Source: a plasmid
Sequence record: NZ_CP069608.1
Reading direction: 5' to 3' (one strand)
Length of the DNA: 64,000 nt
A program made the translations under genes and the position numbers. The notes below the pieces were generated by a model, which worked only from the letters and a program-made list of their open reading frames with translations, did not search any database and had not been told where the DNA came from. This document shows, piece by piece, positions 1 through 64,000 of the stretch (positions are counted from its first letter, which is position 1; each line of letters begins with the position of its first letter).

Positions 1-361
1 CATAAATTGCTTCAAGCATTGACTTTACAATTGCTTGCACAAGTTTATCCTCCATAGAAGGTATACCTAATGGGCGTTTACCACCTTTAGCTTTCGGTCT
101 ATAGACTCTTTTAACTGGCATTGGCTTATAAGTGTGATTTTTAAGGCTTTCAATCAGTGAATTTATTTTTTCCAAGCTCATTCCATCGATTGTTTTACCG
201 TCAACTCCACTAGTCATATTACCTTCGTTAGGATGCATTTTATTATATACATCAAGGTAAAAATCTATATTGTACAAGTTACGATATAATCTTTGGAATT
301 TATAGTTAGGATTTCCTGCGTGTTTGATTAGATTGTCTAATACTATCGCTGGACTTCTCAT
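1..361 (-). CDS. Group II intron-encoded reverse transcriptase/maturase, N-terminal part (truncated by window edge)
   Basis: Translation MRSPAIVLDNLIKHAGNPNYKFQRLYRNLYNIDFYLDVY...YKPMPVKRVYRPKAKGGKRPLGIPSMEDKLVQAIVKSMLEAIY matches the RT0-RT1 region of LtrA-like IEPs. A GGTG RBS lies upstream. Confidence 0.8.
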   Translation of the reverse strand, partial: MRSPAIVLDNLIKHAGNPNYKFQRLYRNLYNIDFYLDVYNKMHPNEGNMTSGVDGKTIDGMSLEKINSLIESLKNHTYKPMPVKRVYRPKAKGGKRPLGIPSMEDKLVQAIVKSMLEAIY

Positions 362-957
362 AGTGTCTCTCACACCTTTCCGCAATTTGTATTAGTACCA
401 AGTAAGCTGCTCCCCTTCGCCATGTAGTAGGCTTTCCCTACCTCGGACTACTACGGGAACTCTGTTGCCATATCGAATTTTCATGAGCCACATACCTCGC
501 TTTTTACACTTGGTATCATCCTCAATAGCCTAATATATAGGCGCTTCAACTTAGGCAATCCCCATTTAGTACAATTAAGTATGGCTTGATATAGTGTCGG
601 ATGTGACTTTCAGCCTTTACTTCCTTATTGGTATGAGTAGATAGGATTCACTGATAAAACACATGACCGGCTTATTTTATCCACTATCTAAGTGACGTTT
701 CAATCATCTTTCGTCACTGGAGACGCTATTCCCTCTCGGCTTATCATTCAAGCAGTATAGCTTTCATCCTCGTCTATATCCTTTTGTCTTGCCTTTCGTC
801 TTCACTTTTGATGATTAAGTGGATTAAGGCTTTATCACCATGCTGCGGTCCCCAACCTTGTTTCCAAGATTAAGTAAGGTGTTGACAACAAGCTTATTGT
901 GAATTTCAGCTTGCAACTTTGCCAGAGTTGAATACTTAATTGCCCTTATGGGCGCAC
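1..957 (-). mobile_element. Group II intron, 5' portion (domains I-III plus start of the RT ORF); 5' splice site GUGCGCCC at 957; continues beyond the window start
   Basis: Minus strand reads GTGCGCCCATAAGGGCAATTAAG, close to the Ll.LtrB-type intron start. The roughly 600 nt before the IEP ORF are rich in GAAA tetraloop motifs. The RT/maturase ORF starts at 361. Confidence 0.8.
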
Positions 958-1035
958 TGTCATCCCATCTGCGGCTCCCAGTGTTAAATGAGAGGTTAAC
1001 TGTGTCACATCTACGCTATTCAATAAATCTAACAT
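958..1035 (-). CDS. 5' exon of intron-interrupted ORF (26 codons: MLDLLNSVDVTQLTSHLTLGAADGMT), ending exactly at the intron 5' splice site
   Basis: AGGAGTG RBS then ATG at 1035. The ORF runs in frame up to the GUGCG at 957 and the exon ends on a codon boundary. The rest of the gene must lie beyond the intron, outside the window. Confidence 0.4.
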
Positions 1036-1056
1036 GTCTTTCACTCCTCTTATTTG

Positions 1057-1305
1057 TTAATTTTGCATTGCTGGAATACTTGTTGGCTTTACAGAAACTT
1101 GTTCATTTTCCTTTGGTTCGCTTTTCTCCTCCTCTTCTCCTTGGCCTGTAAAAGCACTCAATGCTTGAAGAATTAAATCTTGATTTTCTTCAATGAACTG
1201 TTGATGCTGTTGGTGAAGCCAATCGTTGTATTTTTGGTCATTAACTTTCAACAACTTCTCGACCAGATCCTTTGACTTCTTTACATCTTTTTGCGAAACG
1301 GTCAT
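1057..1305 (-). CDS. Hypothetical acidic protein (~82 aa); start at internal Met with strong GGTGGTGA RBS
   Basis: ORF track 1057..1386; an RBS precedes the MTVSQKD start. Confidence 0.45.
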   Translation of the reverse strand: MTVSQKDVKKSKDLVEKLLKVNDQKYNDWLHQQHQQFIEENQDLILQALSAFTGQGEEEEKSEPKENEQVSVKPTSIPAMQN

Positions 1306-1333
1306 CTTATCACCACCTTCCAAGGGAAAACAT

Positions 1334-1801
1334 TTATTCTTCAAAGTACAGTTCTTTTGATGTTCCAATGAAATGAGATAATTCACCCTCTAATTCAGAT
1401 GGATCATATTCATCAAGCTTAATCTGTTGTTTCAATTCTCCATTCTTATAAGCAGCTAATGTGTCAGTATCCTGTTGTAAACCATAATAAGTTTGGCTCT
1501 TTTTTTGATTGTAAAGAGGATCATAACTGTAAATCTCTTTAGCATCTACATCATTTTCCTTTAACGCCTTTTGCACTTCATTCATGTAAACTACACGTTT
1601 TTCCTCATCGAACGAACACATCACAAATCCCGTACCATCTTCTTTCATGAACTTTTTCATTTCAAGAGGTTTTAATTCTTCTAGCTGACCATTTCCTTGT
1701 ACTGGACTTGAATTCTGAGAAGAGATTGCTGCCGTTCCAATTCCTAATGCAACGACAATCCCTGCGGCTGCCGCCATGATTTTTTGTTTACGATTCATCA
1801 T
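1334..1801 (-). CDS. Hypothetical secreted/lipoprotein-like protein (N-terminal signal peptide)
   Basis: Hydrophobic N-terminus AAAAGIVVALGIGTAAIS; no recognisable domain. Confidence 0.55.
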   Translation of the reverse strand: MMNRKQKIMAAAAGIVVALGIGTAAISSQNSSPVQGNGQLEELKPLEMKKFMKEDGTGFVMCSFDEEKRVVYMNEVQKALKENDVDAKEIYSYDPLYNQKKSQTYYGLQQDTDTLAAYKNGELKQQIKLDEYDPSELEGELSHFIGTSKELYFEE

Positions 1802-2286
1802 TCATTCTCCTTTATTCTTAATATTCAGACATAACAAGCGATTCTGAAACCTACCGAGAGGTATTCATAGTTTATCATACATGTTGGCATCTACTCTGTC
1901 TTTTCAAGTACTAAAAGGAAATATATACCCATTTCTGGCTGGAAGGGCAAACCCTATATTGGCATGCATAGTTTTCACTAAGCCCAATAATGCACAACGT
2001 TTTCGGCATGTACGAAGAACCTCGTGTATCTACTGCTTGGAGTGTCGTCGCTTCGTCGGAATTACCCTCACGCCATCACTCTTCACAGATCGTGGATACA
2101 CCGTCACTGTTTTGTTGCTAGATCACCAATGAGTTTTAGGACGCACTCATCGAACCTTTCTTTTTAACCGTATACCTTGACCCCCTTGTGATCCGTTTAG
2201 GGGAGGCACGCAATATGAAGTTGTCTAGGTTCCATTCCTCGTGCTCTCGGCACGTTTCAAAATCGCTTGTCTGTTTGGTTTAAGAA
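1802..2286. other. GC-enriched non-coding region with local hairpins (e.g. CGTGC-CGAGA-GCACG); possible structured RNA or intron remnant; identity unknown
   Basis: No convincing ORF in six frames. GC content is clearly above the flanks. The minus strand contains GTGCGTCC at 2146. Confidence 0.2.
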
Positions 2287-2541
2287 TTAAGAACTTTTTT
2301 GAATCACTTCTGTTAATTCTTCTTCTCTTTTTCTTCGCTTGGCGACGATGGTATGAGACTGATCCATCACTGAGCGTACGTCATAATAGATATCAGCTAC
2401 ACTCTTAATGTCGCCCGTTCCATTGTCAACAGCTATACCACCTTTTAAGCTGTATGTTCTTCCATCAAAGGTTTTGGCACTTTTCGCCCGTGCGTCTGAT
2501 ATATCATAGAATGCTAGTCGCTTTTGTGCTTCCATGTTCAT
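2287..2541 (-). CDS. Hypothetical small protein (84 aa), co-directional and downstream of the XRE regulator
   Basis: ORF only. Confidence 0.4.
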   Translation of the reverse strand: MNMEAQKRLAFYDISDARAKSAKTFDGRTYSLKGGIAVDNGTGDIKSVADIYYDVRSVMDQSHTIVAKRRKREEELTEVIQKSS

Positions 2542-2574
2542 CTCGCCCCTTTTAACCGTTAAGTATTATTAAAA

Positions 2575-2790
2575 TCACTTCATATCCTTATGATTCGGTA
2601 AGAAAATATCTTCTAATCTAAGATCCAATGCCTCTGCAATCTTCTTCATATTTTCAAACGTTGGATATTGACGAGTCCCATTTTCGATTTGAGAAATAGT
2701 AGGTTGCGGGACTCCCGACAGTTGAGCTAGATAGGTTTGACTCCACTTTTTCTCCAACCTCTTTTCTTTTATGGTCTTTATTTCCAGCAC
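2575..2790 (-). CDS. XRE-family HTH transcriptional regulator (Cro/CI-type)
   Basis: SQTYLAQLSGVPQPTISQIENGTR HTH motif. Confidence 0.7.
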   Translation of the reverse strand: MLEIKTIKEKRLEKKWSQTYLAQLSGVPQPTISQIENGTRQYPTFENMKKIAEALDLRLEDIFLPNHKDMK

Positions 2791-2934
2791 CTCCTTGATT
2801 ACATTATATTCGTTATCGACTAAGTTGTAAACATTTTTTATTGAAATAAATTTAAATTTTTACGGTTAATTTCACAATAACTATTTATTTTGATAAAATT
2901 AATAAATAAATCTAAGGAAAGTAGATAGATAATT

Positions 2935-3345
2935 ATGGATGAGCTAAAAAAATATATTGGTACAAAAATCAAAGAGTATCGTAAAAGCCTAGGTATGACC
3001 ACCATTGAATTAGGCAAGTTATCTAACACTTCTCAGACTACTATTAGTGCTATTGAACGCGGAACGAGATTTGGCACATTTGAATCAATGCTAAAGATCT
3101 GTGAAGTATTAGGCATTACCCTTTACGACATATTACCTTCTGAGCAAAGTGAAAATTTAAATGTTCCTCAGATTCATAATGAACGCATCGCACTTATATT
3201 AGATAGGTTATCTTCTGAAGATATTGAAGTAACAGAAACTCTTGTTATAAACGATATGTCGCTCTTAAGAACACTGAATAAATTAACCCCTAATCAGAAA
3301 AGACATTTATCCAATCACCTAAATTCGATAATAAATAATGATTGA
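2935..3345 (+). CDS. XRE-family HTH regulator with C-terminal extension, divergent from 2575..2790
   Basis: LGMTTIELGKLSNTSQTTISAIERGTR HTH motif. Confidence 0.7.
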   Translation: MDELKKYIGTKIKEYRKSLGMTTIELGKLSNTSQTTISAIERGTRFGTFESMLKICEVLGITLYDILPSEQSENLNVPQIHNERIALILDRLSSEDIEVTETLVINDMSLLRTLNKLTPNQKRHLSNHLNSIINND

Positions 3346-3477
3346 TTATGTAATTTAAATGTTACAGGACTTAATACTTTTAAGGGAGGGTCAAAAAAAT
3401 ACCCCTCCTCAAACAAGCATAAGTGTAGTATAATATTTAACCTTCTTTTATAGATTGTGGTTCTCCAAAACATAAAA

Positions 3478-3538
3478 AAAGCAAAATGCAATGAAAAATT
3501 AGCTACAAACTAACTTCTCATTGCATTTTGCTTTTTAT
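3478..3538. terminator. Long hairpin (16-bp stem AAGCAAAATGCAATGA / TCATTGCATTTTGCTT) flanked by A/T runs; likely bidirectional terminator
   Basis: Seen in sequence; overlaps the stop of the response regulator. Confidence 0.5.
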
Positions 3539-4105
3539 AATTCGTAATTGTCTTTTTATTGTTTCGACAGATTTATATAATTTGTCAGCGATTTGTGATT
3601 TATTTAACCCTTGTTCTTTTAAGGTATAAACTTCACGTTCTGTTGGTGTTAATATCTTTACTTTTCTTTCTTTCCTTAATTCTCCAACCAATAAATTTGT
3701 AACATCAGCATGGAGACTAACTTTTCCTCTAAACGCTTCTCTAATAGCGTTAGGGATATCTCTATAAGATGTTTTCGTTATGTAATTAACAACCCCTGTA
3801 TCAAAGCATTCAAGTATAATATCCTTTTCATCCCAAGAGGTTAGCATAATAGTTTTCTTTAGACCTTTTTTATATAAATGTCTAGCGACTTCAAGACCAC
3901 TTAGGTTTTCTTCGTCACCCTCATCTTTTAATAACGTTAAATCCAATAAAACTACATCAATATTATTATAATCAACTTGTAAGGCTTCTTCTTTGTTGTA
4001 AGCTTGTTTAACAACAATGATATCGTTCTCTTTTTCTATATAATCACTTATACATTGCATCCAAACAGGATCATCTTCTACAATCATTAATTTTATTTTG
4101 TCCAT
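3518..4105 (-). CDS. Response regulator, NarL/LuxR family (REC + LuxR HTH)
   Basis: IVEDDP...DVVLLDL receiver domain; C-terminal LTPTEREVYTLKEQGLNKSQIADKL...ETIKRQL. Confidence 0.85.
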   Translation of the reverse strand: MDKIKLMIVEDDPVWMQCISDYIEKENDIIVVKQAYNKEEALQVDYNNIDVVLLDLTLLKDEGDEENLSGLEVARHLYKKGLKKTIMLTSWDEKDIILECFDTGVVNYITKTSYRDIPNAIREAFRGKVSLHADVTNLLVGELRKERKVKILTPTEREVYTLKEQGLNKSQIADKLYKSVETIKRQLRIIKSKMQ

Positions 4106-5487
4106 TGGCTATTCTCTCCTATTAGTTTAGAGTTAGATTGTTCATTTACCCTAAATTCAATAATTCTCTTGGAAGGCAAAGTTAATGTAAAAGTTGTTCC
4201 TTTTTTAACTTTACTTTTTACCAAAATATCGCCACCATGTTTTTTGAGGACATTGTAACAATAGGTTAAGCCAAGTCCAAAATTTGTTTGATTATGTTTA
4301 GTTGAATAAAATGGATCTAACACGTGAGTAAGTTCATCTTTTTCGATCCCTTTACCCTCATCAATAAAGTCAATATGAATCTTCTTTCGAGTTTTGTAGA
4401 CTTTTATTAAAATTACACCTTGACCATTCATTGCCTCACTGGCATTTTTGATTATATTTAAATAAGTTTCTTGTAATTGTTCGGTATCACCAAAGACTAT
4501 AGCATCAACTTCATATTGTTTAATGATTTTGATACCGGGATTCATATTTAAATAAGGTTTAAGCAAGATAATTGCTGAATCTATACTTTCTCTGAGGGAA
4601 AATTCAGATTCTTTAAGGTTTATAACATCTAACTTACTTTGAATACGCCTTGAAAGTTCTAAAACGTGATTTGTTGAATTTAAAACTAACCCTAGATTTT
4701 CAGCAGACCTTTCTTCAGGTGGAATTTGTTCTTTGATCTGATTCACTAATAAATCAATTTTAGCTATTTCATTTTTTATTGTATGGTTGAACAACGCTGT
4801 ACCAGAACGCGCTGCTTTCATTGTGGAATCACGCATTTCTTTTTCAAACCTAATCCGCACTCCAAGAATTCCATATTTAACTCCAAAGTAAACAAATACA
4901 AGAAATTGGATTACAATAACCCAAGGATTATAATGCCATACGCCCACAATCCCCAACGCTTCTAAGATAATATTTGTAGTCAGTGCAAATGTAAACATTG
5001 GAACTACAAATACACAAGTCAATATTTTTCTTCTTTTAATAATTGGACGATCTTCCCGCCATGCGGAGTATATCAATAAAATATTAGCTGCTATCACATA
5101 TGGTACTACCCAAATCGCTAAAATACGAAAATCAACTCTAAACTCTGGGTATACTTGAAACATAGGATACATAATGAAGACCGGAATTAGTAAAAGCAGC
5201 TTTACTAAATTTCTCTTTCGTTCATTACCAATGGCATCTGAATAAACTATTCCAAAAATCAACATACCATATGGAGTGAAATAGTGTCCTATTGACGTAA
5301 ATATCCCATCCAAGTGTAATACCCACTCTGGCCGTTGTATGCCTTTTCCTAGTAAAGCTCCTATCCCTCCAAAGCCACCACAAAACCCTATAACACTTGC
5401 CCATCTAATTTTCTCATTTTGAGGATTTCTAAAAAAGAGAATTGAACTCATTAACCACAGTAAAGCCACCATTATAAACATAAACAT
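4093..5487 (-). CDS. Membrane sensor histidine kinase (about 6 TM N-terminal sensor + HATPase)
   Basis: Multi-TM N-terminus; H-box FNHTIKNEIAKI; N/G boxes NASEAM...GLGLTYCYNVLKKHGGDI; 4-nt overlap with the RR gene. Confidence 0.8.
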   Translation of the reverse strand: MFMFIMVALLWLMSSILFFRNPQNEKIRWASVIGFCGGFGGIGALLGKGIQRPEWVLHLDGIFTSIGHYFTPYGMLIFGIVYSDAIGNERKRNLVKLLLLIPVFIMYPMFQVYPEFRVDFRILAIWVVPYVIAANILLIYSAWREDRPIIKRRKILTCVFVVPMFTFALTTNIILEALGIVGVWHYNPWVIVIQFLVFVYFGVKYGILGVRIRFEKEMRDSTMKAARSGTALFNHTIKNEIAKIDLLVNQIKEQIPPEERSAENLGLVLNSTNHVLELSRRIQSKLDVINLKESEFSLRESIDSAIILLKPYLNMNPGIKIIKQYEVDAIVFGDTEQLQETYLNIIKNASEAMNGQGVILIKVYKTRKKIHIDFIDEGKGIEKDELTHVLDPFYSTKHNQTNFGLGLTYCYNVLKKHGGDILVKSKVKKGTTFTLTLPSKRIIEFRVNEQSNSKLIGENSQWTK

Positions 5488-5494
5488 ATGTCCA

Positions 5495-6475
5495 TTACCT
5501 CTTTAGCTTATTTTGTAGAAACGAAATGGTATCCTTTGCAATTTTTTTTCGTTTAAGAACTATTCCTGCATGTCCACAATTGTAGACATACCGTGTAGGT
5601 TTCCCCCAAGATTCCCATAACAGATCTGCATCTTGAATGTGAACGTACTGATCGTGTTTAGCAGAAATCAGTAGTATATTATCTTTATTCATTTTTGGAA
5701 TGGCTTGATTTGGCTCGGTTAATTCCCAATATTTCACTAAATCGTTGTAATTCACACCATGAGACTCTAAGTCTTGTCTTATATACTTACCAGGAATCGT
5801 ATTCCATATCGAATAACTAAGGCGATTAGAATAGAATATAGAAACTAATGCATCGATCTCTGACTCAAGTGTAGCAACTAAATTTGAGATAAAGCCACCA
5901 AGACTAACACCTATTATAATTACGGAACCTTGTTTGTTATTTTTTATCCATTGGATCAAAGCCCTTAGATCAACAATTGCCTGTCTAGTAGATTCAACAG
6001 TCCTATTGATATTGGCACTAACCATAAACTCCCCACTATAAAGTGATGCCTCTGGCTGACGTTCCAAGTGGTAAGGAAGAGTATAGTAGTACATATTCCA
6101 TCCTAAACTATTCATAATCGAATTATGAAAAATCTTCTTTACCCTATCGAATCCTTTCATTCGCCAACCATGTACAAAAATAACATTAGGCTTACTTTCA
6201 GCTTCATTTAAGTAAGCCTCTCCTCTTACATAGTCATTGGGATCATCCCCTGAAGGTATCAAACTTTCAAATCCAAATTCACCCATGCTATATCCTTTGT
6301 CTGTAGAAGTTATGTTCAAGCCAATATCTGAAAGTGATACTGGTACTTCAAAAAAAGTTTCTCTATCTATGTTTATTGGTATATGAGCAGAATCAATATA
6401 GTATTGATACTCCTCACTTCGGTCTTTATGCAAATCATTTAAAGCGTAATGATCTATAAGTTTCGAAAATAACAA
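5495..6475 (-). CDS. Alpha/beta hydrolase fold protein (GVSLGG nucleophile elbow)
   Basis: IFVHGW ... IIIGVSLGGFIS motif. Confidence 0.65.
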   Translation of the reverse strand: MLFSKLIDHYALNDLHKDRSEEYQYYIDSAHIPINIDRETFFEVPVSLSDIGLNITSTDKGYSMGEFGFESLIPSGDDPNDYVRGEAYLNEAESKPNVIFVHGWRMKGFDRVKKIFHNSIMNSLGWNMYYYTLPYHLERQPEASLYSGEFMVSANINRTVESTRQAIVDLRALIQWIKNNKQGSVIIIGVSLGGFISNLVATLESEIDALVSIFYSNRLSYSIWNTIPGKYIRQDLESHGVNYNDLVKYWELTEPNQAIPKMNKDNILLISAKHDQYVHIQDADLLWESWGKPTRYVYNCGHAGIVLKRKKIAKDTISFLQNKLKR

Positions 6476-6715
6476 ATTAATTTCTCCCTACGACCTAAAA
6501 ATTAGATATATTTTAGTTTTTTTGTTAAATTTTTGTACTCTTTTTCATGATATCAAACTTGTGTTCTGATTTACATGCACCCACATTCCTTTTATATCCA
6601 ATAATTAAGACCTAAATTATTGGATATTATTTGAATTATAGGTAATAAATTAAATATATATCATATATTTACCATTTAAAGAGATTCAAAATTCCTATAA
6701 CAGCCCTATATTCCC

Positions 6716-7012
6716 CTAAAAAATCCACATAAATATTCCAATTATTAATAACAAGCCAATAATAGGAGCTACTATACCTATTACCCCCAATAAAATATAA
6801 CCGAACAAATACAAGCCACATAAAATACAAAAAACTACTGCAACAATAATTAAAGCTGCTCCTATAAGCTGTAATAATAACCCTTTAAGCATAAATAAAA
6901 CCGTAAGAATTAAACCTAATATAAGAAAAGATATAAAGATTGGAATTGCATTATGCTTCAACAGCTTCATATAAACCCCTCCCCACTCCATTTCTGTAAT
7001 TATCCTTTTCAT
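6716..7012 (-). CDS. Small hydrophobic membrane protein
   Basis: Three predicted TM segments; ORF only. Confidence 0.4.
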   Translation of the reverse strand: MKRIITEMEWGGVYMKLLKHNAIPIFISFLILGLILTVLFMLKGLLLQLIGAALIIVAVVFCILCGLYLFGYILLGVIGIVAPIIGLLLIIGIFMWIF

Positions 7013-7261
7013 AAATTAAAATTAGCTGGTTCATCTTAAATTTAACTTTCTACCCTCAATTTTCCAATAGGGCCATTTTCACACACCAATAATAATAGAA
7101 AATGCAGCTCAAATTTATACTAAATGCTACATATATTATATTCTTTATACTTTACAGAGAGTGATTACCCTCATTTTCAGAGAATAGTGCTTCCTCTCTA
7201 TATTGTTTTGTGATTGACAAAACACAATATGCCTATATCTTTTTAAAAAAAGAGCCCTAGC

Positions 7262-7300
7262 TCACCTTAAGTTCACCTTTAGTTTAACTTAAGGTGAACT
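7262..7300. promoter_or_regulatory. Inverted repeat AAGTTCACCTT...AAGGTGAACT plus repeated CTCAC motifs upstream of the 7462 HTH gene; candidate operator
   Basis: Seen in sequence. Confidence 0.3.
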
Positions 7301-7461
7301 CACCCTAAAAACTCACGCAAACATATCACTCACCCACCATGGAGTTCAACTCGAAAGCGAATGAGTTTAACTAAAGCTCACTCACTCACGAAAGAAGGAT
7401 AATGCTTGTTTTTGTTGAATCTGTTAGAATAAGTGAGTGGTAAGCAAAAGGAGGTGATTGT

Positions 7462-8007
7462 GTGAGTGAATGGTTTACCGTACCTCAAATAAGCGAAAAA
7501 ACAGGTATTCCGCAACAAACATTACGAAGATACATAGCTTCTCATGCACATTTATTACGCATTAAAAAGGAACATAAAGCTTATCAACTTCATAAAGATT
7601 GTTTAGATGTACTAGCGAGAATACGTGAGTTATATGGGAATGGTAAAAATGCGGAAGAGGTAGACAAAATCCTTACATCACAAGGGGTTCCAGTAACTGT
7701 AGAGGTTGTGAGTGAGACTGGTGAGCAAGAGAGTGCAGAGCTGAGCGAAGTTGTGATGGACATAAAAAAAGCCTTAGATGAGCAAAAAGAGTTTAACAAG
7801 CAACTTTTAGAAAAATTTAAAGAACAAGAAGAACTATTAGTTTCTCAACAAAAGTACATTGATGAAAAGTTGAAGCAACGTGACGAGCAACTGATGTTAT
7901 CAATAAGGGAAGTGCAAGAAACAAAATTATTAGCATCTATTAGTAAAGAAGGTGTCAATACTGAAGAAAAAAAGGAGTCTTGGTTTACAAAGCTGTTTAA
8001 GAAGTAA
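7462..8007 (+). CDS. MerR-like N-terminal HTH + coiled-coil protein (GTG start)
   Basis: FTVPQISEKTGIPQQTLRRYI HTH; K/E-rich coiled coil; paralog of 10984..11457. Confidence 0.55.
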   Translation: MSEWFTVPQISEKTGIPQQTLRRYIASHAHLLRIKKEHKAYQLHKDCLDVLARIRELYGNGKNAEEVDKILTSQGVPVTVEVVSETGEQESAELSEVVMDIKKALDEQKEFNKQLLEKFKEQEELLVSQQKYIDEKLKQRDEQLMLSIREVQETKLLASISKEGVNTEEKKESWFTKLFKK

Positions 8008-8042
8008 AGTTGCACATTATACCACATAAAACGGAAATAGGG

Positions 8043-8075
8043 GAGGGGTAAAAAAATACCCCTCCCCAAATCTAT
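8043..8075. terminator. Rho-independent terminator hairpin GGGGAGGGGTA-AAAAAA-TACCCCTCCCC
   Basis: Perfect 11-bp GC stem; the same AAAAAAATACCCCTCC core recurs at 3385-3413. Confidence 0.6.
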
Positions 8076-8412
8076 TAAATTCATATATGATGAAGTTGAT
8101 TCCTCCAATAAACAGTGAAGGATCGATTGTAGCTAAATATACTTGTTTTGATATATTTTGCTATTTTTTATTGAATTTTGAGATGAGTTAACGCTATAAT
8201 AAAACTAACAAAAAGGTTCGGAATAGAAAAAAGACTTCAACTGTTTAAGAAGTGTTGGTCGCACTCTTAAACCGTTCCCCCTAAATCCGGTAGGGAAAAC
8301 ACTTGTCGAAGTCTCTTGTTAATAGATTCATTTTTTTATAAAATAAAACTTATGTTTTTATTTTATACGAAATTGACATCTATTTCAAGGGCTTAGTTCA
8401 TCAAAATCAAGG

Positions 8413-8450
8413 CATTGTTTTCCTTTCTCAAGGGAAACAGTGTCTTTTTT
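8413..8450 (+). promoter_or_regulatory. Hairpin (11-bp stem) + T7 tract immediately upstream of the Rep-like gene RBS; candidate transcription attenuator
   Basis: CATTGTTTTCC-tttctcaa-GGGAAACAGTG then TCTTTTTTTG, followed directly by the AAGGAG RBS. Confidence 0.35.
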
Positions 8451-8476
8451 TGTTCCTAAAAGGAGACGATGAACAA

Positions 8477-9778
8477 ATGACAAAGATATTAACCTGCTAT
8501 TTAAAAGATGTAGATACCTTCAATGGACGGTTCAAATGGTTATGGACCAACAAGTCCACGCTTCGTAAAAAGAAAGGAGAGTTTTTAGACATTCTTCGTA
8601 CCCACTTTAAACAACAACAATCTGCTATACATAAAGAATTTCCTAAAAAGAGAATGGAAATGCTCGATCACGTCATCTATAACCTAGTGGCTACAGGCAT
8701 TCAAGCAATCCGTTCTGAAACGCTTATGAAGAAATTTAACGTGTCCAAAAGTACGGTTTCTCGTTTTGTACGCTCACTAAAGGCAACGCCCTTTGTACTT
8801 GTGGCGCGATACATTAAAGAGGATGCAACAGGTACTCATCCTGACAGTTATGTATTTATCCTTAAAAGCCATAAGAACTTTCAGCATATTTGCGACGAGA
8901 TCTTTTTTGCCCATGATACAACAGGGATACAAACACTTCAACAAGAAGAAATGACCACTCCTGTGACACGTCCTGTGACGTCTCCAGAAAGTGCTGAAAA
9001 CGTTGATACACCAAGCTTAGAGGACGATAAATCACCTGATGCCTTTATTAACCTTGATTTACCTGTAAATCATATAAATAATCATTTAATATCTGTTTCA
9101 CAGTCCTTCAGTTATATCAAAGGTGTGCCTAAGAAAGTCAATCAAGTCTATGCAGGTAAATATGGTCATCAACTAAAAGACTTCTATGCTCGCATTCAAA
9201 ATGCTGCAAAAGCAGTAAAAAGAGATACAGAGATTACGATTGAGAAAGAGCAAGTACATGACATTGCGTATACATCCATTGTGGGATTAGATAAATATGT
9301 CCATGAAGCTAATCAACAAGGCAATCCTTTATCCCTACGGGATATGTGTCGATTAATCTATCAAATTGCGAAAAATCAATTCTATGAATGGGTAAACCCT
9401 AAAGGACAGGATCATTCATCAGTATACGCAAACCAACAAGAAGTTATACATAACGAAAGTCAATCAATAACATTGGCTAAACCGAAACATATTATCCGTA
9501 AAGAATTGGTTCCTGATTGGTTAAAAGCTGAACAGCAGCAAGAAGAAGTTCCAAAAGAAACAGAGATTTCTTTGGATCAACAGCTTGAAATGATTCAGTT
9601 AAAGCAAGATTTAGGACAAGAGCTAACACCAGAAGAAGAGAATTTGCTGGAGGAGCACAGCTCCACGTATAGCTTGTTGGAGATAGCTCAGGTGAAACAG
9701 GACTTAGGACAAGCTTTAACACTAGAGGAACAAGAATGTTTACGTCAGCATAACCAGCTAGAAGACACAGCTTCCTAA
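8477..9778 (+). CDS. HTH DNA-binding protein with C-terminal Q/E-rich tandem repeats; putative plasmid-type replication initiator-like protein
   Basis: NVSKSTVSRFVRSLK HTH. Tandem ...KQDLGQ(E/A)LT...EE... repeats. Context with ParB-like and RHH genes. Family assignment is not certain. Confidence 0.45.
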   Translation: MTKILTCYLKDVDTFNGRFKWLWTNKSTLRKKKGEFLDILRTHFKQQQSAIHKEFPKKRMEMLDHVIYNLVATGIQAIRSETLMKKFNVSKSTVSRFVRSLKATPFVLVARYIKEDATGTHPDSYVFILKSHKNFQHICDEIFFAHDTTGIQTLQQEEMTTPVTRPVTSPESAENVDTPSLEDDKSPDAFINLDLPVNHINNHLISVSQSFSYIKGVPKKVNQVYAGKYGHQLKDFYARIQNAAKAVKRDTEITIEKEQVHDIAYTSIVGLDKYVHEANQQGNPLSLRDMCRLIYQIAKNQFYEWVNPKGQDHSSVYANQQEVIHNESQSITLAKPKHIIRKELVPDWLKAEQQQEEVPKETEISLDQQLEMIQLKQDLGQELTPEEENLLEEHSSTYSLLEIAQVKQDLGQALTLEEQECLRQHNQLEDTAS

Positions 9779-9887
9779 TCAAAAAAAGTAGAAATTCCTT
9801 AGAAGCTGATGTTTTAATAGAATATGTTTATTTAGAACCGTGTTCTAAATAAACAATAACCAATAATCTACGCAGGAGGAGACTATT

Positions 9888-10682
9888 ATGCCACATAAAA
9901 TTACCTTAACCGGATCAGCCACAGGACCACTACGAGAATATGATCGCTACGTTGCCTTTGATATGCGTGAAAAAGGGTCACCATCTGCACCGAAAGGATT
10001 AAAGAAGAGTACCTTTATTTCGTATACCGTATTTGTTGCTAAGAAAGCCTTTAATAAAACAGGCCTCACGAAGAAAAGTATCATGCATGAAAAAATCTTA
10101 ATTCAAGGAGAACCAACGTTAGATATTCCGATTGATGAATGCCCTGGCGAAGTAGGGGTGATCTGTTTCCAGATTACCGTTCTACCGAATAAAAACGACA
10201 AAGAGAATGAGTCGGATGCAAAAAAAGAAAGTAAACAAGAAGCTTCTGCGCCGTCTCAATCCCAAAAGAATACGGAACCTACTAAACAGGAAGAAGACCA
10301 AGCACCTGTTTCTCAACCTGTAGCAAAAGAGGAGAAAAAAGAAGCAGAAACGGTACAGACAGAAGCAAAAGAAACAAAAGAAACACCTGTACAAGAGAAA
10401 AAGGCTGAGCCAAAACCGAAAACACTACCGAATCAACCAAAAGGGACACAGGATCTTTTGAGCTTTGATGATATTATCGTACCTGAAGCATTCTTAAACA
10501 CACGTCCGAACCCTGAGAAAACACAAAAGGTCATTGATTATGTGAAGCGTACAGGACGCTTAGATGAGCCATTAACGATTGAAAAAGGCTCCAAGGTTTT
10601 AAAAGATGGCTATCGTCGTTATGTCGTGGCTAAAACTGTGAAAATGGAGAAAGTTCCTGTGGTCTATGAATATCAAAAGTAA
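9888..10682 (+). CDS. ParB-like N-terminal (ParB/Srx) domain protein with K/E-rich linker and a Cys-containing N-terminal domain
   Basis: C-terminal ...IVPEAFLNTRPNPEK...LTIEKGSKVLKDGYRRYVVAKTVKMEKVPVV matches the ParB N-domain signature (DGhRRyxAak...vPvv). Confidence 0.5.
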   Translation: MPHKITLTGSATGPLREYDRYVAFDMREKGSPSAPKGLKKSTFISYTVFVAKKAFNKTGLTKKSIMHEKILIQGEPTLDIPIDECPGEVGVICFQITVLPNKNDKENESDAKKESKQEASAPSQSQKNTEPTKQEEDQAPVSQPVAKEEKKEAETVQTEAKETKETPVQEKKAEPKPKTLPNQPKGTQDLLSFDDIIVPEAFLNTRPNPEKTQKVIDYVKRTGRLDEPLTIEKGSKVLKDGYRRYVVAKTVKMEKVPVVYEYQK

Positions 10683-10983
10683 ATAAAGTGGGAGTAGAAT
10701 GGTATAGAGAGAGAACATCTTGACTCAAGTTGAAAAAGAGAACCCTAATATCGAGCGTGAGGACCTATGTTATCCCATGACTATGAGAATATTAAGCTGT
10801 TCATTATTAACGGTAAAACATGAATTGAAATCAATAGCTGAACGTACTATCCTACCTTCAGCCAACACTGTTCCTTGGTACATTAACGGCAAAATGACAA
10901 AACACCAAAGATGGTCCTCTTATTATTTGAAGGTTTTTACGTATATACCTAGAATAGTTCTCTTGATAAGAGGAGGTGATCAT

Positions 10984-11457
10984 ATGTTGAGAGTCATAAC
11001 CGCAGAAGCAGCATATACCACCGAAGAATTAGCCGATATACTTGGTTTGCCTATATCAACTATACGAAAATACAACTTCCATTTTACCAAAATAGGAGTG
11101 CAGTTTACTAAAAAACAAGGTAGATTAGCTTATACGAATGACGACGTTACCATCTTTCATGAACTTAAAAAAATGTATGCCCATCCCGAAATGACCTTAG
11201 AAAAAGCCGTTATAACCGTTGCAAAAAAATTCAACTTAGTACCAGACACTCCACCTAACATTTCAACTGAAAAACAAACCCTTAGCTTAGAACCATTCGA
11301 CGTACAAATGAAAAAAATACAAAGCTATATCGATGCAAAATTTGAAGAACGCGAACGTCAATTAATTTCAATGGCTCGCGAAATTCGGGCGTTAAAAAAA
11401 GCACAACAACAAAAGAAGAGTTTTTATAAGTGGTTAAAAACCTTTTTTGAAAAATGA
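10984..11457 (+). CDS. MerR-like HTH + coiled-coil protein, paralog of 7462..8007 (start at internal Met with AGGAGGTGA RBS)
   Basis: YTTEELADILGLPISTIRKY HTH; strong RBS at 10968-10976. Confidence 0.55.
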   Translation: MLRVITAEAAYTTEELADILGLPISTIRKYNFHFTKIGVQFTKKQGRLAYTNDDVTIFHELKKMYAHPEMTLEKAVITVAKKFNLVPDTPPNISTEKQTLSLEPFDVQMKKIQSYIDAKFEERERQLISMAREIRALKKAQQQKKSFYKWLKTFFEK

Positions 11458-11496
11458 TTTGCTAGAATGGTGTTATCTAATATTCTCTAAAAAACA

Positions 11497-11545
11497 AGCC
11501 CTTTTTCCTTTACCTAAAGGAAAAAGGGTTTGTTTATGTGAAGTT
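11497..11545. terminator. 21-bp stem hairpin AAACAAGCCCTTTTTCCTTTA / TAAAGGAAAAAGGGTTTGTTT; bidirectional terminator between convergent genes
   Basis: Seen in sequence; one mismatch in the stem. Confidence 0.55.
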
Positions 11546-11663
11546 CAATTTTGAGGAATATCTATAACAAAGACCGCCCATTATGTATCAGTCTATAAGG
11601 CGGTCTTACCTGTATTCATGCTATATGTTTATGACAAAAATATCGACAATATTTTAAAAGAGA

Positions 11664-12038
11664 TTAAGAGAAGAACGCAATGGCTAAAATAGCAGCCACA
11701 CAACCTAGATAAATGTTTCCACTCCAATCTCTTTTATCTTTTTCATCAACAGAGTAGCTATTATACGAGCCAGCAATTGGCTCTATTTTTAATTTACGTT
11801 TTGTCTCTTGTTCACTATCGAAGATCAAGTCTGATTCCTCCATTATTTGAGAATTGTACGATAGGAAGCGTCCCTGTTCGTCTCTCAGACGTTGGCTCAC
11901 ATCGTGAAGGTGACTCTTTTTCACTGTAGGAGGAACGTGAGGGTTGAATACTTGCTTCTGGTATTCGTCTGCTACCAGTTGGTGTTCTAAGTACTTTAGA
12001 AGCGCTTGAAGACGTTCCTTTTCCTTCCATGACATCAT
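11664..12038 (-). CDS. Hypothetical protein with C-terminal transmembrane anchor (124 aa)
   Basis: ORF with plausible composition; C-terminal LGCVAAILAIAFF. Confidence 0.5.
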   Translation of the reverse strand: MMSWKEKERLQALLKYLEHQLVADEYQKQVFNPHVPPTVKKSHLHDVSQRLRDEQGRFLSYNSQIMEESDLIFDSEQETKRKLKIEPIAGSYNSYSVDEKDKRDWSGNIYLGCVAAILAIAFFS

Positions 12039-12061
12039 ATATAATGCTCCCTTCTTCTTTT

Positions 12062-12294
12062 ACATTCGCGTCTTGCTCCAGCCATAAATAATGGGCAGAA
12101 GCGTCCCATGGTGGAGAGGGGGGAGTGACATCACTTCGTTTATAGTGACTCATAATTTCTAGAAATAACGGATTGTTGGCAGCTGTAAACAATGCACATC
12201 TGACAATTTGATTTCGACTTAGGGATGTTTGCTGAAACCATTCATCAATATATGTACGATAGACGTCGCTACACCTTAAAGTGAGTCGATACAC
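12062..12294 (-). CDS. Ribbon-helix-helix (CopG/Arc/MetJ-like) domain protein; the reading frame continues without a stop into the next gene (see findings)
   Basis: YRLTLRCSDVYRTYIDEWFQQTSLSRNQIVRCALFTA = beta-strand + two helices, typical of RHH. Confidence 0.4.
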
Positions 12295-12327
12295 AGAATC
12301 CTCTCCTTATTAATATATTTATCTCTT

Positions 12328-12447
12328 AGATCCTTTTTATTTTGCTGTATACGCTGTTTTTTTATTTAAAATGGTTTCTAATACCTTCTTACCTTCTGAT
12401 GTCAGGAAGACACCATTTTGTGAGTTTAATAATTGAATGGCTAATTC
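12328..12447 (-). CDS. Possible 39-aa small ORF (MNKELAIQLLNSQNGVFLTSEGKKVLETILNKKTAYTAK) with AGGAGTG RBS
   Basis: RBS-ATG spacing is good; very short, so speculative. Confidence 0.2.
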
Positions 12448-12622
12448 TTTATTCATGTCGTTCACTCCTATCCTCATGTTATGACACTAGTGTGATGCCT
12501 TCGTGACATCTTACTTGAATGATATGAAGGAGAGCTTGTACACTATTCCTCATCTTTCAGGAAGAATGGGTTTATTTTTCAGGATTATTGGACACTACTG
12601 GAAAATGAAGGAGAGTGAAAGT

Positions 12623-12847
12623 ATGTTTGGACTTGGAAAAAGACGCACAAAGTTAGGTAAATGGCTGGATAGACGGGGAATATCTCAAGCATGGTTAAAG
12701 GATAAAACTGGATTAAATAAAAACACTATTGGAGATTTAACGAGTGATATGGATCGATCACCAACTCAAAAGACTATGAAGAAAATACTTAAAGCACTAA
12801 GGGAGATTGATCCTAATCTTAAAAGTGATGATTTTTGGGATATTTAA
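12623..12847 (+). CDS. Small HTH (XRE-like) protein, 74 aa
   Basis: ISQAWLKDKTGLNKNTIGDL HTH; GGAGAGTG RBS. Confidence 0.5.
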   Translation: MFGLGKRRTKLGKWLDRRGISQAWLKDKTGLNKNTIGDLTSDMDRSPTQKTMKKILKALREIDPNLKSDDFWDI

Positions 12848-12850
12848 AAA

Positions 12851-12882
12851 ACTCCTATTTATACAGGAGTCTTTTCTTACTC
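12851..12882. terminator. Hairpin ACTCCT-atttatac-AGGAGT + T-rich tail between convergent genes
   Basis: Seen in sequence. Confidence 0.5.
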
Positions 12883-12883
12883 G

Positions 12884-13969
12884 TTATTCTAATGCAACAC
12901 TCGTCATCAACCCTAAATAAGTACTTATAATAAAACTGATTACTAAGAAGACAGCTAAAACAGGTGTTTTTTTCTTATAAAAACTAAGGACAATCATAAT
13001 AAGAAACAGAACTCCAAAAATAAAGGAAACTATTCCCTGAGATGAGCCTATTATCTCTAAATTTACTGGTATTTTAATAGAACTACCAAGTAAATTAGTA
13101 ACCCAATTTACGGCTCCTTCAGATTTGACGGTCTGATCAATATCATGTGGTGGAGATAATGTGCCTAAAACTCCTGTGAAAAAGAAGATTATTACTAAAC
13201 ATATACTTTCAGCTTTCACCCAAAGACGAGGATCAAATGTAGGCGTTTTCCTCATTCTCCTTACTAAAATCCCATTAATAAACGCAAAGACGAGAAGAGG
13301 GATAATACTTATATGTTTAAATAGTAACATCTGTCCATAGGGCAAAACCCAGGCATTTACGTAATCTTTGAAATCTATAACAAATAACATTACAATGACA
13401 CCACTTATTAAAATAACGATCATACAACTAACTGCAAATGGCGTAAACCAACGTAAGAATCTATCCCAATTTGTAGAATCTTTACTGAACCATGAAACTT
13501 GTATTAAAATACCTGCCCATAAAGTGACAGCTAAGAAATGCACTGTATGAGAAGTAAATCCTGTCCAAAAAGATAAGGAGGCTACATGACTAGCATATCC
13601 TATGCTTAATACCATTAAAAATAATAAAACAGCTTGAATATATTTGGAGCTTTCTAGATAGATAGCTAACCATAAAAGGATGGAACACCAAACGATAGCA
13701 ATCCATGCTTTACCTATTTCAAAAGTAAATAAAACAGAAAATAAAGTTTGAGCCACCCCAACACTTCCGCCAAAATAGGCAACTACTTGCAAAAGAGGAC
13801 CAAAAGTGAAGAGAATAATTCCTAAAACACAGCTTAATAAAAACCTTCTGGATATATATATACTAGGTTTCTTTTCAGGTGAAACAAATTGAAGAGCAAC
13901 ATGCCCTATTAAGATAGAAAAAAGTATATACGTTATCAGTTCAGTAAGAGGTACTAGTACGTTCAACAT
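12884..13969 (-). CDS. copD: CopD-family copper resistance membrane protein (paralog of 43215..44282)
   Basis: Shared GYASHVASLSFWTGF.SH..HFL.V.LW.GI motif with the copC-linked CopD. Confidence 0.7.
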   Translation of the reverse strand: MLNVLVPLTELITYILFSILIGHVALQFVSPEKKPSIYISRRFLLSCVLGIILFTFGPLLQVVAYFGGSVGVAQTLFSVLFTFEIGKAWIAIVWCSILLWLAIYLESSKYIQAVLLFLMVLSIGYASHVASLSFWTGFTSHTVHFLAVTLWAGILIQVSWFSKDSTNWDRFLRWFTPFAVSCMIVILISGVIVMLFVIDFKDYVNAWVLPYGQMLLFKHISIIPLLVFAFINGILVRRMRKTPTFDPRLWVKAESICLVIIFFFTGVLGTLSPPHDIDQTVKSEGAVNWVTNLLGSSIKIPVNLEIIGSSQGIVSFIFGVLFLIMIVLSFYKKKTPVLAVFLVISFIISTYLGLMTSVALE

Positions 13970-14592
13970 TAATCACCTTTCTTCTGCAATATAATCTTCC
14001 TATATAACCCTTTCATCATAACATCTACGTCTTCTTGAATTTCACACTGATTTTCAACATTTTTGTAAACACTTTCAAAGGATAGCCCAATATCTGTTCC
14101 GAGCAACTTAATGAGAGGTCGAAGCATCTTTTTACCGAAAGAAAGTTGCTGATTAGTTGGTTCAAATTTATCGAAAATTAGGATCGTTCCTTTATCCTTG
14201 GTTACTCGAATCATTTCATTTAATGATTTATTGGCGTTAGGAACAACACTAAGAAGTAGGCTGGCCACAACAATATCAAACGAATTTGATTTAAAGTCTA
14301 GTTCCTGAGCATCCATCTGTAAAAACTCAATGGAACTATTTTTATATTTATCTTTTGCTTTTTGAAGCATTTCGTCTGAATAGTCAATAGCTTTCACTTG
14401 TAAGTCATCGTAGGGTATAAATGTTAAGTCTGCGCCTGTTCCAATTCCCACAAATAAAACACGTTGTTTTGGTTTAAATAAAATATTTTGAAACACTTTC
14501 TTTCTAGCTTTATAAAATGTTCCATGGTTAAAAAAAACATCATAGAAGGGTGCCCAACATCTATAAATAAACTGATTCCACTGGTTATTCAT
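13969..14592 (-). CDS. Class I SAM-dependent methyltransferase
   Basis: Motif I VLFVGIGTGAD. Confidence 0.7.
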   Translation of the reverse strand: MNNQWNQFIYRCWAPFYDVFFNHGTFYKARKKVFQNILFKPKQRVLFVGIGTGADLTFIPYDDLQVKAIDYSDEMLQKAKDKYKNSSIEFLQMDAQELDFKSNSFDIVVASLLLSVVPNANKSLNEMIRVTKDKGTILIFDKFEPTNQQLSFGKKMLRPLIKLLGTDIGLSFESVYKNVENQCEIQEDVDVMMKGLYRKIILQKKGD

Positions 14593-14652
14593 CCTATTTC
14601 CTCCTTATAAAAAGGGCTTTCCAACTATCGATGGAAAGCCACTACATGATGT

Positions 14653-17343
14653 TTATTCTTTCATTTTTAATATTCGAAGACTATTTAAGATAACGAGTAA
14701 GGCGGCTCCTGTATCACTGAGGACAGCAATCCAAAGCGTTAACCAACCAGGGAAAATAAATACTAAAGCAATTACTTTGATAATAATCGAAAACCAAATG
14801 TTTTGTTTGATAACCGTCAATGCTTTTCGACTTAATTTCATGGTATGAGGTAGCTTTTCTAAGTTATCCGCCATCAATACAATATCTGCTGTCTCCATAG
14901 CTGTGTCTGTACCTGCACCACCCATTGCAATTCCAAGGTCTGCTGTCGCCAATGCAGGGGCATCATTAATGCCGTCTCCAACCATAGCTGTTTTATAACC
15001 TTCGCTTTGTAACTGCTTGATTGCTGTTACTTTATCTTCAGGTAGAAGGTCTGCAAAATAGCGATTTACACCTGACTGAGAGGCAATCATTTTTGCTGTA
15101 CCTTCATTATCGCCTGTTAACATGACAATTTGTTCAATTCCATTTTGTTTAAGGCTATCTAAAGCTGATATCGTTGTTTTTCTGATGATATCAGCTACTC
15201 CTACAATTCCTAACACTTCTTCTTTTGTTCCCACAATAATAATGGTTTTTCCTTCAGTTTGAAGCTTTTCAATATGTGTTAAAGAATTAGATAATGGTGT
15301 TCCTATATCTGAGAATAAATTTGCATTCCCAGCATAATAGATAGTTCCATCAATTGTTGCTTGCACACCTTTACCTGTTATACTTTTAAAATTTGAACCT
15401 TCTAAAGAAGTAATATCTTGATTATCAGCATGGGCAACAATTGCTCGTGCAATTGGATGATTTGAATACTCTTCTAACGTTTTAGTGATGGATAGAAGCT
15501 GTTCTTCTGTAGAAGTATAAGGAATTACGTTTGAAACGGCTGGTTTACCTTCCGTAAGCGTACCAGTCTTATCAAAAGCAATTGCGCTTATAGCTCCTGC
15601 TTTTTCTAAGAATGTTCCACCTTTTATAAGGACACCATTCTTAGCCGCATTACCAATAGCTGATACAATAGCCACTGGCGTAGAAATAACCAACGCACAA
15701 GGACATGCTACTACTAATAATTCAAGCCCTTTGTAGAACCAGTCACCCCATGATCCACCGAATAAAGGAGGGACCACCATCACTAATAAAGCTAGGATAA
15801 AAACAATAGGTGTATAAATCGTTGCAAATTTATCGACAAATGCTTGAGTTGGAGCTTTCTTTTCTTGAGCTTCTTCAACCAAGTGAATAATTTTAGAAAT
15901 GGTCGTGTCTTCTACCAGTTTTGTCACTTTGATTTCTAATGAACCACTCTCATTAATTGTTCCAGCATAAACAGTATCGCCAATTTCTTTATCAACTGGA
16001 ATCGATTCACCAGTAATAGGGGCTTGATTAATACTAGATTCTCCTTTTACTACTTCTCCATCTAAAGGAATTCGATCTCCCGGTTTGACCACAATGATAT
16101 TTCCTATAGATACTTCTTCTACGGCTTTTTTTAGCAATTGGTCACCTTGTTTTACCCAAGCTTCAGGAGGAGCTAAATCCATTAAGTTTCGTATCGAATT
16201 CCTTGTTTGTTCGATGGACCTAGTTTGTAATGCTACTCCTAGGGCAAATAGCCATACAACTGTAGCACCTTCGAGCCATTCACCAATAATAGCAGCTCCA
16301 AGCGCTGCAACGGTCATTAATACATTCATATCTAATGAACGACTTTTAACAGCATAAAAAGCACTTTTAGCAGGCTTATATCCACTAATGACCATAGCTA
16401 CTGCATACATAATGTTATTAATAAAAGGAGAAACCCCTGTATAAGAGCCGATGAAACCTAACGCGATAAGAATTCCTGAAAAAATAATAGGTCCATTTTT
16501 TCCTTTATTATGATTTGTTTCGACAGCTTTTCTATTATTAGTTAGTAAAGTCGCGGTATATCCTGCTTTAGAGACTTCCTTAATAATTTCTTCTACATCA
16601 TTATCATGGTCAATCTGTGCTTTTCCCGTTGAAAAGTTCACACTGACATCTTTAACAGCAGGTACAGTCTTTAAATGATTAACAATTGTGTTCGCACAAG
16701 CAGCACAATCCATTCCTTCAATCAAATAAGTTTTCATTCGCTTATTTTGATTGATTGGCTCAATACTAAAACCTAGTTTCTCAACTCGGTTTGGGATAGG
16801 GGAAAAAGCCAATTGGTTGTTTGCTACTACTTGCAATTTTCCTGTGCTGTAATTTACTTTTACATCTTGTATATCGTCTAAAGTTCTTAGACTTTTTTCA
16901 ATTGTAGCAGCACAAGCTGGACAATCCATTCCAAACACTCGATATTCGCTTTTTTCTCCAGTTCCATTTGTAACAAGTTCTTTGTCTTCAGAAGCATTAC
17001 TGTCACTGCTACAACAACTTGACTTATGTTGTAGATTTTCTTCTTTGGTTAAGGCAACACTATCTGAACTGCAGCAACTATCTAGCTTTACATTGTTTGA
17101 TGAAGCATTTGAAGCATTACTGCTACAACAATTTGATTGTGGTTCTTCATGTTTTTCCTCAACTGCTGAGGAGTTATTTGAACTACAACAGCTCGATTTC
17201 TTCTGGAGATTTTCCTCTTTTATTAAAGGAATAATATTTGAGCTACAGCAACTATCGCTTTTCACTTCATCTTTTAGCTTATTTGAAGGATTGCTACTGC
17301 AACAACTCTTATTTGATTCATCTTGTACATTTTTAGGTGCCAT
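14653..17343 (-). CDS. cadA: Cd/Zn/Pb-type heavy-metal P1B ATPase (CadA-like) with two HMA domains and an N-terminal 6x CCSS(N/D) cysteine-repeat extension
   Basis: GMDCPACAATIEKSL and GMDCAACANTIVNHL HMA motifs; CPC; DKTGTLT; GDGINDAP. Start set at MAPKNV with GAGGAG RBS. Overlaps the cadC stop. Confidence 0.9.
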   Translation of the reverse strand: MAPKNVQDESNKSCCSSNPSNKLKDEVKSDSCCSSNIIPLIKEENLQKKSSCCSSNNSSAVEEKHEEPQSNCCSSNASNASSNNVKLDSCCSSDSVALTKEENLQHKSSCCSSDSNASEDKELVTNGTGEKSEYRVFGMDCPACAATIEKSLRTLDDIQDVKVNYSTGKLQVVANNQLAFSPIPNRVEKLGFSIEPINQNKRMKTYLIEGMDCAACANTIVNHLKTVPAVKDVSVNFSTGKAQIDHDNDVEEIIKEVSKAGYTATLLTNNRKAVETNHNKGKNGPIIFSGILIALGFIGSYTGVSPFINNIMYAVAMVISGYKPAKSAFYAVKSRSLDMNVLMTVAALGAAIIGEWLEGATVVWLFALGVALQTRSIEQTRNSIRNLMDLAPPEAWVKQGDQLLKKAVEEVSIGNIIVVKPGDRIPLDGEVVKGESSINQAPITGESIPVDKEIGDTVYAGTINESGSLEIKVTKLVEDTTISKIIHLVEEAQEKKAPTQAFVDKFATIYTPIVFILALLVMVVPPLFGGSWGDWFYKGLELLVVACPCALVISTPVAIVSAIGNAAKNGVLIKGGTFLEKAGAISAIAFDKTGTLTEGKPAVSNVIPYTSTEEQLLSITKTLEEYSNHPIARAIVAHADNQDITSLEGSNFKSITGKGVQATIDGTIYYAGNANLFSDIGTPLSNSLTHIEKLQTEGKTIIIVGTKEEVLGIVGVADIIRKTTISALDSLKQNGIEQIVMLTGDNEGTAKMIASQSGVNRYFADLLPEDKVTAIKQLQSEGYKTAMVGDGINDAPALATADLGIAMGGAGTDTAMETADIVLMADNLEKLPHTMKLSRKALTVIKQNIWFSIIIKVIALVFIFPGWLTLWIAVLSDTGAALLVILNSLRILKMKE

Positions 17344-17374
17344 TTCTTCCAACTCCTCATATAGTAAGAAAAGC

Positions 17375-17734
17375 TTAAAGCGTAATTTCTTCCTTCTCAG
17401 TAAACATGACTTCAATCAACTGCTTAATATGTTCATCATTCAAAGAATAGAAAGCTAGTTTTCCTTCTTTACGGTAGCTTGCAATTCCCATATTACGAAG
17501 AAGTCTCAAATGATGAGAAGCTGTTGCTACTGTAGATCCAACAATATTAGCTACGTCACAAACACATAATTCTTCCCCCTTATACAAAGCAAGGACAATC
17601 TTCAATCTTGTTTCATCTGCTAAAGCTTTTAGGGTTTTTGTTACATCTTGAGCTTCCTTAACATCTATAGAAGACTTAATACGATTAACTTTTTCTTCGT
17701 TATAACAATAAATATCGCAGCGATCTTTTGCCAT
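17375..17734 (-). CDS. cadC: ArsR/SmtB-family Cd(II)/Pb(II)/Zn(II)-responsive repressor CadC
   Basis: MAKDRCDIYCYNEEKVNRI...ELCVCDVANIVGSTVATASHHLRLL closely matches CadC of pI258; AAGGAGG RBS. Confidence 0.85.
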   Translation of the reverse strand: MAKDRCDIYCYNEEKVNRIKSSIDVKEAQDVTKTLKALADETRLKIVLALYKGEELCVCDVANIVGSTVATASHHLRLLRNMGIASYRKEGKLAFYSLNDEHIKQLIEVMFTEKEEITL

Positions 17735-17759
17735 AATTTCCTCCTTATATTCAAACATT

Positions 17760-17819
17760 CAAATGTGTATTTGTTTATAATATATGCCATTTTTTAAAAA
17801 TGTTCAAATGTTTATTTGA
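17760..17819 (-). promoter_or_regulatory. cadC promoter region with two CadC-type operator dyads (CAAAT-gtgt-ATTTG at 17760-17773; TCAAAT-gttt-ATTTGA at 17804-17819)
   Basis: Dyads seen in sequence; resemble the TCAAATAAATATTTGA-type CadC operator. Confidence 0.5.
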
Positions 17820-17921
17820 TTATTTTAATTATATTTTTAAACTAGCACTAAATTACCGATAAAAAAGCATATGTTGGATATTAGGGGATAGTTTAAGGTT
17901 GATAGCAAAAGGGGGAAAGAC

Positions 17922-18173
17922 ATGAAATGTCTTAAAGCATTGAAAGTATTTTATGTACTTTTAGCTGTAGTGGGAGCCATTCTAGCTATCGTTTCTTACT
18001 TTCAGCATTCACTTTACTTGAAGTCATTTGGTCTTGTTTTGTTAGGAGCATCACTCGTTTTTAATGGTTACGCTACTCATTTAGAGTGGAAAGGAAAGGG
18101 ACCCTTTCTTTACATGGGTATAGGCCTAATAGTGATTGTGATAGCTATAGGTGGTTTTACTGAGGCATGGTAA
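17922..18173 (+). CDS. Small membrane protein (2-3 TM), hypothetical
   Basis: ORF, hydrophobic. Confidence 0.4.
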   Translation: MKCLKALKVFYVLLAVVGAILAIVSYFQHSLYLKSFGLVLLGASLVFNGYATHLEWKGKGPFLYMGIGLIVIVIAIGGFTEAW

Positions 18174-18413
18174 CTATTCTTTATTAAAGAAGGAAGGTCT
18201 ATAGAAATAGAAAATATGTTGAATGTTTTAGGTTCCAACATCTAAGAACAACCAAACTATCCTCATTTTCAGCAAAGGTTTCTTACTATTATTATCTCTT
18301 TTATAAGTGAGTGCCGTTATTTCTGCTGAAAATCTATAAAACATAGGTATGATTGCCTTTTCATCGAATAGGTTAATTGTAAATAACAATATAGCCGAAA
18401 GGAAGTAACAATT

Positions 18414-19139
18414 ATGCACATAGAAATGAATTTATTATTCACTTTAGGTTCATTACTTGGCTTGTTAGTAGGCGGTGGCCTCCTTAAAATAGTGAGCTAT
18501 GTAGTTCAGGGAAGGATCCAGTTTATGTATGCCATTTGTGGAGGAATCTTATTAGGATTATTGTTATTTGATATCCTTCCCTCTACTTGGCATATATACG
18601 ACCTAAAAGGAGTACTATTGGGAATTGTTGCAGGATATATCGTAATGCTATGTATTGATCTCTTTTTGCATAAGAAAAATAGTGAAATTTCACCTTTACA
18701 AGCACTCATTTTATTAACAGTTGCTATATTCTTTCATAATGTAATTACTGGAATTACATTTGGTATAACCGATATACATGAATCAACTTCTGTATTTGTA
18801 GCCACCATTTTACACCAGGTCCCAGAGGGCATGGCGATCATGACTGTTCTTTCCGTAGCAAAAGTCCCTCAATTATTCTTCTTACTAATTGTAGCCTTCT
18901 TATCTCTATCCTTAGGTGGGAGTTTATTGATTGGAGAAAGCGTACAAGCTTCCTCACTTAAATTACAAGCTTTATCGACCGGGGGAGCAATCGGAACATT
19001 GTCCTTTGTTATCTTTCATGAAGTAATAGGCAAGGCTGTGATTCATTTCAGACGTCTACATGTATGGATGCTTATAGGCTTAGGAGTATTAATTATTTAC
19101 GTTTATCAGTATTCTCTTTCATTGTTTCACGGTCATTAA
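18414..19139 (+). CDS. ZIP-family (ZupT-like) metal cation transporter
   Basis: Eight hydrophobic segments; HNVITGITFG and HQVPEGMA motifs typical of ZIP/ZupT. Confidence 0.55.
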   Translation: MHIEMNLLFTLGSLLGLLVGGGLLKIVSYVVQGRIQFMYAICGGILLGLLLFDILPSTWHIYDLKGVLLGIVAGYIVMLCIDLFLHKKNSEISPLQALILLTVAIFFHNVITGITFGITDIHESTSVFVATILHQVPEGMAIMTVLSVAKVPQLFFLLIVAFLSLSLGGSLLIGESVQASSLKLQALSTGGAIGTLSFVIFHEVIGKAVIHFRRLHVWMLIGLGVLIIYVYQYSLSLFHGH

Positions 19140-19252
19140 TGGGATTTTATTTTTAGTTGTTTTAAAAACGCCAAGAATGATGAATATACCTTGTAGGCTG
19201 AACTTTTCCCTACTATTATAGAATTAGTTACTAAAATAAATAGTAGGAAAGG

Positions 19253-19786
19253 ATGTTTCAGTTGCATAAAAGGTCTCTATTTGTACTAATCATGTTAGTC
19301 GTTAGTTTTATCTCGGTGGCTTGTTCAAACACAAACGAAGAAAAGGTAAGCAAAGAAACAACAAGCCAAACAAAGAAAGACCACGAACAGCACTCAGAAG
19401 TCGCTAGTGGTGATATTAGAGAAGAAACAACAAGTAATGGAGTTTTACCTGAATTTTTAAAAGATAAATCGGAAGATATGCAAGTCATTTATGCAGATGC
19501 TGCACAAAACAAAGAGCTATTAGAGAATATTCCATGTTACTGTGGCTGTGGTGAATCTGCAGGGCACAAAAATAACTATGATTGCTTCATCTATAAGAAT
19601 AAAGAAGATGGAAAGGTAGTATGGGATGACCATGGAACAAAATGTGGTGTTTGTCTCGAGATTGCAGCTCAGTCAGTTTCTGATTTGAAATCCGGCAAAT
19701 CAATTAAACAAATTCGTCAATCAATTGATGAAAAATATAAAAGTGGTTATGCTAAACCAACACCAACACCAACTCCAGAGGTTTAA
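19253..19786 (+). CDS. PCYCGC-motif lipoprotein (candidate metal-binding)
   Basis: Signal peptide + lipobox ISVAC; IPCYCGCGESAGHKNNYDCF...TKCGVCLEIA; C-terminal PTPTPTPEV. Confidence 0.7.
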   Translation: MFQLHKRSLFVLIMLVVSFISVACSNTNEEKVSKETTSQTKKDHEQHSEVASGDIREETTSNGVLPEFLKDKSEDMQVIYADAAQNKELLENIPCYCGCGESAGHKNNYDCFIYKNKEDGKVVWDDHGTKCGVCLEIAAQSVSDLKSGKSIKQIRQSIDEKYKSGYAKPTPTPTPEV

Positions 19787-20003
19787 AATCCCTTTTATAA
19801 AAGGAGAGAATGATGATAGTATTCCTTATCTTGATGGCTTGTTTTGGATTAACTTTAACCCTTTTAGGCTTATGGTTTGTAATTAAAGATGGTAAGAGGA
19901 ATATAAAAAATAATTGGAAAGAAAGGTAAAGAGATTAGAAGTTTTATTTATGGAGGAATAGTGATTGTTTAAATTACTTTTTTTTGGAAAATATAAAGTA
20001 TTT

Positions 20004-21339
20004 TGGTTCATCACCAAAAGTTGTACTTGCACCTGTCATGAAAGTATGTTAGCTGTTTCTAGCCGAACCCGCAATGCAAAACGCTGGATATTTCTGTATC
20101 CGTATCCCCGACGTTTCATCAGCTTGATCTTGTTATTTGTTCCCTCCATTTTCCCATTTGAATAAGGGGATAAAATGCACGATATGATTTCGTCTGTTCG
20201 TTTGACGAGTGATTTTGCGATGGCGCGAACAGCAGAACAAGGACAAAACAAATACCGATGAACCCAGGCGTTCAAACGACGTTTCGCTTGTCGCTCGTTT
20301 TGGCTTTTGGATACATAACGAAAATGTTGAAGGGATTGATAGACAGCCTGCAAGGAATCGCTCTCTTTCTGCCACTCCCGCACCGTTTGGCGTTCCTCCT
20401 CGGTGAGCTTCTCGGGGCGCTGGGTCAATAAGCGGCAAACATACCGGACATGCCCATGTTTCTTGTTCCCTTTTCCGAAGGATTTGCGGCATCGATCCAA
20501 CGCTTCCGTAAACAATTGAATCACATGAAAATAATCGACCACATGCTTCGCTTCCGGACACGCCCCTTGAATCGCTTTTTTCATCGCTGGAGCCAAATCG
20601 CTCACGACATACTGAACAGAATCAGACACAGGAGCCAACACACGTCCAATGGCTTCCTCGTTCTTTCCTGCTTCAACGGCATACACTTCTCCCGTTTCGG
20701 CATCCATGATCGCCACTCCGTAATCATGCCCTTTTCGAAACGCAAACTCATCGACACAAACTGCCTTTGGTTGGATGTCATTCGATAGGAAGGAAGGGGC
20801 ATGGGTATAAAACCAACGTTCCACGGTCGTGTAAGGAAGCTTGAGCATACGAGCCACCGCCTGAATGGATGTTCCGATGCAAGATTGCGCCACCCATTGC
20901 TGAAACGCATCCGTCGCTACACTTCGAGGGGAAATTCCGGGATAAGACGTGCTGAATGTCATGCCACATGTACCACAACGTCTACGCTCCACAGGGAGTT
21001 CCACCCAAAAGATGCCGATCCGTTGAGCATACCCATGCATCCATTGCTTCTTTTTGCCTGTCATTTTGATTGTACGCTTCAAGCAGACAGGACATAATGG
21101 GCATTGTTCGGGTAGAGAAAGTTCGAAAATCCAACGTTCTTCTTCTTTTCGCACCTTTTGAATCAAAACATCTGGTAAATCGATGAGTTCTTTGATAAAC
21201 TGAGCGTACATGCGAATTTTCCTCCAATGGTTTGGTTTGGTCACCTTTACCATACAGGAAAATTCGCATTTTTTGTATCCTCTATTTTCCCTATGCATAC
21301 CTATCTTAAAATCTCAAGTACAACTTGTGGTGAAGAGCC
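20004..21339 (-). mobile_element. ISL3-family insertion sequence, intact, with terminal IRs and 8-bp target-site duplication AGTATTTT
   Basis: IRs GGTTCATCACCAAAAGTTGTACTTG (left) and GGCTCTTCACCACAAGTTGTACTTG (right, reverse complement). Direct repeat AGTATTTT at 19996-20003 and 21340-21347. Confidence 0.8.
20036..21211 (-). CDS. ISL3-family transposase
   Basis: Zn-finger-like N-terminus CPLCPVC; DDE region DEFAFRKGHDYGVAIMDAETGEV...; C-terminal ...SNGKMEGTNNKIKLMKRRGYGYRN. Confidence 0.85.
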   Translation of the reverse strand: MYAQFIKELIDLPDVLIQKVRKEEERWIFELSLPEQCPLCPVCLKRTIKMTGKKKQWMHGYAQRIGIFWVELPVERRRCGTCGMTFSTSYPGISPRSVATDAFQQWVAQSCIGTSIQAVARMLKLPYTTVERWFYTHAPSFLSNDIQPKAVCVDEFAFRKGHDYGVAIMDAETGEVYAVEAGKNEEAIGRVLAPVSDSVQYVVSDLAPAMKKAIQGACPEAKHVVDYFHVIQLFTEALDRCRKSFGKGNKKHGHVRYVCRLLTQRPEKLTEEERQTVREWQKESDSLQAVYQSLQHFRYVSKSQNERQAKRRLNAWVHRYLFCPCSAVRAIAKSLVKRTDEIISCILSPYSNGKMEGTNNKIKLMKRRGYGYRNIQRFALRVRLETANILS

Positions 21340-21510
21340 AGTATTTTATTATAAATAAATGAGAATAAACATTTTGAAGAAGTCTTTACGGTTTTTAAGT
21401 AAAGACTTCTTTCTTTTATAAAATTGTGAACAAACAGTGACATAGCTTGCTGTTTGGACTGCTACTATTTATGATTATAGAGCTAGTAATAATAATATAC
21501 GGAAGAAAGG

Positions 21511-22008
21511 ATGCTTAGATTGTTTAAAAAACTTTTATTTTTATCAGCAGTATTAATAATCACTACTATATGGGTTATTTTACCAAATGCGAATATAGGA
21601 AAAGATGCTCAAATAAATAATAACACAGCAGATGCTAGTGAGGATGTCAGGGAAGAGACAGAGAGCCAAACCTTACCTACATTTTTGAGTGAGAAACCTG
21701 ACAATATAAAAATAGTCTATACAGAAGTTTCGAAAAACAAAAAGTTATTGGAGAATATTCCATGTTATTGTGGCAGTGGGGAAGCAGAAGGTCATAAGAG
21801 TAACTACGATTGTTTTATTAAAGAGAACAAAGATAACGGTAGAGTAGTATGGGATGATCATGCAACAAAGTCTCGAATCTGTCCAAATATTGCGTCTCAA
21901 GCGATTGTAGACTATAACGATGGAAAATCAATCAAGGAAATTCGCCAGGGTGTTGAGGATAAGTTTAAAGAAGGATACCCTAATCCTACTCCAACTCCTG
22001 AAGTATGA
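21511..22008 (+). CDS. PCYCGC-family paralog (degenerate: CYCGSG, second Cys pair lost)
   Basis: IPCYCGSGEAEGHKSNYDCF...; C-terminal PNPTPTPEV; N-terminal signal/TM. Confidence 0.65.
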   Translation: MLRLFKKLLFLSAVLIITTIWVILPNANIGKDAQINNNTADASEDVREETESQTLPTFLSEKPDNIKIVYTEVSKNKKLLENIPCYCGSGEAEGHKSNYDCFIKENKDNGRVVWDDHATKSRICPNIASQAIVDYNDGKSIKEIRQGVEDKFKEGYPNPTPTPEV

Positions 22009-22049
22009 TTCTAAATTGAGCAACAATCGTAAAATTATACACACTAAAA

Positions 22050-22085
22050 AGCCAGCAGATACTATTAATCGTCTGGCTTTTTCAA
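22050..22085 (+). terminator. Hairpin AAAAGCCAG...CTGGCTTTTT after the PCYCGC paralog
   Basis: Seen in sequence. Confidence 0.5.
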
Positions 22086-22175
22086 TTAAGAACAAGTAGA
22101 ATTTTAAGAACAATATTAGGATTCTTCTCACCATCTTACCTAGAAGCAGCTACTATAGTGTGTTAACAAGGAATG

Positions 22176-22232
22176 TTGACACATTAATCTTGAAATGCAT
22201 ATAATCAATATATGAACAATTGTTCATATATT
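22176..22232 (+). promoter_or_regulatory. Sigma-A-type promoter (TTGACA-18-TATAAT) followed by a perfect 26-bp palindrome AATATATGAACAA|TTGTTCATATATT; ArsR/SmtB (CzrA-type) operator
   Basis: Seen in sequence; near-identical promoter/operator at 24279-24346. Confidence 0.6.
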
Positions 22233-22338
22233 CACCTTAATGAAAACATGTTCAGGTAGATTACAGTTAACAACTATACTACGTATATTAAAAGTTTAAC
22301 TATTTAAAATCCTGAATATGCATATAGGAGGGAGAAAA

Positions 22339-22680
22339 ATGTCAGATTTTTTTAGACGTTTATTAGGTGATCATCATGACGACCATCACCGTCGACATGG
22401 GCATCACGGGGACCATCACGGGCATCACGATGACCATCACGGGCATCAGGATTATTATGAAGAGCCTCGTCCATATCGATATGAGGACCCAAGAACTACA
22501 CCAAGGCCTTCAAATATGATTGTTTGTCGGCGCTGTAATGCTTCTAATGATGTGAGTCATAAGTTTTGTTATGAATGTGGAGATCGGCTTCAAAAAGATC
22601 CTGTACTTTGTCCAAAATGCAATAATACTGTAATGGCACACGCAAAATTTTGTCAGCAGTGTGGAACATCTATTAGATGA
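22339..22680 (+). CDS. His-rich protein with C-terminal double zinc-ribbon
   Basis: MSDFFRRLLGDHHDDHHRRHGHHGDHHGHHDDHHGHQDYY... then CRRC...CYEC...CPKC...CQQC; GGAGGG RBS. Confidence 0.6.
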   Translation: MSDFFRRLLGDHHDDHHRRHGHHGDHHGHHDDHHGHQDYYEEPRPYRYEDPRTTPRPSNMIVCRRCNASNDVSHKFCYECGDRLQKDPVLCPKCNNTVMAHAKFCQQCGTSIR

Positions 22681-22682
22681 AC

Positions 22683-22725
22683 AAAACCTTCTCTTCTTAC
22701 AACCTGAAGAGAAGGTTTTGTCATT
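22683..22725 (+). terminator. Perfect hairpin AAAACCTTCTCTTC-ttacaacctg-AAGAGAAGGTTTT
   Basis: Seen in sequence. Confidence 0.6.
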
Positions 22726-22958
22726 AAAAGCTAATTTTATTTACCTATACTATAAAGAGCACATATTTATTTTGTTTTTAAAACATCAAAACAACTACTC
22801 ATTAGGCTTTCCATATATTAAATTAAAGATGCGAAATTAACCTTTCACGCACTTTACAGCTTGATTTAGAAACCCGAAGTCTTGTGTTATGGTTTCAAAG
22901 AGACAAATCTGAAACAGATGCTAAATTCTCATTAGCATAAAGTAGAGAAATTGTATTT

Positions 22959-23951
22959 TTATTCTTTGCCATTCCAGTTCTTATCAATGTCAAACATTTC
23001 TTCTCCATGGGCATGTTGTTCGTCCTCTACTTGAATTGTCACGTGACCAATTTGAAACTTTTTCTCTAGAACTTGTTCAATGTTACGAATAATGTTCATA
23101 GTTTCTCGAACTGTGATACTTCCATCTACTTCAATATGACTACTCATCGCGTTTTTATTCGAAGTTAAACTCCAAATATGAAGATCATGAATGTCTTTAA
23201 CATCTGGTATAGATTTAATTTCTGTTTCTACTTCTGAAAATTCGATTCCAGCAGGGGTGCCTTCCATTAATACAACATAGGTTTCTTTTATGATACGCCA
23301 CGCCCCAACTGCCACAAGTAGGGCAATTAAAATACTTAAAATAGGATCTAGAATGTACCACTGTGTAAAATACATAATTATACCTGCTACAATAACCCCT
23401 GCTGAAGCTGCAGCATCACCCATTACGTGAAGCATGGCACTTCGAATGTTTACGTTGTCAGCTTGATTTTTCATACCTAGACCTATGTAAAGGTTTACAA
23501 CAAGTCCAATCCCTGCGGTAATAAATAAAACAGTTCCTTGAACGGGTTCGGGATTTGTAATACGTTTATAAGCTTCTCCACCAATAAAGATGGCTATTCC
23601 AATTAATGTTAATGCATTTAAAAGCGCGGCAAGTATCGTAATACGGTGATAGCCGTATGTCATAGAAGGCGAAGGGGGATTCAACGACATTCGAATGGCT
23701 AGCCAGGCCACAATTAGTGAGGCCACGTCGGTTAACATGTGCCCAGCATCACTTAATAAAGCCAAGCTATTTGCTAAAAAACCGCCTATCACTTCTGCAA
23801 TTAATACTAATAAGCCTAAAAAGATTGCTTTTTTTAATTTGTCTTGTGCAACGTGAACATGTCCCATTCCATGAGCATGTTCATCATGGTTATCATTATG
23901 TTGATGAACATGCCCGTTATTTTCTAGAATTTTCTCCATCATATCCTCCAT
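22959..23951 (-). CDS. czcD: Cation diffusion facilitator (CzcD-like Zn/Co/Cd efflux) with His-rich N- and C-termini
   Basis: CDF TM signature SLALLSDAGHMLTD ... HVMGDAAASAGVI; His-rich tails. Confidence 0.85.
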   Translation of the reverse strand: MEDMMEKILENNGHVHQHNDNHDEHAHGMGHVHVAQDKLKKAIFLGLLVLIAEVIGGFLANSLALLSDAGHMLTDVASLIVAWLAIRMSLNPPSPSMTYGYHRITILAALLNALTLIGIAIFIGGEAYKRITNPEPVQGTVLFITAGIGLVVNLYIGLGMKNQADNVNIRSAMLHVMGDAAASAGVIVAGIIMYFTQWYILDPILSILIALLVAVGAWRIIKETYVVLMEGTPAGIEFSEVETEIKSIPDVKDIHDLHIWSLTSNKNAMSSHIEVDGSITVRETMNIIRNIEQVLEKKFQIGHVTIQVEDEQHAHGEEMFDIDKNWNGKE

Positions 23952-24278
23952 GTAACATATTATTGTTATTAAAAATCGAGATGATTTTATAACTTCTTTC
24001 AGTTAATTCATTAATTTTTAATAAAGAAGCGCACATTTTGAACATTATCTTTATTTTTTATCCCCACTTTATATCTAGAACATATTTTAGATAATGATTG
24101 GAAACTTTCTCCGTTAACTACGTTAATGCTAGTATTTGTTTGTTCAGAAAACTTTATGCCGTGCTAGGAAGCGTTCTTGAGTACAAGATAAAAACAGTGA
24201 TCTTACACTTTATGGATTAAGAGCTGAATATTAAGTTCTTAAGAAAGGAAATATTATTAATTGTTTAGTAAATATCCA

Positions 24279-24346
24279 TTGACACATTAGAAGTATGCTA
24301 CATATAATGAAAACAAACATATGAACATATGAGTTATTGTTCATAT
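24279..24346 (+). promoter_or_regulatory. Sigma-A-type promoter (TTGACA-18-TATAAT) + ArsR-type operator (half-sites ATATGAACA / TGTTCATAT with 10-nt spacer; overlapping CATATG-AA-CATATG dyad)
   Basis: Seen in sequence; paralog of the 22176-22232 site. Confidence 0.55.
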
Positions 24347-24364
24347 ATTCAAGGATGTGAAAAT

Positions 24365-24766
24365 ATGATAACAAATAAAGAAACTAAAACAGTGGCGACA
24401 ATTCAGGAAACGTGCAGTCAAACGGTTATTCACGAAGAAGTCGTAGCAAAAGTAAAAGAGACAACACCAGATCAAGAAGTCTTAACAAATGTCGCAGAGC
24501 TATTTAAGGTATTAGGCGATCGAACAAGAACACGTATTCTCCATGCTTTATTTGAAACAGAAATGTGTGTATGTGACTTGGCTTATCTATTAGAAATGAC
24601 ACAATCATCCATTTCTCATCAGTTACGTGTCTTGAAGCAAGCTAAGCTGGTTAAAAATCGTAAAGCAGGAAAAGTAGTATATTACTCACTTGCTGATCAT
24701 CATGTGATTCAAATTTTCAATCAGGCATTCCAACATGTCACTGAAGATAGCATAAAAGAAGAATAG
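24365..24766 (+). CDS. czrA: ArsR/SmtB-family metalloregulator (CzrA/CadC-like; CVC alpha3 motif and DHH...H alpha5 motif)
   Basis: DRTRTRILHALFETEMCVCDLAYLLEMTQSSISHQLRVLKQAKLV...LADHHVIQIFNQAFQHV; start set at MITNK. Confidence 0.75.
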   Translation: MITNKETKTVATIQETCSQTVIHEEVVAKVKETTPDQEVLTNVAELFKVLGDRTRTRILHALFETEMCVCDLAYLLEMTQSSISHQLRVLKQAKLVKNRKAGKVVYYSLADHHVIQIFNQAFQHVTEDSIKEE

Positions 24767-24779
24767 AGGCGAGGAATCG

Positions 24780-27167
24780 ATGGAAGAACAAAAGCAAAAA
24801 GTGAAACGGGAACTGTTACTTGAAGGATTAGATTGTGCCAACTGTGCTCTTAAAATTGAAAATGGAGTAAAGGGTATACAAGGAGTATCTTCATGTTCTG
24901 TTAACTTTGTTACAAAGACTCTTACCTTAGAGACTGATAATACTCAAGAAGGAACAGTTATATTAGAGGCAAAGAAAAAAGTGAAAACGTTAGAACCTCA
25001 TATCAATATACAAGAAAAAGGGGCTTCTAAAAGAACTGCTGCTGTAAGAACTTTTTATCTAAAAGGATTAGATTGTGCAAATTGCGCAGCCAAAATTGAA
25101 CAAGGAGTAGGAAAACTAGAAGGAGTAACATCTTCTACTGTTGATTTTGTTTCTAAAAAACTAATTATGGAAGCTTCTAACCCAGATCAACTAGATCAAT
25201 TAGAAAATGAAGCTACAAAGATTGTGAAGAAGTTAGAGCCCGAAGTAGAAGTTATATCAGAGTCTCATAAACACGATGACGGTCATGATCATGGTCATGG
25301 TCACGACCATGATCACGGAAGTGAAAATACTAAAAAAATGTTTGCACGATTAGGAATAGGTGCTGTGCTAGCCGGAATCGGAATGTTTGCTCCTGTTTCC
25401 GGAGTGGCAGAGCTTGGATTATTTCTCATTGCTTATCTCATTATAGGTGGAGATATCGTTTTACGAGCTGTTAAAAATATTCTAAGAGGGCAAGTCTTTG
25501 ATGAACATTTTCTTATGGCTTTAGCAACCATCGGAGCATTTGCTATTAAACAGTACCCTGAAGGGGTTGCAGTTATGCTCTTCTACCAAGTGGGAGAATT
25601 ATTCCAAAGCATTGCTGTAAATCGTTCTCGTAAGTCTATTAGCGCATTGATGGATATTCGACCAGATTCTGCGAATGTAAAACGTGGAAGTGAATTCATA
25701 AAAGTTTCTCCAGAAGACGTAAATATAGGCGATATCATCTTGATTAAACCTGGCGAAAAAGTTCCACTAGATGGAAAAGTATTAGTTGGTACTTCAATGA
25801 TGGATACATCAGCTTTAACGGGAGAATCTGTACCACGAGAAGTAGAAGTCGGAAGCGATGTGCTTAGTGGGTTTATTAATAAGAATGGTGTCTTAACCGT
25901 AGAAGTAACAAAAGGATTTGAAGAATCAACCGTATCTAAAATTTTAGAGTTAGTTCAAAATGCAAGTAGTCGAAAAGCACCAACAGAAAACTTCATTACA
26001 AAATTTGCTCGTTATTACACTCCAGTTGTAGTAATTGTGGCAACAGCATTAGCTGTTTTACCACCGTTATTGATTAGTGGTGCTACTTTTTCAGATTGGA
26101 TTTATCGTGCACTAGTATTCTTAGTTATTTCTTGTCCTTGTGCACTTGTCGTTTCAATTCCATTAGGATTCTTTGGAGGAATAGGTGCTGCATCCAAAAC
26201 AGGTATTCTTGTAAAAGGAAGTAACTATTTAGAAGCGTTAAACGACGTTAAATATGTTGTATTTGATAAAACTGGTACATTGACCAAAGGTGTATTTAAA
26301 GTAACAAGTATTCGTCCTAAGTTTAACTTTACAAAAGAACAAGTTTTGGAATATGCAGCTTTAGCTGAAGTTCATTCTAATCATCCAATTGCGGAGTCTA
26401 TCCGCAAGGCATATGGAAAGAAAATAAATGAAGATGCAATACAGGAATATAATGAAATTTCAGGACATGGTATTTCGGTTACAGTAGATGGAAAAGAAAT
26501 TGCAGCTGGAAATGCTAAGCTTATGAACAAAGAACAAATCTCTTTTCAACGACCAGATGAAATTGGAACCATTGTTCATGTCGCTGTAGATAAACAATAC
26601 GCTGGATACATTGTTATTTCAGATGAAGTGAAAGAGGATTCTAATCAAGCCATTCAAGCCTTAAAAGCATTAGGCATTAAAAAGACAGTCATGCTAACTG
26701 GAGATGCGAAAGCAGTTGGAGATTCTGTGGGTAAACAGTTAGGGTTGGATGAAGTTCATGCAGAGTTGTTACCTCAACATAAGGTAGAGAAAATCGAGAA
26801 TTTAGATAAAGAAAAATCTCCAAAAGAAAAAATTATATTTGTAGGCGATGGTATTAACGATACACCTGTTTTAGCACGAGCAGATGTTGGAATTGCCATG
26901 GGGGGACTAGGGTCAGATGCAGCCATTGAGGCAGCAGACATTGTCATTATGACAGATGAGCCTTCTAAAATCCCAACAGCTATTGGTATCGCTAAACGTA
27001 CTCGTCGCATCGTATGGCAAAATATTTTATTTGCCTTGGGAGTTAAAGTTATCTTCTTACTATTAGGTGCATTTGGAATTGCAACCATGTGGGAAGCTGT
27101 CTTTTCAGATGTGGGTGTAACGTTGCTAGCTGTTTTAAATGCCATGCGTGTATTACGTTTGAAATAA
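24780..27167 (+). CDS. Zn/Cd-type heavy-metal P1B ATPase (CadA/ZntA-like), two HMA domains + His-rich linker
   Basis: GLDCANCALKIE, GLDCANCAAKIE; HKHDDGHDHGHGHDHDHG; SCPCALVVS; DKTGTLT; GDGINDTP. Confidence 0.9.
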   Translation: MEEQKQKVKRELLLEGLDCANCALKIENGVKGIQGVSSCSVNFVTKTLTLETDNTQEGTVILEAKKKVKTLEPHINIQEKGASKRTAAVRTFYLKGLDCANCAAKIEQGVGKLEGVTSSTVDFVSKKLIMEASNPDQLDQLENEATKIVKKLEPEVEVISESHKHDDGHDHGHGHDHDHGSENTKKMFARLGIGAVLAGIGMFAPVSGVAELGLFLIAYLIIGGDIVLRAVKNILRGQVFDEHFLMALATIGAFAIKQYPEGVAVMLFYQVGELFQSIAVNRSRKSISALMDIRPDSANVKRGSEFIKVSPEDVNIGDIILIKPGEKVPLDGKVLVGTSMMDTSALTGESVPREVEVGSDVLSGFINKNGVLTVEVTKGFEESTVSKILELVQNASSRKAPTENFITKFARYYTPVVVIVATALAVLPPLLISGATFSDWIYRALVFLVISCPCALVVSIPLGFFGGIGAASKTGILVKGSNYLEALNDVKYVVFDKTGTLTKGVFKVTSIRPKFNFTKEQVLEYAALAEVHSNHPIAESIRKAYGKKINEDAIQEYNEISGHGISVTVDGKEIAAGNAKLMNKEQISFQRPDEIGTIVHVAVDKQYAGYIVISDEVKEDSNQAIQALKALGIKKTVMLTGDAKAVGDSVGKQLGLDEVHAELLPQHKVEKIENLDKEKSPKEKIIFVGDGINDTPVLARADVGIAMGGLGSDAAIEAADIVIMTDEPSKIPTAIGIAKRTRRIVWQNILFALGVKVIFLLLGAFGIATMWEAVFSDVGVTLLAVLNAMRVLRLK

Positions 27168-27175
27168 ATAACAAA

Positions 27176-27215
27176 TAGAGCTGACCAATTTTATACTGGT
27201 CAGCTTTATTTGTTA
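27176..27215 (+). terminator. Hairpin AGCTGACCA-attttatac-TGGTCAGCT + T-rich tail
   Basis: Seen in sequence. Confidence 0.6.
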
Positions 27216-27767
27216 TTTATAACACCTGTAATTAAGAATTTTCTACTACAATCTTTGTCATATTTTGACCACTTTTTCTTCATAACTATTTTATATAATT
27301 GAATATGATCCATGTTGAAAATTAACTACCTATGACTATGAGAAAAATCATTTGATAAAACACGAAGAGAGGCCTTAATCAATGTTAACGCAAAAAATTA
27401 TCATACTGCTATTCATTATAGTATTCACCCTTGCAGCTTTTTCTACTTATCATCTGTTTGTCACTGATTCATATTTTAACCTAAAAACAGCTTTTCGTTT
27501 ACTGAATCATATTCCTTTTAGTTTGACAAACATATTTATTTTAATATTCGGTGTCTTAGGTGGTGTAGTGTTCTTTCTTAAACGATTTAAGGTCAAGAAA
27601 TAAATACTGTAATAAGCGTATTTATGAGGCTTAAAAATGCACCTAAAGTCTTCAAAGGAAGCTTAAAATATAGGAAATAAAAAGTTATGAGCTGTTTTAA
27701 ATTACATGAGGGACATTAATGTAATGTCCCTCACCTTTTTAGTCTTACATTATTTATAACTAATTTA

Positions 27768-29030
27768 TTATTTTGTTTCCTTTAATTCATTATGATTATT
27801 CTTCATTCCCTTTTTTAGAAAAAATAAGAAAGATAAACATAGTCCTGCTCCAATCCCCACTGTTAAATTAGTAAAGACGGTGAGCAAAAAAGTGGTCGTT
27901 AAAATCAATGAATGTGTAGATTTATCTTTTAGAATAGTAGAGAATTGTTCTCTTTTACTTATATTCCATGCTACCATCATTAAAACAGGAGCCAAACTAG
28001 CAAGGGAAACGTATGAAGCATATGGTGCAAGTAATAATAAAACAAATAACACAAATAAAGCATGCGTTATTCCTGCAATAGGTGAAGAGGCGCCATTTTT
28101 TATATTTGTTACAGTCCGTGCTATTTCTCCTGCAGCTGGAATTCCATGAAATAAAGGGGTAACCATATTTACAATTCCCTGACCGATTAACTCCCTTTTG
28201 CTACAATGTTTGGATTGAGTCATTTCGTCCGCAACCCGAGCTGTCAACAAAGATTGCAACCCTACAAGTACTGCTATGACAAAAGATGAGGGTAAGAGAG
28301 TTATCATCTTGTCAACGGTAACTTGGGGGAAATGAGGTATAGGAAGCTGATTTGGAATTTTTCCATAAATTGAACTGATGGTTTCAATTTGACTTGAAAA
28401 GAGCATAGATGAAATTAAACTCGAAAAAAGTATTCCTAACAAATAAGAAACCCCTATAGATTTAGGAAAAAAATGCAGAACAACTAGAATGATTAACAAA
28501 CAAAGGGCTGCAGTAATTACACTATAGATATTCACTCTAGTAAGGTTTTCAAATATTTCTTTCATATTTAGATAGAAGTATTTGGATTTATCAATATTAT
28601 GCAACCCTAACAGATTTGGGATTTGTCCAGTAAAAATAATAACAGCAATACCAGACTGAAAGCCTATAATTGTTGATTGAGGGAAAAACTTAATTAAGCT
28701 TCCTACTTTGCATATTGCAAAGATAATTAGTAAAATACCTGACATAAATCCTGCAATTAAGAGGTTTTCATATCCAAATTGCAACATAATACCTAATAAA
28801 ACCGGAACAAAAGCACCAGTGGGCCCACCAATTTGAAATCGAGAACCTCCAAATATAGAAATTAATAAACCAGCTACAATGGTTGTGTAAAGTCCTGTAA
28901 CAGGGTTTATACCTGAAGCAATAGCAAATCCTAAACCTAACGGAATAGCTATGATACCAACTACAATTCCTGATAGTACGTCCCTTTTTAAATGATCTAC
29001 AGAGTATCCTCTAAGTGTCTCTAATTTCAT
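27768..29030 (-). CDS. SulP/SLC26-family anion permease-like membrane protein (no STAS domain; possibly truncated)
   Basis: N-terminus SGIVVGIIAIPLGLGFAIASGINPVTGLYTTIVAGLLISIFGGSRFQIGGPTGAF typical of SulP; only 420 aa. Confidence 0.6.
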   Translation of the reverse strand: MKLETLRGYSVDHLKRDVLSGIVVGIIAIPLGLGFAIASGINPVTGLYTTIVAGLLISIFGGSRFQIGGPTGAFVPVLLGIMLQFGYENLLIAGFMSGILLIIFAICKVGSLIKFFPQSTIIGFQSGIAVIIFTGQIPNLLGLHNIDKSKYFYLNMKEIFENLTRVNIYSVITAALCLLIILVVLHFFPKSIGVSYLLGILFSSLISSMLFSSQIETISSIYGKIPNQLPIPHFPQVTVDKMITLLPSSFVIAVLVGLQSLLTARVADEMTQSKHCSKRELIGQGIVNMVTPLFHGIPAAGEIARTVTNIKNGASSPIAGITHALFVLFVLLLLAPYASYVSLASLAPVLMMVAWNISKREQFSTILKDKSTHSLILTTTFLLTVFTNLTVGIGAGLCLSFLFFLKKGMKNNHNELKETK

Positions 29031-29603
29031 GGATATATATTACCCTCCTAATTGATAAAGAATCTGCTATAGACTTTATTTTTATGCTGCATTAATAACT
29101 TGTTTTTTATTTTTAAAGGTTAATTCCATATCTAGGTCAGACATTCCAATAATTCCGCAATGTTCATCTTAATTAAAATGTTATAGAACAGACGTTCCGT
29201 TGGTAGGCACATGTATTGAGGTCATAGTATTCAGATTATTGTATTTAACCGTTTTATGTGTTTTACTTCTCCTTTATTAAAATTTTACTATCACAAAACT
29301 CTATCACCTCTCTAAATTTAATTATTAACTACTTAATAATTTAAGAGATAAAATTGAAGAAATGGTGAAGTTTTCTACTTTAGATTCTTTTTACCTATTT
29401 TATTAAAAAGCGCGTCTTCTTACCTAAATAAAAACTTCATAATTTCTTCAAAGTTATAATGTAAAATTTAAAGTAAAATTGAAAATAATTAGTATAGAGG
29501 ATGTAATCTCAAAGTTTAGCAAAATTATAATAGTTTTGTTAGAAATGAACCTACTTTTGCTATAGTAGATTTTATCTTTTAATTGGATGCGGGAGGAACT
29601 TTT

Positions 29604-30302
29604 ATGAAAAAGAAGATATTAATTGTCGATGATGAGTGGAATATGAGGAATTTATTAAAAATTTATTTAAAAGATGAATTTCACGTTATAGAAGCTGATG
29701 ATGGGGGTACAGCTTTATCCCTTATCTATGCAGAACATTTTGACCTTATCATACTGGATATTATGCTACCAAATATAGATGGTTGGAAAATATGTAAAGA
29801 GATAAGAAAAGAAAAAAACACTCCTATCCTCATGTTAACAGCTCGTAACGAATTAAAGGATAAGGTTTATGGACTGGGAATTGGAGCTGATGATTATTTA
29901 GGAAAGCCCTTTGAACCTGATGAGTTAGTTGCTCGAGTAAAATCTTTGTTGAGACGATCATTTATGAATGAAAATCATCTTGAAAATGTTTTAGTATTTG
30001 GAGAACAGTTATTGATTATAAAGACAGATAGTAGAATAGTTTTTGTGAAAGGAGAGAAATTGGATTTGACTCCTAAAGAATATGATGTTTTTTACTTATT
30101 AGCTAAGCAACCTCATCGTTTATTTACAAGGGATGTATTATTAGATGTAGTTTGGGGGCTTAAGGATATAAAAGATGTAAGAACGGTTGATACACACATT
30201 AAAAATATTCGAATAAAGGTAAAACAGAAGATACCCACTTATAATCCTATAAAAACGGTCTGGGGTCTTGGATATAGATTTGACCCAGTAGATGAAGAAT
30301 GA
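29604..30302 (+). CDS. OmpR/PhoB-family response regulator
   Basis: ILIVDDEWNMRNLL...DLIILDIMLP receiver; winged-helix C-terminus ...TVWGLGYRF. Confidence 0.85.
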   Translation: MKKKILIVDDEWNMRNLLKIYLKDEFHVIEADDGGTALSLIYAEHFDLIILDIMLPNIDGWKICKEIRKEKNTPILMLTARNELKDKVYGLGIGADDYLGKPFEPDELVARVKSLLRRSFMNENHLENVLVFGEQLLIIKTDSRIVFVKGEKLDLTPKEYDVFYLLAKQPHRLFTRDVLLDVVWGLKDIKDVRTVDTHIKNIRIKVKQKIPTYNPIKTVWGLGYRFDPVDEE

Positions 30303-31717
30303 TGAGATGGAATAGTATTGTTTTTAAATTAGGACTCACTATTTTTATTATTTTAGTAAGTGTACTCTTACCACTTATTTATGCTATCAACCAGTTATTT
30401 TCTGGTTTCTATTTAAGTGAGAATCACCATCAAGTTGACCGATTAGCTGATAAATACTCTAATATTCTGAAGAGTACAGAAGATCTTGCTTCTCTTACAA
30501 CAGTTGCTAACTTAACAGAAACGGAAATCTGTATTATTGATCAAAAGGGAAAGATTCTATATAGCTCTAATAAAGGTCTCTTTCGCTCAGGTAACCATGT
30601 ATCAAATAAGTTATTACAAACGCTTAATTCAAAACAAACCGTCCAAATAGAATATCAGAACCCGACAAATAACACTAATTACATTGTTTCCGGAAAACCT
30701 CTACGTTTATCAAATAAAGTAAGTGGGGGATTATTAGTGTTTTCAGATGCTGAGCATATAAAAAACTCTGTTCGTCATATGCAATTGTTGTTAGTGGTAT
30801 CTTTAGTTGGAGCCTTGTTTATTGCATTAGGATTTACTTACATTGCCTCAAAGAAACTTGCTTCTCCCCTTCTAGAAATGGAAAAAGTAACACGGGAAGT
30901 AGCTAAAGGAAAATTCTATAATAAAGTAGATGTTTCTTCAAATGATGAAGTAAGGTCCTTAGCTTTAGCTATAAATGATTTAGGCCAAGAATTAGAAAGG
31001 TACAGAAATAGGCAGAGAGATTTCTTTGCTAATATCTCTCATGATTTAAGAACGCCTATCTCTTATATTAAAGGTTACACACAAGTAATTTACGATAAAC
31101 TTTATACAGATGAAAAAGAAAAAGAACAATATTTATCCATTATTATAAATGAAGTGAATCAACTAAATGTATTAATAGACGACCTATTTGAATTGTCTAA
31201 ACTTGAAGGAGGACAATTAGAGCTATATCTAAATTGGATTAATGTTCAAGAATTAATTGAGGGATGTCTCAATAAAGTAAGATTAAAAGCAAAACAGAAG
31301 AAGATACAACTCTCCATACAACTAAAGGATAATATTCCTTATATCTATACAGATGGTGCACGCTTAGAGCAGCTTTTAATGAACATACTAGAGAATGCAA
31401 TACGCTATAACAAGTTAAATGGTCATATAGAGATAAAAGGGTGGATAGAGAAAAAGAAAGTTTATTTATCCATAAAAGATACGGGCGTCGGTATAGCAGA
31501 AGAAGATCTTCCATACATTTTTGAAAGGTTTTATAAAACAGATAAATCTCGGTCAAATCGTTTAGGGAGCACAGGTCTCGGATTGTCAATAGTTAAACAC
31601 CTTGTTTTATTATTAGAAGGAGAAATAAAAGTAAAGAGCACCTTACATAAAGGAACTACTTTTCTTATTACCTTACCCTCTAAAATAAAGGGAGACGTAC
31701 AAGATGAAAAGCTTTAA
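30299..31717 (+). CDS. Sensor histidine kinase (2 TM, HAMP, HisKA, HATPase)
   Basis: ISHDLRTPIS H-box; GTGLGLSIVKHLV G-box; ATGA overlap with the RR gene. Confidence 0.85.
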   Translation: MMRWNSIVFKLGLTIFIILVSVLLPLIYAINQLFSGFYLSENHHQVDRLADKYSNILKSTEDLASLTTVANLTETEICIIDQKGKILYSSNKGLFRSGNHVSNKLLQTLNSKQTVQIEYQNPTNNTNYIVSGKPLRLSNKVSGGLLVFSDAEHIKNSVRHMQLLLVVSLVGALFIALGFTYIASKKLASPLLEMEKVTREVAKGKFYNKVDVSSNDEVRSLALAINDLGQELERYRNRQRDFFANISHDLRTPISYIKGYTQVIYDKLYTDEKEKEQYLSIIINEVNQLNVLIDDLFELSKLEGGQLELYLNWINVQELIEGCLNKVRLKAKQKKIQLSIQLKDNIPYIYTDGARLEQLLMNILENAIRYNKLNGHIEIKGWIEKKKVYLSIKDTGVGIAEEDLPYIFERFYKTDKSRSNRLGSTGLGLSIVKHLVLLLEGEIKVKSTLHKGTTFLITLPSKIKGDVQDEKL

Positions 31718-31889
31718 ACGATATCTTCCACTTTTATTTATTATTTTAGGTATTTTCTGTCTAGTAGCTGTTAGCAACTCTTTATATGTAGATAAGCATT
31801 TTCTTAAAGCGTTAATAGGAATAGTTGTTCTAATGTCCTTTCCTACTCTTTTTCTGTTTATTTATCGTAAGGTAATGAGAAAAAAGTGA
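31704..31889 (+). CDS. Small 2-TM membrane protein overlapping the HK 3' end
   Basis: ORF only. Confidence 0.3.
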   Translation: MKSFKRYLPLLFIILGIFCLVAVSNSLYVDKHFLKALIGIVVLMSFPTLFLFIYRKVMRKK

Positions 31890-32370
31890 AAATTTTATAA
31901 AATATGTTATTTGTCTTCAAAAACTGAATCTGGTTAAGTATGTTCATTAAAAAACAGGATTTTCATTTCTTTTATCTAATTTTATCAAATAAAGATGCAT
32001 AGAGGATCTATTACGTTATTTCCTCTACATATTATCTAACTCAAGGTGAAAGGATGGAATGGCCGAATTTTAATGAAACTGAATTCTCTTAAAAAAGAAC
32101 GACTAAATAAAAATTCCATAAAAGCTATAGATACTTTCTCTGATATGTTTTCTATAGAAGAAAAAAGATGCCCTATAATTGATAAATCCTAATATGCATA
32201 AAAATAAAGTAAATCAAGTACCATTTTAGTTTCTATAATTCTTATCCTTTTTTAAATTTTTATAAAGGTTTTGAAAAATGAACTCGTTTCCCTAATCTTA
32301 TTTAATTTTGGAATCCGTAAAGTGCACCCTCAAAATCAATATATTTGTTTATTAATAGGGGGAAGTAAAA

Positions 32371-33897
32371 GTGAAAAAGAGATTGTTCTCGCTAATGATA
32401 ATATCGTTTCTTCTTTTATGTATATATACCTTTCCAGCCAGCGCTATAGAAAAAGAAAAACGTGAATGGCAAGACGAGACTATGTATTTTTTAATGGTTG
32501 ATCGTTTTAATAATGGTGACACCATGAATGATAAAGAAGTAGACAGGCAAAATCGCCTTGCCTATCAAGGCGGTGATTTTAAGGGTATAGTAGATAAACT
32601 TGATAAACTCAAAGAGATCGGTTTTACTACCATTGTACTTACACCCATTTTTCAAAATGAAAAGGGGGGCTACCATGGCTATTGGATTACCAACTTTTAT
32701 AAGATAAATAAACAATTTGGTTCTATAAAAGAGTTTAAAGATCTTGTGAGCGAAGCTCATGATCGCAATATGAAAGTATTAATTGATTTTCCAGTTACAC
32801 ATGTCAGCACTTCGCATCCTTGGGTAGATGAAAAGGGAAAAGAAAATTGGTTCACAAACAAAAAGGATCCCGTTTCTCAAAAATGGCTCGGAAACATGGC
32901 AGCTTTAAATCTTGAAAATAATGAAACAAAACAGGAGCTAATTAAAGTAGCAAAATGGTGGGTTAAAAATACAAATCTTGACGGCTATTATTTAAGTAAT
33001 GCGTCCGGGGCACCACTTAATTTTTGGAATGACTTTTCAAAAGAAGTAAAAAGAGAAAAAAAAGATCTCTTTTTACTTGGAGAAAGTCAAAAGAAAGATT
33101 TAAAAACGTTAACGGCTTATGAGAAAACAAGACTTGACGGGATAACCTATTCACGTTTGAATAATCCACTACGTCAACAGTTTATAAAACTTAATAAAGA
33201 TTCTAACGAAACGATTGACCTTCTTCAAAAGAAAGAAGAGACATTCGAAAATTCTCGTCTTTCGGCTAACTATTTAGATTCCTATAAAACAGAACGCTTT
33301 ACACGAGATGTAGTGGAAGAAAAAGTATTCCCAGGGGCACGATGGAAAATGGCTTTAACATACTTATATACTATTCCAGGTCTACCCCTTGTTTATTATG
33401 GGTCAGAAATTGCACTTAACGGAGGTGAAGGTGTAGATAATCATCGGACAATGGATTTTCGTGCAGGTAATGAATTAATCGATTACATTACAAAATTGGG
33501 AGAACTCCGCCAGCAATTGCCTGCTTTAACAAGAGGCACGTATGAATCTATTTATAATAAAAAGGGAATGACAGTTTTCAAAAGAGAATATAAAAAAGAA
33601 ACGTTAATTGTAGCTATTAATAACACAAGTAAAACACAGAAGGTAACTATCCCGGTGTCAAAATTCGCCAAAGGCAAAGAGCTGAGGGGACTCTTAGCAG
33701 GAGATCTTGTACGCCCTAACGAGGAAAAGTTTACAATCATATTAGAACGAGAGCAATCTGAAATTTATGCCCTTGCAAAAAAAACCGGAATTAATATTCC
33801 ATTAATTGTAACATTAGCTACTATCTACATTTTTTTCATACTTTTTATTTTCCAGAATAAGAAATATAGACAGCGAGAACGAAAAAAGTCTGCTTGA
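32371..33897 (+). CDS. Secreted GH13 alpha-amylase-family glycoside hydrolase with C-terminal membrane anchor (GTG start)
   Basis: Signal peptide; QGGDFKGIVDKLDKLKEIGFTTIVLTPIF...GYHGYW; C-terminal hydrophobic segment + KKYRQRERKK. Confidence 0.7.
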   Translation: MKKRLFSLMIISFLLLCIYTFPASAIEKEKREWQDETMYFLMVDRFNNGDTMNDKEVDRQNRLAYQGGDFKGIVDKLDKLKEIGFTTIVLTPIFQNEKGGYHGYWITNFYKINKQFGSIKEFKDLVSEAHDRNMKVLIDFPVTHVSTSHPWVDEKGKENWFTNKKDPVSQKWLGNMAALNLENNETKQELIKVAKWWVKNTNLDGYYLSNASGAPLNFWNDFSKEVKREKKDLFLLGESQKKDLKTLTAYEKTRLDGITYSRLNNPLRQQFIKLNKDSNETIDLLQKKEETFENSRLSANYLDSYKTERFTRDVVEEKVFPGARWKMALTYLYTIPGLPLVYYGSEIALNGGEGVDNHRTMDFRAGNELIDYITKLGELRQQLPALTRGTYESIYNKKGMTVFKREYKKETLIVAINNTSKTQKVTIPVSKFAKGKELRGLLAGDLVRPNEEKFTIILEREQSEIYALAKKTGINIPLIVTLATIYIFFILFIFQNKKYRQRERKKSA

Positions 33898-34140
33898 ATT
33901 TTAGAAGTTTTAATTAATAAGGAGAGGAAGATCAAGAATCTTTATATAAAATGATTTTTTTAAGGGGAGAAGATAAAAAAACGGAAAAGCTTTTTCTTGT
34001 TAAGAAGTTTTTCCATTTTTTATCTTATAAATTTAGCCATTAATAATCCCTGTTGTATTTAATTGTTGTCGTTGATTAGAATTAGCTATGATGATTTTGA
34101 ATAGTTAGCTTAAACATACACTTAATTAACTTAAACCTCG

Positions 34141-34302
34141 TCACCTTGGTTTTATTATTTCATCTATTCCTTGTAGCTTGTCTTCATATGTTACCTCTTT
34201 TGAAAAACCTTCTGGAACCCCAACTTCATTTGTAAAACCTTGGGGTGAATTTGTTGCTCCTATATCATAATTTTCAGATAAACCTAACTTTTTTATTACC
34301 AT
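34141..34302 (-). CDS. Possible 53-aa small ORF (MVIKKLGLSENYDIGATNSPQGF...) with GGAGAG RBS
   Basis: RBS spacing good; short. Confidence 0.2.
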   Translation of the reverse strand: MVIKKLGLSENYDIGATNSPQGFTNEVGVPEGFSKEVTYEDKLQGIDEIIKPR

Positions 34303-34653
34303 TCTCATCTCTCCTTTTTGGAATTTATATTATTTAGTTTTAACTGTAAGAGTAAAATAATAGCTGTTAATAATTACTATTTTAAAATATTCTTTTTCCA
34401 ATTTTAGTTAGTTGGATTATAAACTTTTATACCCTCAGCCTTTATTCCCATGTTATACCACAAAAATCTTAATACGGGTATATAAAATAATACAGATACT
34501 ATTAGGATCCGTTTAATAATTGATGTACCTTTATGGAGTTGTATTTGTCAACTTAAAATCCAGCCATTTCGTCATTAAAAACCCAGCCAATTTTCTGCCT
34601 TCATTTATATAATTGGCCGGTTTTTTAATGCTTTTTTTATTCTTCTTTTCGTT

Positions 34654-35439
34654 CTATCTCTGTTCGATTAATTCTTGTTTCTTCAACCATTTCTCTGTCT
34701 CTTTCATGCGGTAGGAGTCACCAATCATATTCACAATATAGGCTTGATGGGTTAAACGATCAATCATAGCTGCTGTCATGACAGGGTCTTGAAAGATTTC
34801 TCCCCATCTTTCAAAGGATAAGTTCGTTGTAATAATGGTTGATTTCTGATTCGCTCGTAATGATAAATGAGTAAACAATAACTCTGCACCTTCTTTATCA
34901 AATGAAATATAGCCCATTTCATCTGCGATGACTAAATCATATTTTTCAAATCGATTCTGAAAAACTCGTAGAGTTCTCTCCGACCTGCATTCCTTTATTT
35001 GGTTGACTAATAAAGGAACCGTTGTAAACCATACCTTATAACCTTCCATACAAGCTTTTATCCCTAAGCCAATTGCCATGTGAGTCTTTCCTGTACCCGC
35101 ATTGCCAGCTAAAATGACATTTCGGCCTTCTCTGATAAAATCTAAGCTCTTTAAAAGTTTAAATTTTTGCTGGGCATCTTTTGATAAATCCTCAGTTGAT
35201 AGATCTTCTAGATATTTCTTATAGGGAAAGTCTGCACGACGGATTCGATTATATTTGGCAGATTCCTGTCTAGAATCCAGTTCTTTTTGAAGTAACTGTC
35301 GTAAGAATTCTTCATAACTGGCATCTGTTTCAACTGATTCTTTAATCACTTCTTCAAAATCCTGACGGATTTTAGGTAATTTGAGCTCTTTGCTTAATGT
35401 ATTAATTTCCTCTACCAATGCTTGCTTAGAAAGTTCCAT
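34654..35439 (-). CDS. istB: IS21-family helper ATPase IstB
   Basis: Walker A GNAGTGKTH; Walker B LVIADEMGY. Confidence 0.9.
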   Translation of the reverse strand: MELSKQALVEEINTLSKELKLPKIRQDFEEVIKESVETDASYEEFLRQLLQKELDSRQESAKYNRIRRADFPYKKYLEDLSTEDLSKDAQQKFKLLKSLDFIREGRNVILAGNAGTGKTHMAIGLGIKACMEGYKVWFTTVPLLVNQIKECRSERTLRVFQNRFEKYDLVIADEMGYISFDKEGAELLFTHLSLRANQKSTIITTNLSFERWGEIFQDPVMTAAMIDRLTHQAYIVNMIGDSYRMKETEKWLKKQELIEQR

Positions 35440-35452
35440 TTACCTGCACCCC

Positions 35453-37045
35453 TTATTGGATAAATTTCGTTTGGAACAGTTGATCATAGGTCTGAAGATG
35501 TTGTTTAGAATAGTGTTCGATATCGATGGTTTTCTGAGATGAATAGTCTGTAGGTAGATGTAGTCCTTCTCTTTGTTTCGCGCAGATTAATTTGATTTTA
35601 TCTGTGGTGATATGGCTAGGATGAAGAGTAGAGAGTTCTTGAATGCTTTTTTCTATCTGTTCGATAGTAATTCCAGACTTAATAAAGTGTATTAACTCTA
35701 TAAAATCCTTAGGGTGAGTGGTATAGTAAGAGTAGTATATTTTCTTTAATTTTGGATTTACCTGTTGTAATGCTGTGCTATCAGCTAATGCACCAGGCTT
35801 TTTTTGTAGGGTATACAAATAATGTTCAAGGTGTAAGCTCCATTCATGATTTCCAGTTTGTCGTGGATGTAAAGCGATTCTCTTTTCCCGATAAAAACAT
35901 TGAATATGATCGCTGTAAATTTTGATCCGAATCATCTCTCCAACTAGATGGTCCGGTACAGAGTAGTAGTTTTGATCAACGATGACAGTTGAATACTTAG
36001 TCACACGTCCATTTATCACTCTTGCTGCATCAAAAGGCGGGGGCGCTACTAATAAATACTTCTTTTCTTCTTTTATTAAGTCGTTTGGCGTCAAACGAGA
36101 TGATGAGTTCTTCTCTTTGTGATTGAGTTTCAAGCAAATTTCATGTAAATAGTGATTTGCTTTTTCTAATGTGTCAAAGGTATCTTGAAAGGCAAATGCC
36201 TTTCTTCTAATCATCTCTACACTTCGCTCTACATGTCCTTTTTCATTTCCACTTGCTGTATTACAGAAACGGTAATGAAATGAATAATAAAGCGAAAGCT
36301 TTATCAGCGCCTCGGTAGGTTCTCTTTCTGTGCCAATAAATCTCTTTACGGCTACTTTCATATTGTCATATACCATGGTGTGAAATACACCGCCAATATC
36401 TTTAAAGAACAACGAATGAGCTTCTTGAAAACATTCCGTTTTTTGTTTTGTAAATAAATAAGCCATTCTAAAGTTACTATAAGCTGACGTAAACGTGGCC
36501 ATTTGTAAGGCCTGTTTTCTGCCATTAATCATTAATTTGACTTCTCCCCAGTCAAATTCGCAAACCTCTCCAGGCGCGTAAGCTCCTTTAATAAATGCTT
36601 CTTTTTTTGTTTTTTCCATTGCTCTTATCGTGCGAAGAACTGTGCTATAACTAATGGTAAATCCTTCGGATTCTAAGGATTCATGAATATCAACAGCTTT
36701 TTTTATTTGCTTCCTTAACCCCTGTTGCTTTTTCTGCACATTTTCTTCTAGATGCATTTGAATACGATGTAAAATCTCTTTAGATAGCTTTCTTTTCTTG
36801 GAATCACGTTTCTTGTATCTTGGGGCCTCTACAATTTCTTGAATAAGTTCACCAGTATCCGCATTTTTATCTTCACTCAGTAATTTGTTCTTCCTCGTCT
36901 CATACTCACGAATATACTTTCCTACTGTTTCTCGGTTAACGCCTACTAAGCTGGCAATCTTTCTCTGAGAATAACCTTCTCGTACGTGCAGTAATATAAT
37001 CTCCTGTTTCTTTTTCAGCGTAATCATCTCCCCAAATTCCCCCAT
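35453..37045 (-). CDS. istA: IS21-family transposase IstA
   Basis: N-terminal HTH (REGYSQRKIASLVGVNRETV); DDE core region. Confidence 0.9.
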   Translation of the reverse strand: MGEFGEMITLKKKQEIILLHVREGYSQRKIASLVGVNRETVGKYIREYETRKNKLLSEDKNADTGELIQEIVEAPRYKKRDSKKRKLSKEILHRIQMHLEENVQKKQQGLRKQIKKAVDIHESLESEGFTISYSTVLRTIRAMEKTKKEAFIKGAYAPGEVCEFDWGEVKLMINGRKQALQMATFTSAYSNFRMAYLFTKQKTECFQEAHSLFFKDIGGVFHTMVYDNMKVAVKRFIGTEREPTEALIKLSLYYSFHYRFCNTASGNEKGHVERSVEMIRRKAFAFQDTFDTLEKANHYLHEICLKLNHKEKNSSSRLTPNDLIKEEKKYLLVAPPPFDAARVINGRVTKYSTVIVDQNYYSVPDHLVGEMIRIKIYSDHIQCFYREKRIALHPRQTGNHEWSLHLEHYLYTLQKKPGALADSTALQQVNPKLKKIYYSYYTTHPKDFIELIHFIKSGITIEQIEKSIQELSTLHPSHITTDKIKLICAKQREGLHLPTDYSSQKTIDIEHYSKQHLQTYDQLFQTKFIQ

Positions 37046-37502
37046 GAACCTACAAAATAGTCTGCATGGGTTTATTATAAACTGGCCGGATTTTCAATGA
37101 CTATGCTGGCTTAGTTTTAGAGTACTAAATACAGGAGTTCTACAAGGTAGTTATTGATTTGGCACTTTAAGACCTTCTCCGTATGTAAAATTCCCTTTTA
37201 TATTCTTATACAAATTCGTATAAATTAGCGAGGAATCTTCTTTCTTATGTTAGGGGAAAATAATAACTATTAGGTCCAAAAAGTAAAATATTTTATTTAA
37301 TATATGTAAATTAAAACAATATTTTCATTTAATTGTCTCATTAATAAAGAAACCTATTGGCATAATAAATTTATACATGAAAATAAAAATTTTAACCATA
37401 AATCTGTAACACTTCCTTCACATATCCTTAATTAATATCTGTTAAAATAAATTATACGTAGTAGTATGTCACTATACTTTAGTAAATAGGATTGGTTTAA
37501 AT

Positions 37503-38933
37503 TTGAAACTTAATTTCCTAAGGTCACCTAAAAATTTAATTAATTATAAGAGAATAAATATATTTAAAAGTACACAAAATCGCTTAACTTTTCTATATAG
37601 TGGGTTAATAATGACTTTTCTTATTCTTTTTGTAGTGGTTGTTTATTCAATACTTTACATAGGAACCATGAAAATTCAAGAGCATAAATTAGAAAATATA
37701 GCAGAGAGCAAAAAGAATATTGTGGAAGATTATTTAACACAACAAAAGGAAGAAAAGAAATTAAATGATATTCAGACACATGAATTAACTCAAAAAGATG
37801 CTGACCAATTTTTTTATTATATAGAAGACTCCGAAAAGAATTTAATTATAGCAGATGAAGTAAATATTCAACTACGGCCCCAAATATTGAAACTTTTACA
37901 AAAATGGAACCCAAGGAAAGTTGATACACATCAAGAAAAGTTGAATATAACTTATTCTGAATTAAAAATTAATCGAGATAGAGATAATGTTATTTTGGGT
38001 AGATCTCAAAAGTCTCGTGAAGTGCGGCTTATGATAGCTGGTCATCCTATTTTTCATAAAAACCAATACATAGGGATGTTGTATATAGGTAAGGATATAT
38101 CGTTTGCTTATCAATTATTTCATTGGCTTCTTGTGGTTTTAATAATTTTAGTTGTTTTATTTTTTGTTATCACATTATTTGTAAGCCATTTGATGTCTAA
38201 GAGATCTATGCTTCCTATTACAGATTCTTTCGAAAAGCAACGTCAATTTGTTGCTGATGCTTCTCATGAATTGCGCACGCCCTTAAGCGTAATGTTGTCT
38301 TCTCTAGACGCAATTGAAATGACAATTGATACCGAAAAAAATAACTTCACTCAGAAACTTCTCCATAATATGAGGAATGAGGTGAAGCGTATGACTAAAT
38401 TAGTAAGTGATTTGTTAACATTAGCTCGTTCAGATTCAAATAAACTTGAAAAAACAATTAAAACGTTCAATTTTCGCTCTCCAGTTGAACAAGCAATTGA
38501 TTCAATAAGGATTCTTGCTAAAGAAAAAAATATTAATATTCATTTAGATGCTGCTGAATCTATTATAGTACAAGGGGATCCTGAAAAATTAACACAGCTG
38601 CTGTACATTTTGTTAGATAACGGTATCAAATACACTCTACCTGGCGGAGATATCTACCTGAATGTAACGATTGATTTATATCAACAACGCCCAACCTTAT
38701 TTCTTAAAGTTCGTGATACAGGTATAGGAATTAAACAAGAAGATTATGATCTAATCTTTAATCGATTTTATAGAATGGATAAATCACGTAACCGACAAAC
38801 TGGGGGGAATGGATTAGGTTTAGCTATTGCTAAATTAATTGTAGAAGCTCATAGTGGAACAATTGAGGTTACAAGTCAGATAAATCAAGGAAGTACGTTT
38901 ACAATTCGAATCCCTTTATCTAAAAAGGCATAA
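37503..38933 (+). CDS. Sensor histidine kinase, orphan (no adjacent response regulator); TTG start uncertain
   Basis: ASHELRTPLS H-box; GNGLGLAIAKLIVEAHSG G-box. Confidence 0.75.
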   Translation: MKLNFLRSPKNLINYKRINIFKSTQNRLTFLYSGLIMTFLILFVVVVYSILYIGTMKIQEHKLENIAESKKNIVEDYLTQQKEEKKLNDIQTHELTQKDADQFFYYIEDSEKNLIIADEVNIQLRPQILKLLQKWNPRKVDTHQEKLNITYSELKINRDRDNVILGRSQKSREVRLMIAGHPIFHKNQYIGMLYIGKDISFAYQLFHWLLVVLIILVVLFFVITLFVSHLMSKRSMLPITDSFEKQRQFVADASHELRTPLSVMLSSLDAIEMTIDTEKNNFTQKLLHNMRNEVKRMTKLVSDLLTLARSDSNKLEKTIKTFNFRSPVEQAIDSIRILAKEKNINIHLDAAESIIVQGDPEKLTQLLYILLDNGIKYTLPGGDIYLNVTIDLYQQRPTLFLKVRDTGIGIKQEDYDLIFNRFYRMDKSRNRQTGGNGLGLAIAKLIVEAHSGTIEVTSQINQGSTFTIRIPLSKKA

Positions 38934-38965
38934 GGATGTGAAAAGCATCTTTATGCCTTTTGGGG
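38922..38965 (+). terminator. Hairpin AAGGCATAAGGATG...CATCTTTATGCCTT + T-rich tail
   Basis: Seen in sequence. Confidence 0.5.
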
Positions 38966-39091
38966 TTTATTTTATACAGTTATTTCTAAATAGGTTATAG
39001 CTTTATTTATATTACTTAGTTTTTTAGTTCATTTGTGATACATAAATTATAGTCTTTAGAATGATGGTATGAAAATACTTTTGACCGTCAT

Positions 39092-39301
39092 TTATAAATT
39101 TCGAAACACCTTATTATCCTTAGTAAATTTCTTTTTATTATAGTTAAATGTATAATTCCACCACCCTAAGATTCTAAGAATAATTGTCACAACACCTAAG
39201 AAGATTATCCCTGTTCTTGAGAAAGAATAACTATAAAGAATAGTTAAAAGTAATAAAAATAAAATAGTAAGCAATAAAGTAAATATCCAGTATGTCTTCA
39301 C
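39092..39301 (-). CDS. Small membrane protein, hypothetical
   Basis: ORF only. Confidence 0.3.
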   Translation of the reverse strand: MKTYWIFTLLLTILFLLLLTILYSYSFSRTGIIFLGVVTIILRILGWWNYTFNYNKKKFTKDNKVFRNL

Positions 39302-40112
39302 TTCTAAAACCTCCAGATTTCTTGAGAATGATAATGATCTTTCAGCTTGAATTTCACTAGTGAATTACAAATGTATATATTTTTTATTGAATTGAGTTGC
39401 ATACTAATCTTAAGTATTGATTCTTATTTATTGGTTTATTTTTACTTTTATAAAAGAATAACATGATGTTACACTATACTTATTGGTAATTTATAACATA
39501 TGAATGTTTGTGGGTAAAACAATAGATTAACAATCATTTTGAGAATTAAAAATTCAATCTCTTTAAAATTCTTCTAAGAATGATATGATTAATATTTAGT
39601 AAAATAAAAATGATAATTTTTTATTTATTACAAAAAATATAAGTTAGAAACTAAATAAAGAATGCAGCGACAGCGAGGGAGGTAGTATTAAACATAAAGA
39701 TAGAAGAATATATAAATAATAAGACAAAGCTAATACAGTAATATAAATTATACAAGTAAATAAGGTATAAAGGATTTTTTAATTTCTAATTTCTTTATGT
39801 TACAATATAATCGCTTAAGATGGAAGATAGGGATTAATCCCTTATACTCAAAATTTTAGAAAAAAACGTCCTGTTAATAATAAAGCCACTGAAAAAGTGT
39901 TCATTTGTGAAAAAATTAACAAATTTGGTGGTGCTTAAATGTATCCTCAAACAAGAAACGGGCCTTAGAAGCGATTCTAGAGGTCCGTTTTTTTATGACT
40001 ATATTGTTGTTCTGAAAAAAGGGGACTTTTTCAGTGCCCCCGTTAGTAATAGGACGTTTTTTTATTTTATAGATCTTTCTCTGACAACATCCCATATTTT
40101 CTTTTCGCCATT

Positions 40113-41051
40113 TTAATGTTCTTCAATATCACACTTAGTTTCCGGACTATCTATCTGTATAGTAGTATGTTTTATTTTAAATTGTTTCTCTAATATTTCT
40201 TTAGCATTGTTCATAACCATAGAACTACTTTTCAAGTCATTAACTACGATATGGCAGCTGAGAGAAGGGACATCTGATGAAATGGCCCAAATATGGAGAT
40301 CATGTACTTCTAGTGTATTATTTATAGCAACAAGAGCCTCCCGTACCTGAGTGACATCAATGTGAGAGGGAGCTCCCTCCATTAAAATATTAATGGAATC
40401 TCGAGTTACCCTAAAAGCGCTAATAATAATAAGAATAGCCACTAGTACACTCGCTATTGGATCAGCTAAGGTCCATCCGAAAAACATAATTAATAAAGCT
40501 GCAATTATAGCACCGACAGAACCCAGTAAATCCCCAATTACATGAAGAAAAGCACTCCTTACATTAAGATTTTCCGATTTATCACCTTTCATTAGGATAT
40601 AGGCAGCAATAATATTGACGACTAATCCAATAGAAGCAATAATAATCATTCCTGAACTCTGAACTTCAGGTGGCTGTGAAAAGCGTTTATATGATTCCCA
40701 GAATATATACAAAGAAATCACGATTAGGGTAAGACCATTAATAAATGCAGCTAAAACCTCAAACCTTTTATAACCAAAAGTCTTAAATTCAGTCGCTTTT
40801 CGTTCTCCAAAAGTCATCGCTAAATAACTTAACCCCAAAGCTCCAGCATCACTTAACATGTGACCCGCATCGGAAATTAGAGCAAGGCTGTTTGTCATAA
40901 AACCACCAATAGCTTCAATAACCATATATGTGGTGATGATAAAAAAAGAAAGTTTTAACGCCTGTTTATTAGCATTTTTACCATGATTATGCGAATGACC
41001 ATGTGAATGTTTATGATTATGTGAATTCTCTTTTGAATTCATGTACTTCAT
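40113..41051 (-). CDS. Cation diffusion facilitator (CzcD-like), His-rich N-terminus
   Basis: SHNHKHSHGHSHNHG; SLALISDAGHMLSD; HVIGDLLGSVGAI. Confidence 0.85.
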   Translation of the reverse strand: MKYMNSKENSHNHKHSHGHSHNHGKNANKQALKLSFFIITTYMVIEAIGGFMTNSLALISDAGHMLSDAGALGLSYLAMTFGERKATEFKTFGYKRFEVLAAFINGLTLIVISLYIFWESYKRFSQPPEVQSSGMIIIASIGLVVNIIAAYILMKGDKSENLNVRSAFLHVIGDLLGSVGAIIAALLIMFFGWTLADPIASVLVAILIIISAFRVTRDSINILMEGAPSHIDVTQVREALVAINNTLEVHDLHIWAISSDVPSLSCHIVVNDLKSSSMVMNNAKEILEKQFKIKHTTIQIDSPETKCDIEEH

Positions 41052-41437
41052 CTCCTATTTTTTTGTTTCTAATTAATAAATTAGTATTTATATTCTACAA
41101 TTAGCCCATAAATAAACCATAAAACCTTTTGTTAAATTATTAAGTTGCATTTTTTCACATTCCAAAAAGTAAAAAAATCTATCCTCTTTAATTGGTAAGT
41201 AGATAAGATTAACCCCAAAATTGACTTTATCAATTATCTATAATTAGATTCCTTTCTCCTATCCGTGCTTAGATAATAATAAGTGCTTTTGAAGATGTGT
41301 TTGGACATCTTATTTTTTCATATATGAAAACTTTTAGCTTGTTCTATGTATTCGAGATTGTACATTTTATTTAGAACGCATAGAAGATAGAGTGAAGTCT
41401 TTCATACCCTAGTCTTCTTACTTTAATTAATAATGTT

Positions 41438-41503
41438 TAATTTAGATTTAAATAGGTTATTTTATCTAAGAACACTATTTAAATCTAAATTAAACTCGAG
41501 AGG
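41438..41503. repeat. Perfect 20-bp inverted repeat GTTTAATTTAGATTTAAATA ... TATTTAAATCTAAATTAAAC (24-nt loop) immediately upstream of the YjzC-like gene RBS
   Basis: Seen in sequence. Confidence 0.5.
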
Positions 41504-41513
41504 ATGAATAACT

Positions 41514-41810
41514 TTGCATACTACGAAGGATTTACATCAAACAGGAGATAAGGTAATTGAATCTGGTCATTATATCGATAAAGACGGTGAACATGTTGAT
41601 TTTAAACAAGGAGAAGTATTTCCGAATTGTCCAAAGACAGACCAGCCTACTACATGGAGGCATGCAGATCATGAACATCAAACAGGGGATAAAGTAACCG
41701 AAACGGGTCATTATGTTGATAAAGACGGTGAACATGTTGATTTTAAACAAGGAGAAGTATTTCCGAATTGTCCAAAAACAAATCAGCCTACTACATGGAG
41801 ACACGCTTGA
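41514..41810 (+). CDS. Tandem-duplicated YjzC-like small protein (2 x ~49 aa repeat)
   Basis: HQTGDKV.E.GHY.DKDGEHVDFKQGEVFPNCPKT.QPTTWRHA occurs twice; resembles the YjzC family (pGDKap..G.Y.e...g......v.l..Gd.FP......W); TTG start. Confidence 0.55.
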   Translation: MHTTKDLHQTGDKVIESGHYIDKDGEHVDFKQGEVFPNCPKTDQPTTWRHADHEHQTGDKVTETGHYVDKDGEHVDFKQGEVFPNCPKTNQPTTWRHA

Positions 41811-41847
41811 TAAATAAAGTGCTTATTAATTATGACTCCAAAAAACA

Positions 41848-41890
41848 ACCTCCTCGATTCTGATGTCTTGAGAGGTTGTTTCTATGTCTT
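41848..41890 (+). terminator. Hairpin AACAACCTC...GAGAGGTTGTT + T-rich
   Basis: Seen in sequence. Confidence 0.5.
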
Positions 41891-41983
41891 TTCATATTTA
41901 ATCGTAGGGAACATAAATTATACAACTTGACTTACCTAAACTTATTTTAATTATTTAGTAAAATTCAAACTATAAATTTATAT

Positions 41984-42373
41984 TTACCTTCTGAAAACTC
42001 CATCAAATAAACCCAATTTCCGATCTACTATGATAGATAAAATGGCAACGCCAAAAAGTATAAATGTGTCGCGTAACACATGAAGAAAGCTCATATCTTT
42101 TTTTACATAATATCTAGCTTCACTAGCTGAATAATGAGTTGGTAAAAAACTATTTTGTATTTGATTAGAATTGTCTTTCAACTGGTTCTGCGTAGACAAT
42201 TGCTGATTGTATAATATTCTCCCTTGATCTGCATTGCTTAAGTAATTATTTCTATAGAAGGGTATATTACCATATAATAAACTAACTACTAATGGGACAA
42301 AAAGAAACAAAATGACGAGAATCTTTATTATTATATTTATATTAGTTTTCCTTCTTCTTCTCAATATAGACAC
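41984..42373 (-). CDS. Hypothetical membrane protein
   Basis: ORF; two hydrophobic segments. Confidence 0.4.
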   Translation of the reverse strand: MSILRRRRKTNINIIIKILVILFLFVPLVVSLLYGNIPFYRNNYLSNADQGRILYNQQLSTQNQLKDNSNQIQNSFLPTHYSASEARYYVKKDMSFLHVLRDTFILFGVAILSIIVDRKLGLFDGVFRR

Positions 42374-42657
42374 CCCCTTTTTAAGTCATCTTTCTCAAAG
42401 AGTACTATGTACATTACCTGAATTTTAGTACTCAATACAAAAAAGGTAGGTAATCTTATTATAGAATCAACATTCAGAGAAAAATATATAAAATTATCTT
42501 ATCTTTACATCCCCTTATTAATTTCGTTTTTGATTATAATTACTACCTTGTTAAGACACAAAGTTGTAGATAATGAAGGAATATCACTCGTAAGAGGGAT
42601 GCTATAATGAATTGGCTATAGTGTAAAATATCTATAAAAAATGGAAGGTGATATTAA

Positions 42658-43215
42658 ATGAAAAAAAGTTTATTTTCTTTTCTCCTATTGTTTCTACTCG
42701 TGCCTACAATAGCTTCAGCCCATACAGGATTAGCTTCGTCTACTCCTAGCAAGGGAGAAGTAGTGAAAAAGAACTTATTTGAAGTCAATACAGTTTTTGA
42801 AACAAAAATAGAAAGCTTAAGCACAATGAAATTGATGAAGGATAATAAGGAAGTACCGTTTGATCGGCTAAAAGTAATGGAATCACAAATGATTGGAGAG
42901 TTTTCTACTCCTCTGGAAAATGGTTCTTATCAGTTAGAGTGGAAAATTGTTGGTAAGGATGGGCATCCCATAACGGGAGTTATCCCATTTTCAGTGGATC
43001 AAGCTAAGAAAAAAGAAGTGAACGAAGATTCTTTAACCGAACGGAAAGCTGGTACAAAGGAAGAAAACAACAAACTTGAAAAACAATCGATTAATCAGCA
43101 AAGTAAGAGTGAGGAAACAAAAAATAACTCTTCTTTTCCCATAACAATTGTGATTATATTAGGCTTGATTATAATTGTAGTATTCTTTGTATCCTTAAAA
43201 AAGAAAAATAAATAA
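42658..43215 (+). CDS. copC: CopC-domain copper-binding protein with C-terminal membrane anchor
   Basis: Signal peptide; mature N-terminal H (ASAHTGLASSTPSKGEVV) typical of CopC; C-terminal TM. Confidence 0.7.
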   Translation: MKKSLFSFLLLFLLVPTIASAHTGLASSTPSKGEVVKKNLFEVNTVFETKIESLSTMKLMKDNKEVPFDRLKVMESQMIGEFSTPLENGSYQLEWKIVGKDGHPITGVIPFSVDQAKKKEVNEDSLTERKAGTKEENNKLEKQSINQQSKSEETKNNSSFPITIVIILGLIIIVVFFVSLKKKNK

Positions 43216-44282
43216 TGAATATTCTTACGCCTATTTCGGAGATTTTAAATTACATTCTTTTTTCTTTTCTAGTTGGACACGTAGCATTACAATTTGTTTC
43301 AGATTCAAAAAAACCAAAAGTTTCTGTTCCTAAACAGCTTTTACTTCTATCTACTCTTGGAATTATTGTCTGTTCATTAATTCCTGTGTTAAAAGTTATT
43401 TTTTACTTTTCAAATAATATGGGATTTAGATTAACTACTTTATCTGTTCTTACCAATTTTCAGATAGGAAAAGCTTGGGTCTTTACTTGCATTATAGGAA
43501 TTTTGTTATGGTTAACTCTTTACTTTAAAGGATCTAAATACCTTCAATCTTTTTGGCTATTATTAATGATTGGTGCTGTTGGTTATGCAAGCCATGTTTC
43601 TTCTTTATCTTTCTGGACAGGCTTTTTATCACATTCTATTCATTTCTTAATGGTTTCACTTTGGAGTGGAATAATTCTTCATGTTGGTTGGTTTTCAAAA
43701 GGAGAGAAGAATTGGTCAACGTTCTTACAGTGGTTTACCCCACTAGCTATTGGTTGCCTAACTTTAGTTATTGGTAGTGGTTTAATACTGATGTTTAAAA
43801 TTATAGAGCCTAAAGAATATTTTATGGTGTGGGCAATACCTTATGGCCAAATGTTATTGCTCAAACATATTAGCCTTATACCTGTATTAGCATTTGCTTT
43901 GATTAATGGAATTCTTACAAAAAAAATATCATCTTCTCCATCTTTTAATCCAAAATCATGGGTACAGGTGGAAAGTATTGTTTTACTCTTTGTATTTGCA
44001 TTTACAGGAGTCTTAGGTACTTTATCGCCCCCTGATAATATAAATTTTATGGTAATACCAAAATGGATAGAACGAATACTTGGTCAAGACATAGGTGTTC
44101 CCTTACACCCTGAAATTAATTTATCATTTGAAGGGATCATTTTATTTGCTATATCATTAATTTTTATAGCAATGATTATTATGAGCTTTTTTAAAAAATC
44201 TTCACCATTTTCTAGCCTGCTTTTTACTATATGTTTTATAGTATCCCTATATTTAGCCTTAATGATGAATATAACATTGTAA
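43215..44282 (+). CDS. copD: CopD-family copper resistance membrane protein
   Basis: Eight TM segments; GYASHVSSLSFWTGFLSHSIHFLMVSLWSGI; start overlaps the copC stop. Confidence 0.75.
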   Translation: MNILTPISEILNYILFSFLVGHVALQFVSDSKKPKVSVPKQLLLLSTLGIIVCSLIPVLKVIFYFSNNMGFRLTTLSVLTNFQIGKAWVFTCIIGILLWLTLYFKGSKYLQSFWLLLMIGAVGYASHVSSLSFWTGFLSHSIHFLMVSLWSGIILHVGWFSKGEKNWSTFLQWFTPLAIGCLTLVIGSGLILMFKIIEPKEYFMVWAIPYGQMLLLKHISLIPVLAFALINGILTKKISSSPSFNPKSWVQVESIVLLFVFAFTGVLGTLSPPDNINFMVIPKWIERILGQDIGVPLHPEINLSFEGIILFAISLIFIAMIIMSFFKKSSPFSSLLFTICFIVSLYLALMMNITL

Positions 44283-44341
44283 AAGACAAAGTAGGCACTA
44301 TTTAAACATGTTTAACTTAAAGCTAAACAACTGCTTTTAAC

Positions 44342-44372
44342 ACCGTTCAACAACCGAACGGTGTTTTTTAGC
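44342..44372 (+). terminator. Perfect hairpin CACCGTTC-aacaacc-GAACGGTG + TTTTTT
   Basis: Seen in sequence. Confidence 0.65.
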
Positions 44373-44724
44373 ATAAGGGGAACCATTTATTTATATAACA
44401 ATAGGTTTCGTAGTGGTTATCATAGCACTTGGTGAACTCATACGAATAGCGTAAACTGGTCTTCTTAACTCATATCCATCTCATTGGCATCTTATAAACT
44501 TTAGAATATCACTGCTTATAAAATCGTAAACTATCTCCTTTTTATTAATTCTTTTAAACCTTTAAATTTATGCTGTGATTTAAGTACATCTCCTTTTACG
44601 AGACTTATATCAACATTATTTTTACATATACTTAACCTCTTCTTTAATTAAAATTAATACATGAAATTTAAGCTTAGGTTAGATTAATAGTTTCACAATA
44701 AATTTAAAGAATGAGGGTAAAAAA

Positions 44725-45981
44725 ATGAAAAAACGCTTAATAGGAACTGCTGTTTTATCCGTTGCAACGATTGCTGTGTTAACGTTAAGTACGACTACTC
44801 ACTCAAATGTAAAGGCTGCTACTGCAATGAACAATGGGAAAGCGAAAAATGTCATTCTATTTGTTGGAGATGGCATGGGAACGGATCATCGTAATGCTAT
44901 TCGTCTTGCGACCGTTGGAACAAATGGTAAGCTTGCTATGGACGATATGCCAGCTGCAGGTAGGGTTCATACGTCTTCAGGAAGTTCTTTTGTAACAGAC
45001 TCAGCTGCAGCAGCTACAGCAATGGCTTCAGGTGTAAAGAGCTATAATGGAGCTATTGGTGTCAACATGAAAGGGAAGCCAGTTCAAACGGTTCTTGAGA
45101 AGGCAAAGTTGTCCGGAAAAGCAACAGGATTAGTTACAACAAGCCAAGTGACGGATGCCACTCCTGCTGCTTTTGGCGCCCATGTTTCAAATCGAAACGC
45201 TCAAAGTGATATAGCTAAACAATACCTTGAAGGTAGCAAGATAGATTTTATTCTGGGTGGTGGGGAGGATTATTGGTATCCAAAAGGAAATCCAGGTTCT
45301 TACCCAGATGCACCTCCAGAAGATAAAAAAGAGGGCAGCAAAGGAACAGAAGGTAATTTAGTCACCAAAGCTCAGAAGTTGGGTTATACGTATGTTGATA
45401 ATGCTAATCAATTAAAATATGCAAAAGGTCAAAAAGTTCTAGGGTTATTTGCCAATGAAGAAATGTTCCAACAAGCTCCTGAAGGTGAAGGGGATGTATA
45501 CAATCCTTCTGTTTCTTTACCAGACATGACAAAAAAAGCAATAGATACGTTATCTCAAAATAAAAAAGGGTTCTTTCTTGTAGTAGAAGAAGAGGGTATT
45601 GATGAAATGGCTCACAATAACAATGCTTCACTTATGATAAAAGCTGGACAACAGTTAGATAATACCGTAAAAATGGCCAAAAAATATGCAAAGACCCACC
45701 CAGATACATTAGTTCTTGTTGCAGCTGATCATGCAACTGGTGGACTTTCACTCGAAACGACAGATAAGGGCGATGAATCTGGTGAAGGTGTCTCCAAAGA
45801 GGATGGCCCTTTCAACATTGCTAGTTCTAAAGAACAATTTATGGTAGATTGGACTACTGGCGGACATACTTCTTCAGATATATCACTTAATGCTACGGGA
45901 GCACGGTCTGAACTTTTCACAGGTGTTTATGAAAACACTTATATTCACAACGCCCTTGTTAAAGCAATGAATCTTAAATAA
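44725..45981 (+). CDS. Alkaline phosphatase (PhoA family)
   Basis: Signal peptide; active-site DSAAAATAMASGVK motif; metal-ligand regions. Confidence 0.85.
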   Translation: MKKRLIGTAVLSVATIAVLTLSTTTHSNVKAATAMNNGKAKNVILFVGDGMGTDHRNAIRLATVGTNGKLAMDDMPAAGRVHTSSGSSFVTDSAAAATAMASGVKSYNGAIGVNMKGKPVQTVLEKAKLSGKATGLVTTSQVTDATPAAFGAHVSNRNAQSDIAKQYLEGSKIDFILGGGEDYWYPKGNPGSYPDAPPEDKKEGSKGTEGNLVTKAQKLGYTYVDNANQLKYAKGQKVLGLFANEEMFQQAPEGEGDVYNPSVSLPDMTKKAIDTLSQNKKGFFLVVEEEGIDEMAHNNNASLMIKAGQQLDNTVKMAKKYAKTHPDTLVLVAADHATGGLSLETTDKGDESGEGVSKEDGPFNIASSKEQFMVDWTTGGHTSSDISLNATGARSELFTGVYENTYIHNALVKAMNLK

Positions 45982-46014
45982 TGAAAAATTCAGGCTGAAA
46001 TTATAATCTATTGT

Positions 46015-46048
46015 AAAAAACACCCTTCATTTTGAAGGGTGTTTTTTT
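46015..46048. terminator. Bidirectional terminator CACCCTTC-attttg-GAAGGGTG + T7
   Basis: Seen in sequence between convergent genes. Confidence 0.65.
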
Positions 46049-46049
46049 A

Positions 46050-46907
46050 TTAACTGCGACTTGGAAACTGTATAGGCTCCATCGAGTCATCAATTTCTAT
46101 CGACTGATATCCGGTTTCCTTGATATATTTTAAAATTTGAGGTAATGACTGAGCAGTAAATGATTTATCATGAAATAAAATAACTGGTGTACGATTGTTT
46201 TGATAAACAGTTTGAATATGTGGCTTTATTGAGTTAATTATCTTAGGTGCAGAACGTAAAGCCCAGTCTTCACTATCAATATTCCAGTCCCATAGTTGAA
46301 AATTGCTAAGTAATTCTGTGCGATGCGGTTCTTTTAGATAAGGAGCACTACCATACGGTACCCGAATTAACTTACTATCTATACCTGTTACTTTTTTGAC
46401 AGTTGCTAGACACTGTTGCATTTCTTGTAAAGCAGTTCCATCTTTACTGTAAATGATATTGATATCATGTGAGACACCGTGACATCCAATTGCATGACCT
46501 TCTTCAGCTACTTTTTTAGCAATATCAGGATAAGATTCCATTTGATTTTTCAACATAAAGAAAGTAACTTTTACATCATACTTACGCAGTATCTCTAAAA
46601 TTTTTAATGTGTCAGGAGTGGGTCCATCATCAAATGTAAGATAAATAGGTTGGGTAATTTGCTGATTTTGGTTACTAACTGTGTTTGACAAATACATGTT
46701 CTGATCTAATATTTTTATTTGTTTTTTAGAATGATTAAAATCACTTATTGATTTTAATGGTAATGGACTAGCGTTTAGTAATATTTGCTGACTGGTTGCT
46801 TGCTTATTCCCTCTTACTTCCACAATAACAAAAAAAGAAGCAATAATTACTAACATAAGAATTATCATTACATAAAATTTTCTTTTAAGTTTAATTTCCT
46901 TCTTCAC
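46050..46907 (-). CDS. Polysaccharide deacetylase (NodB domain) with N-terminal TM
   Basis: YLTFDDGP ... HAIGCHGVSHD motifs. Confidence 0.75.
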   Translation of the reverse strand: MKKEIKLKRKFYVMIILMLVIIASFFVIVEVRGNKQATSQQILLNASPLPLKSISDFNHSKKQIKILDQNMYLSNTVSNQNQQITQPIYLTFDDGPTPDTLKILEILRKYDVKVTFFMLKNQMESYPDIAKKVAEEGHAIGCHGVSHDINIIYSKDGTALQEMQQCLATVKKVTGIDSKLIRVPYGSAPYLKEPHRTELLSNFQLWDWNIDSEDWALRSAPKIINSIKPHIQTVYQNNRTPVILFHDKSFTAQSLPQILKYIKETGYQSIEIDDSMEPIQFPSRS

Positions 46908-47281
46908 ATATAAAAACCCTTTCTATGAATTTACTATATATAAATATATTATAAAATATGGAAAAATTATAGAGTAAAAATCATTAAATTGGCCATTACA
47001 TAATAATAAAAATTCACATAGTCATATTTTCTATAAATGCAAAAAAATCTTCAAAAATGCTTTTAATCATGTAAATATGAAGAAATTACATGATATTTGT
47101 TACTGATTTATGAAATTATTAAGTCTATTTTTCGAATATTGATTAAATGAGGAAAAAAATTTTGTGTTACAAGCCCCTGACTTTTACGACTTTTGATAGT
47201 ATATGTACGTAAATATTAAATCTGTTTTGCCAATAGTAATTTGTTTTATGATTGGTAGTTTAGAAAGGAAGGTGAACAAAT

Positions 47282-48265
47282 ATGTTCAAAAGATTAACAT
47301 TACATAATCTATTCAAACCGTTGTTAACCCTTATTTTAGGAGTAGGTTTATTGGTTTTAAGTGGTTGTAGTAACCTGGTCATCTTAGACCCTAAAGGACC
47401 AGTGGCTAAGATTCAAAGTGATCTTATTATGCTATCAATTCTCTGGATGTTATTAATTATTATCGTTGTTTACGTCTTATTTACCTGGGTTGTTATTAAA
47501 TATCGTAATCGTCCTGGATTTAAAGATAAAGACTATCAACCTAACATGCATGGTAACACAAAGTTGGAGATTATATGGACCATAATTCCAATTATAATTG
47601 TTAGCGCTTTATCGATTCCGACAGTACAAGCATTGTATGAACTGGAAAAACCACCAAAGTCAACACGTGATAAAGACCCAATCGTTATTTACGCTACTTC
47701 AGTTGACTGGAAATGGATATTTAGTTATCCAGAAGAAAATATTGAAACTGTAAATTATTTAAATATCCCAGAAGATCATCCAATTCTTTTCAAAATTACT
47801 TCCGCGGATTCTATGTCTTCCTTGTGGATTCCACAACTCGGTGGTCAAAAGTATGGAATGGCTGGGATGGAAAATAAGTTGTATCTTCAAGCTGATGAAC
47901 CTGGACTCTACAAGGGTAGAAACTCCAACTTTACAGGGGAAGGTTTTGCAAATCAAACCTTTACTGTTTTAGCCCAAAAAGAAAAAGATTATAAGAATTG
48001 GGTAAAAGACACTCAACAAAATGCACCGAAATTAACTGAAAAACAGTATGAGAAATTAATGATGCCTGAAGTAGCTAAGAAGATGACTTTTTCATCTACT
48101 CACTTAAATATCGTAGACCATGCAACATCTTCGGAATATGCATTAAGAGTTCGTGAAAAATATGATGTTTCAGTTAATCCTGAAAAAAAACAAAATACAA
48201 ATGATGATAGCCAAGTAGAAGGCGAATCAAGCTCTAGTTCCCAGCATGGATCGCACTCTAACTAA
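47282..48265 (+). CDS. qoxA: Cytochrome aa3 quinol oxidase subunit II
   Basis: Lipoprotein signal (LSGCS); two TM; size and order as B. subtilis QoxA; lacks the CuA Cys pair, consistent with a quinol oxidase. Confidence 0.85.
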
Positions 48266-48282
48266 GAAAGGAGGAACCCAAG

Positions 48283-50238
48283 ATGATTGATTTTATTAAG
48301 AATAATTTAATTCTGAATAATCCGATGATTATTGGAGCTAATATATCAATTTTACTCACTGTTATCGGAATTCTATTTGTTTTAACGTACTTTAAAAAAT
48401 GGAAATGGCTATGGACGGAATGGCTCACAACAGTTGATCATAAAAGATTAGGGATTCTGTACATTATTTCAGCTATTCTAATGCTGTTCCGTGGCGGTGT
48501 AGATGCATTATTAATGAGAGCCCAACTAACATTACCTAATTCTAAGGTTCTAACTTCTGAACATTATAATGAAATTTTCACCACACATGGTACCATTATG
48601 ATTATTTTTATGGCTATGCCATTTTTAATTGGAATAATGAATGTAGTGGTTCCATTGCAAATCGGTGCTAGAGATGTAGCTTATCCATATCTCAACGCGT
48701 TAAGCTTCTGGACATTTTTCTTTGGAGCAATGTTATTTAACATTTCTTTTGTATTTGGCGGATCACCAGACGCTGGATGGACAAACTATGCACCTTTAGC
48801 AAATGAGGGAAGTCCTGGACCAGGTACAAATTATTATTTAATTGGTCTTCAGCTTTCTGGAATCGGCACTTTATTAACAGGAATTAACTTTATTGTTACT
48901 ATTTTAAAAATGCGGGCGCCTGGTATGACATTATTTCGTATGCCTATGTTCACATGGACATCGTTAATTACAGCGTTTATTATCGTATTCGCATTTCCTG
49001 TATTAACTGTCACATTAGCATTAATGACATTTGACCGATTATTTGGAACCCATTTCTTTACTTTAATGGACGGTGGGATGCCAATGCTTTGGGCCAACCT
49101 CTTTTGGATTTGGGGACATCCTGAGGTATATATTGTAATTCTTCCGGCGTTTGGTATCTTCTCTGAAGTTATCTCGACCTTTGCCAAAAAAACATTGTTT
49201 GGTTATAAAGCAATGATTATTTCCATTGTTTCTATTTCTGCCCTAAGTTTCCTTGTTTGGGTTCACCATTTCTTTACAATGGGCGCTAGTGCAGGAGTTA
49301 ACTCTATTTTTTCAATCTCAACGATGGCCATCGCCATTCCAACTGGAATTAAAATCTTTAACTGGTTGGTCACTCTTTATAAGGGAAAGATTGAATTTAC
49401 TACGGCCATGCTTTGGTCACTTGCGTTCATTCCAATTTTTGTGATAGGTGGAGTAACGGGTGTTATGCTGGGAATGGCAGCAGCTGACTACCAATACCAT
49501 AATACGTACTTCCTTGTTGCTCACTTCCATTACACATTAATAGCTGGAACTGTGTTTGCCTGTTTCTCAGGTCTGATTTTCTGGTATCCAAAAATGTTTG
49601 GACATAAATTAAATGAACGAATTGGTAAATGGAGTTTTTGGTTCTTTGCAATTGGCTTTAATATCTGTTTCTTACCTCAGTTCTTCTTAGGGTTTGCAGG
49701 TATGCCAAGGCGTGTTTATACGTATGGTGCAGAAGAGGGATGGACTGGATTAAATGTTCTTTCCACGATTGGCGCTGTAGGTATGGCAATTGGTTTTGCG
49801 ATTCTTGTTTATAATATTTACTACAGCTTCCGTTATGCTAAAAGAGAAACTAGTGGAGATGCGTGGAATGGACGTACTCTTGAATGGGCAACAACCACTG
49901 CTGTTGCACCGCATTATAACTTTGCCCAGATCCCTGTAGTTAAAGGGTTAGATGCTTTTTGGCTCATGAAAGAAGAGCAAAAGAAAGGTAAGAAGCAAAA
50001 GGTTGAGTATAAGAAAATTCATATGCCTAGTAATTCGGGGCGACCATTTATTATGTCATCATTCTTCTTTGTTTCTGGGTTTGGGCTAGTCTTTGAACTA
50101 TGGTGGATGGCAATATTAGGAGTTATTGGTGTATTTGCATGTATGATAATTCGTTCAATCCGTTCAAATGAAGAGGACAAAGGCTATTATGTCAGTGTAG
50201 AAGAAATTAAAAATACGGAACAGAAGGTTTCATTATGA
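48283..50238 (+). CDS. qoxB: Cytochrome aa3 quinol oxidase subunit I
   Basis: Haem-copper oxidase subunit I motifs (WFFGHPEVY-like [18 protein letters not shown]). Confidence 0.9.
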
Positions 50239-50251
50239 GGAGGCGTAAAAT

Positions 50252-50881
50252 ATGGCACATGGACATGATGATCATTATATGAGTGCTGACACGCCCTTAG
50301 AATATCAGTCTGAAACAGGTAGATTAAATATATTTGGATTCTGGATTTTCTTGGGGGCGGAAGTTGCTTTATTTGCCACCTTATTTGCAACTTATTTTAC
50401 TCTTAGTGGTAGCACAGCAGGTGGACCATTGCCTGGAGAGTTATTTGAATTAAAAGGCGTATTGATTATGACGTTCCTATTGCTAACAAGTAGTTTTACT
50501 TGTGGCTTAGCAATCCATGCAATGAGAAGAAACAATCTTACATCTATGATAGTATGGATGATTATTACATTACTGTTCGGTTTAGGTTTTATATATATGG
50601 AGATCAGTGAGTTCATTTTATATGTGGAAGAAGGAGCTTCAATTGGGACAAATGCATTTTGGTCTGCGTTCTTTTTAATAACCGCAACACACGGTCTTCA
50701 CGTCACAATTGGTATCGGTTGGATGATCTTAATTCTTATTGAGTCAATTAAATCAGGTTTAACACCTAATACTGCTAAAAAGGTATTTATATCTAGTTTA
50801 TACTGGCACTTTTTAGACTTTGTATGGATTTTTATCTTCACGGGTGTTTATTTATTAGGGATGGTGGCATATAATGGCTAG
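50252..50881 (+). CDS. qoxC: Cytochrome aa3 quinol oxidase subunit III
   Basis: Five TM; size and position. Confidence 0.85.
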   Translation: MAHGHDDHYMSADTPLEYQSETGRLNIFGFWIFLGAEVALFATLFATYFTLSGSTAGGPLPGELFELKGVLIMTFLLLTSSFTCGLAIHAMRRNNLTSMIVWMIITLLFGLGFIYMEISEFILYVEEGASIGTNAFWSAFFLITATHGLHVTIGIGWMILILIESIKSGLTPNTAKKVFISSLYWHFLDFVWIFIFTGVYLLGMVAYNG

Positions 50882-51173
50882 TAAATCAGCTAATAATCAT
50901 TTTCCATGGTCTCATGTAATTGGTTTTATGCTTTCAATTGCTTTAACACTTATAGCCTTATGGGTAGGGTTATATATGAATTTGCCGTTTAATACAGTTG
51001 TTATTATTGTATTTATTCTTGCATTCATTCAAGCTGCTATCCAGCTGTATATGTTTATGCACATGACCGAAAGTAAAAATGGTATTTGGCAATCTGGAAA
51101 TATGCTTTTTGCAGCTTTTATAGCAATAGTCATCGTTGCAGGTACTATATGGGTAATGGGTTCTATGCATTAG
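50874..51173 (+). CDS. qoxD: Cytochrome aa3 quinol oxidase subunit IV
   Basis: Three TM; overlaps the qoxC stop. Confidence 0.75.
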   Translation: MASKSANNHFPWSHVIGFMLSIALTLIALWVGLYMNLPFNTVVIIVFILAFIQAAIQLYMFMHMTESKNGIWQSGNMLFAAFIAIVIVAGTIWVMGSMH

Positions 51174-51441
51174 TAACATAATAATGAAGTATAACAAAAT
51201 TAAAAATGATAAATAATTACCTAATTAGCAGCATGGATGAGTACAGCTACTATTAATTTTCATTTTCCTGATTGAGTAGGCGTGTGTGCAGCTCTATATC
51301 CTTCCAATAGTAGCGACGTCTTCTTTCCATGCTCTATTTGTTATCTATATATTAGGTTCTTATTTTACTGCTCGTTATATTACGAACAGAAAAGTCCTGA
51401 AGAAGAAACTGACACAAACAGCATAAGATTTAATAAATAAA

Positions 51442-51475
51442 AAAAGAGTAAACTTCCAAGTTTGCTCTTTTTTAT
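51442..51475 (+). terminator. Hairpin AGAGTAAACTT-cca-AGTTTGCTCT + T-rich tail downstream of the qox operon
   Basis: Seen in sequence; one mismatch. Confidence 0.5.
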
Positions 51476-51685
51476 TTATATGACATTTATTCAACATATG
51501 AAAGATATCTACTTAACTATAAGGAAACATTAGTATGGCTAGTTCCTTTAATAATTATTGAAGAAAGTTAATGGCTAAGCTTTCATGTCTTATTTTAATT
51601 TTATTACATTTTAAGATATACAGCATATTTAAAGCTATCAGAATTATTAGTGCCAATGGTTTTTCTTCTTTTAATGCTTATTATA

Positions 51686-52200
51686 GTGCGACAAGAAGTC
51701 GCTTTTATATGGTGTGGCTCACGCCACTAGTTTAGACGCAAAAACTATCCCCGTCCAAAACTGCGTTTCTGGTAACGGATTCGTGGGTTGCATGCGGAAA
51801 TGCGGAAACAGATAGTCAATGCACGACTCGGAACACTGCTAAGGGAAGATGAGTATGGTGAACATTAGTGAAGGTTTGTATGCTTCGTAAGAGTTAGCCC
51901 AGGATCATGCACAGATTTGCTTGGGAATTGGCAAGAGGAAAAGTAGATTTATAATGCTGGTGTAGCGCTTCCCGTATCTTGCCCAGAGTAAAGAACCTAC
52001 CTAACCTTGTTGTATCTATAAGATGCAGAACTTGGTAAGCCCTCTGTCATCTGGATAAACTGTAGGGAGATTGTAAGATTAAAATGTATGACAGAGGGTA
52101 AAGGATACGAGATAAAGCAAATGCCGTTGTTTCAAAAGGGAATCGCACGGTTCTTAGGGGAGACAGGGGCAATGATGCCCCTAACTTACCCGACTTAACC
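51686..52200 (+). ncRNA. Candidate ORF-less group II intron-like structured RNA (starts GUGCG; 3' end with DV-like GCCGUUGUUUC...GGAAUCGCACGGUUC and DVI-like hairpin with GGGGCAAUGAUGCCCC)
   Basis: GC-enriched, no ORF, many GAAA/GNRA-type loops; boundaries approximate. Confidence 0.3.
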
Positions 52201-52675
52201 ATATAGATAAACGACAACAAGAAAATAAAACACAAACCTCTAAAAATAGAGATTTGTGTTTTATTTAGATGATTTCTTCAAATAACTGATGATTAGATTA
52301 TATAATAACTTACTAAAAAAATAAAGCTTAGTATTTGATTATGTGAAATACTTATTCAAATTCGAAAGAGAACCATTATCTAAAAAAAAGAGGTCTGCAT
52401 CAGTTTTTTTGTTTAGTTCTTGTAAAGTTCATACTTTTTTATAAAAATTCCCATACATTCCAAGCTTCAATTGCATAATTTAAAATAATTGAAGAAAAAA
52501 GGAGTAGGGTCATTATGAATTTAAAGATAAATAATGAAGATGATTTTAAAAATATTCTACAATTCACCGGAAAATGTTTAGAAAAGATTGGAGATATGTT
52601 TATAAACAAAGCTTTTGTCAACAACGTTTTAAATTTACCCAATATCAGCGAAAACAAATTCCCCGTTATAAACGG

Positions 52676-53440
52676 TTAAGTAGTCAACTTGGCAGGATAA
52701 ATTCCTGCCTTTTTCTTTTCGCGTAGACGATATGAATCTCCCTTTATATTAAATGTAATCGCATGATGAAGAAGCCGATCTAATACAGCTGTTGCCAACA
52801 CTTCATCTCCAAAGACGTTTCCCCAATCAAGATAGGATTTATTTGATGTTAAAACCATTGCTCCTTTCTCATACCGTTTAGATACAACTTGAAAGAAAAC
52901 ATTTGCTGTGAGTTCGTCAAATGGAAAATATCCTACTTCATCTATAATTAAAATATCTGGCCGGCTCCATCGATTGACAAGCCGATGGAGGGTACCTTTC
53001 TCATTTGCCTTTCGGCATTGTTCTACTAAGTCATCTGAGGTTAAGAAGAGAGCTGTATATCCTTTGGTAATGGCCTCTACCGCGAAAGAAATAGCTAAAT
53101 GCGTTTTCCCTACACCAGGTGGACCAAGTAAAATTCGATTTTCTCCATTCGAGATAAATCGGCACGTAAGTGTCTCTTTTACTTGTTTCTCACTAAGACT
53201 TGGTTGAAATGTAAAATCAAAGTCGTGAATCGTTTTGTTATAAGGGAGTTTTGCCTGTTTCATTCGTTTTTCCAATTGTCCCGACTCTTGCTTCTCTATT
53301 TCCTGTAAAACGATGGTGTGAAGAAATTCAGAATATGATACATTATCTTTAGATACGTCTTCTAATACACTATCTAGTTGGTTAGCTGTATGGTGCCAAC
53401 CAAGCTTCCTTAGCCGGTCAATTAAGAGCTCATTCATCAT
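52676..53440 (-). CDS. istB: IS21-family helper ATPase IstB
   Basis: GPPGVGKTHLA Walker A; ILIIDEVGY Walker B. Confidence 0.9.
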   Translation of the reverse strand: MMNELLIDRLRKLGWHHTANQLDSVLEDVSKDNVSYSEFLHTIVLQEIEKQESGQLEKRMKQAKLPYNKTIHDFDFTFQPSLSEKQVKETLTCRFISNGENRILLGPPGVGKTHLAISFAVEAITKGYTALFLTSDDLVEQCRKANEKGTLHRLVNRWSRPDILIIDEVGYFPFDELTANVFFQVVSKRYEKGAMVLTSNKSYLDWGNVFGDEVLATAVLDRLLHHAITFNIKGDSYRLREKKKAGIYPAKLTT

Positions 53441-54699
53441 ACATGTTCACCTTCTTCTAATGCTGCGTAAGCAGCGAGAGGACGTTTCTCTACTTTAGGG
53501 GATGGGTCTTGTGATTGAGAAACATCGGTCGCCAAACCTTCAATGTGTTTCTCTTTCTGACCCATCTCTGTCTTCTGTAAACCTTGATAATGTTCCATCC
53601 GGATATGTGTCGTTGCGTTTCCAGTAAGAATAGGATGTTTTGCTATACATTCATGTTCATCGTATATTTCTATATGATGATTTAATGTTTCCTTTACTTT
53701 AACGGTCTGTCCAACATAACGATAAGGAACGGAGTATTGTTTTCCCCCGTATGATATAAAACAATCTCGACTAACCTCTCTATGCTCCCAATGGGAAGTA
53801 GGAAATAAAGGTTTTTCCCCCCAGGCCTTCAGGAACTTCTGTTCCTGCTCAAACCTCTTAAAGGGTGCTTCATTTGTTGTCTGATTTTCCTTTTTATTAG
53901 CCACCTGATTTAACCATTCTTTTATATCCTCGTTTAACGCATTCAGTGTTGGTTCATGTTTTCTTTGAAAAAAGTTATCTTTTAAATACTTTACCGTTCT
54001 TTCTACTTTCCCTTTTGTTTGAGGCCTCCTTGGACGGCAGGCCTTTGGCACAATTCCATAGTAAGCCAAGAAATCTTCGAATTTCCGATTAAAACGAACT
54101 TCCACTGGGCTGTGCTTGATCACCACTGTTTTCATGTTATCGTAAAGGATTTGGTCTGGTATCCCATTAAAATAAGAGAAAGCATTCATATGGCATTTCA
54201 TTAAAGTTTCTAGGTTCATATTCGTTGTGAATTCTACATATTTCATCCGGGAATAACCCAAAATCATGATAAATCCATATACATCTTGCAGCACATCATT
54301 TACTAAGTACTTCCCGACATACGCCCAGTCCATTTGAGCTTGCTTTCCAGGTGGCGTTTCAAACCGTAAGGTTGCCTGTTTCTTTGGTTGTTGGCGAAGA
54401 GGACGAACAAAATCTCTTAAGATTGTGAGCTGACCTTCATAACCCATTGCTTGTATTTCTTCTAATAAGACTACGCAATTAGTGGTACCCTCTTTAAGCC
54501 GTCCAAGTATGTACGGTTTGTAAGGGGTTAATTTGCTTTCTTTTTTCTGTTTACTTCCTTTACGCTTAGGTAACTGGTTATCTTTTAGGTATTTACTGAC
54601 TGTTTTGCGATCGAAACCCGTTGCTTCTGCAATAGCTGTTTTCGTCCAACCTTTTTGAAACAATTCTCTAATCATAAAAAACTCCCCAATCTTCAGCAC
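53437..54699 (-). CDS. istA: IS21-family transposase IstA
   Basis: HTH (GWTKTAIAEATGFDRKTV); DDE integrase core. Confidence 0.85.
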   Translation of the reverse strand: MLKIGEFFMIRELFQKGWTKTAIAEATGFDRKTVSKYLKDNQLPKRKGSKQKKESKLTPYKPYILGRLKEGTTNCVVLLEEIQAMGYEGQLTILRDFVRPLRQQPKKQATLRFETPPGKQAQMDWAYVGKYLVNDVLQDVYGFIMILGYSRMKYVEFTTNMNLETLMKCHMNAFSYFNGIPDQILYDNMKTVVIKHSPVEVRFNRKFEDFLAYYGIVPKACRPRRPQTKGKVERTVKYLKDNFFQRKHEPTLNALNEDIKEWLNQVANKKENQTTNEAPFKRFEQEQKFLKAWGEKPLFPTSHWEHREVSRDCFISYGGKQYSVPYRYVGQTVKVKETLNHHIEIYDEHECIAKHPILTGNATTHIRMEHYQGLQKTEMGQKEKHIEGLATDVSQSQDPSPKVEKRPLAAYAALEEGEHV

Positions 54700-55433
54700 C
54701 GTTTCTCCACTCCATCCATGATGTTGTCTTGAAACGATTATCTGTTATTATTGGGGAATTTGGAATCGCTGTTATTGAGTATTTTACAGTCGCTGATTAC
54801 AGCTTTAATGTTACAGAAAGAATTAAATGAAATACAAGATGAAAATCAAAAACTACAATTAGAGAAGAAAATTAAACAGTTGGAAAAACAAATAGAACTG
54901 GTACAAAAGAACATAAAAAATGTGCCTTTTTAATATTAAATTTAATTTTTAATTTTAAGAGTGTATTAATTCTCTTTTTATAAAAGGGGGTCGATGTATA
55001 AAGAAAAATCCGTTTACTTAATTCCCTTAATATATAGAAGTAACTCGTCAAAAAATAAGCCTGTACCTTAAATAAGAGGATATAAACTTACTTTTAATAA
55101 AAGTGAAGCATATTGTAAAACATTAAATGTTTTACAATTTTAAACACACACAAATTTCAAATCAATACAGTTGAGTTTTCTTGAATAAATTCCCTTTTTA
55201 TGAAATTCAAGGCCACATAAAAACATATATACATTCCTCTGAGCAACACTAATCATCATTATAAAAAGCAAAGAAGCTTAAGCCCAATAAATATAAAGTG
55301 TGAAATTATGTTTTTCTGAAAGAATCGAAAGAATAAATTAGTAAATCTTTTGGTTGAAATGGGTGGTCATATGCTAATCATTAAATACCTTGAATATGGG
55401 CATACTACACTTATTCCCATTAGGAGGTGCGTC

Positions 55434-55613
55434 ATGAAGAAACAGTTCAAAGATTCTCAACCTGCATTAGGAGATGACAGATTCAATACAGCTGGATATA
55501 ATTCGACTGAAGCAAATGTGAATGACCCTTACAAGGAAAATGTCTTTCAAGCCAAGGATGAAATTCCTACACCTGTAAGTAACAAGCATTCTTCTGAAAC
55601 TTCAAAACCATAA
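55434..55613 (+). CDS. Small hydrophilic protein (59 aa), hypothetical
   Basis: AGGAGGTG RBS then ATG; N/D/E/K-rich. Confidence 0.4.
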   Translation: MKKQFKDSQPALGDDRFNTAGYNSTEANVNDPYKENVFQAKDEIPTPVSNKHSSETSKP

Positions 55614-55632
55614 GCCCTTTACAGAAAATATA

Positions 55633-55680
55633 GTTACTTCAATAAATCCTATTATTAAAAATAGGATTTATTGAAGTAAC
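55633..55680. repeat. Perfect 21-bp inverted repeat GTTACTTCAATAAATCCTATT-attaaa-AATAGGATTTATTGAAGTAAC
   Basis: Seen in sequence; no adjacent U-tract on the + strand. Confidence 0.5.
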
Positions 55681-55824
55681 AGATATATATTTCTAAAAAA
55701 TTGGGAACAGGATTATTAATTACTCTTATTACTCTTTATAGTGGTATTTCTTATAAATGAAAGATGCTCATGTATTCATAATATAGAGCGAGGCACCTAA
55801 CATATTCAAAGAGGCGATATTTTT

Positions 55825-56736
55825 ATGTTAACAAAGAAATTTTCTTTTTTATTTTCCTTAGGAACTACGATTTTAACTTTCTTAACGTTACTTTTAGAGA
55901 ACATTAAATTATCTACAAATTCAACGATAGCTTGTAAGAACACTTGGTTAAAGTGTAATGGTTATTGGTTTCCTGATTCCTTTAATTATCATACAATGGT
56001 TGAATATTCTTACCGACTATTTACTATTTTGTTAGGGGCTACAATCCTAGTCAATTTCATTGTTACTTTTAGAAATAATTACAGAAAAAAAACGATTCTT
56101 ATAATATTAGGATTATTGAGCTTGTTTCTGTTTTTGTTTCAATTAGTAATAGGAATATTAAATGTTCAATTAGAAAATCGTCTTACGCTTACAACGCTTG
56201 AGATGGCGTTTAGTTTATCTTTGCTAGTCTGTTTAATTTTTTTAACGATAAAACTATACAGTAATACAGTGAAAAAAAGTCATGATGATAATCCCATCTC
56301 GGGTCAAATAAACCTTCCTGCAATTGAATTATTTATATGTTTATACCTTAACATTATCTTAGGCGTGTTTTTTAAACAGGTACATCTCAATAAAGAAAAT
56401 TTTAGAGGATATGAATTAGAGCTTATATTTGAAAAACCTCTGGTTCCAGACTTATTACACTTTATTCATAGTATAATTGCAATTGTAATTTTACTAGGAG
56501 GCATCTATCTTTTTGCTTTCCTTAGGCACACTAATCTTCGAATTATGTCAATGTTATTATTAGTTTTTATTGTGTTTGGTTCATTGTTAAGTTTTATTTC
56601 GTACATAAACGAATTAAATTCATTTTTTGAATCTGTCCATACAATAGTTTCAACTATTTCATTAAGTTTATTAAGTATTATAGTCGCCTATTTGATATTT
56701 ATTAATAACCCCAAAATAAATATTGACGATTATTAA
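55825..56736 (+). CDS. CtaA/COX15-like (haem A synthase-like) polytopic membrane protein, divergent
   Basis: IACKNTWLKCNGYWFPDSFNYHTMVEYSYRLFTILLGA aligns with the CtaA N-terminal loop GCGRQWPLCHGRFFP....EWSHRF. The conserved His is Tyr here and the second Cys pair is absent. Confidence 0.4.
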   Translation: MLTKKFSFLFSLGTTILTFLTLLLENIKLSTNSTIACKNTWLKCNGYWFPDSFNYHTMVEYSYRLFTILLGATILVNFIVTFRNNYRKKTILIILGLLSLFLFLFQLVIGILNVQLENRLTLTTLEMAFSLSLLVCLIFLTIKLYSNTVKKSHDDNPISGQINLPAIELFICLYLNIILGVFFKQVHLNKENFRGYELELIFEKPLVPDLLHFIHSIIAIVILLGGIYLFAFLRHTNLRIMSMLLLVFIVFGSLLSFISYINELNSFFESVHTIVSTISLSLLSIIVAYLIFINNPKINIDDY

Positions 56737-57032
56737 ATTATATTTTCTTTTAGATATATTATAAAAAATTGATAATATATCGATAAAATGCTAAAAGAGT
56801 TTATTGATGTTTTGTTACAATTTTAGTTATTTGTAAAAGTGAATTTCACCTTATTATTTACATAGATGAGGTGAAATTCACTATAATTTTAGGATAATTC
56901 TAACAAAAATTATTTAATACTTTTGCAAACTCATTTACTCAATTATTAATGCAATACTTGATTCTCTATAGAGTAAAAAAAGAATACAATGTTCTTTTTA
57001 GAACACTGTATTCTTTTTCTTTATTCTATAGT

Positions 57033-58088
57033 TTAATTAAAGAGCTGGTTAAATCTATTAGCATCGAGTTCTTTAATTAGTTCTGTTAACAATTTTGCAC
57101 TGTTTTCTAAATCTTTTTTGCTTACCATTGATACATGACTGTGAATATAACGAGCTGCAACTCCTATCACTATAGTAGGTACGCCTTTTTTAAATAAATG
57201 AAATCTCCCTGCATCTGTTCCGCCACCAAGCATTATATCTACCTGATATGGTATACTATTTTTTTCTGCAATTTCTATAACTAAATCTCTCAAAGATGTA
57301 TGTGGAATCAGTGAGGAATCAAGAAATGTAATTAATGGGCCACTTCCTAACTTTGCTTTATTTGAATTATCACTTGGTCCATCCTGTGCTATTCCCACAT
57401 CTACTGCAATAGAAAGATCTGGCTCCATTATATAAGGTGCAGTAGTAGCTCCTCTTAGACCAACTTCTTCTTGAACTGTAGCACCACAATAAACGGTATT
57501 TGAATGATTTACTTCACTGATCTGTTTAAGCACCTCAAGAGCTAAATAGCAACCAGCCCGATTATCAAGTGCTTTAGCAAGAATAGTGTCATTGTCAGGA
57601 AGTAATTCAAATGGACAAATAGGAATAATAGGATCACCCACTTTAATGCCCCATTGTTTTACCTGATCTTTGTCATTTGCTCCAATATCAATAAACATTT
57701 CTCTCATAGGATAGACTTTTTTAAGTTCCTCAGCCTGTAAAATATGTGGAGGTTTAGATCCAATTACTCCAGTAAATGTTTTATCTTTTGTTATTACCTT
57801 TACTCTCTGTGCTAGCAAGACTTGATCCCACCAACCGCCAAGAGGAACAAACCGAAGATAACCGTCTTTTGTAATTTCACTTACCATAAAGGCTACTTCG
57901 TCCATATGACCTGCAAGCAGAATTTTAGGACCGTTTTCAGATCCACATTTCTCTCCAAATATACTTCCAAGACGATCATATACAGTTTTTGTACCTGTTT
58001 TTTCGATTTCGCGTTTCATTATCTCTCTAATCGGTTTTTCAAAACCAGGTGCACCATTTGCTTCGGTTAATTCTTTCAATAAATCCAT
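57033..58088 (-). CDS. M42-family aminopeptidase (YsdC/FrvX/PepA-like)
   Basis: LLKELTEANGAPGFE...ILLAGHMDEVAFMVSEITKDGYLRF; metal-ligand D/E/H pattern. Confidence 0.8.
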   Translation of the reverse strand: MDLLKELTEANGAPGFEKPIREIMKREIEKTGTKTVYDRLGSIFGEKCGSENGPKILLAGHMDEVAFMVSEITKDGYLRFVPLGGWWDQVLLAQRVKVITKDKTFTGVIGSKPPHILQAEELKKVYPMREMFIDIGANDKDQVKQWGIKVGDPIIPICPFELLPDNDTILAKALDNRAGCYLALEVLKQISEVNHSNTVYCGATVQEEVGLRGATTAPYIMEPDLSIAVDVGIAQDGPSDNSNKAKLGSGPLITFLDSSLIPHTSLRDLVIEIAEKNSIPYQVDIMLGGGTDAGRFHLFKKGVPTIVIGVAARYIHSHVSMVSKKDLENSAKLLTELIKELDANRFNQLFN

Positions 58089-58914
58089 TTAGCTCACCAT
58101 CCTCTACTACTTAGAATGGTGAATTAGAGAGATATTATTCTACTTTTAAAAAATTATAATTTACTGTTAATGCTAAAATTCTTTGACGGATACGAAACTA
58201 TATATACTAAATGTGATTACTTCTCTATATCTCCATGAGCATGATATTATTGATGGGAAACAATGATTACTTTAAGCAGGTGTATAAATGTTCTCATACA
58301 TATATGATTGTTAATTTTTTAATGTTTTTATAATTTGGATATTTAATAAAACACTAAAAGATAATATGAATTAGAAAAACCATTAATAATCCTGATTTCA
58401 ATCCTATACTTATTTATCTTGCTACTTATTAACCTATATTCAGTGATTTTAGACGAAGATTTAACCAAGCATAGAATAGATCCAATTTACAATTTCATTA
58501 TTAATACATAGGAAAGGGATTTTCTATATACGGACATTCATAAATTTATTAAGGAAATCATTTTATCATTTCCTATAAGGGCGTTATTTTAGATAATTTT
58601 TTCAAAATTGAATAATTCCCAAAAAATATTTTAACTGGATTTATTTTTAAATTGAAATATCTTTGTCTACAATTGCTTTTGTTATTAATCCCAATTGGAA
58701 AATGTTGTATTTAAGCTATTTGTTTTTAAACACTGTAGGAAGTGGGAGAGGTTATTTATTACAAAATCAACTTTAAAAAATTTATTTGGTTTTTATACAT
58801 AACCTAAAATATAGATATAGACTCAAGTTTTTTCTATAGAAGGAATGCAACTAGAGTAAGTAATTAATATTTATGGTATATTATTTCAATTAATTATAGG
58901 AGGTACTAAATGGT

Positions 58915-59163
58915 ATGACTTTGATTAATTTATTATTTAGTATTATAGGTTTACAAGTACTTGGCCTAGGACTTGATATTGTGGGTATTTGTTTTATTAC
59001 ATGGGACATTGCTTTTCCTTTTACAGATACTGAGAAGTTAAAGAATTTAAAAGGAAATGCAATTAATCCGTTAAAAACTAAAAAGAAAACGATAATAGGC
59101 TTAGGGCTCATGATTTGGGGATTCATATTTCAAATGTTAGCATTATTTGTTGATAGATTTTAA
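58915..59163 (+). CDS. Small 2-TM membrane protein, hypothetical
   Basis: AGGAGG RBS; preferred over the overlapping minus-strand ORF. Confidence 0.35.
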   Translation: MTLINLLFSIIGLQVLGLGLDIVGICFITWDIAFPFTDTEKLKNLKGNAINPLKTKKKTIIGLGLMIWGFIFQMLALFVDRF

Positions 59164-59471
59164 AGTAATCTATTTTCATTAAAACTAATTTAAATTTTAA
59201 TAATATGTATTACTTTTCCAGCTATAATTTATAAAAAAATATAATTATATACCCTATCCATAACATCAATAAGAAAATAAATTGTTTTTCTATATAAAGA
59301 ATTACAGTCCATAATAGCAATAATAGAGAAATTACTAGTGAATTCATCTTCATTTTCATAACTCCCTTCTAATGAACCTCTTTTCTATAAAATCAAAAAC
59401 AAAAGAAGTATATGTTATACTTCTTTTGTGGATAACATTTCCTATTTATTCATTTTAATTATATATTGCCC

Positions 59472-59996
59472 TTATGGAACAATAAGTTCTAAACTCTGTT
59501 TAATATCTTTCTTAGTCATACCGCCTATGAAAATCTTTTTTACTTTACCGTTTTTATCTATTAGGTATGTAGCAGGGAGAGGATCTACTCCATAGGCATC
59601 TACCACTTCACTCTGTTTATCAATTATAACAGGAAATTTTAAATTATATCTTTCGATGAAAGTTTTGACTGCTATATTTGTCTCACCAACATCTACAGCA
59701 AGAATCTCTACTCCCTTTTTCTTATACTCTGGATACAACGTATTCATAAAGGGCATTTCTTTTTCACAAGGTTTGCACCAGGTTCCCCAGAAGTTTACAA
59801 AAACCCCCTTACCTCTATAATCTGAAAGTTGATGCCTTTTCCCCTGTAAATCTATCAAAGCAAAATCAGGTGCAACTGAACCTACTTTTACTTTTTCTTT
59901 ATTAATAAAAAAGTTTAGATAAAACGTATATCCTAGAGCTCCAAATAATACAAGTAAAATAGCAATTCTTATAACTAAACGCCTCTTCTTATCCAT
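59472..59996 (-). CDS. TlpA/ResA-family thiol-disulfide oxidoreductase (membrane-anchored thioredoxin fold, CKPC)
   Basis: FVNFWGTWCKPCEKEMPFM...GVEILAVDVGE...DAYGVDPLPATYLIDKNGKV closely parallels B. subtilis ResA/StoA. Confidence 0.8.
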   Translation of the reverse strand: MDKKRRLVIRIAILLVLFGALGYTFYLNFFINKEKVKVGSVAPDFALIDLQGKRHQLSDYRGKGVFVNFWGTWCKPCEKEMPFMNTLYPEYKKKGVEILAVDVGETNIAVKTFIERYNLKFPVIIDKQSEVVDAYGVDPLPATYLIDKNGKVKKIFIGGMTKKDIKQSLELIVP

Positions 59997-60573
59997 ATCT
60001 TACCCTCTCCTCTTGAATAATTCTTTCGAACTTCTTTTATCAAGATTAAACCACTATGATAGAATCAAAGTTTACTGAAGGACATCACTATACTTCCTTT
60101 TAAAAATTCACAATCATTTACAAGGAAGGTTTATCAAAATGAAAAATGTTACTAACAAAAGATGAGTTACCTACCGTTATTTTATCATCAATTACATTCC
60201 TAAAAATCCCCTTTTTAAATTACGAAAGAAATTAATAACACTATCTCTCTTGAAAATGAACATTTTGTTGCAGTCAATAAATAAAGGGAACTAACCGTTA
60301 ATATTTTTAAAAAATAAGATAGAATAGTTTAATAAAATAAATTGTATTAATTGTATATTAATCTGCCGACCATGAGGTAGTTTTCACTCTGCTACCTTAT
60401 AATTCCCTATGTTATCTGCAATCATCTATAGTCAATTACCACTAATAGATTTTGTATTTTTAGGAAGACATTACAAATTCATTCAGTAAGTTCAAAATAT
60501 GTTCAAAATTAATTAATTGTTTTCAAACGATAACATGTTACGATCAGATAAATACAAGAAACGAGGCTCAGAT

Positions 60574-61215
60574 ATGTTGGAAATTATCTCCGCCGGTATT
60601 GCTCCCGGTCTCGCACTTATGAGCTACTTTTATTTAAAAGATGAGTACGATACAGAACCAATTTTATTGGTATTAAAAATTTTTATTTTTGGTGCCTTGT
60701 TAGTACTTCCAATTATGTTTATTCAGCATACTTTGACAGAAGAGAATATATGGACATCTCCATTTAAACAAACCTTTTTGTTAGCTGGTTTATTAGAAGA
60801 GTTTTTCAAATGGTTCATTTTATTTTTCACAGTTTATAAACATGTAGAATTTGATGAACATTATGATGGAATTGTATACGGAGTAGCAATTTCACTAGGC
60901 TTTGCAACCCTAGAGAATATTTTTTATTTGTTAGCAAACGGGCTTCACACAGCCATCGGCAGAGCTATACTTCCCGTATCAAGCAATGCATTATTTGGAG
61001 TTATTATGGGCTATTATTTGGGGAAAGGAAAGTTTTCAAGGAGAAAAGAAAGAAGAAAGTGGATTTTATATTCATTGTTAATTCCTTTTTTTTTACATGG
61101 GACGTATGATTATATTTTAAAAAATATTAGCAACTGGATGATTTTAATGGTTCCATTTATGATGTATTTGTGGTGGTTTGGCTTACGAAAAGTTAAAATG
61201 GTGAAACACCAGTAA
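60574..61215 (+). CDS. prsW: PrsW-family intramembrane protease (anti-sigma-W site-1 protease family)
   Basis: N-terminus [26 protein letters not shown] matches B. subtilis PrsW; EEFFKW, FATLEN and HGTYD motifs. Confidence 0.8.
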
Positions 61216-61326
61216 TTAAATATTAATGATAGTTATACTGATAACAAGAAGAAATTTAGTTAAGAGATTTCGACAGAAACATATATATATTGAAATGATA
61301 TAGGTAATGAAAGGAGACGGATGTAA

Positions 61327-61512
61327 ATGGGTAACAAAAAAGGGAAAAGAGAGTTAGGAATAAAAACGAATTTGAATGAGGATAACTCGTTTAAAAATCA
61401 TAAATCGGTGGATTTATCCAAGTCAGGATTTTTGAAGGCTTCATTACCAATTATAGCACTTGGGGCAGTTGTCCTGTTTGCTACCTTAAAAAATCATGGC
61501 TTCTTGTCTTAA
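61327..61512 (+). CDS. Small protein with C-terminal TM, hypothetical
   Basis: ORF only. Confidence 0.3.
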   Translation: MGNKKGKRELGIKTNLNEDNSFKNHKSVDLSKSGFLKASLPIIALGAVVLFATLKNHGFLS

Positions 61513-61633
61513 AATCTTAATAGGTAAGATCCTATTCGTAAATATTGGAAAATCCTCTCTATTAATAGTTTCTGAAGTAGAGAAATATAACTAACAATTT
61601 AAAGAAGCAATTGTTACTTTCTCCTTATTGTTA

Positions 61634-61941
61634 TTAATGTTTGAGATAGAGGAAATCTAAGTGAATATATTTTTGTTTATGGTTCGCATGTTCTATAGCC
61701 TGGTTAAGCAAATAAATAACATGCATATCATCATATGAATAATGGGAATTAACCCCTCGTCTTCTAAAATTGATAAGTTGTAAGGATTTTAAAAATCGTA
61801 ACTGGTGAGATACAGTAAATTGCATCAGAGGAAGCTCATGTGAAATTTCGTTAACTCTAGATAATAAGTGTAAAATCCAAATCTGTGTCGGATCAGATAA
61901 TGCTTTAAAAGTCTGAGAAACACTGTAAAGAGTTTTTTCAT
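61634..61941 (-). pseudogene. ArsR-family HTH regulator interrupted by a +1/-1 frameshift in an A6 run right after the start codon
   Basis: ATGAAAAAACTC: the ATG frame stops after 38 codons. With one extra A the ORF reads [63 protein letters not shown]..., a complete ArsR-type HTH. Confidence 0.5.
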
Positions 61942-62551
61942 CTAGATCAAATTATAGAAATGATTCAACTTTATTTTCTTGTGTATCACTTATATATCTA
62001 CTCCTTTATTTAAAAAAATCTGACTATTGTTTAAAAGTTTAAAGAAATTAGTCTTGTTATAAACTGTTTATTTAGGACATAAAGCGTTTTCTATCTTTAG
62101 TTTAAATTACTCTCTTTGGAAACCAGTAGATTCTCTATCGCATAAATTCTTTTTTTAAAACTTACAACACTAAGGGAAAGCAACAATTCTTATATATCAT
62201 TATTATATAAAATTGAGTGAAATAAAAAAACCAAGGGTTTCTTAGAATAGCCCTTGGCTGTTTGCTAATCCCTATATTTTCTTATTATAAAAATTAATAG
62301 TATTTTGTGTAAAAAACACTATTATGAATCTGTCTATACTCAAATGAGTATTTATGAGTAGATTTTTTATCATAGTTGGCTTTTTTGATGTCTAATATCA
62401 GTTTTAGTTATCATGGTAAGCTTATAATAAAAAATATAACTTTAAATATTTATTTAGTTGCTATTTCTGCTATAGACTCAGTAAAAACCTTCGATAAGCT
62501 CCTCAACATTTTCTCCATTAACAGATATCTTGTTATAGCCAAAGAATCAAG

Positions 62552-62758
62552 TTATTCAATTTCATTATTTACTTTTAAGCGCTCTCCAAGTCCTTTCATG
62601 ACGATCTCAATAAATTCCTTTTCAGTTATATGGCAGAAAGAGTCAGCTGGCTCTAAGACGGCATCTGGACAAACTTTAATTTCCACCATGCCATTAGCTC
62701 CTCGTCTAATCTCTAACCATTTTTGATTGGCTAACTGAAAGGATAAATTTGCGCCCAT
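62552..62758 (-). CDS. Small hypothetical protein (68 aa; two Cys)
   Basis: Strong AGGAGGGAG RBS then ATG. Confidence 0.4.
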   Translation of the reverse strand: MGANLSFQLANQKWLEIRRGANGMVEIKVCPDAVLEPADSFCHITEKEFIEIVMKGLGERLKVNNEIE

Positions 62759-63008
62759 TTGTCTCCCTCCTCTCATGTACGGTTAGTTATTAAAACATGG
62801 ATAAACTGGTTTTTAACACAATTAAATAGAAAAAGAGAATGGTAAATACCTTCTCTTTTGGATACAAAATCATTTATTGTATGATACTCCTCTTCATTCC
62901 GCATTCTCCATATCTTAATATTTTTGTATAAAAATTATGGTTTTATACATTTGATAAAGCAGTTTGTAGACGTCAAGTCGAATTTTACACTTTTTGCTTA
63001 TTTGCTTT

Positions 63009-63767
63009 TTACACTTCTGCTGAAAATACACTTTTTCGATGTTTCATTCGATAACTATCTCCATCCATATGAATGACTTCTACACGATGGAGTAAACGAT
63101 CTAAAATTGCAGTAGTAATTCCTTGATCTCCCATTAGTTCACCCCACTGTTCAGGGCTTTTATTGGATGTAAGAATGATAGAACTTCGTTCATACAAATG
63201 ATTAATTAAATGGAAAAACAAATTTGCTTCTCGCTGATCCATTGCCATGTACATTAAATCATCAATGATAATCAGATCGGCGCCTCTTAATCGCTTTAGC
63301 TGCACTTTTGATTTGTTTAGAAACTCTTCCGTTTTTAAAAGATGAATAAGCTCACCCATAGTTACGAAATAGACGTTGAAACCTCTGTGAATAGACTCAA
63401 CCCCCAAACCAATCGCTAAAAATGTTTTACCAACGCCTGGCGGTCCCAATAAAATTAAATTATACTGCTGCTCAAGCCAGTTTAGCTCTGCGAGCTGGGT
63501 CAATTGACGTCCCGTTAAAGCTGTTTGCTCTTCTAAATTAAATTCACTTAATGACTTCACGTAAGGGAAGTGCGCCCACTTCATTCTTCTTTCTAAACTC
63601 TTTACTTCGCGTTTTCTAAGTTCGTAACGCGTAATAGATTCAAGAAATTCTAAATACGTCCAAGAAGATTTTTCAGCCTCACGTAGGAGCTTTGGTAGCT
63701 CCTCAGCTGTTTCGGATAACCTTAATTGGCGAAAGTGTTCCTGCAAGTCATTTACAGTCTTATTCAC
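63009..63767 (-). CDS. istB: IS21-family helper ATPase IstB (third, distinct copy)
   Basis: GPPGVGKTFLA; LIIIDDLMY. Confidence 0.9.
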   Translation of the reverse strand: MNKTVNDLQEHFRQLRLSETAEELPKLLREAEKSSWTYLEFLESITRYELRKREVKSLERRMKWAHFPYVKSLSEFNLEEQTALTGRQLTQLAELNWLEQQYNLILLGPPGVGKTFLAIGLGVESIHRGFNVYFVTMGELIHLLKTEEFLNKSKVQLKRLRGADLIIIDDLMYMAMDQREANLFFHLINHLYERSSIILTSNKSPEQWGELMGDQGITTAILDRLLHRVEVIHMDGDSYRMKHRKSVFSAEV

Positions 63768-64000
63768 TGTGGGTCACCCCCTAAAATACTTGTGTAAGCA
63801 GTAAGGGAGCGAGTTGTCACTATGATGTTGTCTTTACCTGAATGTTTTATAAAGGGAGGCTTAACCTTTTGGGTACATTCAGTTTGTAATGCATTTTGGT
63901 GGTTTGCGATATCTCGAAAGTCATTGGCGCTGTAAAGTTTATCTATGATGCATTTAGTCAAGGTGGCTTCAATCCACATTGGATATTTCTCAAGGGTGTT
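63764..64000 (-). CDS. istA: IS21-family transposase IstA, C-terminal end (truncated by window)
   Basis: ATGA overlap with istB, typical IS21 arrangement. Confidence 0.75.
   Translation of the reverse strand, partial: NTLEKYPMWIEATLTKCIIDKLYSANDFRDIANHQNALQTECTQKVKPPFIKHSGKDNIIVTTRSLTAYTSILGGDPQ

Follow-up and report, generated by a model that had tools for sequence, protein, structure and literature searches.

A short minus-strand reading frame at the left end of a 64,000-nucleotide stretch of plasmid record NZ_CP069608.1 (hereafter the window) breaks off at what resembles the start of a group II intron, which raises the question of whether this frame is the first exon of a real gene, which gene that would be, and whether the intron is likely to be a working mobile element. 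The initial annotation had read from the letters a good ribosome-binding site and an ATG at 1035, a frame ending on a codon boundary at a GUGCG 5' splice site at 957, and an LtrA-like intron lying in sense orientation inside a coding gene; it further noted a reverse transcriptase (RT)/maturase frame leaving the window at its left edge and two hypothetical genes upstream, in what looked like a mobile context. By itself, the 26-codon ORF is unremarkable, and it is the sequence comparison with intact genes that identifies it as real. With high confidence, this comparison leads us to read window positions 1-957 as the 5' part of a recently mobile LtrA-like intron in a pilin-like gene, which would splice with the help of its intron-encoded protein (IEP) and spread by retrohoming.

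In the window, the host-gene ATG occupies 1035-1033 and the final exon-1 codon, ACA, occupies 960-958, both on the minus strand, with GTGCGCCC following from 957 (in longer form, GTGCGCCCATAAGGGC). Without splicing, the exon-1 frame reaches a stop three codons inside the intron (VRP*), corresponding to the 29/32-aa ORF of the window's ORF list. The features at this junction are as follows.

1050-1044, minus strand: Shine-Dalgarno sequence AGAGGAG with an 8-nt spacer to the start codon, read from the window sequence
1035-958, minus strand: exon 1, codons 1-26 (MLDLLNSVDVTQLTSHLTLGAADGMT) of a 101-aa VirB2/TrbC-like gene, from the window sequence and intact homologues
953-957, minus strand: 5' splice-site consensus GUGCG, at the point where homology to the empty sites stops
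1-957, minus strand: group II intron, first 957 of 2,520 nt (domains I-III and the 5' part of domain IV), from identity to full copies

A megablast search of window positions 1-2400 against PLSDB matched many Priestia plasmids, whose similarity breaks off at window 960-954, with one record continuing through; the gene is intact in 37 PLSDB records and split in 1 (~38 plasmids in total). Among the empty sites, L001 (NZ_CP058268.1) carries an intact 306-nt gene whose first 26 codons are the same as the window's, and L003 (GCA_025910025.1) has an intact gene even though it matches the window at 100% identity across 8,044 nt (9000-957). Two occupied sites, L002 (NZ_CP069607.1) and L004 (GCA_963966095.1), hold a 2,520-nt insert at exactly the window's intron point, running GTGCG...CTACCCTAT (L002 7438-9957; L004 8845-11364). 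The two inserts are identical to each other (2520/2520) and each to the window (957/957), despite backbones that are only 88% (L002) and 98% (L004) identical to the window's. After the insert, the gene resumes in frame with GGA/GGG TTA/CTA ATT GAA, and joining the exons of L004 and L002 gives the same 101-aa protein as that of the empty sites L001, L003 and L013. One base of the boundary is ambiguous, as G is the first base of both the intron and exon 2; the ambiguity is settled by the GUGCG consensus and by an Rfam model that ends exactly at ...CUAU. By these comparisons, the intron is placed in phase 0 and in sense orientation between codons 26 and 27 of the 101-aa gene. The early reading of this junction thereby holds throughout: AGAGGAG (1050-1044) precedes ATG 1035-1033, codon 26 ends on a codon boundary with GTGCG from 957, empty and occupied sites agree on GUGCG as the 5' splice site, an intact 101-aa gene exists in ~37 Priestia plasmids, and the in-frame exon 2 on which the proposal depended is present in the full copies, where the joined exons restore the intact protein exactly. 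Exon 2 and the remainder of the intron (the 3' part of domain IV to domain VI) lie beyond the window's left edge and are deduced from the copies that are identical over the shared 957 nt. To the left of the window, the replicon is predicted to contain another ~1,563 nt of intron sequence up to ...GGGTGTCTACCCTAT, with exon 2, GGGCTAATTGAAAGTGG..., next in frame.

Identical introns in diverged backbones would be explained by retrohoming. The competing history, in which L003 lost the intron by precise deletion instead of the window's plasmid gaining it by homing, appears improbable: the 100% identity over 8 kb between an occupied and an empty backbone gives no direction on its own, but only 1 of the ~38 PLSDB plasmids with the gene is occupied, and the presence of the same intron in backbones that are 88-98% identical means that horizontal spread is needed anyway. 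For En-plus introns such as Ll.LtrB, precise loss is much rarer than retrohoming. Precise loss from L003 is less likely than gain, and the 100%-identical empty twin indicates that the window's replicon acquired the intron very recently. Homing sites should be plentiful, as several related plasmids coexist in Priestia strains; BIM B-1314D, for instance, has two paralogous operons (L001 and L012).

What kind of intron has been gained is best seen in the full copies. The Rfam group II model RF00029 matches L002 at 9861-9957 with 63.6 bits (gathering score 40), covering the domain V AGC hairpin and domain VI with its bulged A seven nt from the end, and finishing on the last intron base, ...CUACCCUAU. 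In the window itself, Rfam finds no intron family, as expected when the only general group II model is one of domains V-VI, which would be located past the left edge. The Rfam group-II-D1D4 families gave no match to the window's domain I at E <= 1, a miss that carries little weight because these models are built for lineages other than that of the present intron. The protein begins within the window.

2-361, minus strand: codons 1-120 of the RT/maturase/HNH protein encoded by the intron (100% identity in tblastn across residues 1-120)

Its frame opens at the ATG at 361 and exits at the left edge, as the initial annotation had it, the 120 visible residues being the start of the RT. In the full copies, the protein has 605 aa with a YADD motif and carries RVT_1 (PF00078), Intron_maturas2 (PF01348) and AI2M-like HNH (PF21368) domains. 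Against PDB sequences, it matches LtrA (5g2x_C) over residues 6-598 with E = 2.1e-147 and 495 bits, far above the RTs of IIB and IIC introns (<=150 bits), and it reaches the NCBIfam cut-off for group II RT/maturases (TIGR04416, 300.1 bits). On these similarities, the intron is assigned at full length to the LtrA-like (mitochondrial-like, IIA-type) lineage, in line with the earlier designation. The protein is one of a very large Bacillales family, of which at least 7,974 members match at E <= 1e-100.

The plasmid family harbors further introns of this kind, which were delimited in the same way as the present intron (A) and are termed B, C, D, E and F. A second, distinct LtrA-like intron occupies a VirD4-like gene at ...GAT GAA TTT GGA|AAT ATG (LDEFG|NM), an insertion point that looks like the Walker B region. 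Intron B sits there in L003 (12621-15150) and L004 (from 15141), and D, E and F occupy the same site in other Priestia/Bacillus plasmids (L009 3100-5627, L008 3100-5627, L010 3100-5620). L003 thus has the VirD4-gene intron while being the twin that is devoid of the pilin-gene intron; if the window's replicon has one as well, it lies off the left edge. Intron C (L007 683-3199) is found between a small hypothetical ORF and an ORF annotated as a restriction endonuclease on a P. aryabhattai plasmid. Its EBS1 (GUAGAU) and EBS2 (UCAAA) fit its own exon; it served as a covariation control.

The exon-binding sites (EBS) were assigned by aligning the homologous columns of these introns. Complementarity alone is not significant, as a stretch pairing at >=7/8 positions turns up within 600 nt in 77% of shuffled sequences, and the intron has another stretch of this kind at its nt 66. 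In the window, the proposed elements, with the intron-binding sites (IBS) of the exon, are these.

958-963, minus strand: IBS1 AUGACA, exon -6 to -1, of which -6..-2 pair with EBS1 and -1 is an A/G mismatch
966-970, minus strand: IBS2 AGAUG, exon -13 to -9, proposed partner of EBS2 on the basis of covariation
721-725, minus strand: EBS2 CGUCU, intron nt 233-237, just 5' of a conserved hairpin, from covariation and fold context
663-670, minus strand: delta CC (670-669) and EBS1 GGUCAU (668-663), both within the loop that caps a 9-bp hairpin

EBS1 sits in a hairpin terminal loop ~290 nt into each of the related introns, and together with delta it covaries with the exon across three target sites, pairing at 7-8/8 positions with its own exon and at 2-4/8 with foreign exons.

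Intron A (present): EBS1 GGUCAU, exon tail AUGACA; bases 5' of EBS1 against exon +1 onward, CC:GG
Intron B: EBS1 UCCGAA, exon tail UUUGGA; bases 5' of EBS1 against exon +1 onward, UGUU:AAUA
Intron C: EBS1 GUAGAU, exon tail AUUUAU; bases 5' of EBS1 against exon +1 onward, AG:UU
Intron D: EBS1 GCCGAA, exon tail UUUGGU

The candidate delta pairings extend over +1..+2 in A (CC:GG), +1..+3 in its variant A2 (GCC:GGC) and +1..+4 in B (UGUU:AAUA), with EBS3 as a possible alternative. EBS2, immediately 5' of the hairpin before that of EBS1, is complementary to exon -12..-8 and covaries as well (UCGUC:GAUGA/GACGA in B, D, E and F; UCAAA:UUUGA in C). In intron A, the homologous positions GCGUC pair 4/5 with GAUGG at -12..-8, and a register shifted by one gives 5 bp between CGUCU and AGAUG at -13..-9. 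Two other candidates for EBS2 were discarded: the conserved loop AAAGAUGAUUGAAA (intron nt ~247-260) shows no exon pairing, the covarying columns being just 5' of its hairpin, and CCUAUC, 3' of the EBS1 hairpin, is not homologous to the covarying position. An exact scan of species-representative genomes with the EBS1 hairpin of the present intron returned 0 matches. The target bases that LtrA contacts in Ll.LtrB recognition, T-23, G-21 and T+5, also occur at the present sites, which offers a lead on target recognition here.

Variant A2 provides a natural test of the EBS1 assignment. It occupies exactly the site of A in four replicons, L014-L017 (4407-6924), with alleles ...ATG AAT|GGC; its protein, P0057, shares 87% identity with the protein of A, and the two introns are 90% identical at the nucleotide level. 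The ribozyme regions of A and A2 differ at few places, among them EBS1 position 2, where A has G and A2 has U (GGUCAU vs GUUCAU), matching C vs A at exon -2 (AUGACA vs AUGAAU), and A2 forms 6/6 EBS1 pairs and three delta pairs. Judged from these alleles, this compensatory change is the decisive control for EBS1. The two introns are furthermore unevenly related: in a comparison of A (L004 8845-11364) with A2, the ribozyme domains are 95-100% identical and the middle of the IEP ORF only 73-88%, a mosaic that suggests either recombination between introns or much faster evolution of the ORF.

EBS1 pairing has one mismatch in the window (A/G at -1) and two at the L002 allele, which bears on the possibility that the intron is present but splices poorly or not at all, leaving the pilin-like gene an effective pseudogene and the plasmid's own transfer disabled. 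The A/G mismatch at exon -1 would suit such a state, as would the typing of the occupied plasmid H1 by MOB-suite as 'mobilizable', not 'conjugative'. However, this typing is uninformative because the empty-site sister plasmids receive the same or a lesser one, and the catalytic landmarks are without exception intact (GUGCG, the domain V AGC, the bulged A of domain VI, and the 605-aa IEP with YADD and HNH). Additionally, A is identical in three diverged backbones and A2 in four, indicating recent activity, and the joined ORF is intact, with flanking exons that show no decay. Failure to splice is accordingly a very improbable state for this intron. Its intact motifs and recent mobility are instead what a splicing-competent intron would be expected to display, and we infer that it is one.

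The intron's position within the gene depends on the start codon. In the divergent Priestia alleles, codons 1-24 carry 8-11 synonymous vs 0-1 non-synonymous codon changes per allele, and nucleotide differences are distributed over the three codon positions as 18/0/133, a pattern that marks this segment as evolving under purifying selection. The ATG at 1035 is taken as the true start because codons 1-24 are conserved at the protein level, and PGAP picked the equivalent start in the intact homologue (L001 5366). A start at Met25, as in the 75-aa relatives, which would put the intron after codon 2 and make most of the 26-codon exon 5' leader, would accommodate the many 75-aa relatives that align from profile position 25 in an exhaustive profile search and the Bacillus cereus-group homologues that match only from ~nt 67, but it is contradicted by the codon pattern just given, by the strong ribosome-binding site 8 nt ahead of ATG 1035 and by relatives of 55-65% identity that retain the N-terminal extension with an AADGM motif, and it is hardly credible. 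Across the family, the protein of the Priestia clade is extended at its N-terminus by 24 residues under purifying selection, and most of the distant relatives have 75 aa, beginning at the equivalent of Met25. In the alignment of relatives, the intron site directly follows D23-G24-M25, the sole invariant N-terminal motif, two codons past Met25.

Which protein the two exons encode is indicated mainly by its relatives. The 101-aa protein itself gives a sub-threshold Pfam match to TrbC/VirB2 (23.9 bits vs 27.9), with a T4SS_pilin match that is also sub-threshold, and a 98%-identical relative reaches 26.8 bits against the 27.9 cut-off. An exhaustive profile search collected 46 relatives; a Pfam scan of 44 proteins, comprising 38 of the profile-search relatives and six closer homologues, found PF18895 in 37/44 (best 4e-12) and PF04956 in 31/44 (best 1e-9). 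The AlphaFold model depicts a small protein with two hydrophobic helices (2-60 and 62-96) that form a hairpin, at a pLDDT of 68. A profile of the protein against PDB sequences gave nothing meaningful, and a Foldseek search of the model against PDB returned generic helical hairpins only, none at E <= 0.001. NCBIfam has no family for the protein or its four neighbors, and Pfam none for the neighbors. As the structure search is non-specific, the pilin assignment rests on the Pfam matches of the relatives and on gene context, which together make the host gene a probable, pilin-like member of the VirB2/TrbC-type T4SS pilin family.

The context is that of a conjugation operon. Upstream lie two hypothetical genes of the same operon, neither of which matches a family in Pfam or NCBIfam.

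1057-1305, minus strand: hypothetical gene, 82 aa, gene order kept in all related plasmids
1334-1801, minus strand: hypothetical gene, 155 aa, gene order kept in all related plasmids

Downstream of the pilin-like gene follow two hypothetical genes, a VirD4-like coupling protein and a pLS20_p028-family membrane protein, and the operon continues with DUF5592, VirB4, lytic transglycosylase/C40 peptidase and MobP2 relaxase genes. This gene order is that of a pLS20-type conjugation operon, here of a Priestia plasmid, with the pilin-like gene close to its beginning. The mobile context sensed in the first reading has thus become a defined one, with VirD4, VirB4 and relaxase genes, and the two upstream genes that it had noted are confirmed in conserved order. 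Farther upstream, window 2575-6475 contains divergent HTH regulators (2575-2790, minus strand; 2935-3345, plus strand), a response regulator (3518-4105), a histidine kinase (4093-5487) and a hydrolase-like gene. All related plasmids have these genes in the same arrangement, which is plausibly a control module for conjugation. The response-regulator gene has at its 3' end a long and perfect hairpin, rich in AT and followed by a T run (3473-3541, minus strand), that is probably an intrinsic terminator. The only Rfam hit in the window, to plant MIR161, falls on this hairpin with 25 bits against a gathering score of 90 and was dismissed as a chance match. An 84-aa ORF (2287-2541, minus strand) has a weak, sub-threshold Pfam match to pXO2-34 (E = 0.0012, 19.4 bits vs 30.8), which hints at a distant kinship of the region to pXO2/pAW63-type plasmids.

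The available data are compatible with a model in which the operon transcript carries the intron, and the IEP, translated from domain IV, binds it and assists its folding. Exon 1 would be aligned by EBS2:IBS2 (CGUCU:AGAUG) and EBS1:IBS1 (GGUCAU:AUGAC), and exon 2 by delta:delta' (CC:GG). Lariat splicing through the branch adenosine of domain VI would then restore the 101-aa frame, with the ligated junction ...GATGGGATGACA^GGGCTAATTGAA (or, at greater length, ...GCAGATGGGATGACA^GGGCTAATTGAA), while unspliced RNA would yield only a 29-aa peptide. The lariat-protein particle could subsequently reverse-splice into intron-less alleles on other plasmids, followed by nicking through the HNH domain and target-primed reverse transcription. 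IEP assistance and the individual retrohoming steps are drawn by analogy with Ll.LtrB, and conjugation would presumably depend on splicing.

The finding matters mainly for annotation and changes no present view of group II introns. In the occupied plasmids, exon 2 is annotated as a stand-alone 'hypothetical protein' (L002 9922-10185, 87 aa; L004 11371-11592, 73 aa), with a non-canonical start that lies either in the intron or in the exon, and exon 1 is left unannotated by PGAP or called as a 29-aa ORF (L004 8767-8856). Intron-bearing plasmids consequently appear to be devoid of a T4SS pilin-like component because pipelines miss the split gene. Furthermore, two intron variants, three target alleles, and backbones that are identical with and without the intron come together at this locus, a small natural model in Priestia, a host of industrial use in which many related plasmids reside together. 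It would lend itself to asking how an LtrA-like intron keeps up with sequence changes at its homing site and whether conjugation in Priestia is limited by splicing. A bolder idea, which we regard as doubtful, is that conjugation is gated by intron splicing and that the intron lineage tracks pilin alleles through single-base changes in EBS1. L004, and probably L015, has a second intron in the coupling-protein gene alongside that in the pilin gene; if the idea were true, assembly of the mating channel would need two intron maturases, coupling plasmid transfer to intron spread, and the pair of GGUCAU for ...ACA alleles and GUUCAU for ...AAU alleles would present a natural example of retargeting.

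Group II introns in Gram-positive transfer genes are well known, and the present case is a real but ordinary example; the literature searched gave no description of this intron or of any intron in a pilin-like T4SS gene. An intron of the same species complex, B.me.I1/IepA of Bacillus megaterium, is mentioned in PMC1196294 and PMC3552965; it is also a group II intron, and it is probably a different one because H1 is the only near-identical copy of the present intron in PLSDB. On the conjugative plasmid pAW63 of Bacillus thuringiensis, B.th.I1 and B.th.I2 interrupt cell-wall hydrolase and VirD4-homologue tra genes and were delimited by uninterrupted homologues, giving two introns in one tra region (PMC1196294; PMC9673590). 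Relatives of the present plasmid resemble pAW63 in carrying a second intron in a VirD4-like gene; as compared by description, they differ in the other target gene and in that both Priestia introns encode full IEPs, whereas B.th.I2 is ORF-less.

Closer at hand, introns B, D, E and F (L003, L008, L009 and L010) share with A the plasmid family, the operon, the ribozyme architecture, the 5' end GTGCGCCCATA, homologous EBS loops, and an EBS2 core CGUC that pairs with GAUG at -12..-9 at both target sites. They differ in their IEPs (51-54% identical to that of A), in EBS1 (UCCGAA/GCCGAA) and in their target, LDEFG|NM of the coupling protein. A classic counterpart is Ll.LtrB, which interrupts the relaxase gene ltrB on pRS01 and on the sex factor of Lactococcus lactis, and whose splicing, and the need for it in conjugation, have been shown by experiment, whereas the present intron is known from sequence. 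The two are alike in the full-length similarity of their proteins (RT, X, D and HNH; E = 2.1e-147 to LtrA), in the GUGCG 5' end and in lying in sense orientation within a conjugation gene, one that looks essential, of a Gram-positive element, and in having EBS2 just 5' of a conserved hairpin, with EBS1 and the adjacent delta in the next loop. Unlike Ll.LtrB, the present intron has different exon-binding sequences and a host gene that encodes a small pilin-like membrane protein, not a relaxase.

Follow-up and report, generated by a model that had tools for sequence, protein, structure and literature searches.

P1B-type ATPases carry terminal metal-binding regions whose role, be it delivery, sensing, autoinhibition or selectivity, is still debated. 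The N-terminal metal-binding domains of zinc pumps tune turnover and are dispensable for transport (PMC10246665), and the title of a study cited there (Mitra and Sharma 2001) reports the N-terminal domain of E. coli ZntA as non-essential. Deletion of the CCCDGAC motif abolishes Pb binding by this ZntA domain, as PMC10800456 relates from Liu 2005. In plants, AtHMA2c with its six di-Cys motifs binds 3 Zn, and AtHMA4c with 13 such motifs binds ~10 Zn at nM affinity, an affinity that is gone in the CC-to-AA variant; HMA4c has been termed a high-capacity chelator. Such tails have so far been treated as a trait of plant pumps that is absent from bacterial pumps, the plant study setting di-Cys extensions apart from bacterial ZntA and CadA (PMC6255694). 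Here we describe a pump gene from a Priestia megaterium plasmid (NZ_CP069608.1), found in a stretch of 64,000 nucleotides that we analysed whole (the window), whose product opens with a tail of six vicinal cysteine pairs.

The pump gene and its cadC neighbour

The locus comprises the following features:

14615..14640, minus strand: terminator-like hairpin, 13 nt past the pump stop codon (9-bp stem with 5 GC pairs, T-run)
14653..17343, minus strand: coding sequence of a heavy-metal P1B-2 ATPase of the CadA/ZntA type, 896 aa (Pfam, TIGR HMMs, motifs)
16543..16737, minus strand: HMA domain 2, aa ~203-267, GMDCAAC at 210 (Pfam, motif, AF2 model)
16756..16956, minus strand: HMA domain 1, aa ~130-196, GMDCPAC at 138 (Pfam, motif, AF2 model)
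17375..17758, minus strand: cadC, gene of an ArsR/SmtB-type Cd/Pb/Zn sensor, whose end lies 31 nt ahead of the pump gene (HTH_5 in Pfam)
17779..17826, minus strand: candidate cad operator/promoter, TTGAAC-17-TATATT with an overlapping 13-nt inverted repeat (consensus match only)

The pump product is identical to WP_205663256.1, annotated '(plasmid) [Priestia megaterium]', and shares its NCBI start, an ATG at 17343 with GAGGAG 9 nt upstream. A TTG start at 17415 was rejected, as it overlaps cadC and both the homologues and NCBI begin at the ATG; the preliminary description had placed the repeats at residues ~30-135, a numbering that fits the longer TTG reading frame and not the 17343 start it gave alongside. 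The identical protein is recorded on 10 contigs, and the six listed come from six samples (NCBI assemblies in three cases, sequencing runs in the other three).

Pfam detects two HMA domains, E1-E2_ATPase and Hydrolase in the pump, which scores above cutoff with TIGR01512 (536.7 bits, cutoff 313.5) and TIGR01525 (629.2, cutoff 346.25). All core P-type motifs are present (TGES 444, DKTGT 591, GDGINDAP 789), and the transmembrane signature by which Arguello's classification defines the P1B-2 subgroup (CPCx4SxP, Nx7K, DxG) is complete (CPCALVISTP 547, NIWFSIIIK 848, SDTGA 876). Among solved structures, 7QBZ and ZntA 4UMV come closest. Against the ZntA equivalog/exception models NF033775 and NF008262 the pump falls below cutoff (594.9 vs 1240 and 671.6 vs 1005), which makes it a relative of ZntA and not a ZntA orthologue.

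The cadC product aligns with S. aureus CadC (1U2W, E=1e-38), the CVC motif and the region of the N-terminal Cys pair included, and its DRCDIYC and ELCVCD segments fall on the CadC ligand regions, the alpha3N Cys ligands being described in PMC11672702. This CadC orthologue is encoded directly upstream of the pump gene, as in a cadCA operon. The 13-nt inverted repeat of the candidate operator (17797-17826) overlaps the -35-like hexamer, an arrangement upstream of cadC that may resemble the pI258 cad operator; ZIP, PCYCGC, CDF and CopD genes lie in the neighbourhood. The earlier assignment to the CadA type is thus borne out by the TIGR01512 score, the P1B-2 motifs and the adjacent CadC orthologue, and judged by these features the pump is a P1B-2 (Cd/Zn/Pb) ATPase with predicted regulation by CadC. 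Since motifs and HMM scores class it as P1B-2 and a CadC orthologue accompanies it, Cd, Zn and Pb are the relevant chemistry for what follows.

The cysteine-pair tail, its DNA and its relatives

Within the tail we distinguish:

16942..17343, minus strand: N-terminal tail, residues 1-134, rich in Ser/Asn/Glu/Lys (by composition), with six vicinal Cys pairs
17293..17304, minus strand: CCSS unit 1 (aa 14-17)
17239..17250, minus strand: CCSS unit 2 (aa 32-35)
17179..17190, minus strand: CCSS unit 3 (aa 52-55)
17119..17130, minus strand: CCSS unit 4 (aa 72-75)
17065..17076, minus strand: CCSS unit 5 (aa 90-93)
17005..17016, minus strand: CCSS unit 6 (aa 110-113)
17137..17310, minus strand: first three-unit block (aa 12-69), repeating at a 174-nt offset
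16963..17136, minus strand: second three-unit block (aa 70-127), derived from the first by an old duplication
17209..17235, minus strand: short hydrophobic segment IIPLIKEEN, between Cys pairs 2 and 3
17035..17058, minus strand: second hydrophobic segment VALTKEEN, between Cys pairs 5 and 6

The six evenly spaced CCSS repeats are as first described: the peptide quoted in the preliminary description occurs exactly in the protein, the units start at residues 14, 32, 52, 72, 90 and 110 (spacings of 18, 20, 20, 18 and 20 residues), and all precede the two GMDCxxC HMA domains. All 12 tail cysteines (12/12) lie in pairs, in a background of 24% Ser, 12% Asn and 9% Cys with one aromatic residue, 2 His and a net charge of -7; hydrophobic residues make up 18% of the tail vs 46% of the remainder of the pump. 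Chance does not produce this pattern: six CC were reached in 0 of 200,000 composition-preserving shuffles, and the probability of 12 Cys falling as 6 isolated pairs is ~1e-7. Apart from the tail, no stop-free segment of 60 aa or longer in the 64-kb window has more than 2 CC. An antisense ORF at 16982..17458 (plus strand) was rejected as a gene, being merely the complement of the CCSS codons. Neither Pfam nor NCBIfam covers the tail with any model, and the Pfam matches of the pump (HMA, E1-E2_ATPase and Hydrolase only) include no metallothionein family. AF2 gives the tail no secondary structure (pLDDT 26-34) in a full-protein model that is itself poor (mean pLDDT 38.8, the core also <50), built on a low-diversity alignment of 16 sequences and confident only in the two HMA domains, so that it neither proves disorder nor excludes docking. 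The tail is a cytosolic and probably disordered extension. The hydrophobic segments recur elsewhere. Strand-like stretches akin to IIPLIKEEN are found in the tails of other genera (SIPIFIQ, SIPILIQ, NLIQI, LNLVNV) and in E. coli (FAAFKPLTTV), and the VALTKEEN region is kept as (S/D)(S/T)IALT(K/T) in both plasmid-type and chromosomal Priestia homologues.

The DNA had been said to share the periodicity of the protein, and this holds, if weakly: TRF found no tandem array in the tail DNA, its sole report being a 9-nt x2 repeat, and the CCSS units are 47-75% identical with a longest exact inter-unit match of 13 nt. A slippage-prone array is excluded by these two results, and near-identical head-to-tail copies of the kind that make up a near-perfect contingency array are absent. 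The two 174-nt blocks are 59% identical in nucleotides without gaps (the best 74-nt stretch 77%) and 50% identical in amino acids. Cys and Ser codons vary between units, Ser including AGY as well as TCA, and such codon differences at the motif point to protein-level constraint and not to recent copying. The repeat DNA is ancient and diverged. The tail would have arisen by an old duplication of the three-unit block and then been remodelled through gain and loss of units.

Comparison of relatives confirms that copy number varies, as had been suspected, from 5 to 8 units: one relative (P0009) carries two indels of exactly 60 nt, one unit each, and one re-ordered unit, and another (P0010) has one extra unit. 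All relatives of at least 93% identity retain six units, and the proposal of a recombination-prone repeat finds no support in the sense of a near-perfect array. The tail evolves faster than the core: it is 74-83% identical to its relatives in nucleotides and aligns with indels, vs 85-95% for the core, whose alignment is gap-free.

The tail was also thought unusual for P1B-ATPases, a view that our survey overturns for its own lineage. Of 35 Bacillota orthologues sampled by species, 27 have 2-8 CC pairs before the HMA domains, set in a family consensus of D/S-S-C-C-S-S-N/S, and none of 8 non-Bacillota matches has more than one. CC pairs stand upstream of HMA in >100 Priestia protein clusters, where the chromosomal CadA has 4 and the clade of the plasmid-type pump 5-8; plasmid pumps of Peribacillus asahii and Staphylococcus casei have 7 and 3, respectively. 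The family can do without the tail, since some of its orthologues have just 0-1 pairs. In six homologues with 6 units all 12 Cys are invariant although their tails are just 42-91% identical, and among 23 tails 186 of 209 Cys (89%) are paired within a common flanking consensus that spans families from Staphylococcus to Brevibacillus. From these alignments the Cys pairs look selected.

Searches beyond the pump family returned little. Against 1.84 billion representatives a tail profile gave 5 matches at E<=1e-3, a truncated CadA N-terminus (P0126) and unrelated repeat proteins, with no plant protein and no stand-alone or other-context SCCSS module, HMMER being weak on such sequence. A tail-only search of a 5.8-billion-protein database gave 6 candidates that shared words, none of which scored, probably through low-complexity handling. 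A scan of metagenome contigs with a degenerate DNA pattern that encodes three (S)CCSS units in frame hit simple-sequence DNA, and 0 of the 80 matches listed was a genuine tail. Megablast of the locus found this cadA at 85% identity or above on no PLSDB plasmid, and the best tblastn match to the pump was on the Peribacillus asahii plasmid, at 69.5%.

Possible functions of the tail

We think it rather probable, by analogy with the pumps introduced above, that the tail is an accessory thiolate extension that binds, senses or feeds metal and is non-essential for transport. Its thiolate pairs would bind soft divalent metals (Cd, Zn, Pb and possibly Hg), and if two pairs held each ion as in AtHMA2c a tail would take up about 3 ions; pair number across species shows no preference for even values, and this is not what a strict rule of two pairs per ion would lead one to expect. 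The tail would then serve as a high-affinity collector or sensor beside the two HMA domains, tuning turnover and perhaps widening the metal range of a pump that could transport without it. A thiolate capture or regulatory domain, among the roles first proposed, is plausible in the light of E. coli ZntA and plant HMA2/4.

A broader proposal, which we put forward tentatively and regard as doubtful in its full extent, is that the SCCSS tail is an unrecognised, widespread Bacillales module, a metal-dependent regulatory or collecting counterpart of the plant HMA2/4 di-Cys tails. Such a module would go back to an ancestral element, shared with E. coli ZntA, of the form 'Cys motif - short hydrophobic strand - Cys motif'; its unit number (0-8) would be tuned by unit gain and loss, with expansion in some of the resistance copies carried on plasmids. 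Folding of the tail on metal binding might govern how its hydrophobic segments dock on the pump or the HMA domains, and the tail might take metal from bacillithiol complexes. The preliminary description had asked whether the repeat is a common, already described variant with no metal-binding role; common it is, but the full-text literature, a coverage with most subscription journals outside it, yielded no description of a CC-repeat tail in Bacillales, and nothing came up that speaks against metal binding.

Two other explanations seem unlikely to us. The tail could be a metallothionein-like buffer that mainly sequesters metal stoichiometrically at the membrane, neither regulating nor feeding the pump. 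Its 12 thiolates in 134 residues, a Cys-pair pattern like that of metallothioneins and HMA4c, and the 5-8 pairs of the Priestia plasmid-type copies vs the chromosomal 4 would suit such a buffer, but the few sites on each membrane pump should amount to a negligible capacity. Furthermore, the tail is always joined upstream of HMA domains, the profile search of 1.84 billion representatives gave a truncated CadA N-terminus and no stand-alone protein, and zero metallothionein families scored in Pfam. No more likely is a neutral low-complexity expansion, that is a duplicated spacer carrying its CC pairs passively without function. This would accord with a Ser/Asn-rich, low-complexity region of no predicted structure (in a poor AF2 model), with a unit number that drifts from 0 to 8 among orthologues, and with the non-essentiality of the ZntA domain reported in the title of Mitra and Sharma 2001. 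However, a neutral spacer would hardly keep its Cys invariant while linkers fall to 42% identity, nor 89% of tail Cys in pairs, nor a constant flanking consensus from Staphylococcus to Brevibacillus, and the codons of the motif, which differ synonymously and between Ser families, likewise speak against it.

A redox or thiol-stress switch, in which strained disulfides of the vicinal Cys or mixed disulfides with bacillithiol gate the pump under oxidative stress, is very unlikely: neighbouring Cys can close into an eight-membered-ring disulfide, and bacillithiol is a thiol of Bacillales, but the operon is under a CadC-type metal sensor, metal binding is what the closest studied relatives of the motif show, and the ZIP, PCYCGC, CDF and CopD neighbourhood gives no sign of redox control. 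Least credible of all is a contingency locus whose hypermutable repeat DNA switches unit number between strains to vary resistance, for which the 60-nt indels and re-ordered unit of P0009 and the extra unit of P0010 might speak, since TRF sees no array, units 47-75% identical share 13 nt at most, the identical protein sits on 10 contigs (the six listed from six different samples), and six units persist in every relative of at least 93% identity.

Bacillales offer a natural dose series, with cores 85-95% identical and tails of 4 to 8 Cys pairs, and 0 to 2 in distant orthologues, that suits tests of how a Cys-pair tail affects affinity, turnover and the range of metals (Pb, Hg). The SCCSS unit could also become a genetically encodable Cd/Pb-binding tag for biosensors and bioremediation; if the tail is inert, it is merely a lineage-specific low-complexity extension.

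Comparison with known systems

Like the pump described here, plant HMA2 and HMA4 are P1B-2 ATPases with a cytosolic terminal extension bearing multiple CC dipeptides, and the HMA4 tail likewise diverges faster than its core and varies in CC number between close relatives (PMC6255694). The plant tails, however, are C-terminal, 470 aa long, end in a His stretch and have a membrane-targeting role, whereas ours is N-terminal and of 134 aa. There is no sequence relationship between them, which indicates convergence and makes our tail an analogue and not a member of the plant group.

The operon logic is that of S. aureus pI258 CadC-CadA, with a CadC orthologue whose Cys ligand positions are conserved and a pump of the TIGR01512 family. 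Classical plasmid CadA pumps align with ours only from ~residue 130, at 47-49% identity, and so lack the tail; pI258 CadA has a single HMA domain. An 871-aa ATPase of B. vietnamensis and its regulator showed strong Cd induction (48-87-fold for orf4087), yet heterologous hosts expressing them gained no marked resistance to Cd (PMC6975044); this ATPase may be an orthologue bearing such a tail, and would then count against the reading we prefer.

Yeast Pca1 is also a P1B-2 pump with a Cys-rich N-terminal extension, which binds Cd and, as a Cd sensor and degron, controls pump availability, but its mechanism is the eukaryotic ubiquitin/proteasome one and its sequence has no similarity to our tail. 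LpCopA has a flexible N-terminal tail before its metal-binding domain that is proposed to be autoinhibitory until metal binds (PMC11970713); although it is a Cu(I) P1B-1 pump whose tail has no Cys-pair repeat, it is a possible template for how our tail and its hydrophobic mini-segments might act.

A further parallel is E. coli ZntA, also P1B-2, in which an apparently unstructured Cys-rich stretch (residues ~1-46, CCCDGAC) directly precedes the GMDCAAC HMA domain. Intermediate sequences lead from one to the other: in Paenibacillus orthologues 'CCNDDGCSSTPS' aligns with ZntA 'CCCDGACSSTPT' (motif CCCDGACSST), and 'KPKELKFKKSL', which precedes the Cys motif, aligns with ZntA 'KKAPQFAAFKPL'. A CC-x(3-4)-C motif is found in orthologues from Paenibacillus, Brevibacillus and Parageobacillus (CCADQSC, CCNDDGC, CCNGDNC), whereas our pump has CC pairs only, so that the link from Bacillaceae SCCSS units to the ZntA motif is one of short-motif alignment through intermediates, not of statistics. 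ZntA has one motif with four Cys where our pump repeats a separate CC pair six times, once every 18-20 residues, and the pump differs further in its two HMA domains and in lacking the exact CCxDxxC form. We consider the tail most likely to be an enlarged version of the Cys-rich N-terminus of ZntA/CadA-type pumps, as seen in the CCCDGACSST of E. coli.

Identity of the pump and anatomy of its N-terminal tail

The ORF at 14653..17343 (-), with GAGGAG 9 nt 5' of the ATG at 17343, encodes an 896-aa protein identical to WP_205663256.1 / QSF42162.1 ('heavy metal translocating P-type ATPase (plasmid) [Priestia megaterium]'); a longer TTG ORF from 17415 runs into and overlaps the upstream gene. The identical pump is known from 10 contigs, and the six listed (three from NCBI assemblies, one of them the 140,904-bp CP180491.1, and three from sequencing runs) have identical neighbours wherever flanks are available. 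The G+C content of the window is 33.5%. We found that Pfam assigns two HMA domains, E1-E2_ATPase and a HAD hydrolase domain, and that TIGR01512 (cadmium-family P1B ATPase) scores 536.7 bits, above its cutoff of 313.5, with TIGR01525 also assigned and the NCBIfam ZntA equivalog cutoffs not reached. The motifs GMDCPAC (residue 138), GMDCAAC (210), TGES (444), CPCALVISTP (547), DKTGT (591), GDGINDAP (789), NIWFSIIIK (848) and SDTGA (876) fit the Zn/Cd/Pb (P1B-2) signature of the established classification, and the closest solved structures are 7QBZ and Shigella ZntA 4UMV. The adjoining CadC orthologue aligns with S. aureus CadC 1U2W (E=1e-38), including the N-terminal Cys region and the CVC motif. 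Taken together, scores, motifs and CadC neighbour therefore bear out the name 'CadA-type ATPase' used in the preliminary description.

Within the tail (residues 1-134) all 12 cysteines are paired, and six CCSS motifs begin at residues 14, 32, 52, 72, 90 and 110 (spacings 18, 20, 20, 18, 20). Six CC pairs arose in none of 200,000 composition-preserving shuffles of the tail, and by combinatorics such pairing has a probability of ~1e-7, so the six-fold repeat that had been noticed is real and non-random. The tail holds 24% Ser, 12% Asn and 9% Cys, one aromatic residue, a net charge of -7 and 18% hydrophobic residues versus 46% elsewhere in the protein. Neither Pfam nor NCBIfam has a model that extends over it, and it is the sole stop-free segment of the window with more than two CC. 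An AF2 model, poor overall (mean pLDDT 38.8), gives residues 1-129, hydrophobic segments included, low confidence and no secondary structure, a weak hint of disorder in the tail.

14653..17343 (-), pump gene
16942..17343 (-), tail
17209..17235 (-), hydrophobic segment IIPLIKEEN
17035..17058 (-), hydrophobic segment VALTKEEN
16982..17458 (+), antisense ORF of 158 aa with LLQQL repeats, rejected as a shadow ORF and no gene (complement of the CCSS codons)

Most tails carry one or two short hydrophobic, strand-like segments between their Cys motifs (IIPLIKEE, VALTKEE, SIPIFIQ, SIPILIQ and KFKKSLNLVNV; loci L006, L011, L017, L024, L039 and L177), which may be a docking element; in E. coli ZntA a similar FAAFKPLTTV directly precedes CCCDGAC.

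Divergence and distribution of the Cys pairs

The six units make up two three-unit blocks (aa 12-69 and 70-127) that, judging from their sequences, are old duplicates, with 59% nt and 50% amino-acid identity over the whole length and 77% over the best 74 nt. Individual units are 47-75% identical, and Cys (TGT/TGC) and Ser (AGY/TCA) codons vary from unit to unit; it is therefore the protein sequence of the motif that has been maintained, and recent copying does not account for it. Among the protein-database relatives, the small clade holding the window protein (P0001, P0005-P0013) has 5-8 pairs, and indels are the mode of tail change. In the three members listed next, nt identity is 74-83% in the tail versus 85-95% in the core.

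Three clade relatives compared with the window over the tail and a 2,298-nt core, the latter aligned with zero gaps
P0008: core 95.1% nt, tail 83.4% nt; 5 Cys pairs (one fewer), 40 gap columns
P0009: core 93.6% nt, tail 81.7% nt; 20-aa unit lost at position 2 and another gained at position 5, each an exact 60-nt indel
P0010: core 85.2% nt, tail 73.9% nt; 7 pairs (one extra unit), 86 gap columns

These indels bear out the guess that copy number varies, although the variation is that between diverged alleles rather than that of a hypermutable repeat. Every relative with at least 93% identity keeps six units and, across six 6-unit homologues with tail identity down to 42%, 12/12 cysteines are invariant; the pairs look to be conserved by selection.

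A scan of one genome per species gave 44 loci. The N-terminus could be read in 35 Bacillota orthologues, of which 27 have 2-8 CC pairs before the first HMA; none of the eight non-Bacillota matches has more than one.

CC pairs in individual orthologues
Priestia, chromosomal: 4
Rossellomorea / Mangrovibacillus: 5
Peribacillus frigoritolerans: 7
Brevibacillus dissolubilis (DSCCSDSxKQxA units): 8
Peribacillus asahii plasmid pump (PLSDB): 7
Staphylococcus casei plasmid pump (PLSDB): 3

Over 23 tails 186 of 209 cysteines are paired, and the 93 pairs give the consensus (D/S)-S-C-C-S-S-(N/S). Chromosomal Priestia CadA (852-853 aa, 76-80% identity to the window protein, four pairs behind a His-rich start) accounts for more than 100 of the best 120 database clusters. 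The low-complexity tail alone found no match in a word-indexed protein database, its profile retrieved only a truncated CadA fragment from 1.84 billion representatives, and a degenerate DNA pattern scan of metagenomes gave simple-sequence DNA only among the matches listed. The CC-pair tail is ordinary within Bacillales. It is apparently so far undescribed, no description having been found in full-text literature that mostly excludes subscription journals.

Regulator and metal island

Features around the pump gene
12884..14592 (-), SAM-dependent methyltransferase (UbiE/COQ5-like, 207 aa) and CopD-family membrane protein (361 aa), 1-nt overlap
17375..17758 (-), cadC orthologue, 31 nt upstream of the pump gene
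17779..17826 (-), promoter-like site for cadC, consensus match TTGAAC-17-TATATT
18414..23951 and 40113..44282, dense metal-homeostasis island, including a ZIP transporter and two PCYCGC-motif proteins
19253..19786 and 21511..22008, PCYCGC-family genes
20005..21339, ISL3-family insertion sequence (transposase ORF 20036..21298, -)
22959..23951 and 40113..41051, two CDF exporters
24329..27167 (+), second ArsR-regulated P1B ATPase (795 aa)
34654..37045, IS21 pair, interspersed in the metal-homeostasis region
42658..43215, CopC
43215..44282, CopD
53437..54699, another rve/Mu-type transposase, interspersed with metal-homeostasis genes

A terminator-like hairpin lies 3' of the pump gene. The cadC promoter-like site is overlapped by a 13-nt imperfect inverted repeat (AAAATGTTCAAAT / ATTTGATTATTTT) containing TCAAATAAACATTTGA, which presumably resembles the pI258 cad operator. 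The methyltransferase/CopD-family pair follows cadA in the exact copies L045-L050, where flank suffices, and in L051 and L054, the two relatives with enough flank for this check. The ISL3 element sits between the PCYCGC-family genes and is missing in L045-L047, three assemblies that are otherwise 100% identical; the two blast pieces overlap by 8 bp, consistent with an 8-bp target-site duplication. The second ATPase has two HMA domains and a His-rich linker (HKHDDGHDHGHGHDHDHG) and lacks Cys pairs; both accessory metal-binding styles therefore occur on one plasmid region. Upstream of the 5-pair pumps of Mangrovibacillus and Rossellomorea (L009 / L010), an ArsR-type regulator ends in a C-terminal vicinal Cys pair (...VACCSNHIV). 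Of the same length as these pumps is a possible orthologue, the 871-aa ATPase of B. vietnamensis, which with its regulator (orf4087/4088) shows 48-105-fold Cd induction (PMC6975044).

Possible role and comparison with known extensions

We propose that the tail would be a cytosolic, flexible set of thiolate pairs binding Cd, Zn or Pb. Placed before the two HMA domains, it would collect or sense metal and would tune turnover and perhaps metal range; by analogy with AtHMA2c, six pairs would take about three ions. Metallothionein-like buffering by the tail is the weightiest alternative, followed by neutral low-complexity expansion and then by a redox switch. A contingency repeat in the tail DNA is largely excluded, since TRF finds no tandem array (only a 9-nt x2 repeat) and exact matches between units reach no more than 13 nt. 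The preliminary interpretation is right in part: the CadA-type pump and a real repeat of varying copy number stand, but the tail is not unusual within its own lineage, and the recombination-prone repeat, one of the options raised, is largely excluded.

The pairs of the tail belong to a P1B-2 pump under CadC control, and they are similar to elements whose metal binding has been measured. The N-terminal domain of ZntA binds Zn, Cd and Pb, and reportedly no longer binds Pb once CCCDGAC is removed (PMC10800456). In Zn pumps, N-terminal metal-binding domains adjust turnover without being required for transport (PMC10246665). The flexible N-terminal tail of LpCopA is autoinhibitory, the sensor being the metal-binding core (PMC11970713). 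AtHMA2c binds three Zn with six di-Cys motifs and AtHMA4c about ten with 13, at nM affinity dependent on these motifs; between two Arabidopsis species the AtHMA4c tail shows 64% identity and the rest of the protein 96%, and the authors set these plant extensions against the bacterial homologues ZntA and CadA (PMC6255694, PMC10654040).

Tails of Paenibacillus, Brevibacillus and Parageobacillus combine CC-x4-C motifs with a short hydrophobic segment, and the Paenibacillus CCNDDGCSSTPS and 'KPKELKFKKSL' align with CCCDGACSSTPT and KKAPQFAAFKPL, respectively, of E. coli ZntA (N-terminus from NC_000913). The window protein shows this layout two times over: Cys pair, hydrophobic segment (IIPLIKEEN, VALTKEEN) and Cys pair. 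From these short motifs and intermediate sequences we read the tail as a probable amplified form of the Cys-rich extension that ZntA-type pumps carry. It is best classed with the known accessory metal-binding extensions, as an expanded variant.

Follow-up and report, generated by a model that had tools for sequence, protein, structure and literature searches.

A shared operator predicts a common metal regulon for a His-rich double-zinc-ribbon gene and a Zn/Cd-type ATPase operon

Does the repressor encoded beside a Zn/Cd-type P-type ATPase also control a separate small gene for a His-rich double-zinc-ribbon protein, and what might this protein contribute to metal export? The locus lies on a 64-kb stretch of DNA, the whole of which was analysed here (the window). 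A preliminary description had reported TTGACA and TATAAT boxes 18 nt apart and a perfect 26-bp palindrome before the His-rich gene, with the same boxes and the same half-sites before the regulator/ATPase operon (24279..24346), and had predicted a shared metal-responsive regulon. All coordinates of both sites proved correct. Membership of the His-rich gene in the metal-responsive regulon of the regulator/ATPase operon is well supported at the sequence level, by the conservation of its operator in Priestia and by the operon linkage of its family in Sporolactobacillus, Sporomusa, Alicyclobacillus and Burkholderia. We consider it probable that one SmtB/CzrA-type repressor governs both units and that the His-rich protein is an accessory of metal efflux, acting in buffering or hand-off. 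The features of the locus are listed in Table 1.

Table 1. Features of the locus, in window coordinates.
Feature	Coordinates	Strand	Basis or remark
Hairpin and T-run after the upstream PCYCGC paralogue (21511-22008)	22048..22085	+	read from the sequence, AAAAAGCCAGCAGATACTATTAATCGTCTGGCTTTTT
Promoter of the His-rich gene: TTGACA, 18-nt spacer, TATAAT (12/12 consensus)	22176..22205	+	sequence
Operator O1: perfect 12-2-12 inverted repeat AATATATGAACA-AT-TGTTCATATATT	22207..22232	no strand	24/24 positions
Auxiliary imperfect core TGAAAA-CA-TGTTCA (11/12 core matches)	22241..22254	no strand	candidate element
Ribosome-binding site AGGAGG	22326..22331	+	7 nt before the ATG at 22339
His-rich double-zinc-ribbon protein, 113 aa	22339..22680	+	Pfam DZR PF12773
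Intrinsic terminator-like hairpin, 15-bp stem, directly after the stop codon	22676..22725	+	folding
CDF-family (CzcD/ZitB-like) cation efflux transporter, His-rich N-terminus	22959..23951	-	Pfam Cation_efflux and ZT_dimer
Promoter of the regulator/ATPase operon: TTGACA, 18-nt spacer, TATAAT	24279..24308	+	sequence
Operator O2: three hexamers with ATAT flanks	24316..24349	no strand	sequence
Auxiliary weak core TGAAAA-TA-TGATAA (9/12)	24358..24371	no strand	read from the sequence; candidate element
ArsR/SmtB-family metal-sensing repressor, 133 aa	24365..24766	+	Pfam HTH_5, NF033788
P1B-2 (Zn/Cd/Pb-type) P-type ATPase, 795 aa	24780..27167	+	Pfam, TIGR01512

At site 1 the TTGACA (22176-22181) and TATAAT (22200-22205) boxes, with their 18-nt spacer, are followed by the perfect 26-bp palindrome AATATATGAACAATTGTTCATATATT. 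At site 2 the boxes lie at 24279-24284 and 24303-24308, again 18 nt apart, and the half-sites ATATGAACA (24319-24327) and TGTTCATAT (24338-24346) are separated by a gap of 10 nt. The pattern TTGACA-N16-18-TATAAT occurred at only two places in the window, 22176 and 24279, against 0.17 expected. A search for ATATGAACA-N(0-14)-TGTTCATAT gave two matches against 0.00 expected (100 shuffles), and the exact 9-mers ATATGAACA/TGTTCATAT were restricted, on both strands of the 64 kb, to the four half-sites of the two operators. Scored on the 24 specified positions of the palindrome, site 1 matched at 24, site 2 at 20 and the next-best 26-mer of the window at 18. A chance origin of the two shared promoter/operator sites is excluded.

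Both operators are 12 + 2 + 12 bp inverted repeats with the TGAA..TTCA core of ArsR/SmtB sites, and both begin 1-8 nt past perfect -10 boxes. Their form was compared with published sites, in which the 12-2-12 operators of ArsR/SmtB repressors lie at or adjoin the transcription start, as in the Anabaena example AATACCTGAACA-GA-TGTTCAAGTATT (PMC8790569). The transcription starts at both promoters are predicted positions; O1 starts 1 nt past the -10 box and therefore covers the expected start. The half-site spacings of 0 and 10 nt noted previously are correct as coordinates, and can be refined to a simple perfect 12-2-12 site at O1 and a three-hexamer site at O2. The latter reads H1 TGAACA (24322-27), TA, H2 TGAGTT (24330-35), AT, H3 TGTTCA (24338-43), with H2 and H3 forming an imperfect 12-2-12 repeat (24324-24349, 20/24 positions). 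It is plausible that these two architectures would give graded repression.

The auxiliary core at 22241 begins 20 nt beyond the right-hand O1 hexamer (22221); it is identical in the related locus L001 and has one change in L002, and the entire window holds just two cores with 11/12 matches. The weak core at the other promoter overlaps the start codon of the regulator and likewise begins 20 nt after H3. A third core (TGAACA-N4-TGTTCA, 47273-47288) lies across a start codon and is without AT-rich flanks; it was judged a chance match. The CDF gene sits between both operator-bearing promoters, and its upstream region (23952-24278) contained no core with at least 10/12 matches; because this gene is without a recognisable operator, the regulon is not simply "all efflux genes here". 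An Rfam scan of the whole window found no RNA family, so the leader of about 125 nt is not a known riboswitch.

In Priestia relatives the TGAACA and TGTTCA hexamers of O1 were invariant while the 2-nt spacer varied (AT, AA or AG): it is AA in L001 and AG in L002, with unchanged hexamers, and L002 also carries a symmetric flank change, CATGAACA..TGTTCATG. Since invariant hexamers occur together with a variable spacer and a symmetric flank change, the conservation pattern of O1 looks like that of a protein-binding site. The promoter of the His-rich gene was conserved in L001, L002, L040, L042 and L043. The H1-2-H2-2-H3 layout of O2 recurred in L001 (H2 TGAATT), in L003 (H2 TGAGCA) and in Sporolactobacillus (L010-12, H2 TGATCA), and Alicyclobacillus (L004) has two copies of TGAATA-TA-TGAGTA-TA-TGTTCA. 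The three-hexamer operator, of general form TGAACA-TA-TGAnnn-nn-yGTTCA, is conserved across three genera, Sporolactobacillus and Alicyclobacillus included. When 21400-27300 was compared with plasmids by megablast, the ATPase gave two short matches at 73% and nothing else matched; the locus does not correspond to a known plasmid.

The regulator contains the winged-helix HTH_5 domain of ArsR/SmtB repressors (PF01022, 58 bits, cutoff 22; NF033788, 102 bits, cutoff 55). It has an N-terminal Cys, a CVC motif, the α5 ligands D-H...H..E and the recognition helix QSSISHQLR. Its best solved relative was SmtB (1r1t, 4e-22), compared with 6e-17 for CzrA and 1e-16 for CadC. The stretch DHH...H..E aligns with D104, H106, H117 and E120 of SmtB 1r1t; all four α5 ligands are present, and so are Cys ligands of the α3N class (CVC and the N-terminal Cys). 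The regulator had been named after czrA: its place in the ArsR family and its CVC motif stand, but it is not a CzrA in the strict sense (the S. aureus type, with α5 only), as it carries both CVC and the N-terminal Cys and scores better with SmtB, to which it is closer. With the regulator found in the Sporolactobacillus-type locus it shares 64% identity and the recognition helix; the SHQLR helix is common to the regulators of loci with the same operator core. The ATPase, which contains two HMA domains along with a His-rich linker and a CPC motif, scored 549 bits with TIGR01512 (ATPase-IB2_Cd, cutoff 313.5) while the Cu-type TIGR01511 stayed below its cutoff; the subfamily cutoff, CPC motif and HMA domains together identify a P1B-2 Zn/Cd/Pb ATPase. 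The CDF transporter scored 294 bits with TIGR01297.

The His-rich gene appears to form a transcription unit of its own. The hairpin and T-run upstream of it, conserved in L001 and L002 and not called by a simple terminator scan, probably insulate it from the preceding gene. On the other side, the hairpin after the stop codon folds at -26.8 kcal/mol (z = -8.3; 0/200 shuffles fold as well), and this terminator-like structure makes the gene monocistronic. One database gene call places the start at ATG 22318; this alternative was rejected because the ribosome-binding site and the family N-terminus favour 22339: all family members start with M-(S/G)-x-F/L at the equivalent residue. Values of dN/dS against Priestia orthologues were about 0.16-0.30. 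With purifying selection, its own ribosome-binding site and its own terminator, this is a real gene. One Priestia aryabhattai allele (P0003) is frameshifted, and the gene is therefore dispensable in some strains.

Within the first 45 residues of the protein there are 14 His and 10 Asp/Glu. This arm is followed by a Pro/Tyr/Arg-rich linker and by two CxxC...CxxC ribbons, matched by DZR PF12773 at residues 63-109 (41 bits, cutoff 27.3); the 8 Cys of this double zinc ribbon are invariant in 31 family members. AlphaFold gave low confidence for residues 1-58, with no confident N-terminal helix, and placed the zinc ribbons in residues 59-113 (pLDDT about 80-91 per 10-residue block). Foldseek of this model against the PDB returned nothing at E <= 0.001, only generic zinc ribbons. 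The earlier statement that it is neither a classical metallothionein nor CopZ is borne out, as Pfam finds zinc-ribbon families only. No metallothionein family (SmtA/BmtA type) was matched in Pfam or NCBIfam scans, and the only 8 Cys of the protein all lie within zinc-ribbon CxxC pairs, which sets it apart from bacterial metallothioneins. Nor was there a Pfam match to an HMA domain (CopZ type, MxCxxC) in the 113 residues, of which the model shows only zinc ribbons. PacL (DUF1490) had no Pfam match either, and the protein has no hydrophobic segment.

Judged from its alignments, the protein belongs to a widespread, unnamed family, members of which share an N-terminal MxFLxRLLGGHHG, a disordered His/Gly-rich stretch and then a double zinc ribbon. 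We propose to define this family (about 85-135 aa) by an N-terminal M-(G/S)-x-(F/L)-x-(R/K)-(L/I)-(L/F)-G-G, a His/Gly/Asp-rich arm, a Pro-rich linker and a C-terminal DZR. The protein of the window aligns with it end to end, and has a CDF transporter, an ArsR regulator and a P1B ATPase as neighbours. A literature search for a characterised His-rich zinc-ribbon efflux protein gave nothing relevant, and no paper on a His-rich DZR family was found. A scan of genome contigs returned no Priestia species representative among the matches listed.

Family genes lay beside metal-export genes in 9/9 sampled genomic contexts and in 20/33 informative metagenomic clusters, compared with 1/35 generic zinc-ribbon controls (Fisher p = 1e-7 against the controls when only the metagenomic clusters are counted, and 6e-10 with the nine sampled contexts added); 12/33 informative metagenomic members had no recognisable metal gene within 6 kb. 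The linked genes encode P1B ATPases, CDFs, CzcCBA or MntP, and the regulators are of ArsR or MerR type. In Sporolactobacillus and Sporomusa an orthologous or homologous gene opens a dzr-arsR-P1B operon, with an operator of the same type upstream. The family gene closes arsR-CDF-dzr operons in Alicyclobacillus; in Burkholderia it lies 10 nt after a P1B ATPase gene that has a MerR-type promoter upstream; and it adjoins czcCBA, mgtC-czcE-czcI or mntP in Legionella, Ralstonia, Roseateles and Pseudomonas. Because relatives adjoin metal-export genes in so many unrelated bacteria, the His-rich DZR protein is probably an uncharacterised helper of metal detoxification.

These observations suggest the following scheme, in which repressor binding, metal response and metal binding by the His-rich arm are all predicted. 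Dimers of the apo-repressor would occupy the TGAACA/TGTTCA operators just past the -10 boxes and thereby block the two strongest promoters of the region. Zn(II) or Cd(II), possibly also Co, would fill the α5 site and/or the Cys site, the affinity for DNA would fall, and departure of the metal-loaded repressor would allow transcription of both units: the autoregulated repressor and Zn/Cd P1B-2 ATPase operon, behind the conserved three-hexamer operator, and the monocistronic gene, behind the perfect 12-2-12 operator. In the 113-aa protein, presumably cytoplasmic, a short and probably amphipathic N-terminus leads into a disordered His/Asp-rich stretch predicted to bind metal, and a double zinc ribbon (Cys4 + Cys4) follows. 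Its arm could capture excess cytoplasmic Zn/Cd, and the protein may then act as a buffer or as a chaperone handing metal to the exporters, most likely as an accessory of efflux.

Two other origins of the shared operator have to be weighed. The promoters at 22176 and 24279 align beyond their functional boxes, with the 11-mer TTGACACATTA in common as well as TTGTTCATATATTCA and, 20 nt after H3 in both, TGAAAAyATG; the operator could thus be a by-product of local promoter duplication, the metal control of the His-rich gene a historical accident, and the function of its protein unrelated to metals. We hold this to be very unlikely, as the operator evolves as a constrained site and a link to metal export is found again and again in unrelated phyla, among other regulators and gene orders, which one duplication in Priestia cannot explain. 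A different regulator might also act on the 22207-22232 palindrome. The window encodes three ArsR-like proteins, the two others being a CadC-like ArsR (17378-17758) and an ArsR-like ORF (61637-61951), and TGAACAATTGTTCA contains GAAC-N4-GTTC, presumably the Bacillus LexA box, which the core of the palindrome resembles. However, the extended half-sites ATATGAACA/TGTTCATAT recur only at the own promoter of the regulator at 24365, and the CadC-like paralogue differs both in its recognition helix (SHHLR) and in the repeats at the promoter of its gene. As for LexA, site 2 does not have the form of its box, the palindrome has T/A where the LexA consensus has its outer C/G, and the gene context is metal export, not DNA repair. 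Control by one of these other proteins seems to us less probable still.

The same repressor could instead control a protein that is a regulator or adaptor and not a metal buffer or carrier: the ribbons might bind a protein partner or nucleic acid while the His-rich arm serves as a metal-sensing switch, and the protein might modulate the exporters, the repressor or a protease. Strong conservation of the N-terminal MxFLxRLLGG and of ribbon residues across phyla suggests a specific interaction over a simple sponge, the family accompanies unrelated exporter classes and regulator types, and the closest zinc-ribbon folds in the PDB, none of them significant, are protein- or RNA-binding modules. Yet no family that binds DNA or RNA was matched in the domain scans, both the length and the sequence of the His/Gly/Asp-rich arm are variable, as in a metal-binding region of low specificity, and nothing else suggests a regulatory partner; we regard this role as unlikely. 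A wider generalisation of the efflux accessory is possible but doubtful, namely that His-rich DZR proteins, widespread in Firmicutes and Proteobacteria, represent efflux adaptors or cytoplasmic metallochaperones for Zn/Cd (Co, Mn) of a class so far missing. The arm would then collect metal, and the conserved amphipathic N-terminus and zinc ribbons would dock on the membrane or on exporters such as ZntA/CadA-type ATPases, CDFs and Czc systems. The presence of four mechanistically different exporters alongside the family argues against a chaperone specific for one pump.

Cyanobacteria already offer examples of one ArsR/SmtB sensor that turns on an exporter together with a small metal-binding protein. 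What is new here is that the second target belongs to a seemingly unstudied protein family, the genes of which are repeatedly wired into Zn/Cd/Co export loci of Bacilli, Negativicutes, Burkholderiales, Legionella and Pseudomonas, where they are controlled by ArsR or MerR regulators or lie within czc clusters. To our knowledge, no dedicated cytoplasmic carrier or chaperone delivers Zn(II) to P1B-2 ATPases or CDFs, except mycobacterial PacL. Should the family prove to buffer or deliver metal, this gap in bacterial zinc and cadmium handling would be filled, and thousands of ORFs annotated as "zinc ribbon domain-containing" would receive a name. The Priestia locus, with its monocistronic gene, perfect operator and strong promoter, is a convenient test bed. 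Its promoter could serve as a tight Zn/Cd-inducible expression or biosensor module, and the perfect 12-2-12 and three-hexamer operators offer a natural comparison of how architecture tunes de-repression.

Several known systems share part of this organisation. Generic DZR (PF12773) proteins, such as SPFH-DZR and adenylate-cyclase/LuxR-type ATPases, have the same double zinc-ribbon domain, but are large multidomain proteins without the N-terminal MxFLxRLLGGHHG or the His-rich arm. Helicobacter Hpn and Hpn-like proteins and the SlyD and HypB tails are low-complexity His-rich sequences, plausibly binding several divalent ions; the likeness would be one of composition only. They act on Ni and enzyme maturation and are not known to have zinc ribbons or linkage to Zn/Cd exporters. 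CzrA (S. aureus, B. subtilis) and CadC, with czrB, czcD or cadA, also place an ArsR/SmtB repressor beside CDF and P1B-2 exporters, and share the α5 ligand set and the autoregulated operon with the system of the window, whereas S. aureus CzrA is without the Cys site that the CVC and N-terminal Cys represent here. We know of no published CzrA regulon that includes a His-rich zinc-ribbon gene, and our literature search found none. The cyanobacterial SmtB-SmtA and AztR/AzuR circuits, in which a small metal-binding protein, a P1B ATPase or both are controlled, use the same repressor family, to which the best solved relative of the regulator, SmtB, belongs. Their operators are likewise of the 12-2-12 TGAACA/TGTTCA type and lie at the promoter or just downstream of it, and the logic is the same, one sensor de-repressing an exporter and a small cytoplasmic metal-binding protein (PMC8790569). 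The cyanobacterial BxmR circuit belongs with them. In contrast, the small protein here has a disordered His-rich arm and a double zinc ribbon and is not a Cys-rich metallothionein, the host is a Priestia-like member of the Bacillaceae, and the autoregulated operon has a three-hexamer operator. PacL1 (Rv3269) of Mycobacterium tuberculosis is a chaperone-like partner of the P1B ATPase CtpC needed for zinc resistance; it too is a small protein encoded with a P1B ATPase and carrying a His/Asp-type metal-binding motif (PMC9374683). The two are not homologous: PacL1 has a transmembrane domain, Gln/Ala repeats and a short C-terminal motif, whereas the His-rich DZR family has no transmembrane segment and combines an N-terminal His-rich arm with two zinc ribbons. 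In terms of the PacL family only the linkage to exporters is common to both, and PacL1 is the best functional analogy for an exporter-associated accessory of this kind, as an analogy and not as membership.

Every promoter and operator element of the preliminary description was present when we read positions 21900-24900 (see table). The promoter of the His-rich gene (dzr) and that of the operon encoding the ArsR/SmtB regulator and the P1B-2 ATPase each consist of TTGACA and TATAAT with an 18-nt spacer. A perfect 26-bp palindrome (site 1) starts one base after TATAAT in the former, and the half-sites ATATGAACA and TGTTCATAT (site 2) follow TATAAT in the latter.

Features of the window referred to in the text
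Feature	Position	Strand	Remark
Second metal operon	14653-17758	-	CadC-like ArsR, 920-aa P1B ATPase, then methyltransferase and CopD-like protein
CadC-like ArsR	17378-17758	-	127 aa
Second metal operon promoter	~17759-17830		CATTTGAAyRTTT repeats
ZIP transporter	18414-19139	+
PCYCGC protein	19253-19786	+
ISL3-family transposase	20036-21298	-	between PCYCGC paralogues
PCYCGC paralogue	21511-22008	+
Site 1 TTGACA	22176-22181
Site 1 TATAAT	22200-22205
Site 1 palindrome	22207-22232		AATATATGAACAATTGTTCATATATT
Weak core	22241-22254		TGAAAA-CA-TGTTCA
Leader pairing segments	22247-22256, 22311-22320		CAUGUUCAGG, CCUGAAUAUG
His-rich gene	22339-22680	+	ATG at 22339
HH(D/G) repeats	22370-22450
CDF exporter	22959-23951	-
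CDF-internal inverted repeat	23854-23883		TGAACATG-N14-CATGTTCA
Site 2 TTGACA	24279-24284
Site 2 TATAAT	24303-24308
Site 2 half-sites	24319-24327, 24338-24346
Imperfect 12-2-12	24324-24349		inner and third hexamers of site 2
Weak core	24358-24371		TGAAAA-TA-TGATAA; overlaps regulator ATG
ArsR/SmtB regulator	24365-24766	+
P1B-2 Zn/Cd-type ATPase	24780-27167	+
Second CDF transporter	40116-41054	-
TGAACAAATATGTTCA	47273-47288		4-nt spacing; overlaps start codon of ORF 47282-48265
Third ArsR-like ORF	61637-61951	-	no Pfam match at E <= 1e-4; without CVC motif

Chance does not explain the two sites: the composite ATATGAACA-N(0-14)-TGTTCATAT was observed twice against 0.00 expected, the exact 9-mer occurred within 64 kb only in these four half-sites, perfect TTGACA-N16-18-TATAAT was confined to these two promoters (0.17 expected), and full-palindrome scoring gave 24/24 for site 1 and 20/24 for site 2, the next best 26-mer reaching 18. 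Site 1 is an inverted repeat of the canonical 12-2-12 type known for ArsR/SmtB repressors, AATATATGAACA-AT-TGTTCATATATT; published 12-2-12 sites likewise have a TGAACA/TGTTCA core and are found at the promoter or immediately 3' of it (PMC8790569). The two sites had been said to differ in half-site spacing, 0 against 10 nt. These coordinates hold, but three hexamers, TGAACA-TA-TGAGTT-AT-TGTTCA, describe site 2 better; the first and the last of them are perfect, with 10 nt between them. The match TGAACAAATATGTTCA was rejected as an operator, being judged a chance match without AT-rich flanks. The inverted repeat within the part of the CDF gene that encodes its His-rich N-terminus carries operator hexamers and is probably the product of D-E-H / H-V-H codons; no recognisable operator was found upstream of this gene, which lies between the two promoters.

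Site 1 was compared with Priestia megaterium (L002) and two other assemblies (L001, and L040 with an identical protein). The hexamers TGAACA/TGTTCA were invariant, the 2-nt spacer was AT, AA or AG, and in L002 both flanks were altered symmetrically (CATGAACA...TGTTCATG), as would be expected if a dimer binds there. The three-hexamer site recurred as TGAACA-TA-TGAATT-AT-TGTTCA in the Priestia relative L001, TGAACA-TA-TGAGCA-TA-CGTTCA in a Sporolactobacillus-type locus (L003), TGAACA-TA-TGATCA-TA-CGTTCA in three Sporolactobacillus genomes and, in two copies, TGAATA-TA-TGAGTA-TA-TGTTCA in Alicyclobacillus curvatus, in all these cases directly after the -10 box of an arsR-led operon. Recurring in this way, the layout is a conserved design, and we rejected its reading as decay. 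At L004 2615-6315 (A. curvatus CP071184), two arsR-CDF-dzr cassettes lie in inverted, facing orientation with a 490-bp spacer between them, and each has its own TATAAT and three-hexamer operator. Each Priestia site is followed by a weak extra core, beginning exactly 20 nt past its last hexamer; these cores could serve as an auxiliary operator, comparable to the paired smtB sites, or be the trace of a promoter duplication. As TTGACACATTA and TTGTTCATATATTCA are also common to both promoters, the shared elements would fit an origin of one promoter by duplication of the other.

The regulator, previously labelled czrA, passed the metalloregulator model NF033788, and all four α5 ligands aligned. 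Among solved structures SmtB was its best relative (4e-22), ranking above S. aureus CzrA and CadC, and it has the CVC motif plus an N-terminal Cys, so that the label is no more than approximate. Two further ArsR-like ORFs lie in the window. One of them is CadC-like, its recognition helix being SHHLR and its N-terminal Cys pair of the CadC type; it leads the second ATPase operon, the promoter repeats of which are unlike the ATATGAACA sites. The recognition helix QS(S/A)ISHQLR is common to the ArsR/SmtB regulator and to regulators of other loci with TGAACA-type operators, which makes the ArsR/SmtB regulator the predicted natural partner of sites 1 and 2; the CadC-like paralogue differs in both helix and promoter repeats. 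With the third ArsR-like ORF and a second CDF transporter also present, the window is unusually rich in metal-homeostasis genes. The ISL3 insertion is recent, as the otherwise identical locus L040 (GCA_025910025) is without it. L001 and L002 carry ~400 bp extra between the PCYCGC paralogue terminator and the His-rich gene promoter (L001:1050-1450), a stretch that the window (at 22089/22090) and L040 do not have.

The His-rich gene has a strong RBS (AGGAGG, 7 nt 5' of the ATG), a 15-bp-stem terminator hairpin 3' of its stop codon (z = -8.3) and a hairpin separating it from the upstream gene, and is thus predicted to be monocistronic. For its ~125-nt leader, folding predicts a pairing of CAUGUUCAGG with CCUGAAUAUG, which lies just 5' of the RBS (fold z = -2.45); an Rfam scan of the whole window gave no match. 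The gene is under purifying selection (dN/dS 0.16-0.30). Its HH(D/G) repeats look slippage-prone: their length differs among close strains (proteins of 111, 113 and 117 aa), and one Priestia aryabhattai allele (P0003) has a frameshift within the tract. Pfam detected only a double zinc ribbon. The AlphaFold model (31 aligned sequences) was of low confidence over the N-terminal 58 residues and confident over the paired ribbons (pLDDT about 80-91 per 10-residue block), with no significant match among solved structures. A full HMMER search recovered many small proteins alignable end to end, sharing the N-terminus M-(G/S)-x-(F/L)-x-(R/K)-(L/I)-(L/F)-G-G-H-H-G, a His/Gly/Asp-rich arm, a Pro-rich linker and two C-x2-C...F-C-x2-C-G motifs, all eight Cys being invariant. 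If helical, the first 9-10 residues would be amphipathic (hydrophobic moment 0.34-0.71).

Nine family members were chosen for taxonomic spread, blind to gene context, and all nine adjoin metal-export genes: CDF<>dzr-arsR-P1B (Sporolactobacillus), dzr-arsR-P1B-P1B-CDF (Sporomusa), arsR-CDF-dzr in two copies (Alicyclobacillus), merR<>P1B-dzr with a 10-nt gap and a CadR/ZntR-like promoter of 19-nt spacer (Burkholderia stabilis), dzr<>mgtC-czcE-czcI-czcCBA (Roseateles and a JGI contig), czcCBA-x-dzr (Legionella), dzr-x-czcCBA (Ralstonia) and mntP-dzr (Pseudomonas chlororaphis). A metagenome scan added 63 members in 41 sequence clusters, 33 of them with at least 3 kb of flank. A P1B ATPase, CDF, CzcCBA or MerR gene lay within 6 kb in 20 of these 33 (within 700 nt in 18), typically as P1B then dzr (gap 6-85 nt) or czcCBA(-mgtC) then dzr; no recognisable metal gene was found in 12/33. 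Only one of 35 controls, large generic zinc-ribbon proteins from the same scans, had a metal-export neighbour (Fisher p = 1e-7 when only the metagenomic clusters are counted, 6e-10 when the nine sampled contexts are included). In one further cluster dzr lies on a Tn3-type element next to a ZIP transporter gene (L051 2157-6924, metagenome contig Ga0208123_100266: Tn3-family transposase, resolvase, dzr, ZIP transporter); transposons can thus carry members of the family along with a metal transporter. Among the 12 clusters without a metal gene, one lineage (L069, L086, L103; GC about 0.67-0.69) does not adjoin exporters; its dzr is flanked by genes for a pyridine-nucleotide disulphide oxidoreductase (glutathione/mercuric-reductase-like) on one side and a PEP-synthase-like protein on the other.

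These sequence features and associations support the main interpretation of the preliminary description, a regulon shared by the His-rich gene and the regulator/ATPase operon, from which we infer repressor binding, induction and metal chemistry. Apo-repressor dimers on the operators just after the -10 boxes would block both promoters, and Zn/Cd at the sensor sites would release them. The operon behind the three-hexamer operator would be an autoregulated export system, and the perfect palindrome would keep the His-rich gene tightly repressed as long as metal is low. The product of this gene is most likely a cytoplasmic metal-binding accessory of efflux, and could be either a buffer or a hand-off factor docking via the conserved N-terminus and ribbons. 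The family is found with ATPases, CDFs, RND systems and MntP alike, which speaks more for a general role in the cytoplasm than for a chaperone dedicated to one pump.

This mode of regulation is already known; the family of the target protein and its wide linkage to metal export, both open to direct testing, appear undescribed. Our literature search found no paper describing the family, and a genome paper names such a gene beside a czc cluster 'zrb' without comment (PMC7019866). By analogy, the circuit would work like cyanobacterial SmtB-SmtA, BxmR and AztR/AzuR, but the effector protein here is no metallothionein. The nearest functional analogy to it is mycobacterial PacL1, a small, membrane-anchored protein that has a His/Asp motif and is linked to an exporter (PMC9374683), although the two are unrelated in sequence.

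Follow-up and report, generated by a model that had tools for sequence, protein, structure and literature searches.

A probable relic of an ORF-less group II intron in a dif-like site of a Priestia megaterium plasmid

The window, that is, the whole stretch of DNA analyzed here, comprises 64,000 nt of sequence record NZ_CP069608.1. It belongs to a plasmid of Priestia megaterium; its QoxB and M42 peptidase are identical to proteins recorded under the name "(plasmid) [Priestia megaterium]". The qoxABCD genes occupy 47282–51173. Downstream of them, placed between the terminator-like hairpin that follows qoxD and a bidirectional terminator-like hairpin, lies a 509-nt segment at 51686–52194 of the plus strand, referred to below as the relic or the window copy (Table 1). 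An IS21 element, consisting of istA (with an rve domain) and istB, is found at 52676–54699 on the minus strand. This element is polymorphic: it is absent from GCA_047758515.1 (L001), one of six other assemblies that share the relic, and that assembly has an intact 75-aa ORF where the window has a truncated 54-aa ORF (52515–52679).

A first-pass annotation of the region, made from the letters alone, had described it as ORF-less and richer in GC than its AT-rich surroundings. Both descriptions hold. The ORFs overlapping 51686–52200 are just 54, 33, 36 and 62 aa long, two of them mostly in the flanks, and the GC content is 0.42–0.47 over 51700–52199 vs 0.23–0.29 in the flanks. As for the GAAA/GNRA-capped stems of that description, stems with GUAA and GAAA caps are present. 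Both strands fold better than shuffled sequences (folding-energy z = −3.8 for the plus strand and −4.75 for the minus strand). At gathering score, no Rfam family, including OLE, ROOL, GOLLD, RNase P, tmRNA and others, has a match in the 64-kb window, in agreement with the earlier impression that the region is unlike RNase P or tmRNA. At E ≤ 10, matches in 51400–52450 are at chance level only, and Intron_gpII (RF00029) finds none in the window copy. The best match of the group-II-D1D4 models in the window reaches 12.4 bits, vs a gathering score of 34. A search of a phage collection with the relic gave no match.

The identity of the relic emerges from its homologs on other plasmids. A blastn search of plasmids returned 183 records (Priestia 108, Bacillus 68), with 88–91% identity in two pieces that together span ~790 bp. 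With a full-length element as the query, 301 records and 516 places are found. The family is present in dozens of Priestia plasmid records, at up to 4–5 places per record. When the relic is compared with an independent plasmid element, 458 nt align at 90.8% and 61 nt at 95% identity (E = 0), and thus the likeness is not due to chance; identity to full-length copies is ~91%. The Priestia matches had raised the idea of cross-genus transfer, which was dropped, as the window itself is a Priestia plasmid. In a three-way alignment, similarity begins exactly at GTGCG and ends exactly at ...CTTACCCGAC (CCCGAC), beyond which the flanks are unrelated. The start proposed in the first-pass annotation, at the GUGCG sequence of 51686–51690, is therefore confirmed. 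Its end at 52200 is not: the relic ends at 52194, and 52195–52200 are 3′ flank.

Full-length members of the family are 775 nt long and ORF-less, and they match the group II intron model that misses the window copy. For example, the 775-nt copy at L011:4015–4789 scores 42 bits with Intron_gpII (E 1.6e-6). RF00029 scores range from 42 to 64 bits for ORF-less copies and from 62 to 70 bits for reverse transcriptase (RT)-encoding relatives (gathering score 40). Thus, the covariance-model search that had been suggested finds group II structure in the full-length copies but not in the window copy. None of the group-II-D1D4-1 to -7 models has a match at gathering score in the full-length or RT-encoding relatives, and the Rfam D1–D4 models seem not to cover the lineage. 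In an alignment of domains V and VI (DV–DVI) from 14 relatives and the window, pairing holds in 96.9% of cells, vs 38–53% with the partners slid, and 11 of the 27 pairs have changed on both sides, this count being made on a structure derived from the same sequences and the Rfam model. The compensatory changes, together with the group II RT/maturase that the nearest relatives carry in domain IV (see below), uphold the group II assignment. The family has two DV variants, whose upper helices are distinguished by compensatory changes. One variant, which has an additional bulged A, reaches no more than 42 bits with RF00029. One family copy (L116 3631–4455) contains a 48-nt tandem duplication covering DV.

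We conclude with high confidence that 51686–52194 is an inactivated, internally deleted copy of a non-autonomous, that is, ORF-less, group II intron. The first-pass annotation had suggested a miniature or degenerate ORF-less group II intron; "degenerate" is the part that stands, given end-to-end homology with the 775-nt element that matches Intron_gpII. The same annotation had offered an unrelated large ncRNA as the alternative. A region that is ORF-less, GC-rich and structured might indeed be an ncRNA resembling OLE, ROOL or GOLLD, or else a degraded protein-coding gene. The probability of either is negligible. No Rfam family matches, and both are refuted by homology, over the whole length, to a family of mobile introns whose ends are precise at numerous unrelated loci; moreover, no annotated feature lies under the plasmid copies. 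A pseudogene was also rejected on the short ORFs and on the flanks: when these are joined, stop codons close all frames. It follows that no gene was interrupted and that the insertion is intergenic.

Table 1. Positions of intron, target-site and flanking features in the window.
Feature	Position	Strand	Basis
5′ splice-site consensus GUGCG	51686–51690	+	direct reading; agrees with GUGYG
EBS1 UAUAAU, predicted domain I terminal loop	51950–51955	+	alignment of copies
IBS1 ATTATA, last 6 nt of 5′ flank	51680–51685	+	complementary to window EBS1
UAUGG half of 11-nt tetraloop receptor (zeta)	51854–51858	+	sequence; pairs with CCUAAC in RNAalifold consensus
CCUAAC half of tetraloop receptor (zeta)	52000–52005	+	sequence; RNAalifold consensus
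Deletion junction, microhomology AAAGGGAA	52135–52142	+	8-nt overlap of two blast pieces
Chimeric DV-like hairpin	52123–52153	+	alignment of copies
Domain VI, hairpin GGGGCAATGATGCCCC, bulged branch-point A52188	52157–52191	+	aligned to DVI of full-length Rfam matches
Split dif-like site, 5′ part: left arm TCTTCTTTTAA, spacer TGCTTA, TTATA of right arm	51664–51685	+	
Split dif-like site, 3′ part of right arm, TTAACC	52195–52200	+	
Terminator-like hairpin after qoxD	51440–51473	+	
Bidirectional terminator-like hairpin downstream of insertion site	52223–52266	both	

The internal deletion explains why the alignment falls into two pieces. Element positions q1–458 correspond to 51686–52142 (90.8%) and q716–776 to 52135–52195 (95%). 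In the full-length copies, an upstream hairpin contains GAAAG(G/A)GAAC, and the DV loop contains GAAAGGGAC. As the two pieces overlap at the shared sequence, ~265 nt were lost from the window copy between two AAAGGGA microhomologies. Judged from the RNAalifold consensus and the ORF position, the deletion removed DIV entirely, most of the putative DIII, and from DV the 5′ strand with its AGC triad, the DII/DIII boundaries being RNAalifold predictions.

The consequence is a hairpin of mixed descent. Its 5′ half comes from the upstream GAAA hairpin (putative DIII) and its 3′ half, 52143–52153 (TCGCACGGTTC), from the true DV. It has UGC in place of AGC and an AAAA loop in place of GAAA, and in the DV register the window row supplies the unpaired cells of the alignment, failing most DV pairs. 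The full-length relatives possess a DV of the usual description, i.e., a ~34-nt hairpin with an AGC triad, a 2-nt bulge and a GNRA loop; the window copy does not. The ~34-nt hairpin that had been likened to domain V is thus this deletion chimera. In contrast, the DVI-like hairpin of the first-pass annotation is borne out. DVI is intact in the window copy: A52188 lies seven nt from the 3′ end and GAC (52192–52194) follows the hairpin, in keeping with the group II pattern of a bulged A at 7–8 nt from a 3′ end in AY, and across the family 99.4% of DVI cells are paired, with 6 pairs changed on both sides. Upstream of the deletion, decay is by substitution. In DI–DII, 43 of 433 columns differ from the family consensus (~10%), and 9 of 122 pairs are broken, vs 0–4 in apparently intact copies and 14 in another decayed copy.

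With DV missing, the window copy almost certainly cannot splice. It may be asked whether it is instead a functional miniature intron, in which DI and DVI still sponsor splicing, with the chimeric hairpin serving as DV or with a DV supplied in trans. DI, EBS1/IBS1, the zeta receptor and DVI with its branch-point A are retained, the chimera has a DV-like outline, and Euglena group III introns have been described as DI plus DVI remnants (PMC4424553). Nevertheless, we consider a functional miniature extremely unlikely. The chimera carries the wrong triad and loop and fails most DV pairs; RF00029 finds no match at E ≤ 10; and nine DI/DII pairs are broken. In addition, the insertion interrupts no gene and splicing is therefore not selected for, and the short form occurs on no other PLSDB plasmid.

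Another proposal is that the relic, whatever its intron origin, has been co-opted as a structured ncRNA or as a 3′-UTR element of the qox operon. In favor of this proposal, the relic shares the strand of qox, has a terminator-like hairpin on either side, folds better than shuffled sequences and is 100% identical in the window and the six other assemblies. However, the flanks are identical in the seven assemblies as well, which points to one recent plasmid lineage and makes the identity uninformative on selection. Furthermore, the substitutions break helixes, the hairpin at 51440–51473 separates the relic from qoxD, and no good promoter lies ahead of it. We regard co-option as very unlikely and retain the reading of an inactivated intron copy.

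The origin of the ORF-less family can be traced to introns that encode an RT. The 17-mer at the start of the relic, GTGCGACAAGAAGTCGC, stands at the 5′ end of more than 120 intron loci in many phyla, a Methanosarcinales MAG and Bacteroidota among them, and many of these have a DV ~2.0–2.4 kb downstream. The closest RT-encoding relatives are ltrA introns of P. megaterium plasmids (pBM700, L135; L136) and of B. cereus-group plasmids (L075, L143–L145). Ribozyme identity to them is 76–80% over q1–638 plus q694–775, and the ORF sits between q638 and q694. The encoded protein contains the domains RVT_N, RVT_1 and GIIM; its TIGR04416 score is 357 bits (cutoff 300). No RT/maturase ORF is found in domain IV of the window copy or of the 775-nt family. 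Yet the 775-nt element retains the ATG and about the first 37 nt of the RT ORF, and so the family descends, as a delta-ORF form, from RT-encoding ltrA introns that reside on plasmids of this kind. As leads to the subclass (CL1/IIB1 or bacterial class B), B.me.I1 has been listed as class B and B.me.I2 as CL1B (PMC3552965).

No helper encoding an RT turned up in the 64-kb window, whose sole RT is that of another, unrelated group II intron located at the left edge. This intron lies on the minus strand at 1–957 and is cut by the window edge. For the part present there is no Rfam or Pfam match. Its 5′ end, GTGCGCCCATAAGGGC, is at 957, and its RT-like ORF, which runs off position 1, is 38% identical to the L075 IEP over 79 aa (E 1e-9).

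In bacteria, ORF-less introns are described as rare; as a rule they are accompanied by relatives with an RT that may act in trans (PMC4424553). Several have RT-encoding relatives of their own: B.c.I7 on pE33L466, B.th.I2 on pAW63 and the introns in Trichodesmium dnaN (PMC2504315, PMC1196294, PMC4424553). Like the present family, these introns have lost the RT ORF internally, keeping only its first and last bases, exist as several near-identical copies, and have RT-encoding relatives in the same gene pool that could act in trans. The systems differ in scale, since the published introns are described as rare, with a handful of copies, whereas the Priestia family is found in dozens of plasmid records. 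The window copy differs from them in being additionally truncated and inactive. The ORF-less family is a natural system for trans-mobilization. The window element itself would be no more than the inert remains of a familiar type of mobile element; more can be learned from its relatives.

The insertion point of the family is not random. We compared 22 distinct 5′ flanks and found positions −22 to −12 and −5 to +6 to be conserved and −11 to −6 to be variable. Every copy examined is inserted at TTATG^T(T/A)AA within a 28-bp site, which is reconstituted as ACTTCC(T/G)A(T/G)AA-N6-TTATG^TTAACT, the right-arm consensus being TTATGTTAACT. This site, with its two conserved 11-bp arms and variable 6-bp spacer, is close to dif of B. 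subtilis, ACTTCCTAGAA TATATA TTATGTAAACT; dif of E. coli is GGTGCGCATAA TGTATA TTATGTTAAAT (PMC3025954). When 51686–52194 is removed in silico, the only relaxed dif-like match in 64 kb is the one restored at 51664, TCTTCTTTTAA TGCTTA TTATA^TTAACC, which matches the dif-like arms at 8/11 and 9/11 positions. The expected number of relaxed matches in 64 kb as a whole is 0.85; one that falls in register at the junction is therefore not attributed to chance.

Within the site, the IBS1 bases and the EBS1 of the intron appear to have changed in step. Other copies have CAUAAU with ATTATG, vs UAUAAU with ATTATA in the window; 21 of the 22 other flanks end in G at −1, and the copies with a readable EBS1 have CAUAAU. 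The EBS1–IBS1 pairing is thus predicted to be preserved in the window, through a compensatory change that is a single event. A candidate EBS2/IBS2 pairing joins UAUUGG (q239–244) to CCGAUA at −18 to −13; it leaves a 6-nt gap to IBS1 and fits poorly in the window. Of the sigma-70-like matches in the region, the best one, TTGGCA-16-TATAAT (11/12, 51928–51955), coincides with the EBS1 loop and is probably a by-product of the EBS1 sequence rather than a promoter.

Dif-like sites number dozens on Priestia plasmids. Unoccupied ones are abundant there, with 10–11 strict matches per 50 kb vs 0.1–0.15 expected, and many more relaxed ones. Arrays of sites are found on L134 (pBM600, 17156–35614), L142, L141 and L135. 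The unoccupied sites are followed by a TGTATAnnATATACAGC palindrome and then by a bidirectional terminator, a layout that the bidirectional terminator downstream of the window site matches. On the criteria of arms and spacer, we suggest that the 28-bp sites are candidate Xer sites. A tyrosine recombinase is annotated beside rep on pBM600.

The unoccupied sites also bear on where the intron ends. After GAC, the 3′ flanks of the copies share ~27 nt of weaker similarity. In B.c.I4-type introns, splicing occurs 53–56 nt downstream of DVI, beyond a two-stem extension with a tetraloop receptor (PMC2691827). A 3′ extension of this type was rejected here, as the same stretch is present at unoccupied sites and hence is part of the target, not of the intron. 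The conserved flank motif was also considered as a promoter, but its spacings suit neither sigma-A nor the sporulation sigma factors. A Bacillus sp. contig with two intron copies has a match to RF01691 (Bacillus-plasmid RNA; 55 bits, L113 4417–4472, minus strand). This RNA, near one copy, is unrelated to the dif-like target site.

The RT-encoding relatives occupy the same point of dif-like sites in the B. cereus group (L143, L144, L145) and in Priestia (L135, L136, L083), at TTATG^TAAAT or TTATG^TTAAC. An example is the pNCcld site, ACTTCCTATAT CGAGAA TTATG^TAAATA. These observations lead us to a tentative proposal, to which we assign slightly less than even probability: a Bacillaceae group II intron lineage homes specifically into Xer/dif-like sites, at TTATG^T(T/A)AA in the XerD-type arm. 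The lineage would comprise RT-encoding introns like B.c.I1 and a prolific ORF-less derivative. The invariable position in the dif-like site suggests a target specialization that we did not find in the literature searched, where no link between group II introns and dif/Xer was encountered.

B.c.I1 is an En-less, RT-encoding intron of ~2.36 kb that resides in 3′ untranslated or intergenic regions, with a terminator following (Tourasse and Kolstø, PMC2504315). Conservation of its homing site extends from −22 to +11, and the site was described as being of "unknown nature" (PMC2504315). The B. cereus-group relatives found here have the 17-nt 5′ end in common, show 76% ribozyme identity and are inserted at TTATG^TAAAT. 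The likeness of the RT-encoding relatives to B.c.I1 is by published description, and the window element differs in being the ORF-less Priestia derivative. If the proposed homing is correct, it would account for the 33-bp homing site of B.c.I1, the nature and function of which were given as unknown (PMC2504315).

The history of the window copy can be pictured as follows. The intron RNA would have been spliced and mobilized by an RT acting in trans. Guided by the pairing of EBS1 UAUAAU with AUUAUA, it would have reverse-spliced into the top strand of the dif-like site and then been copied into DNA. The deletion would be later than the insertion, with slippage or recombination at the microhomology as its cause. 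Lacking DV, the RNA would be unable to catalyze splicing, and the relic would now be inert DNA between the qox operon terminator and the bidirectional terminator, still keeping the dif-like site split in two. More generally, under the homing proposal each intron insertion would split, and so freeze, a recombination site.

Group IIC-attC introns are a lineage specialized on integron attC sites (PMC3001079). Like the lineage proposed here, they are specialized on a site-specific-recombination site. They have IIC ribozymes, recognize a DNA hairpin and use very short EBS/IBS pairings. In contrast, the present family is ~700 nt long without the ORF and has a 6-nt EBS1, a GUGCGAC 5′ end and a dif-like target of 11-6-11 organization.

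A second parallel is provided by the IS1202 family, in which ISAjo2 targets pdif/dif sites, and by the dif modules of Acinetobacter (PMC10132070, PMC6449649). Like the intron, ISAjo2 is always placed in one position and one orientation with respect to Xer sites. However, it is a DNA transposon that lands 5 bp outside the XerC arm, whereas the intron inserts inside the XerD-type arm. Acinetobacter plasmids have many Xer sites bounding small gene modules, which recalls the many dif-like sites of Priestia plasmids. No report of dif modules in Bacillus or Priestia was found in the literature, and we suggest that the abundant Xer-like sites may organize the accessory genes of Priestia plasmids into modules. 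The arrangements differ in that Acinetobacter pdif sites bound modules, while successive sites on pBM600 are in one orientation. The pBM600 sites at 17–36 kb have 1–2 genes between neighbors, and five of them have the spacer AATCCA. Priestia site arrays are likewise mostly in one orientation, with several sites sharing a spacer, a layout like that of dif modules or of a cassette array.
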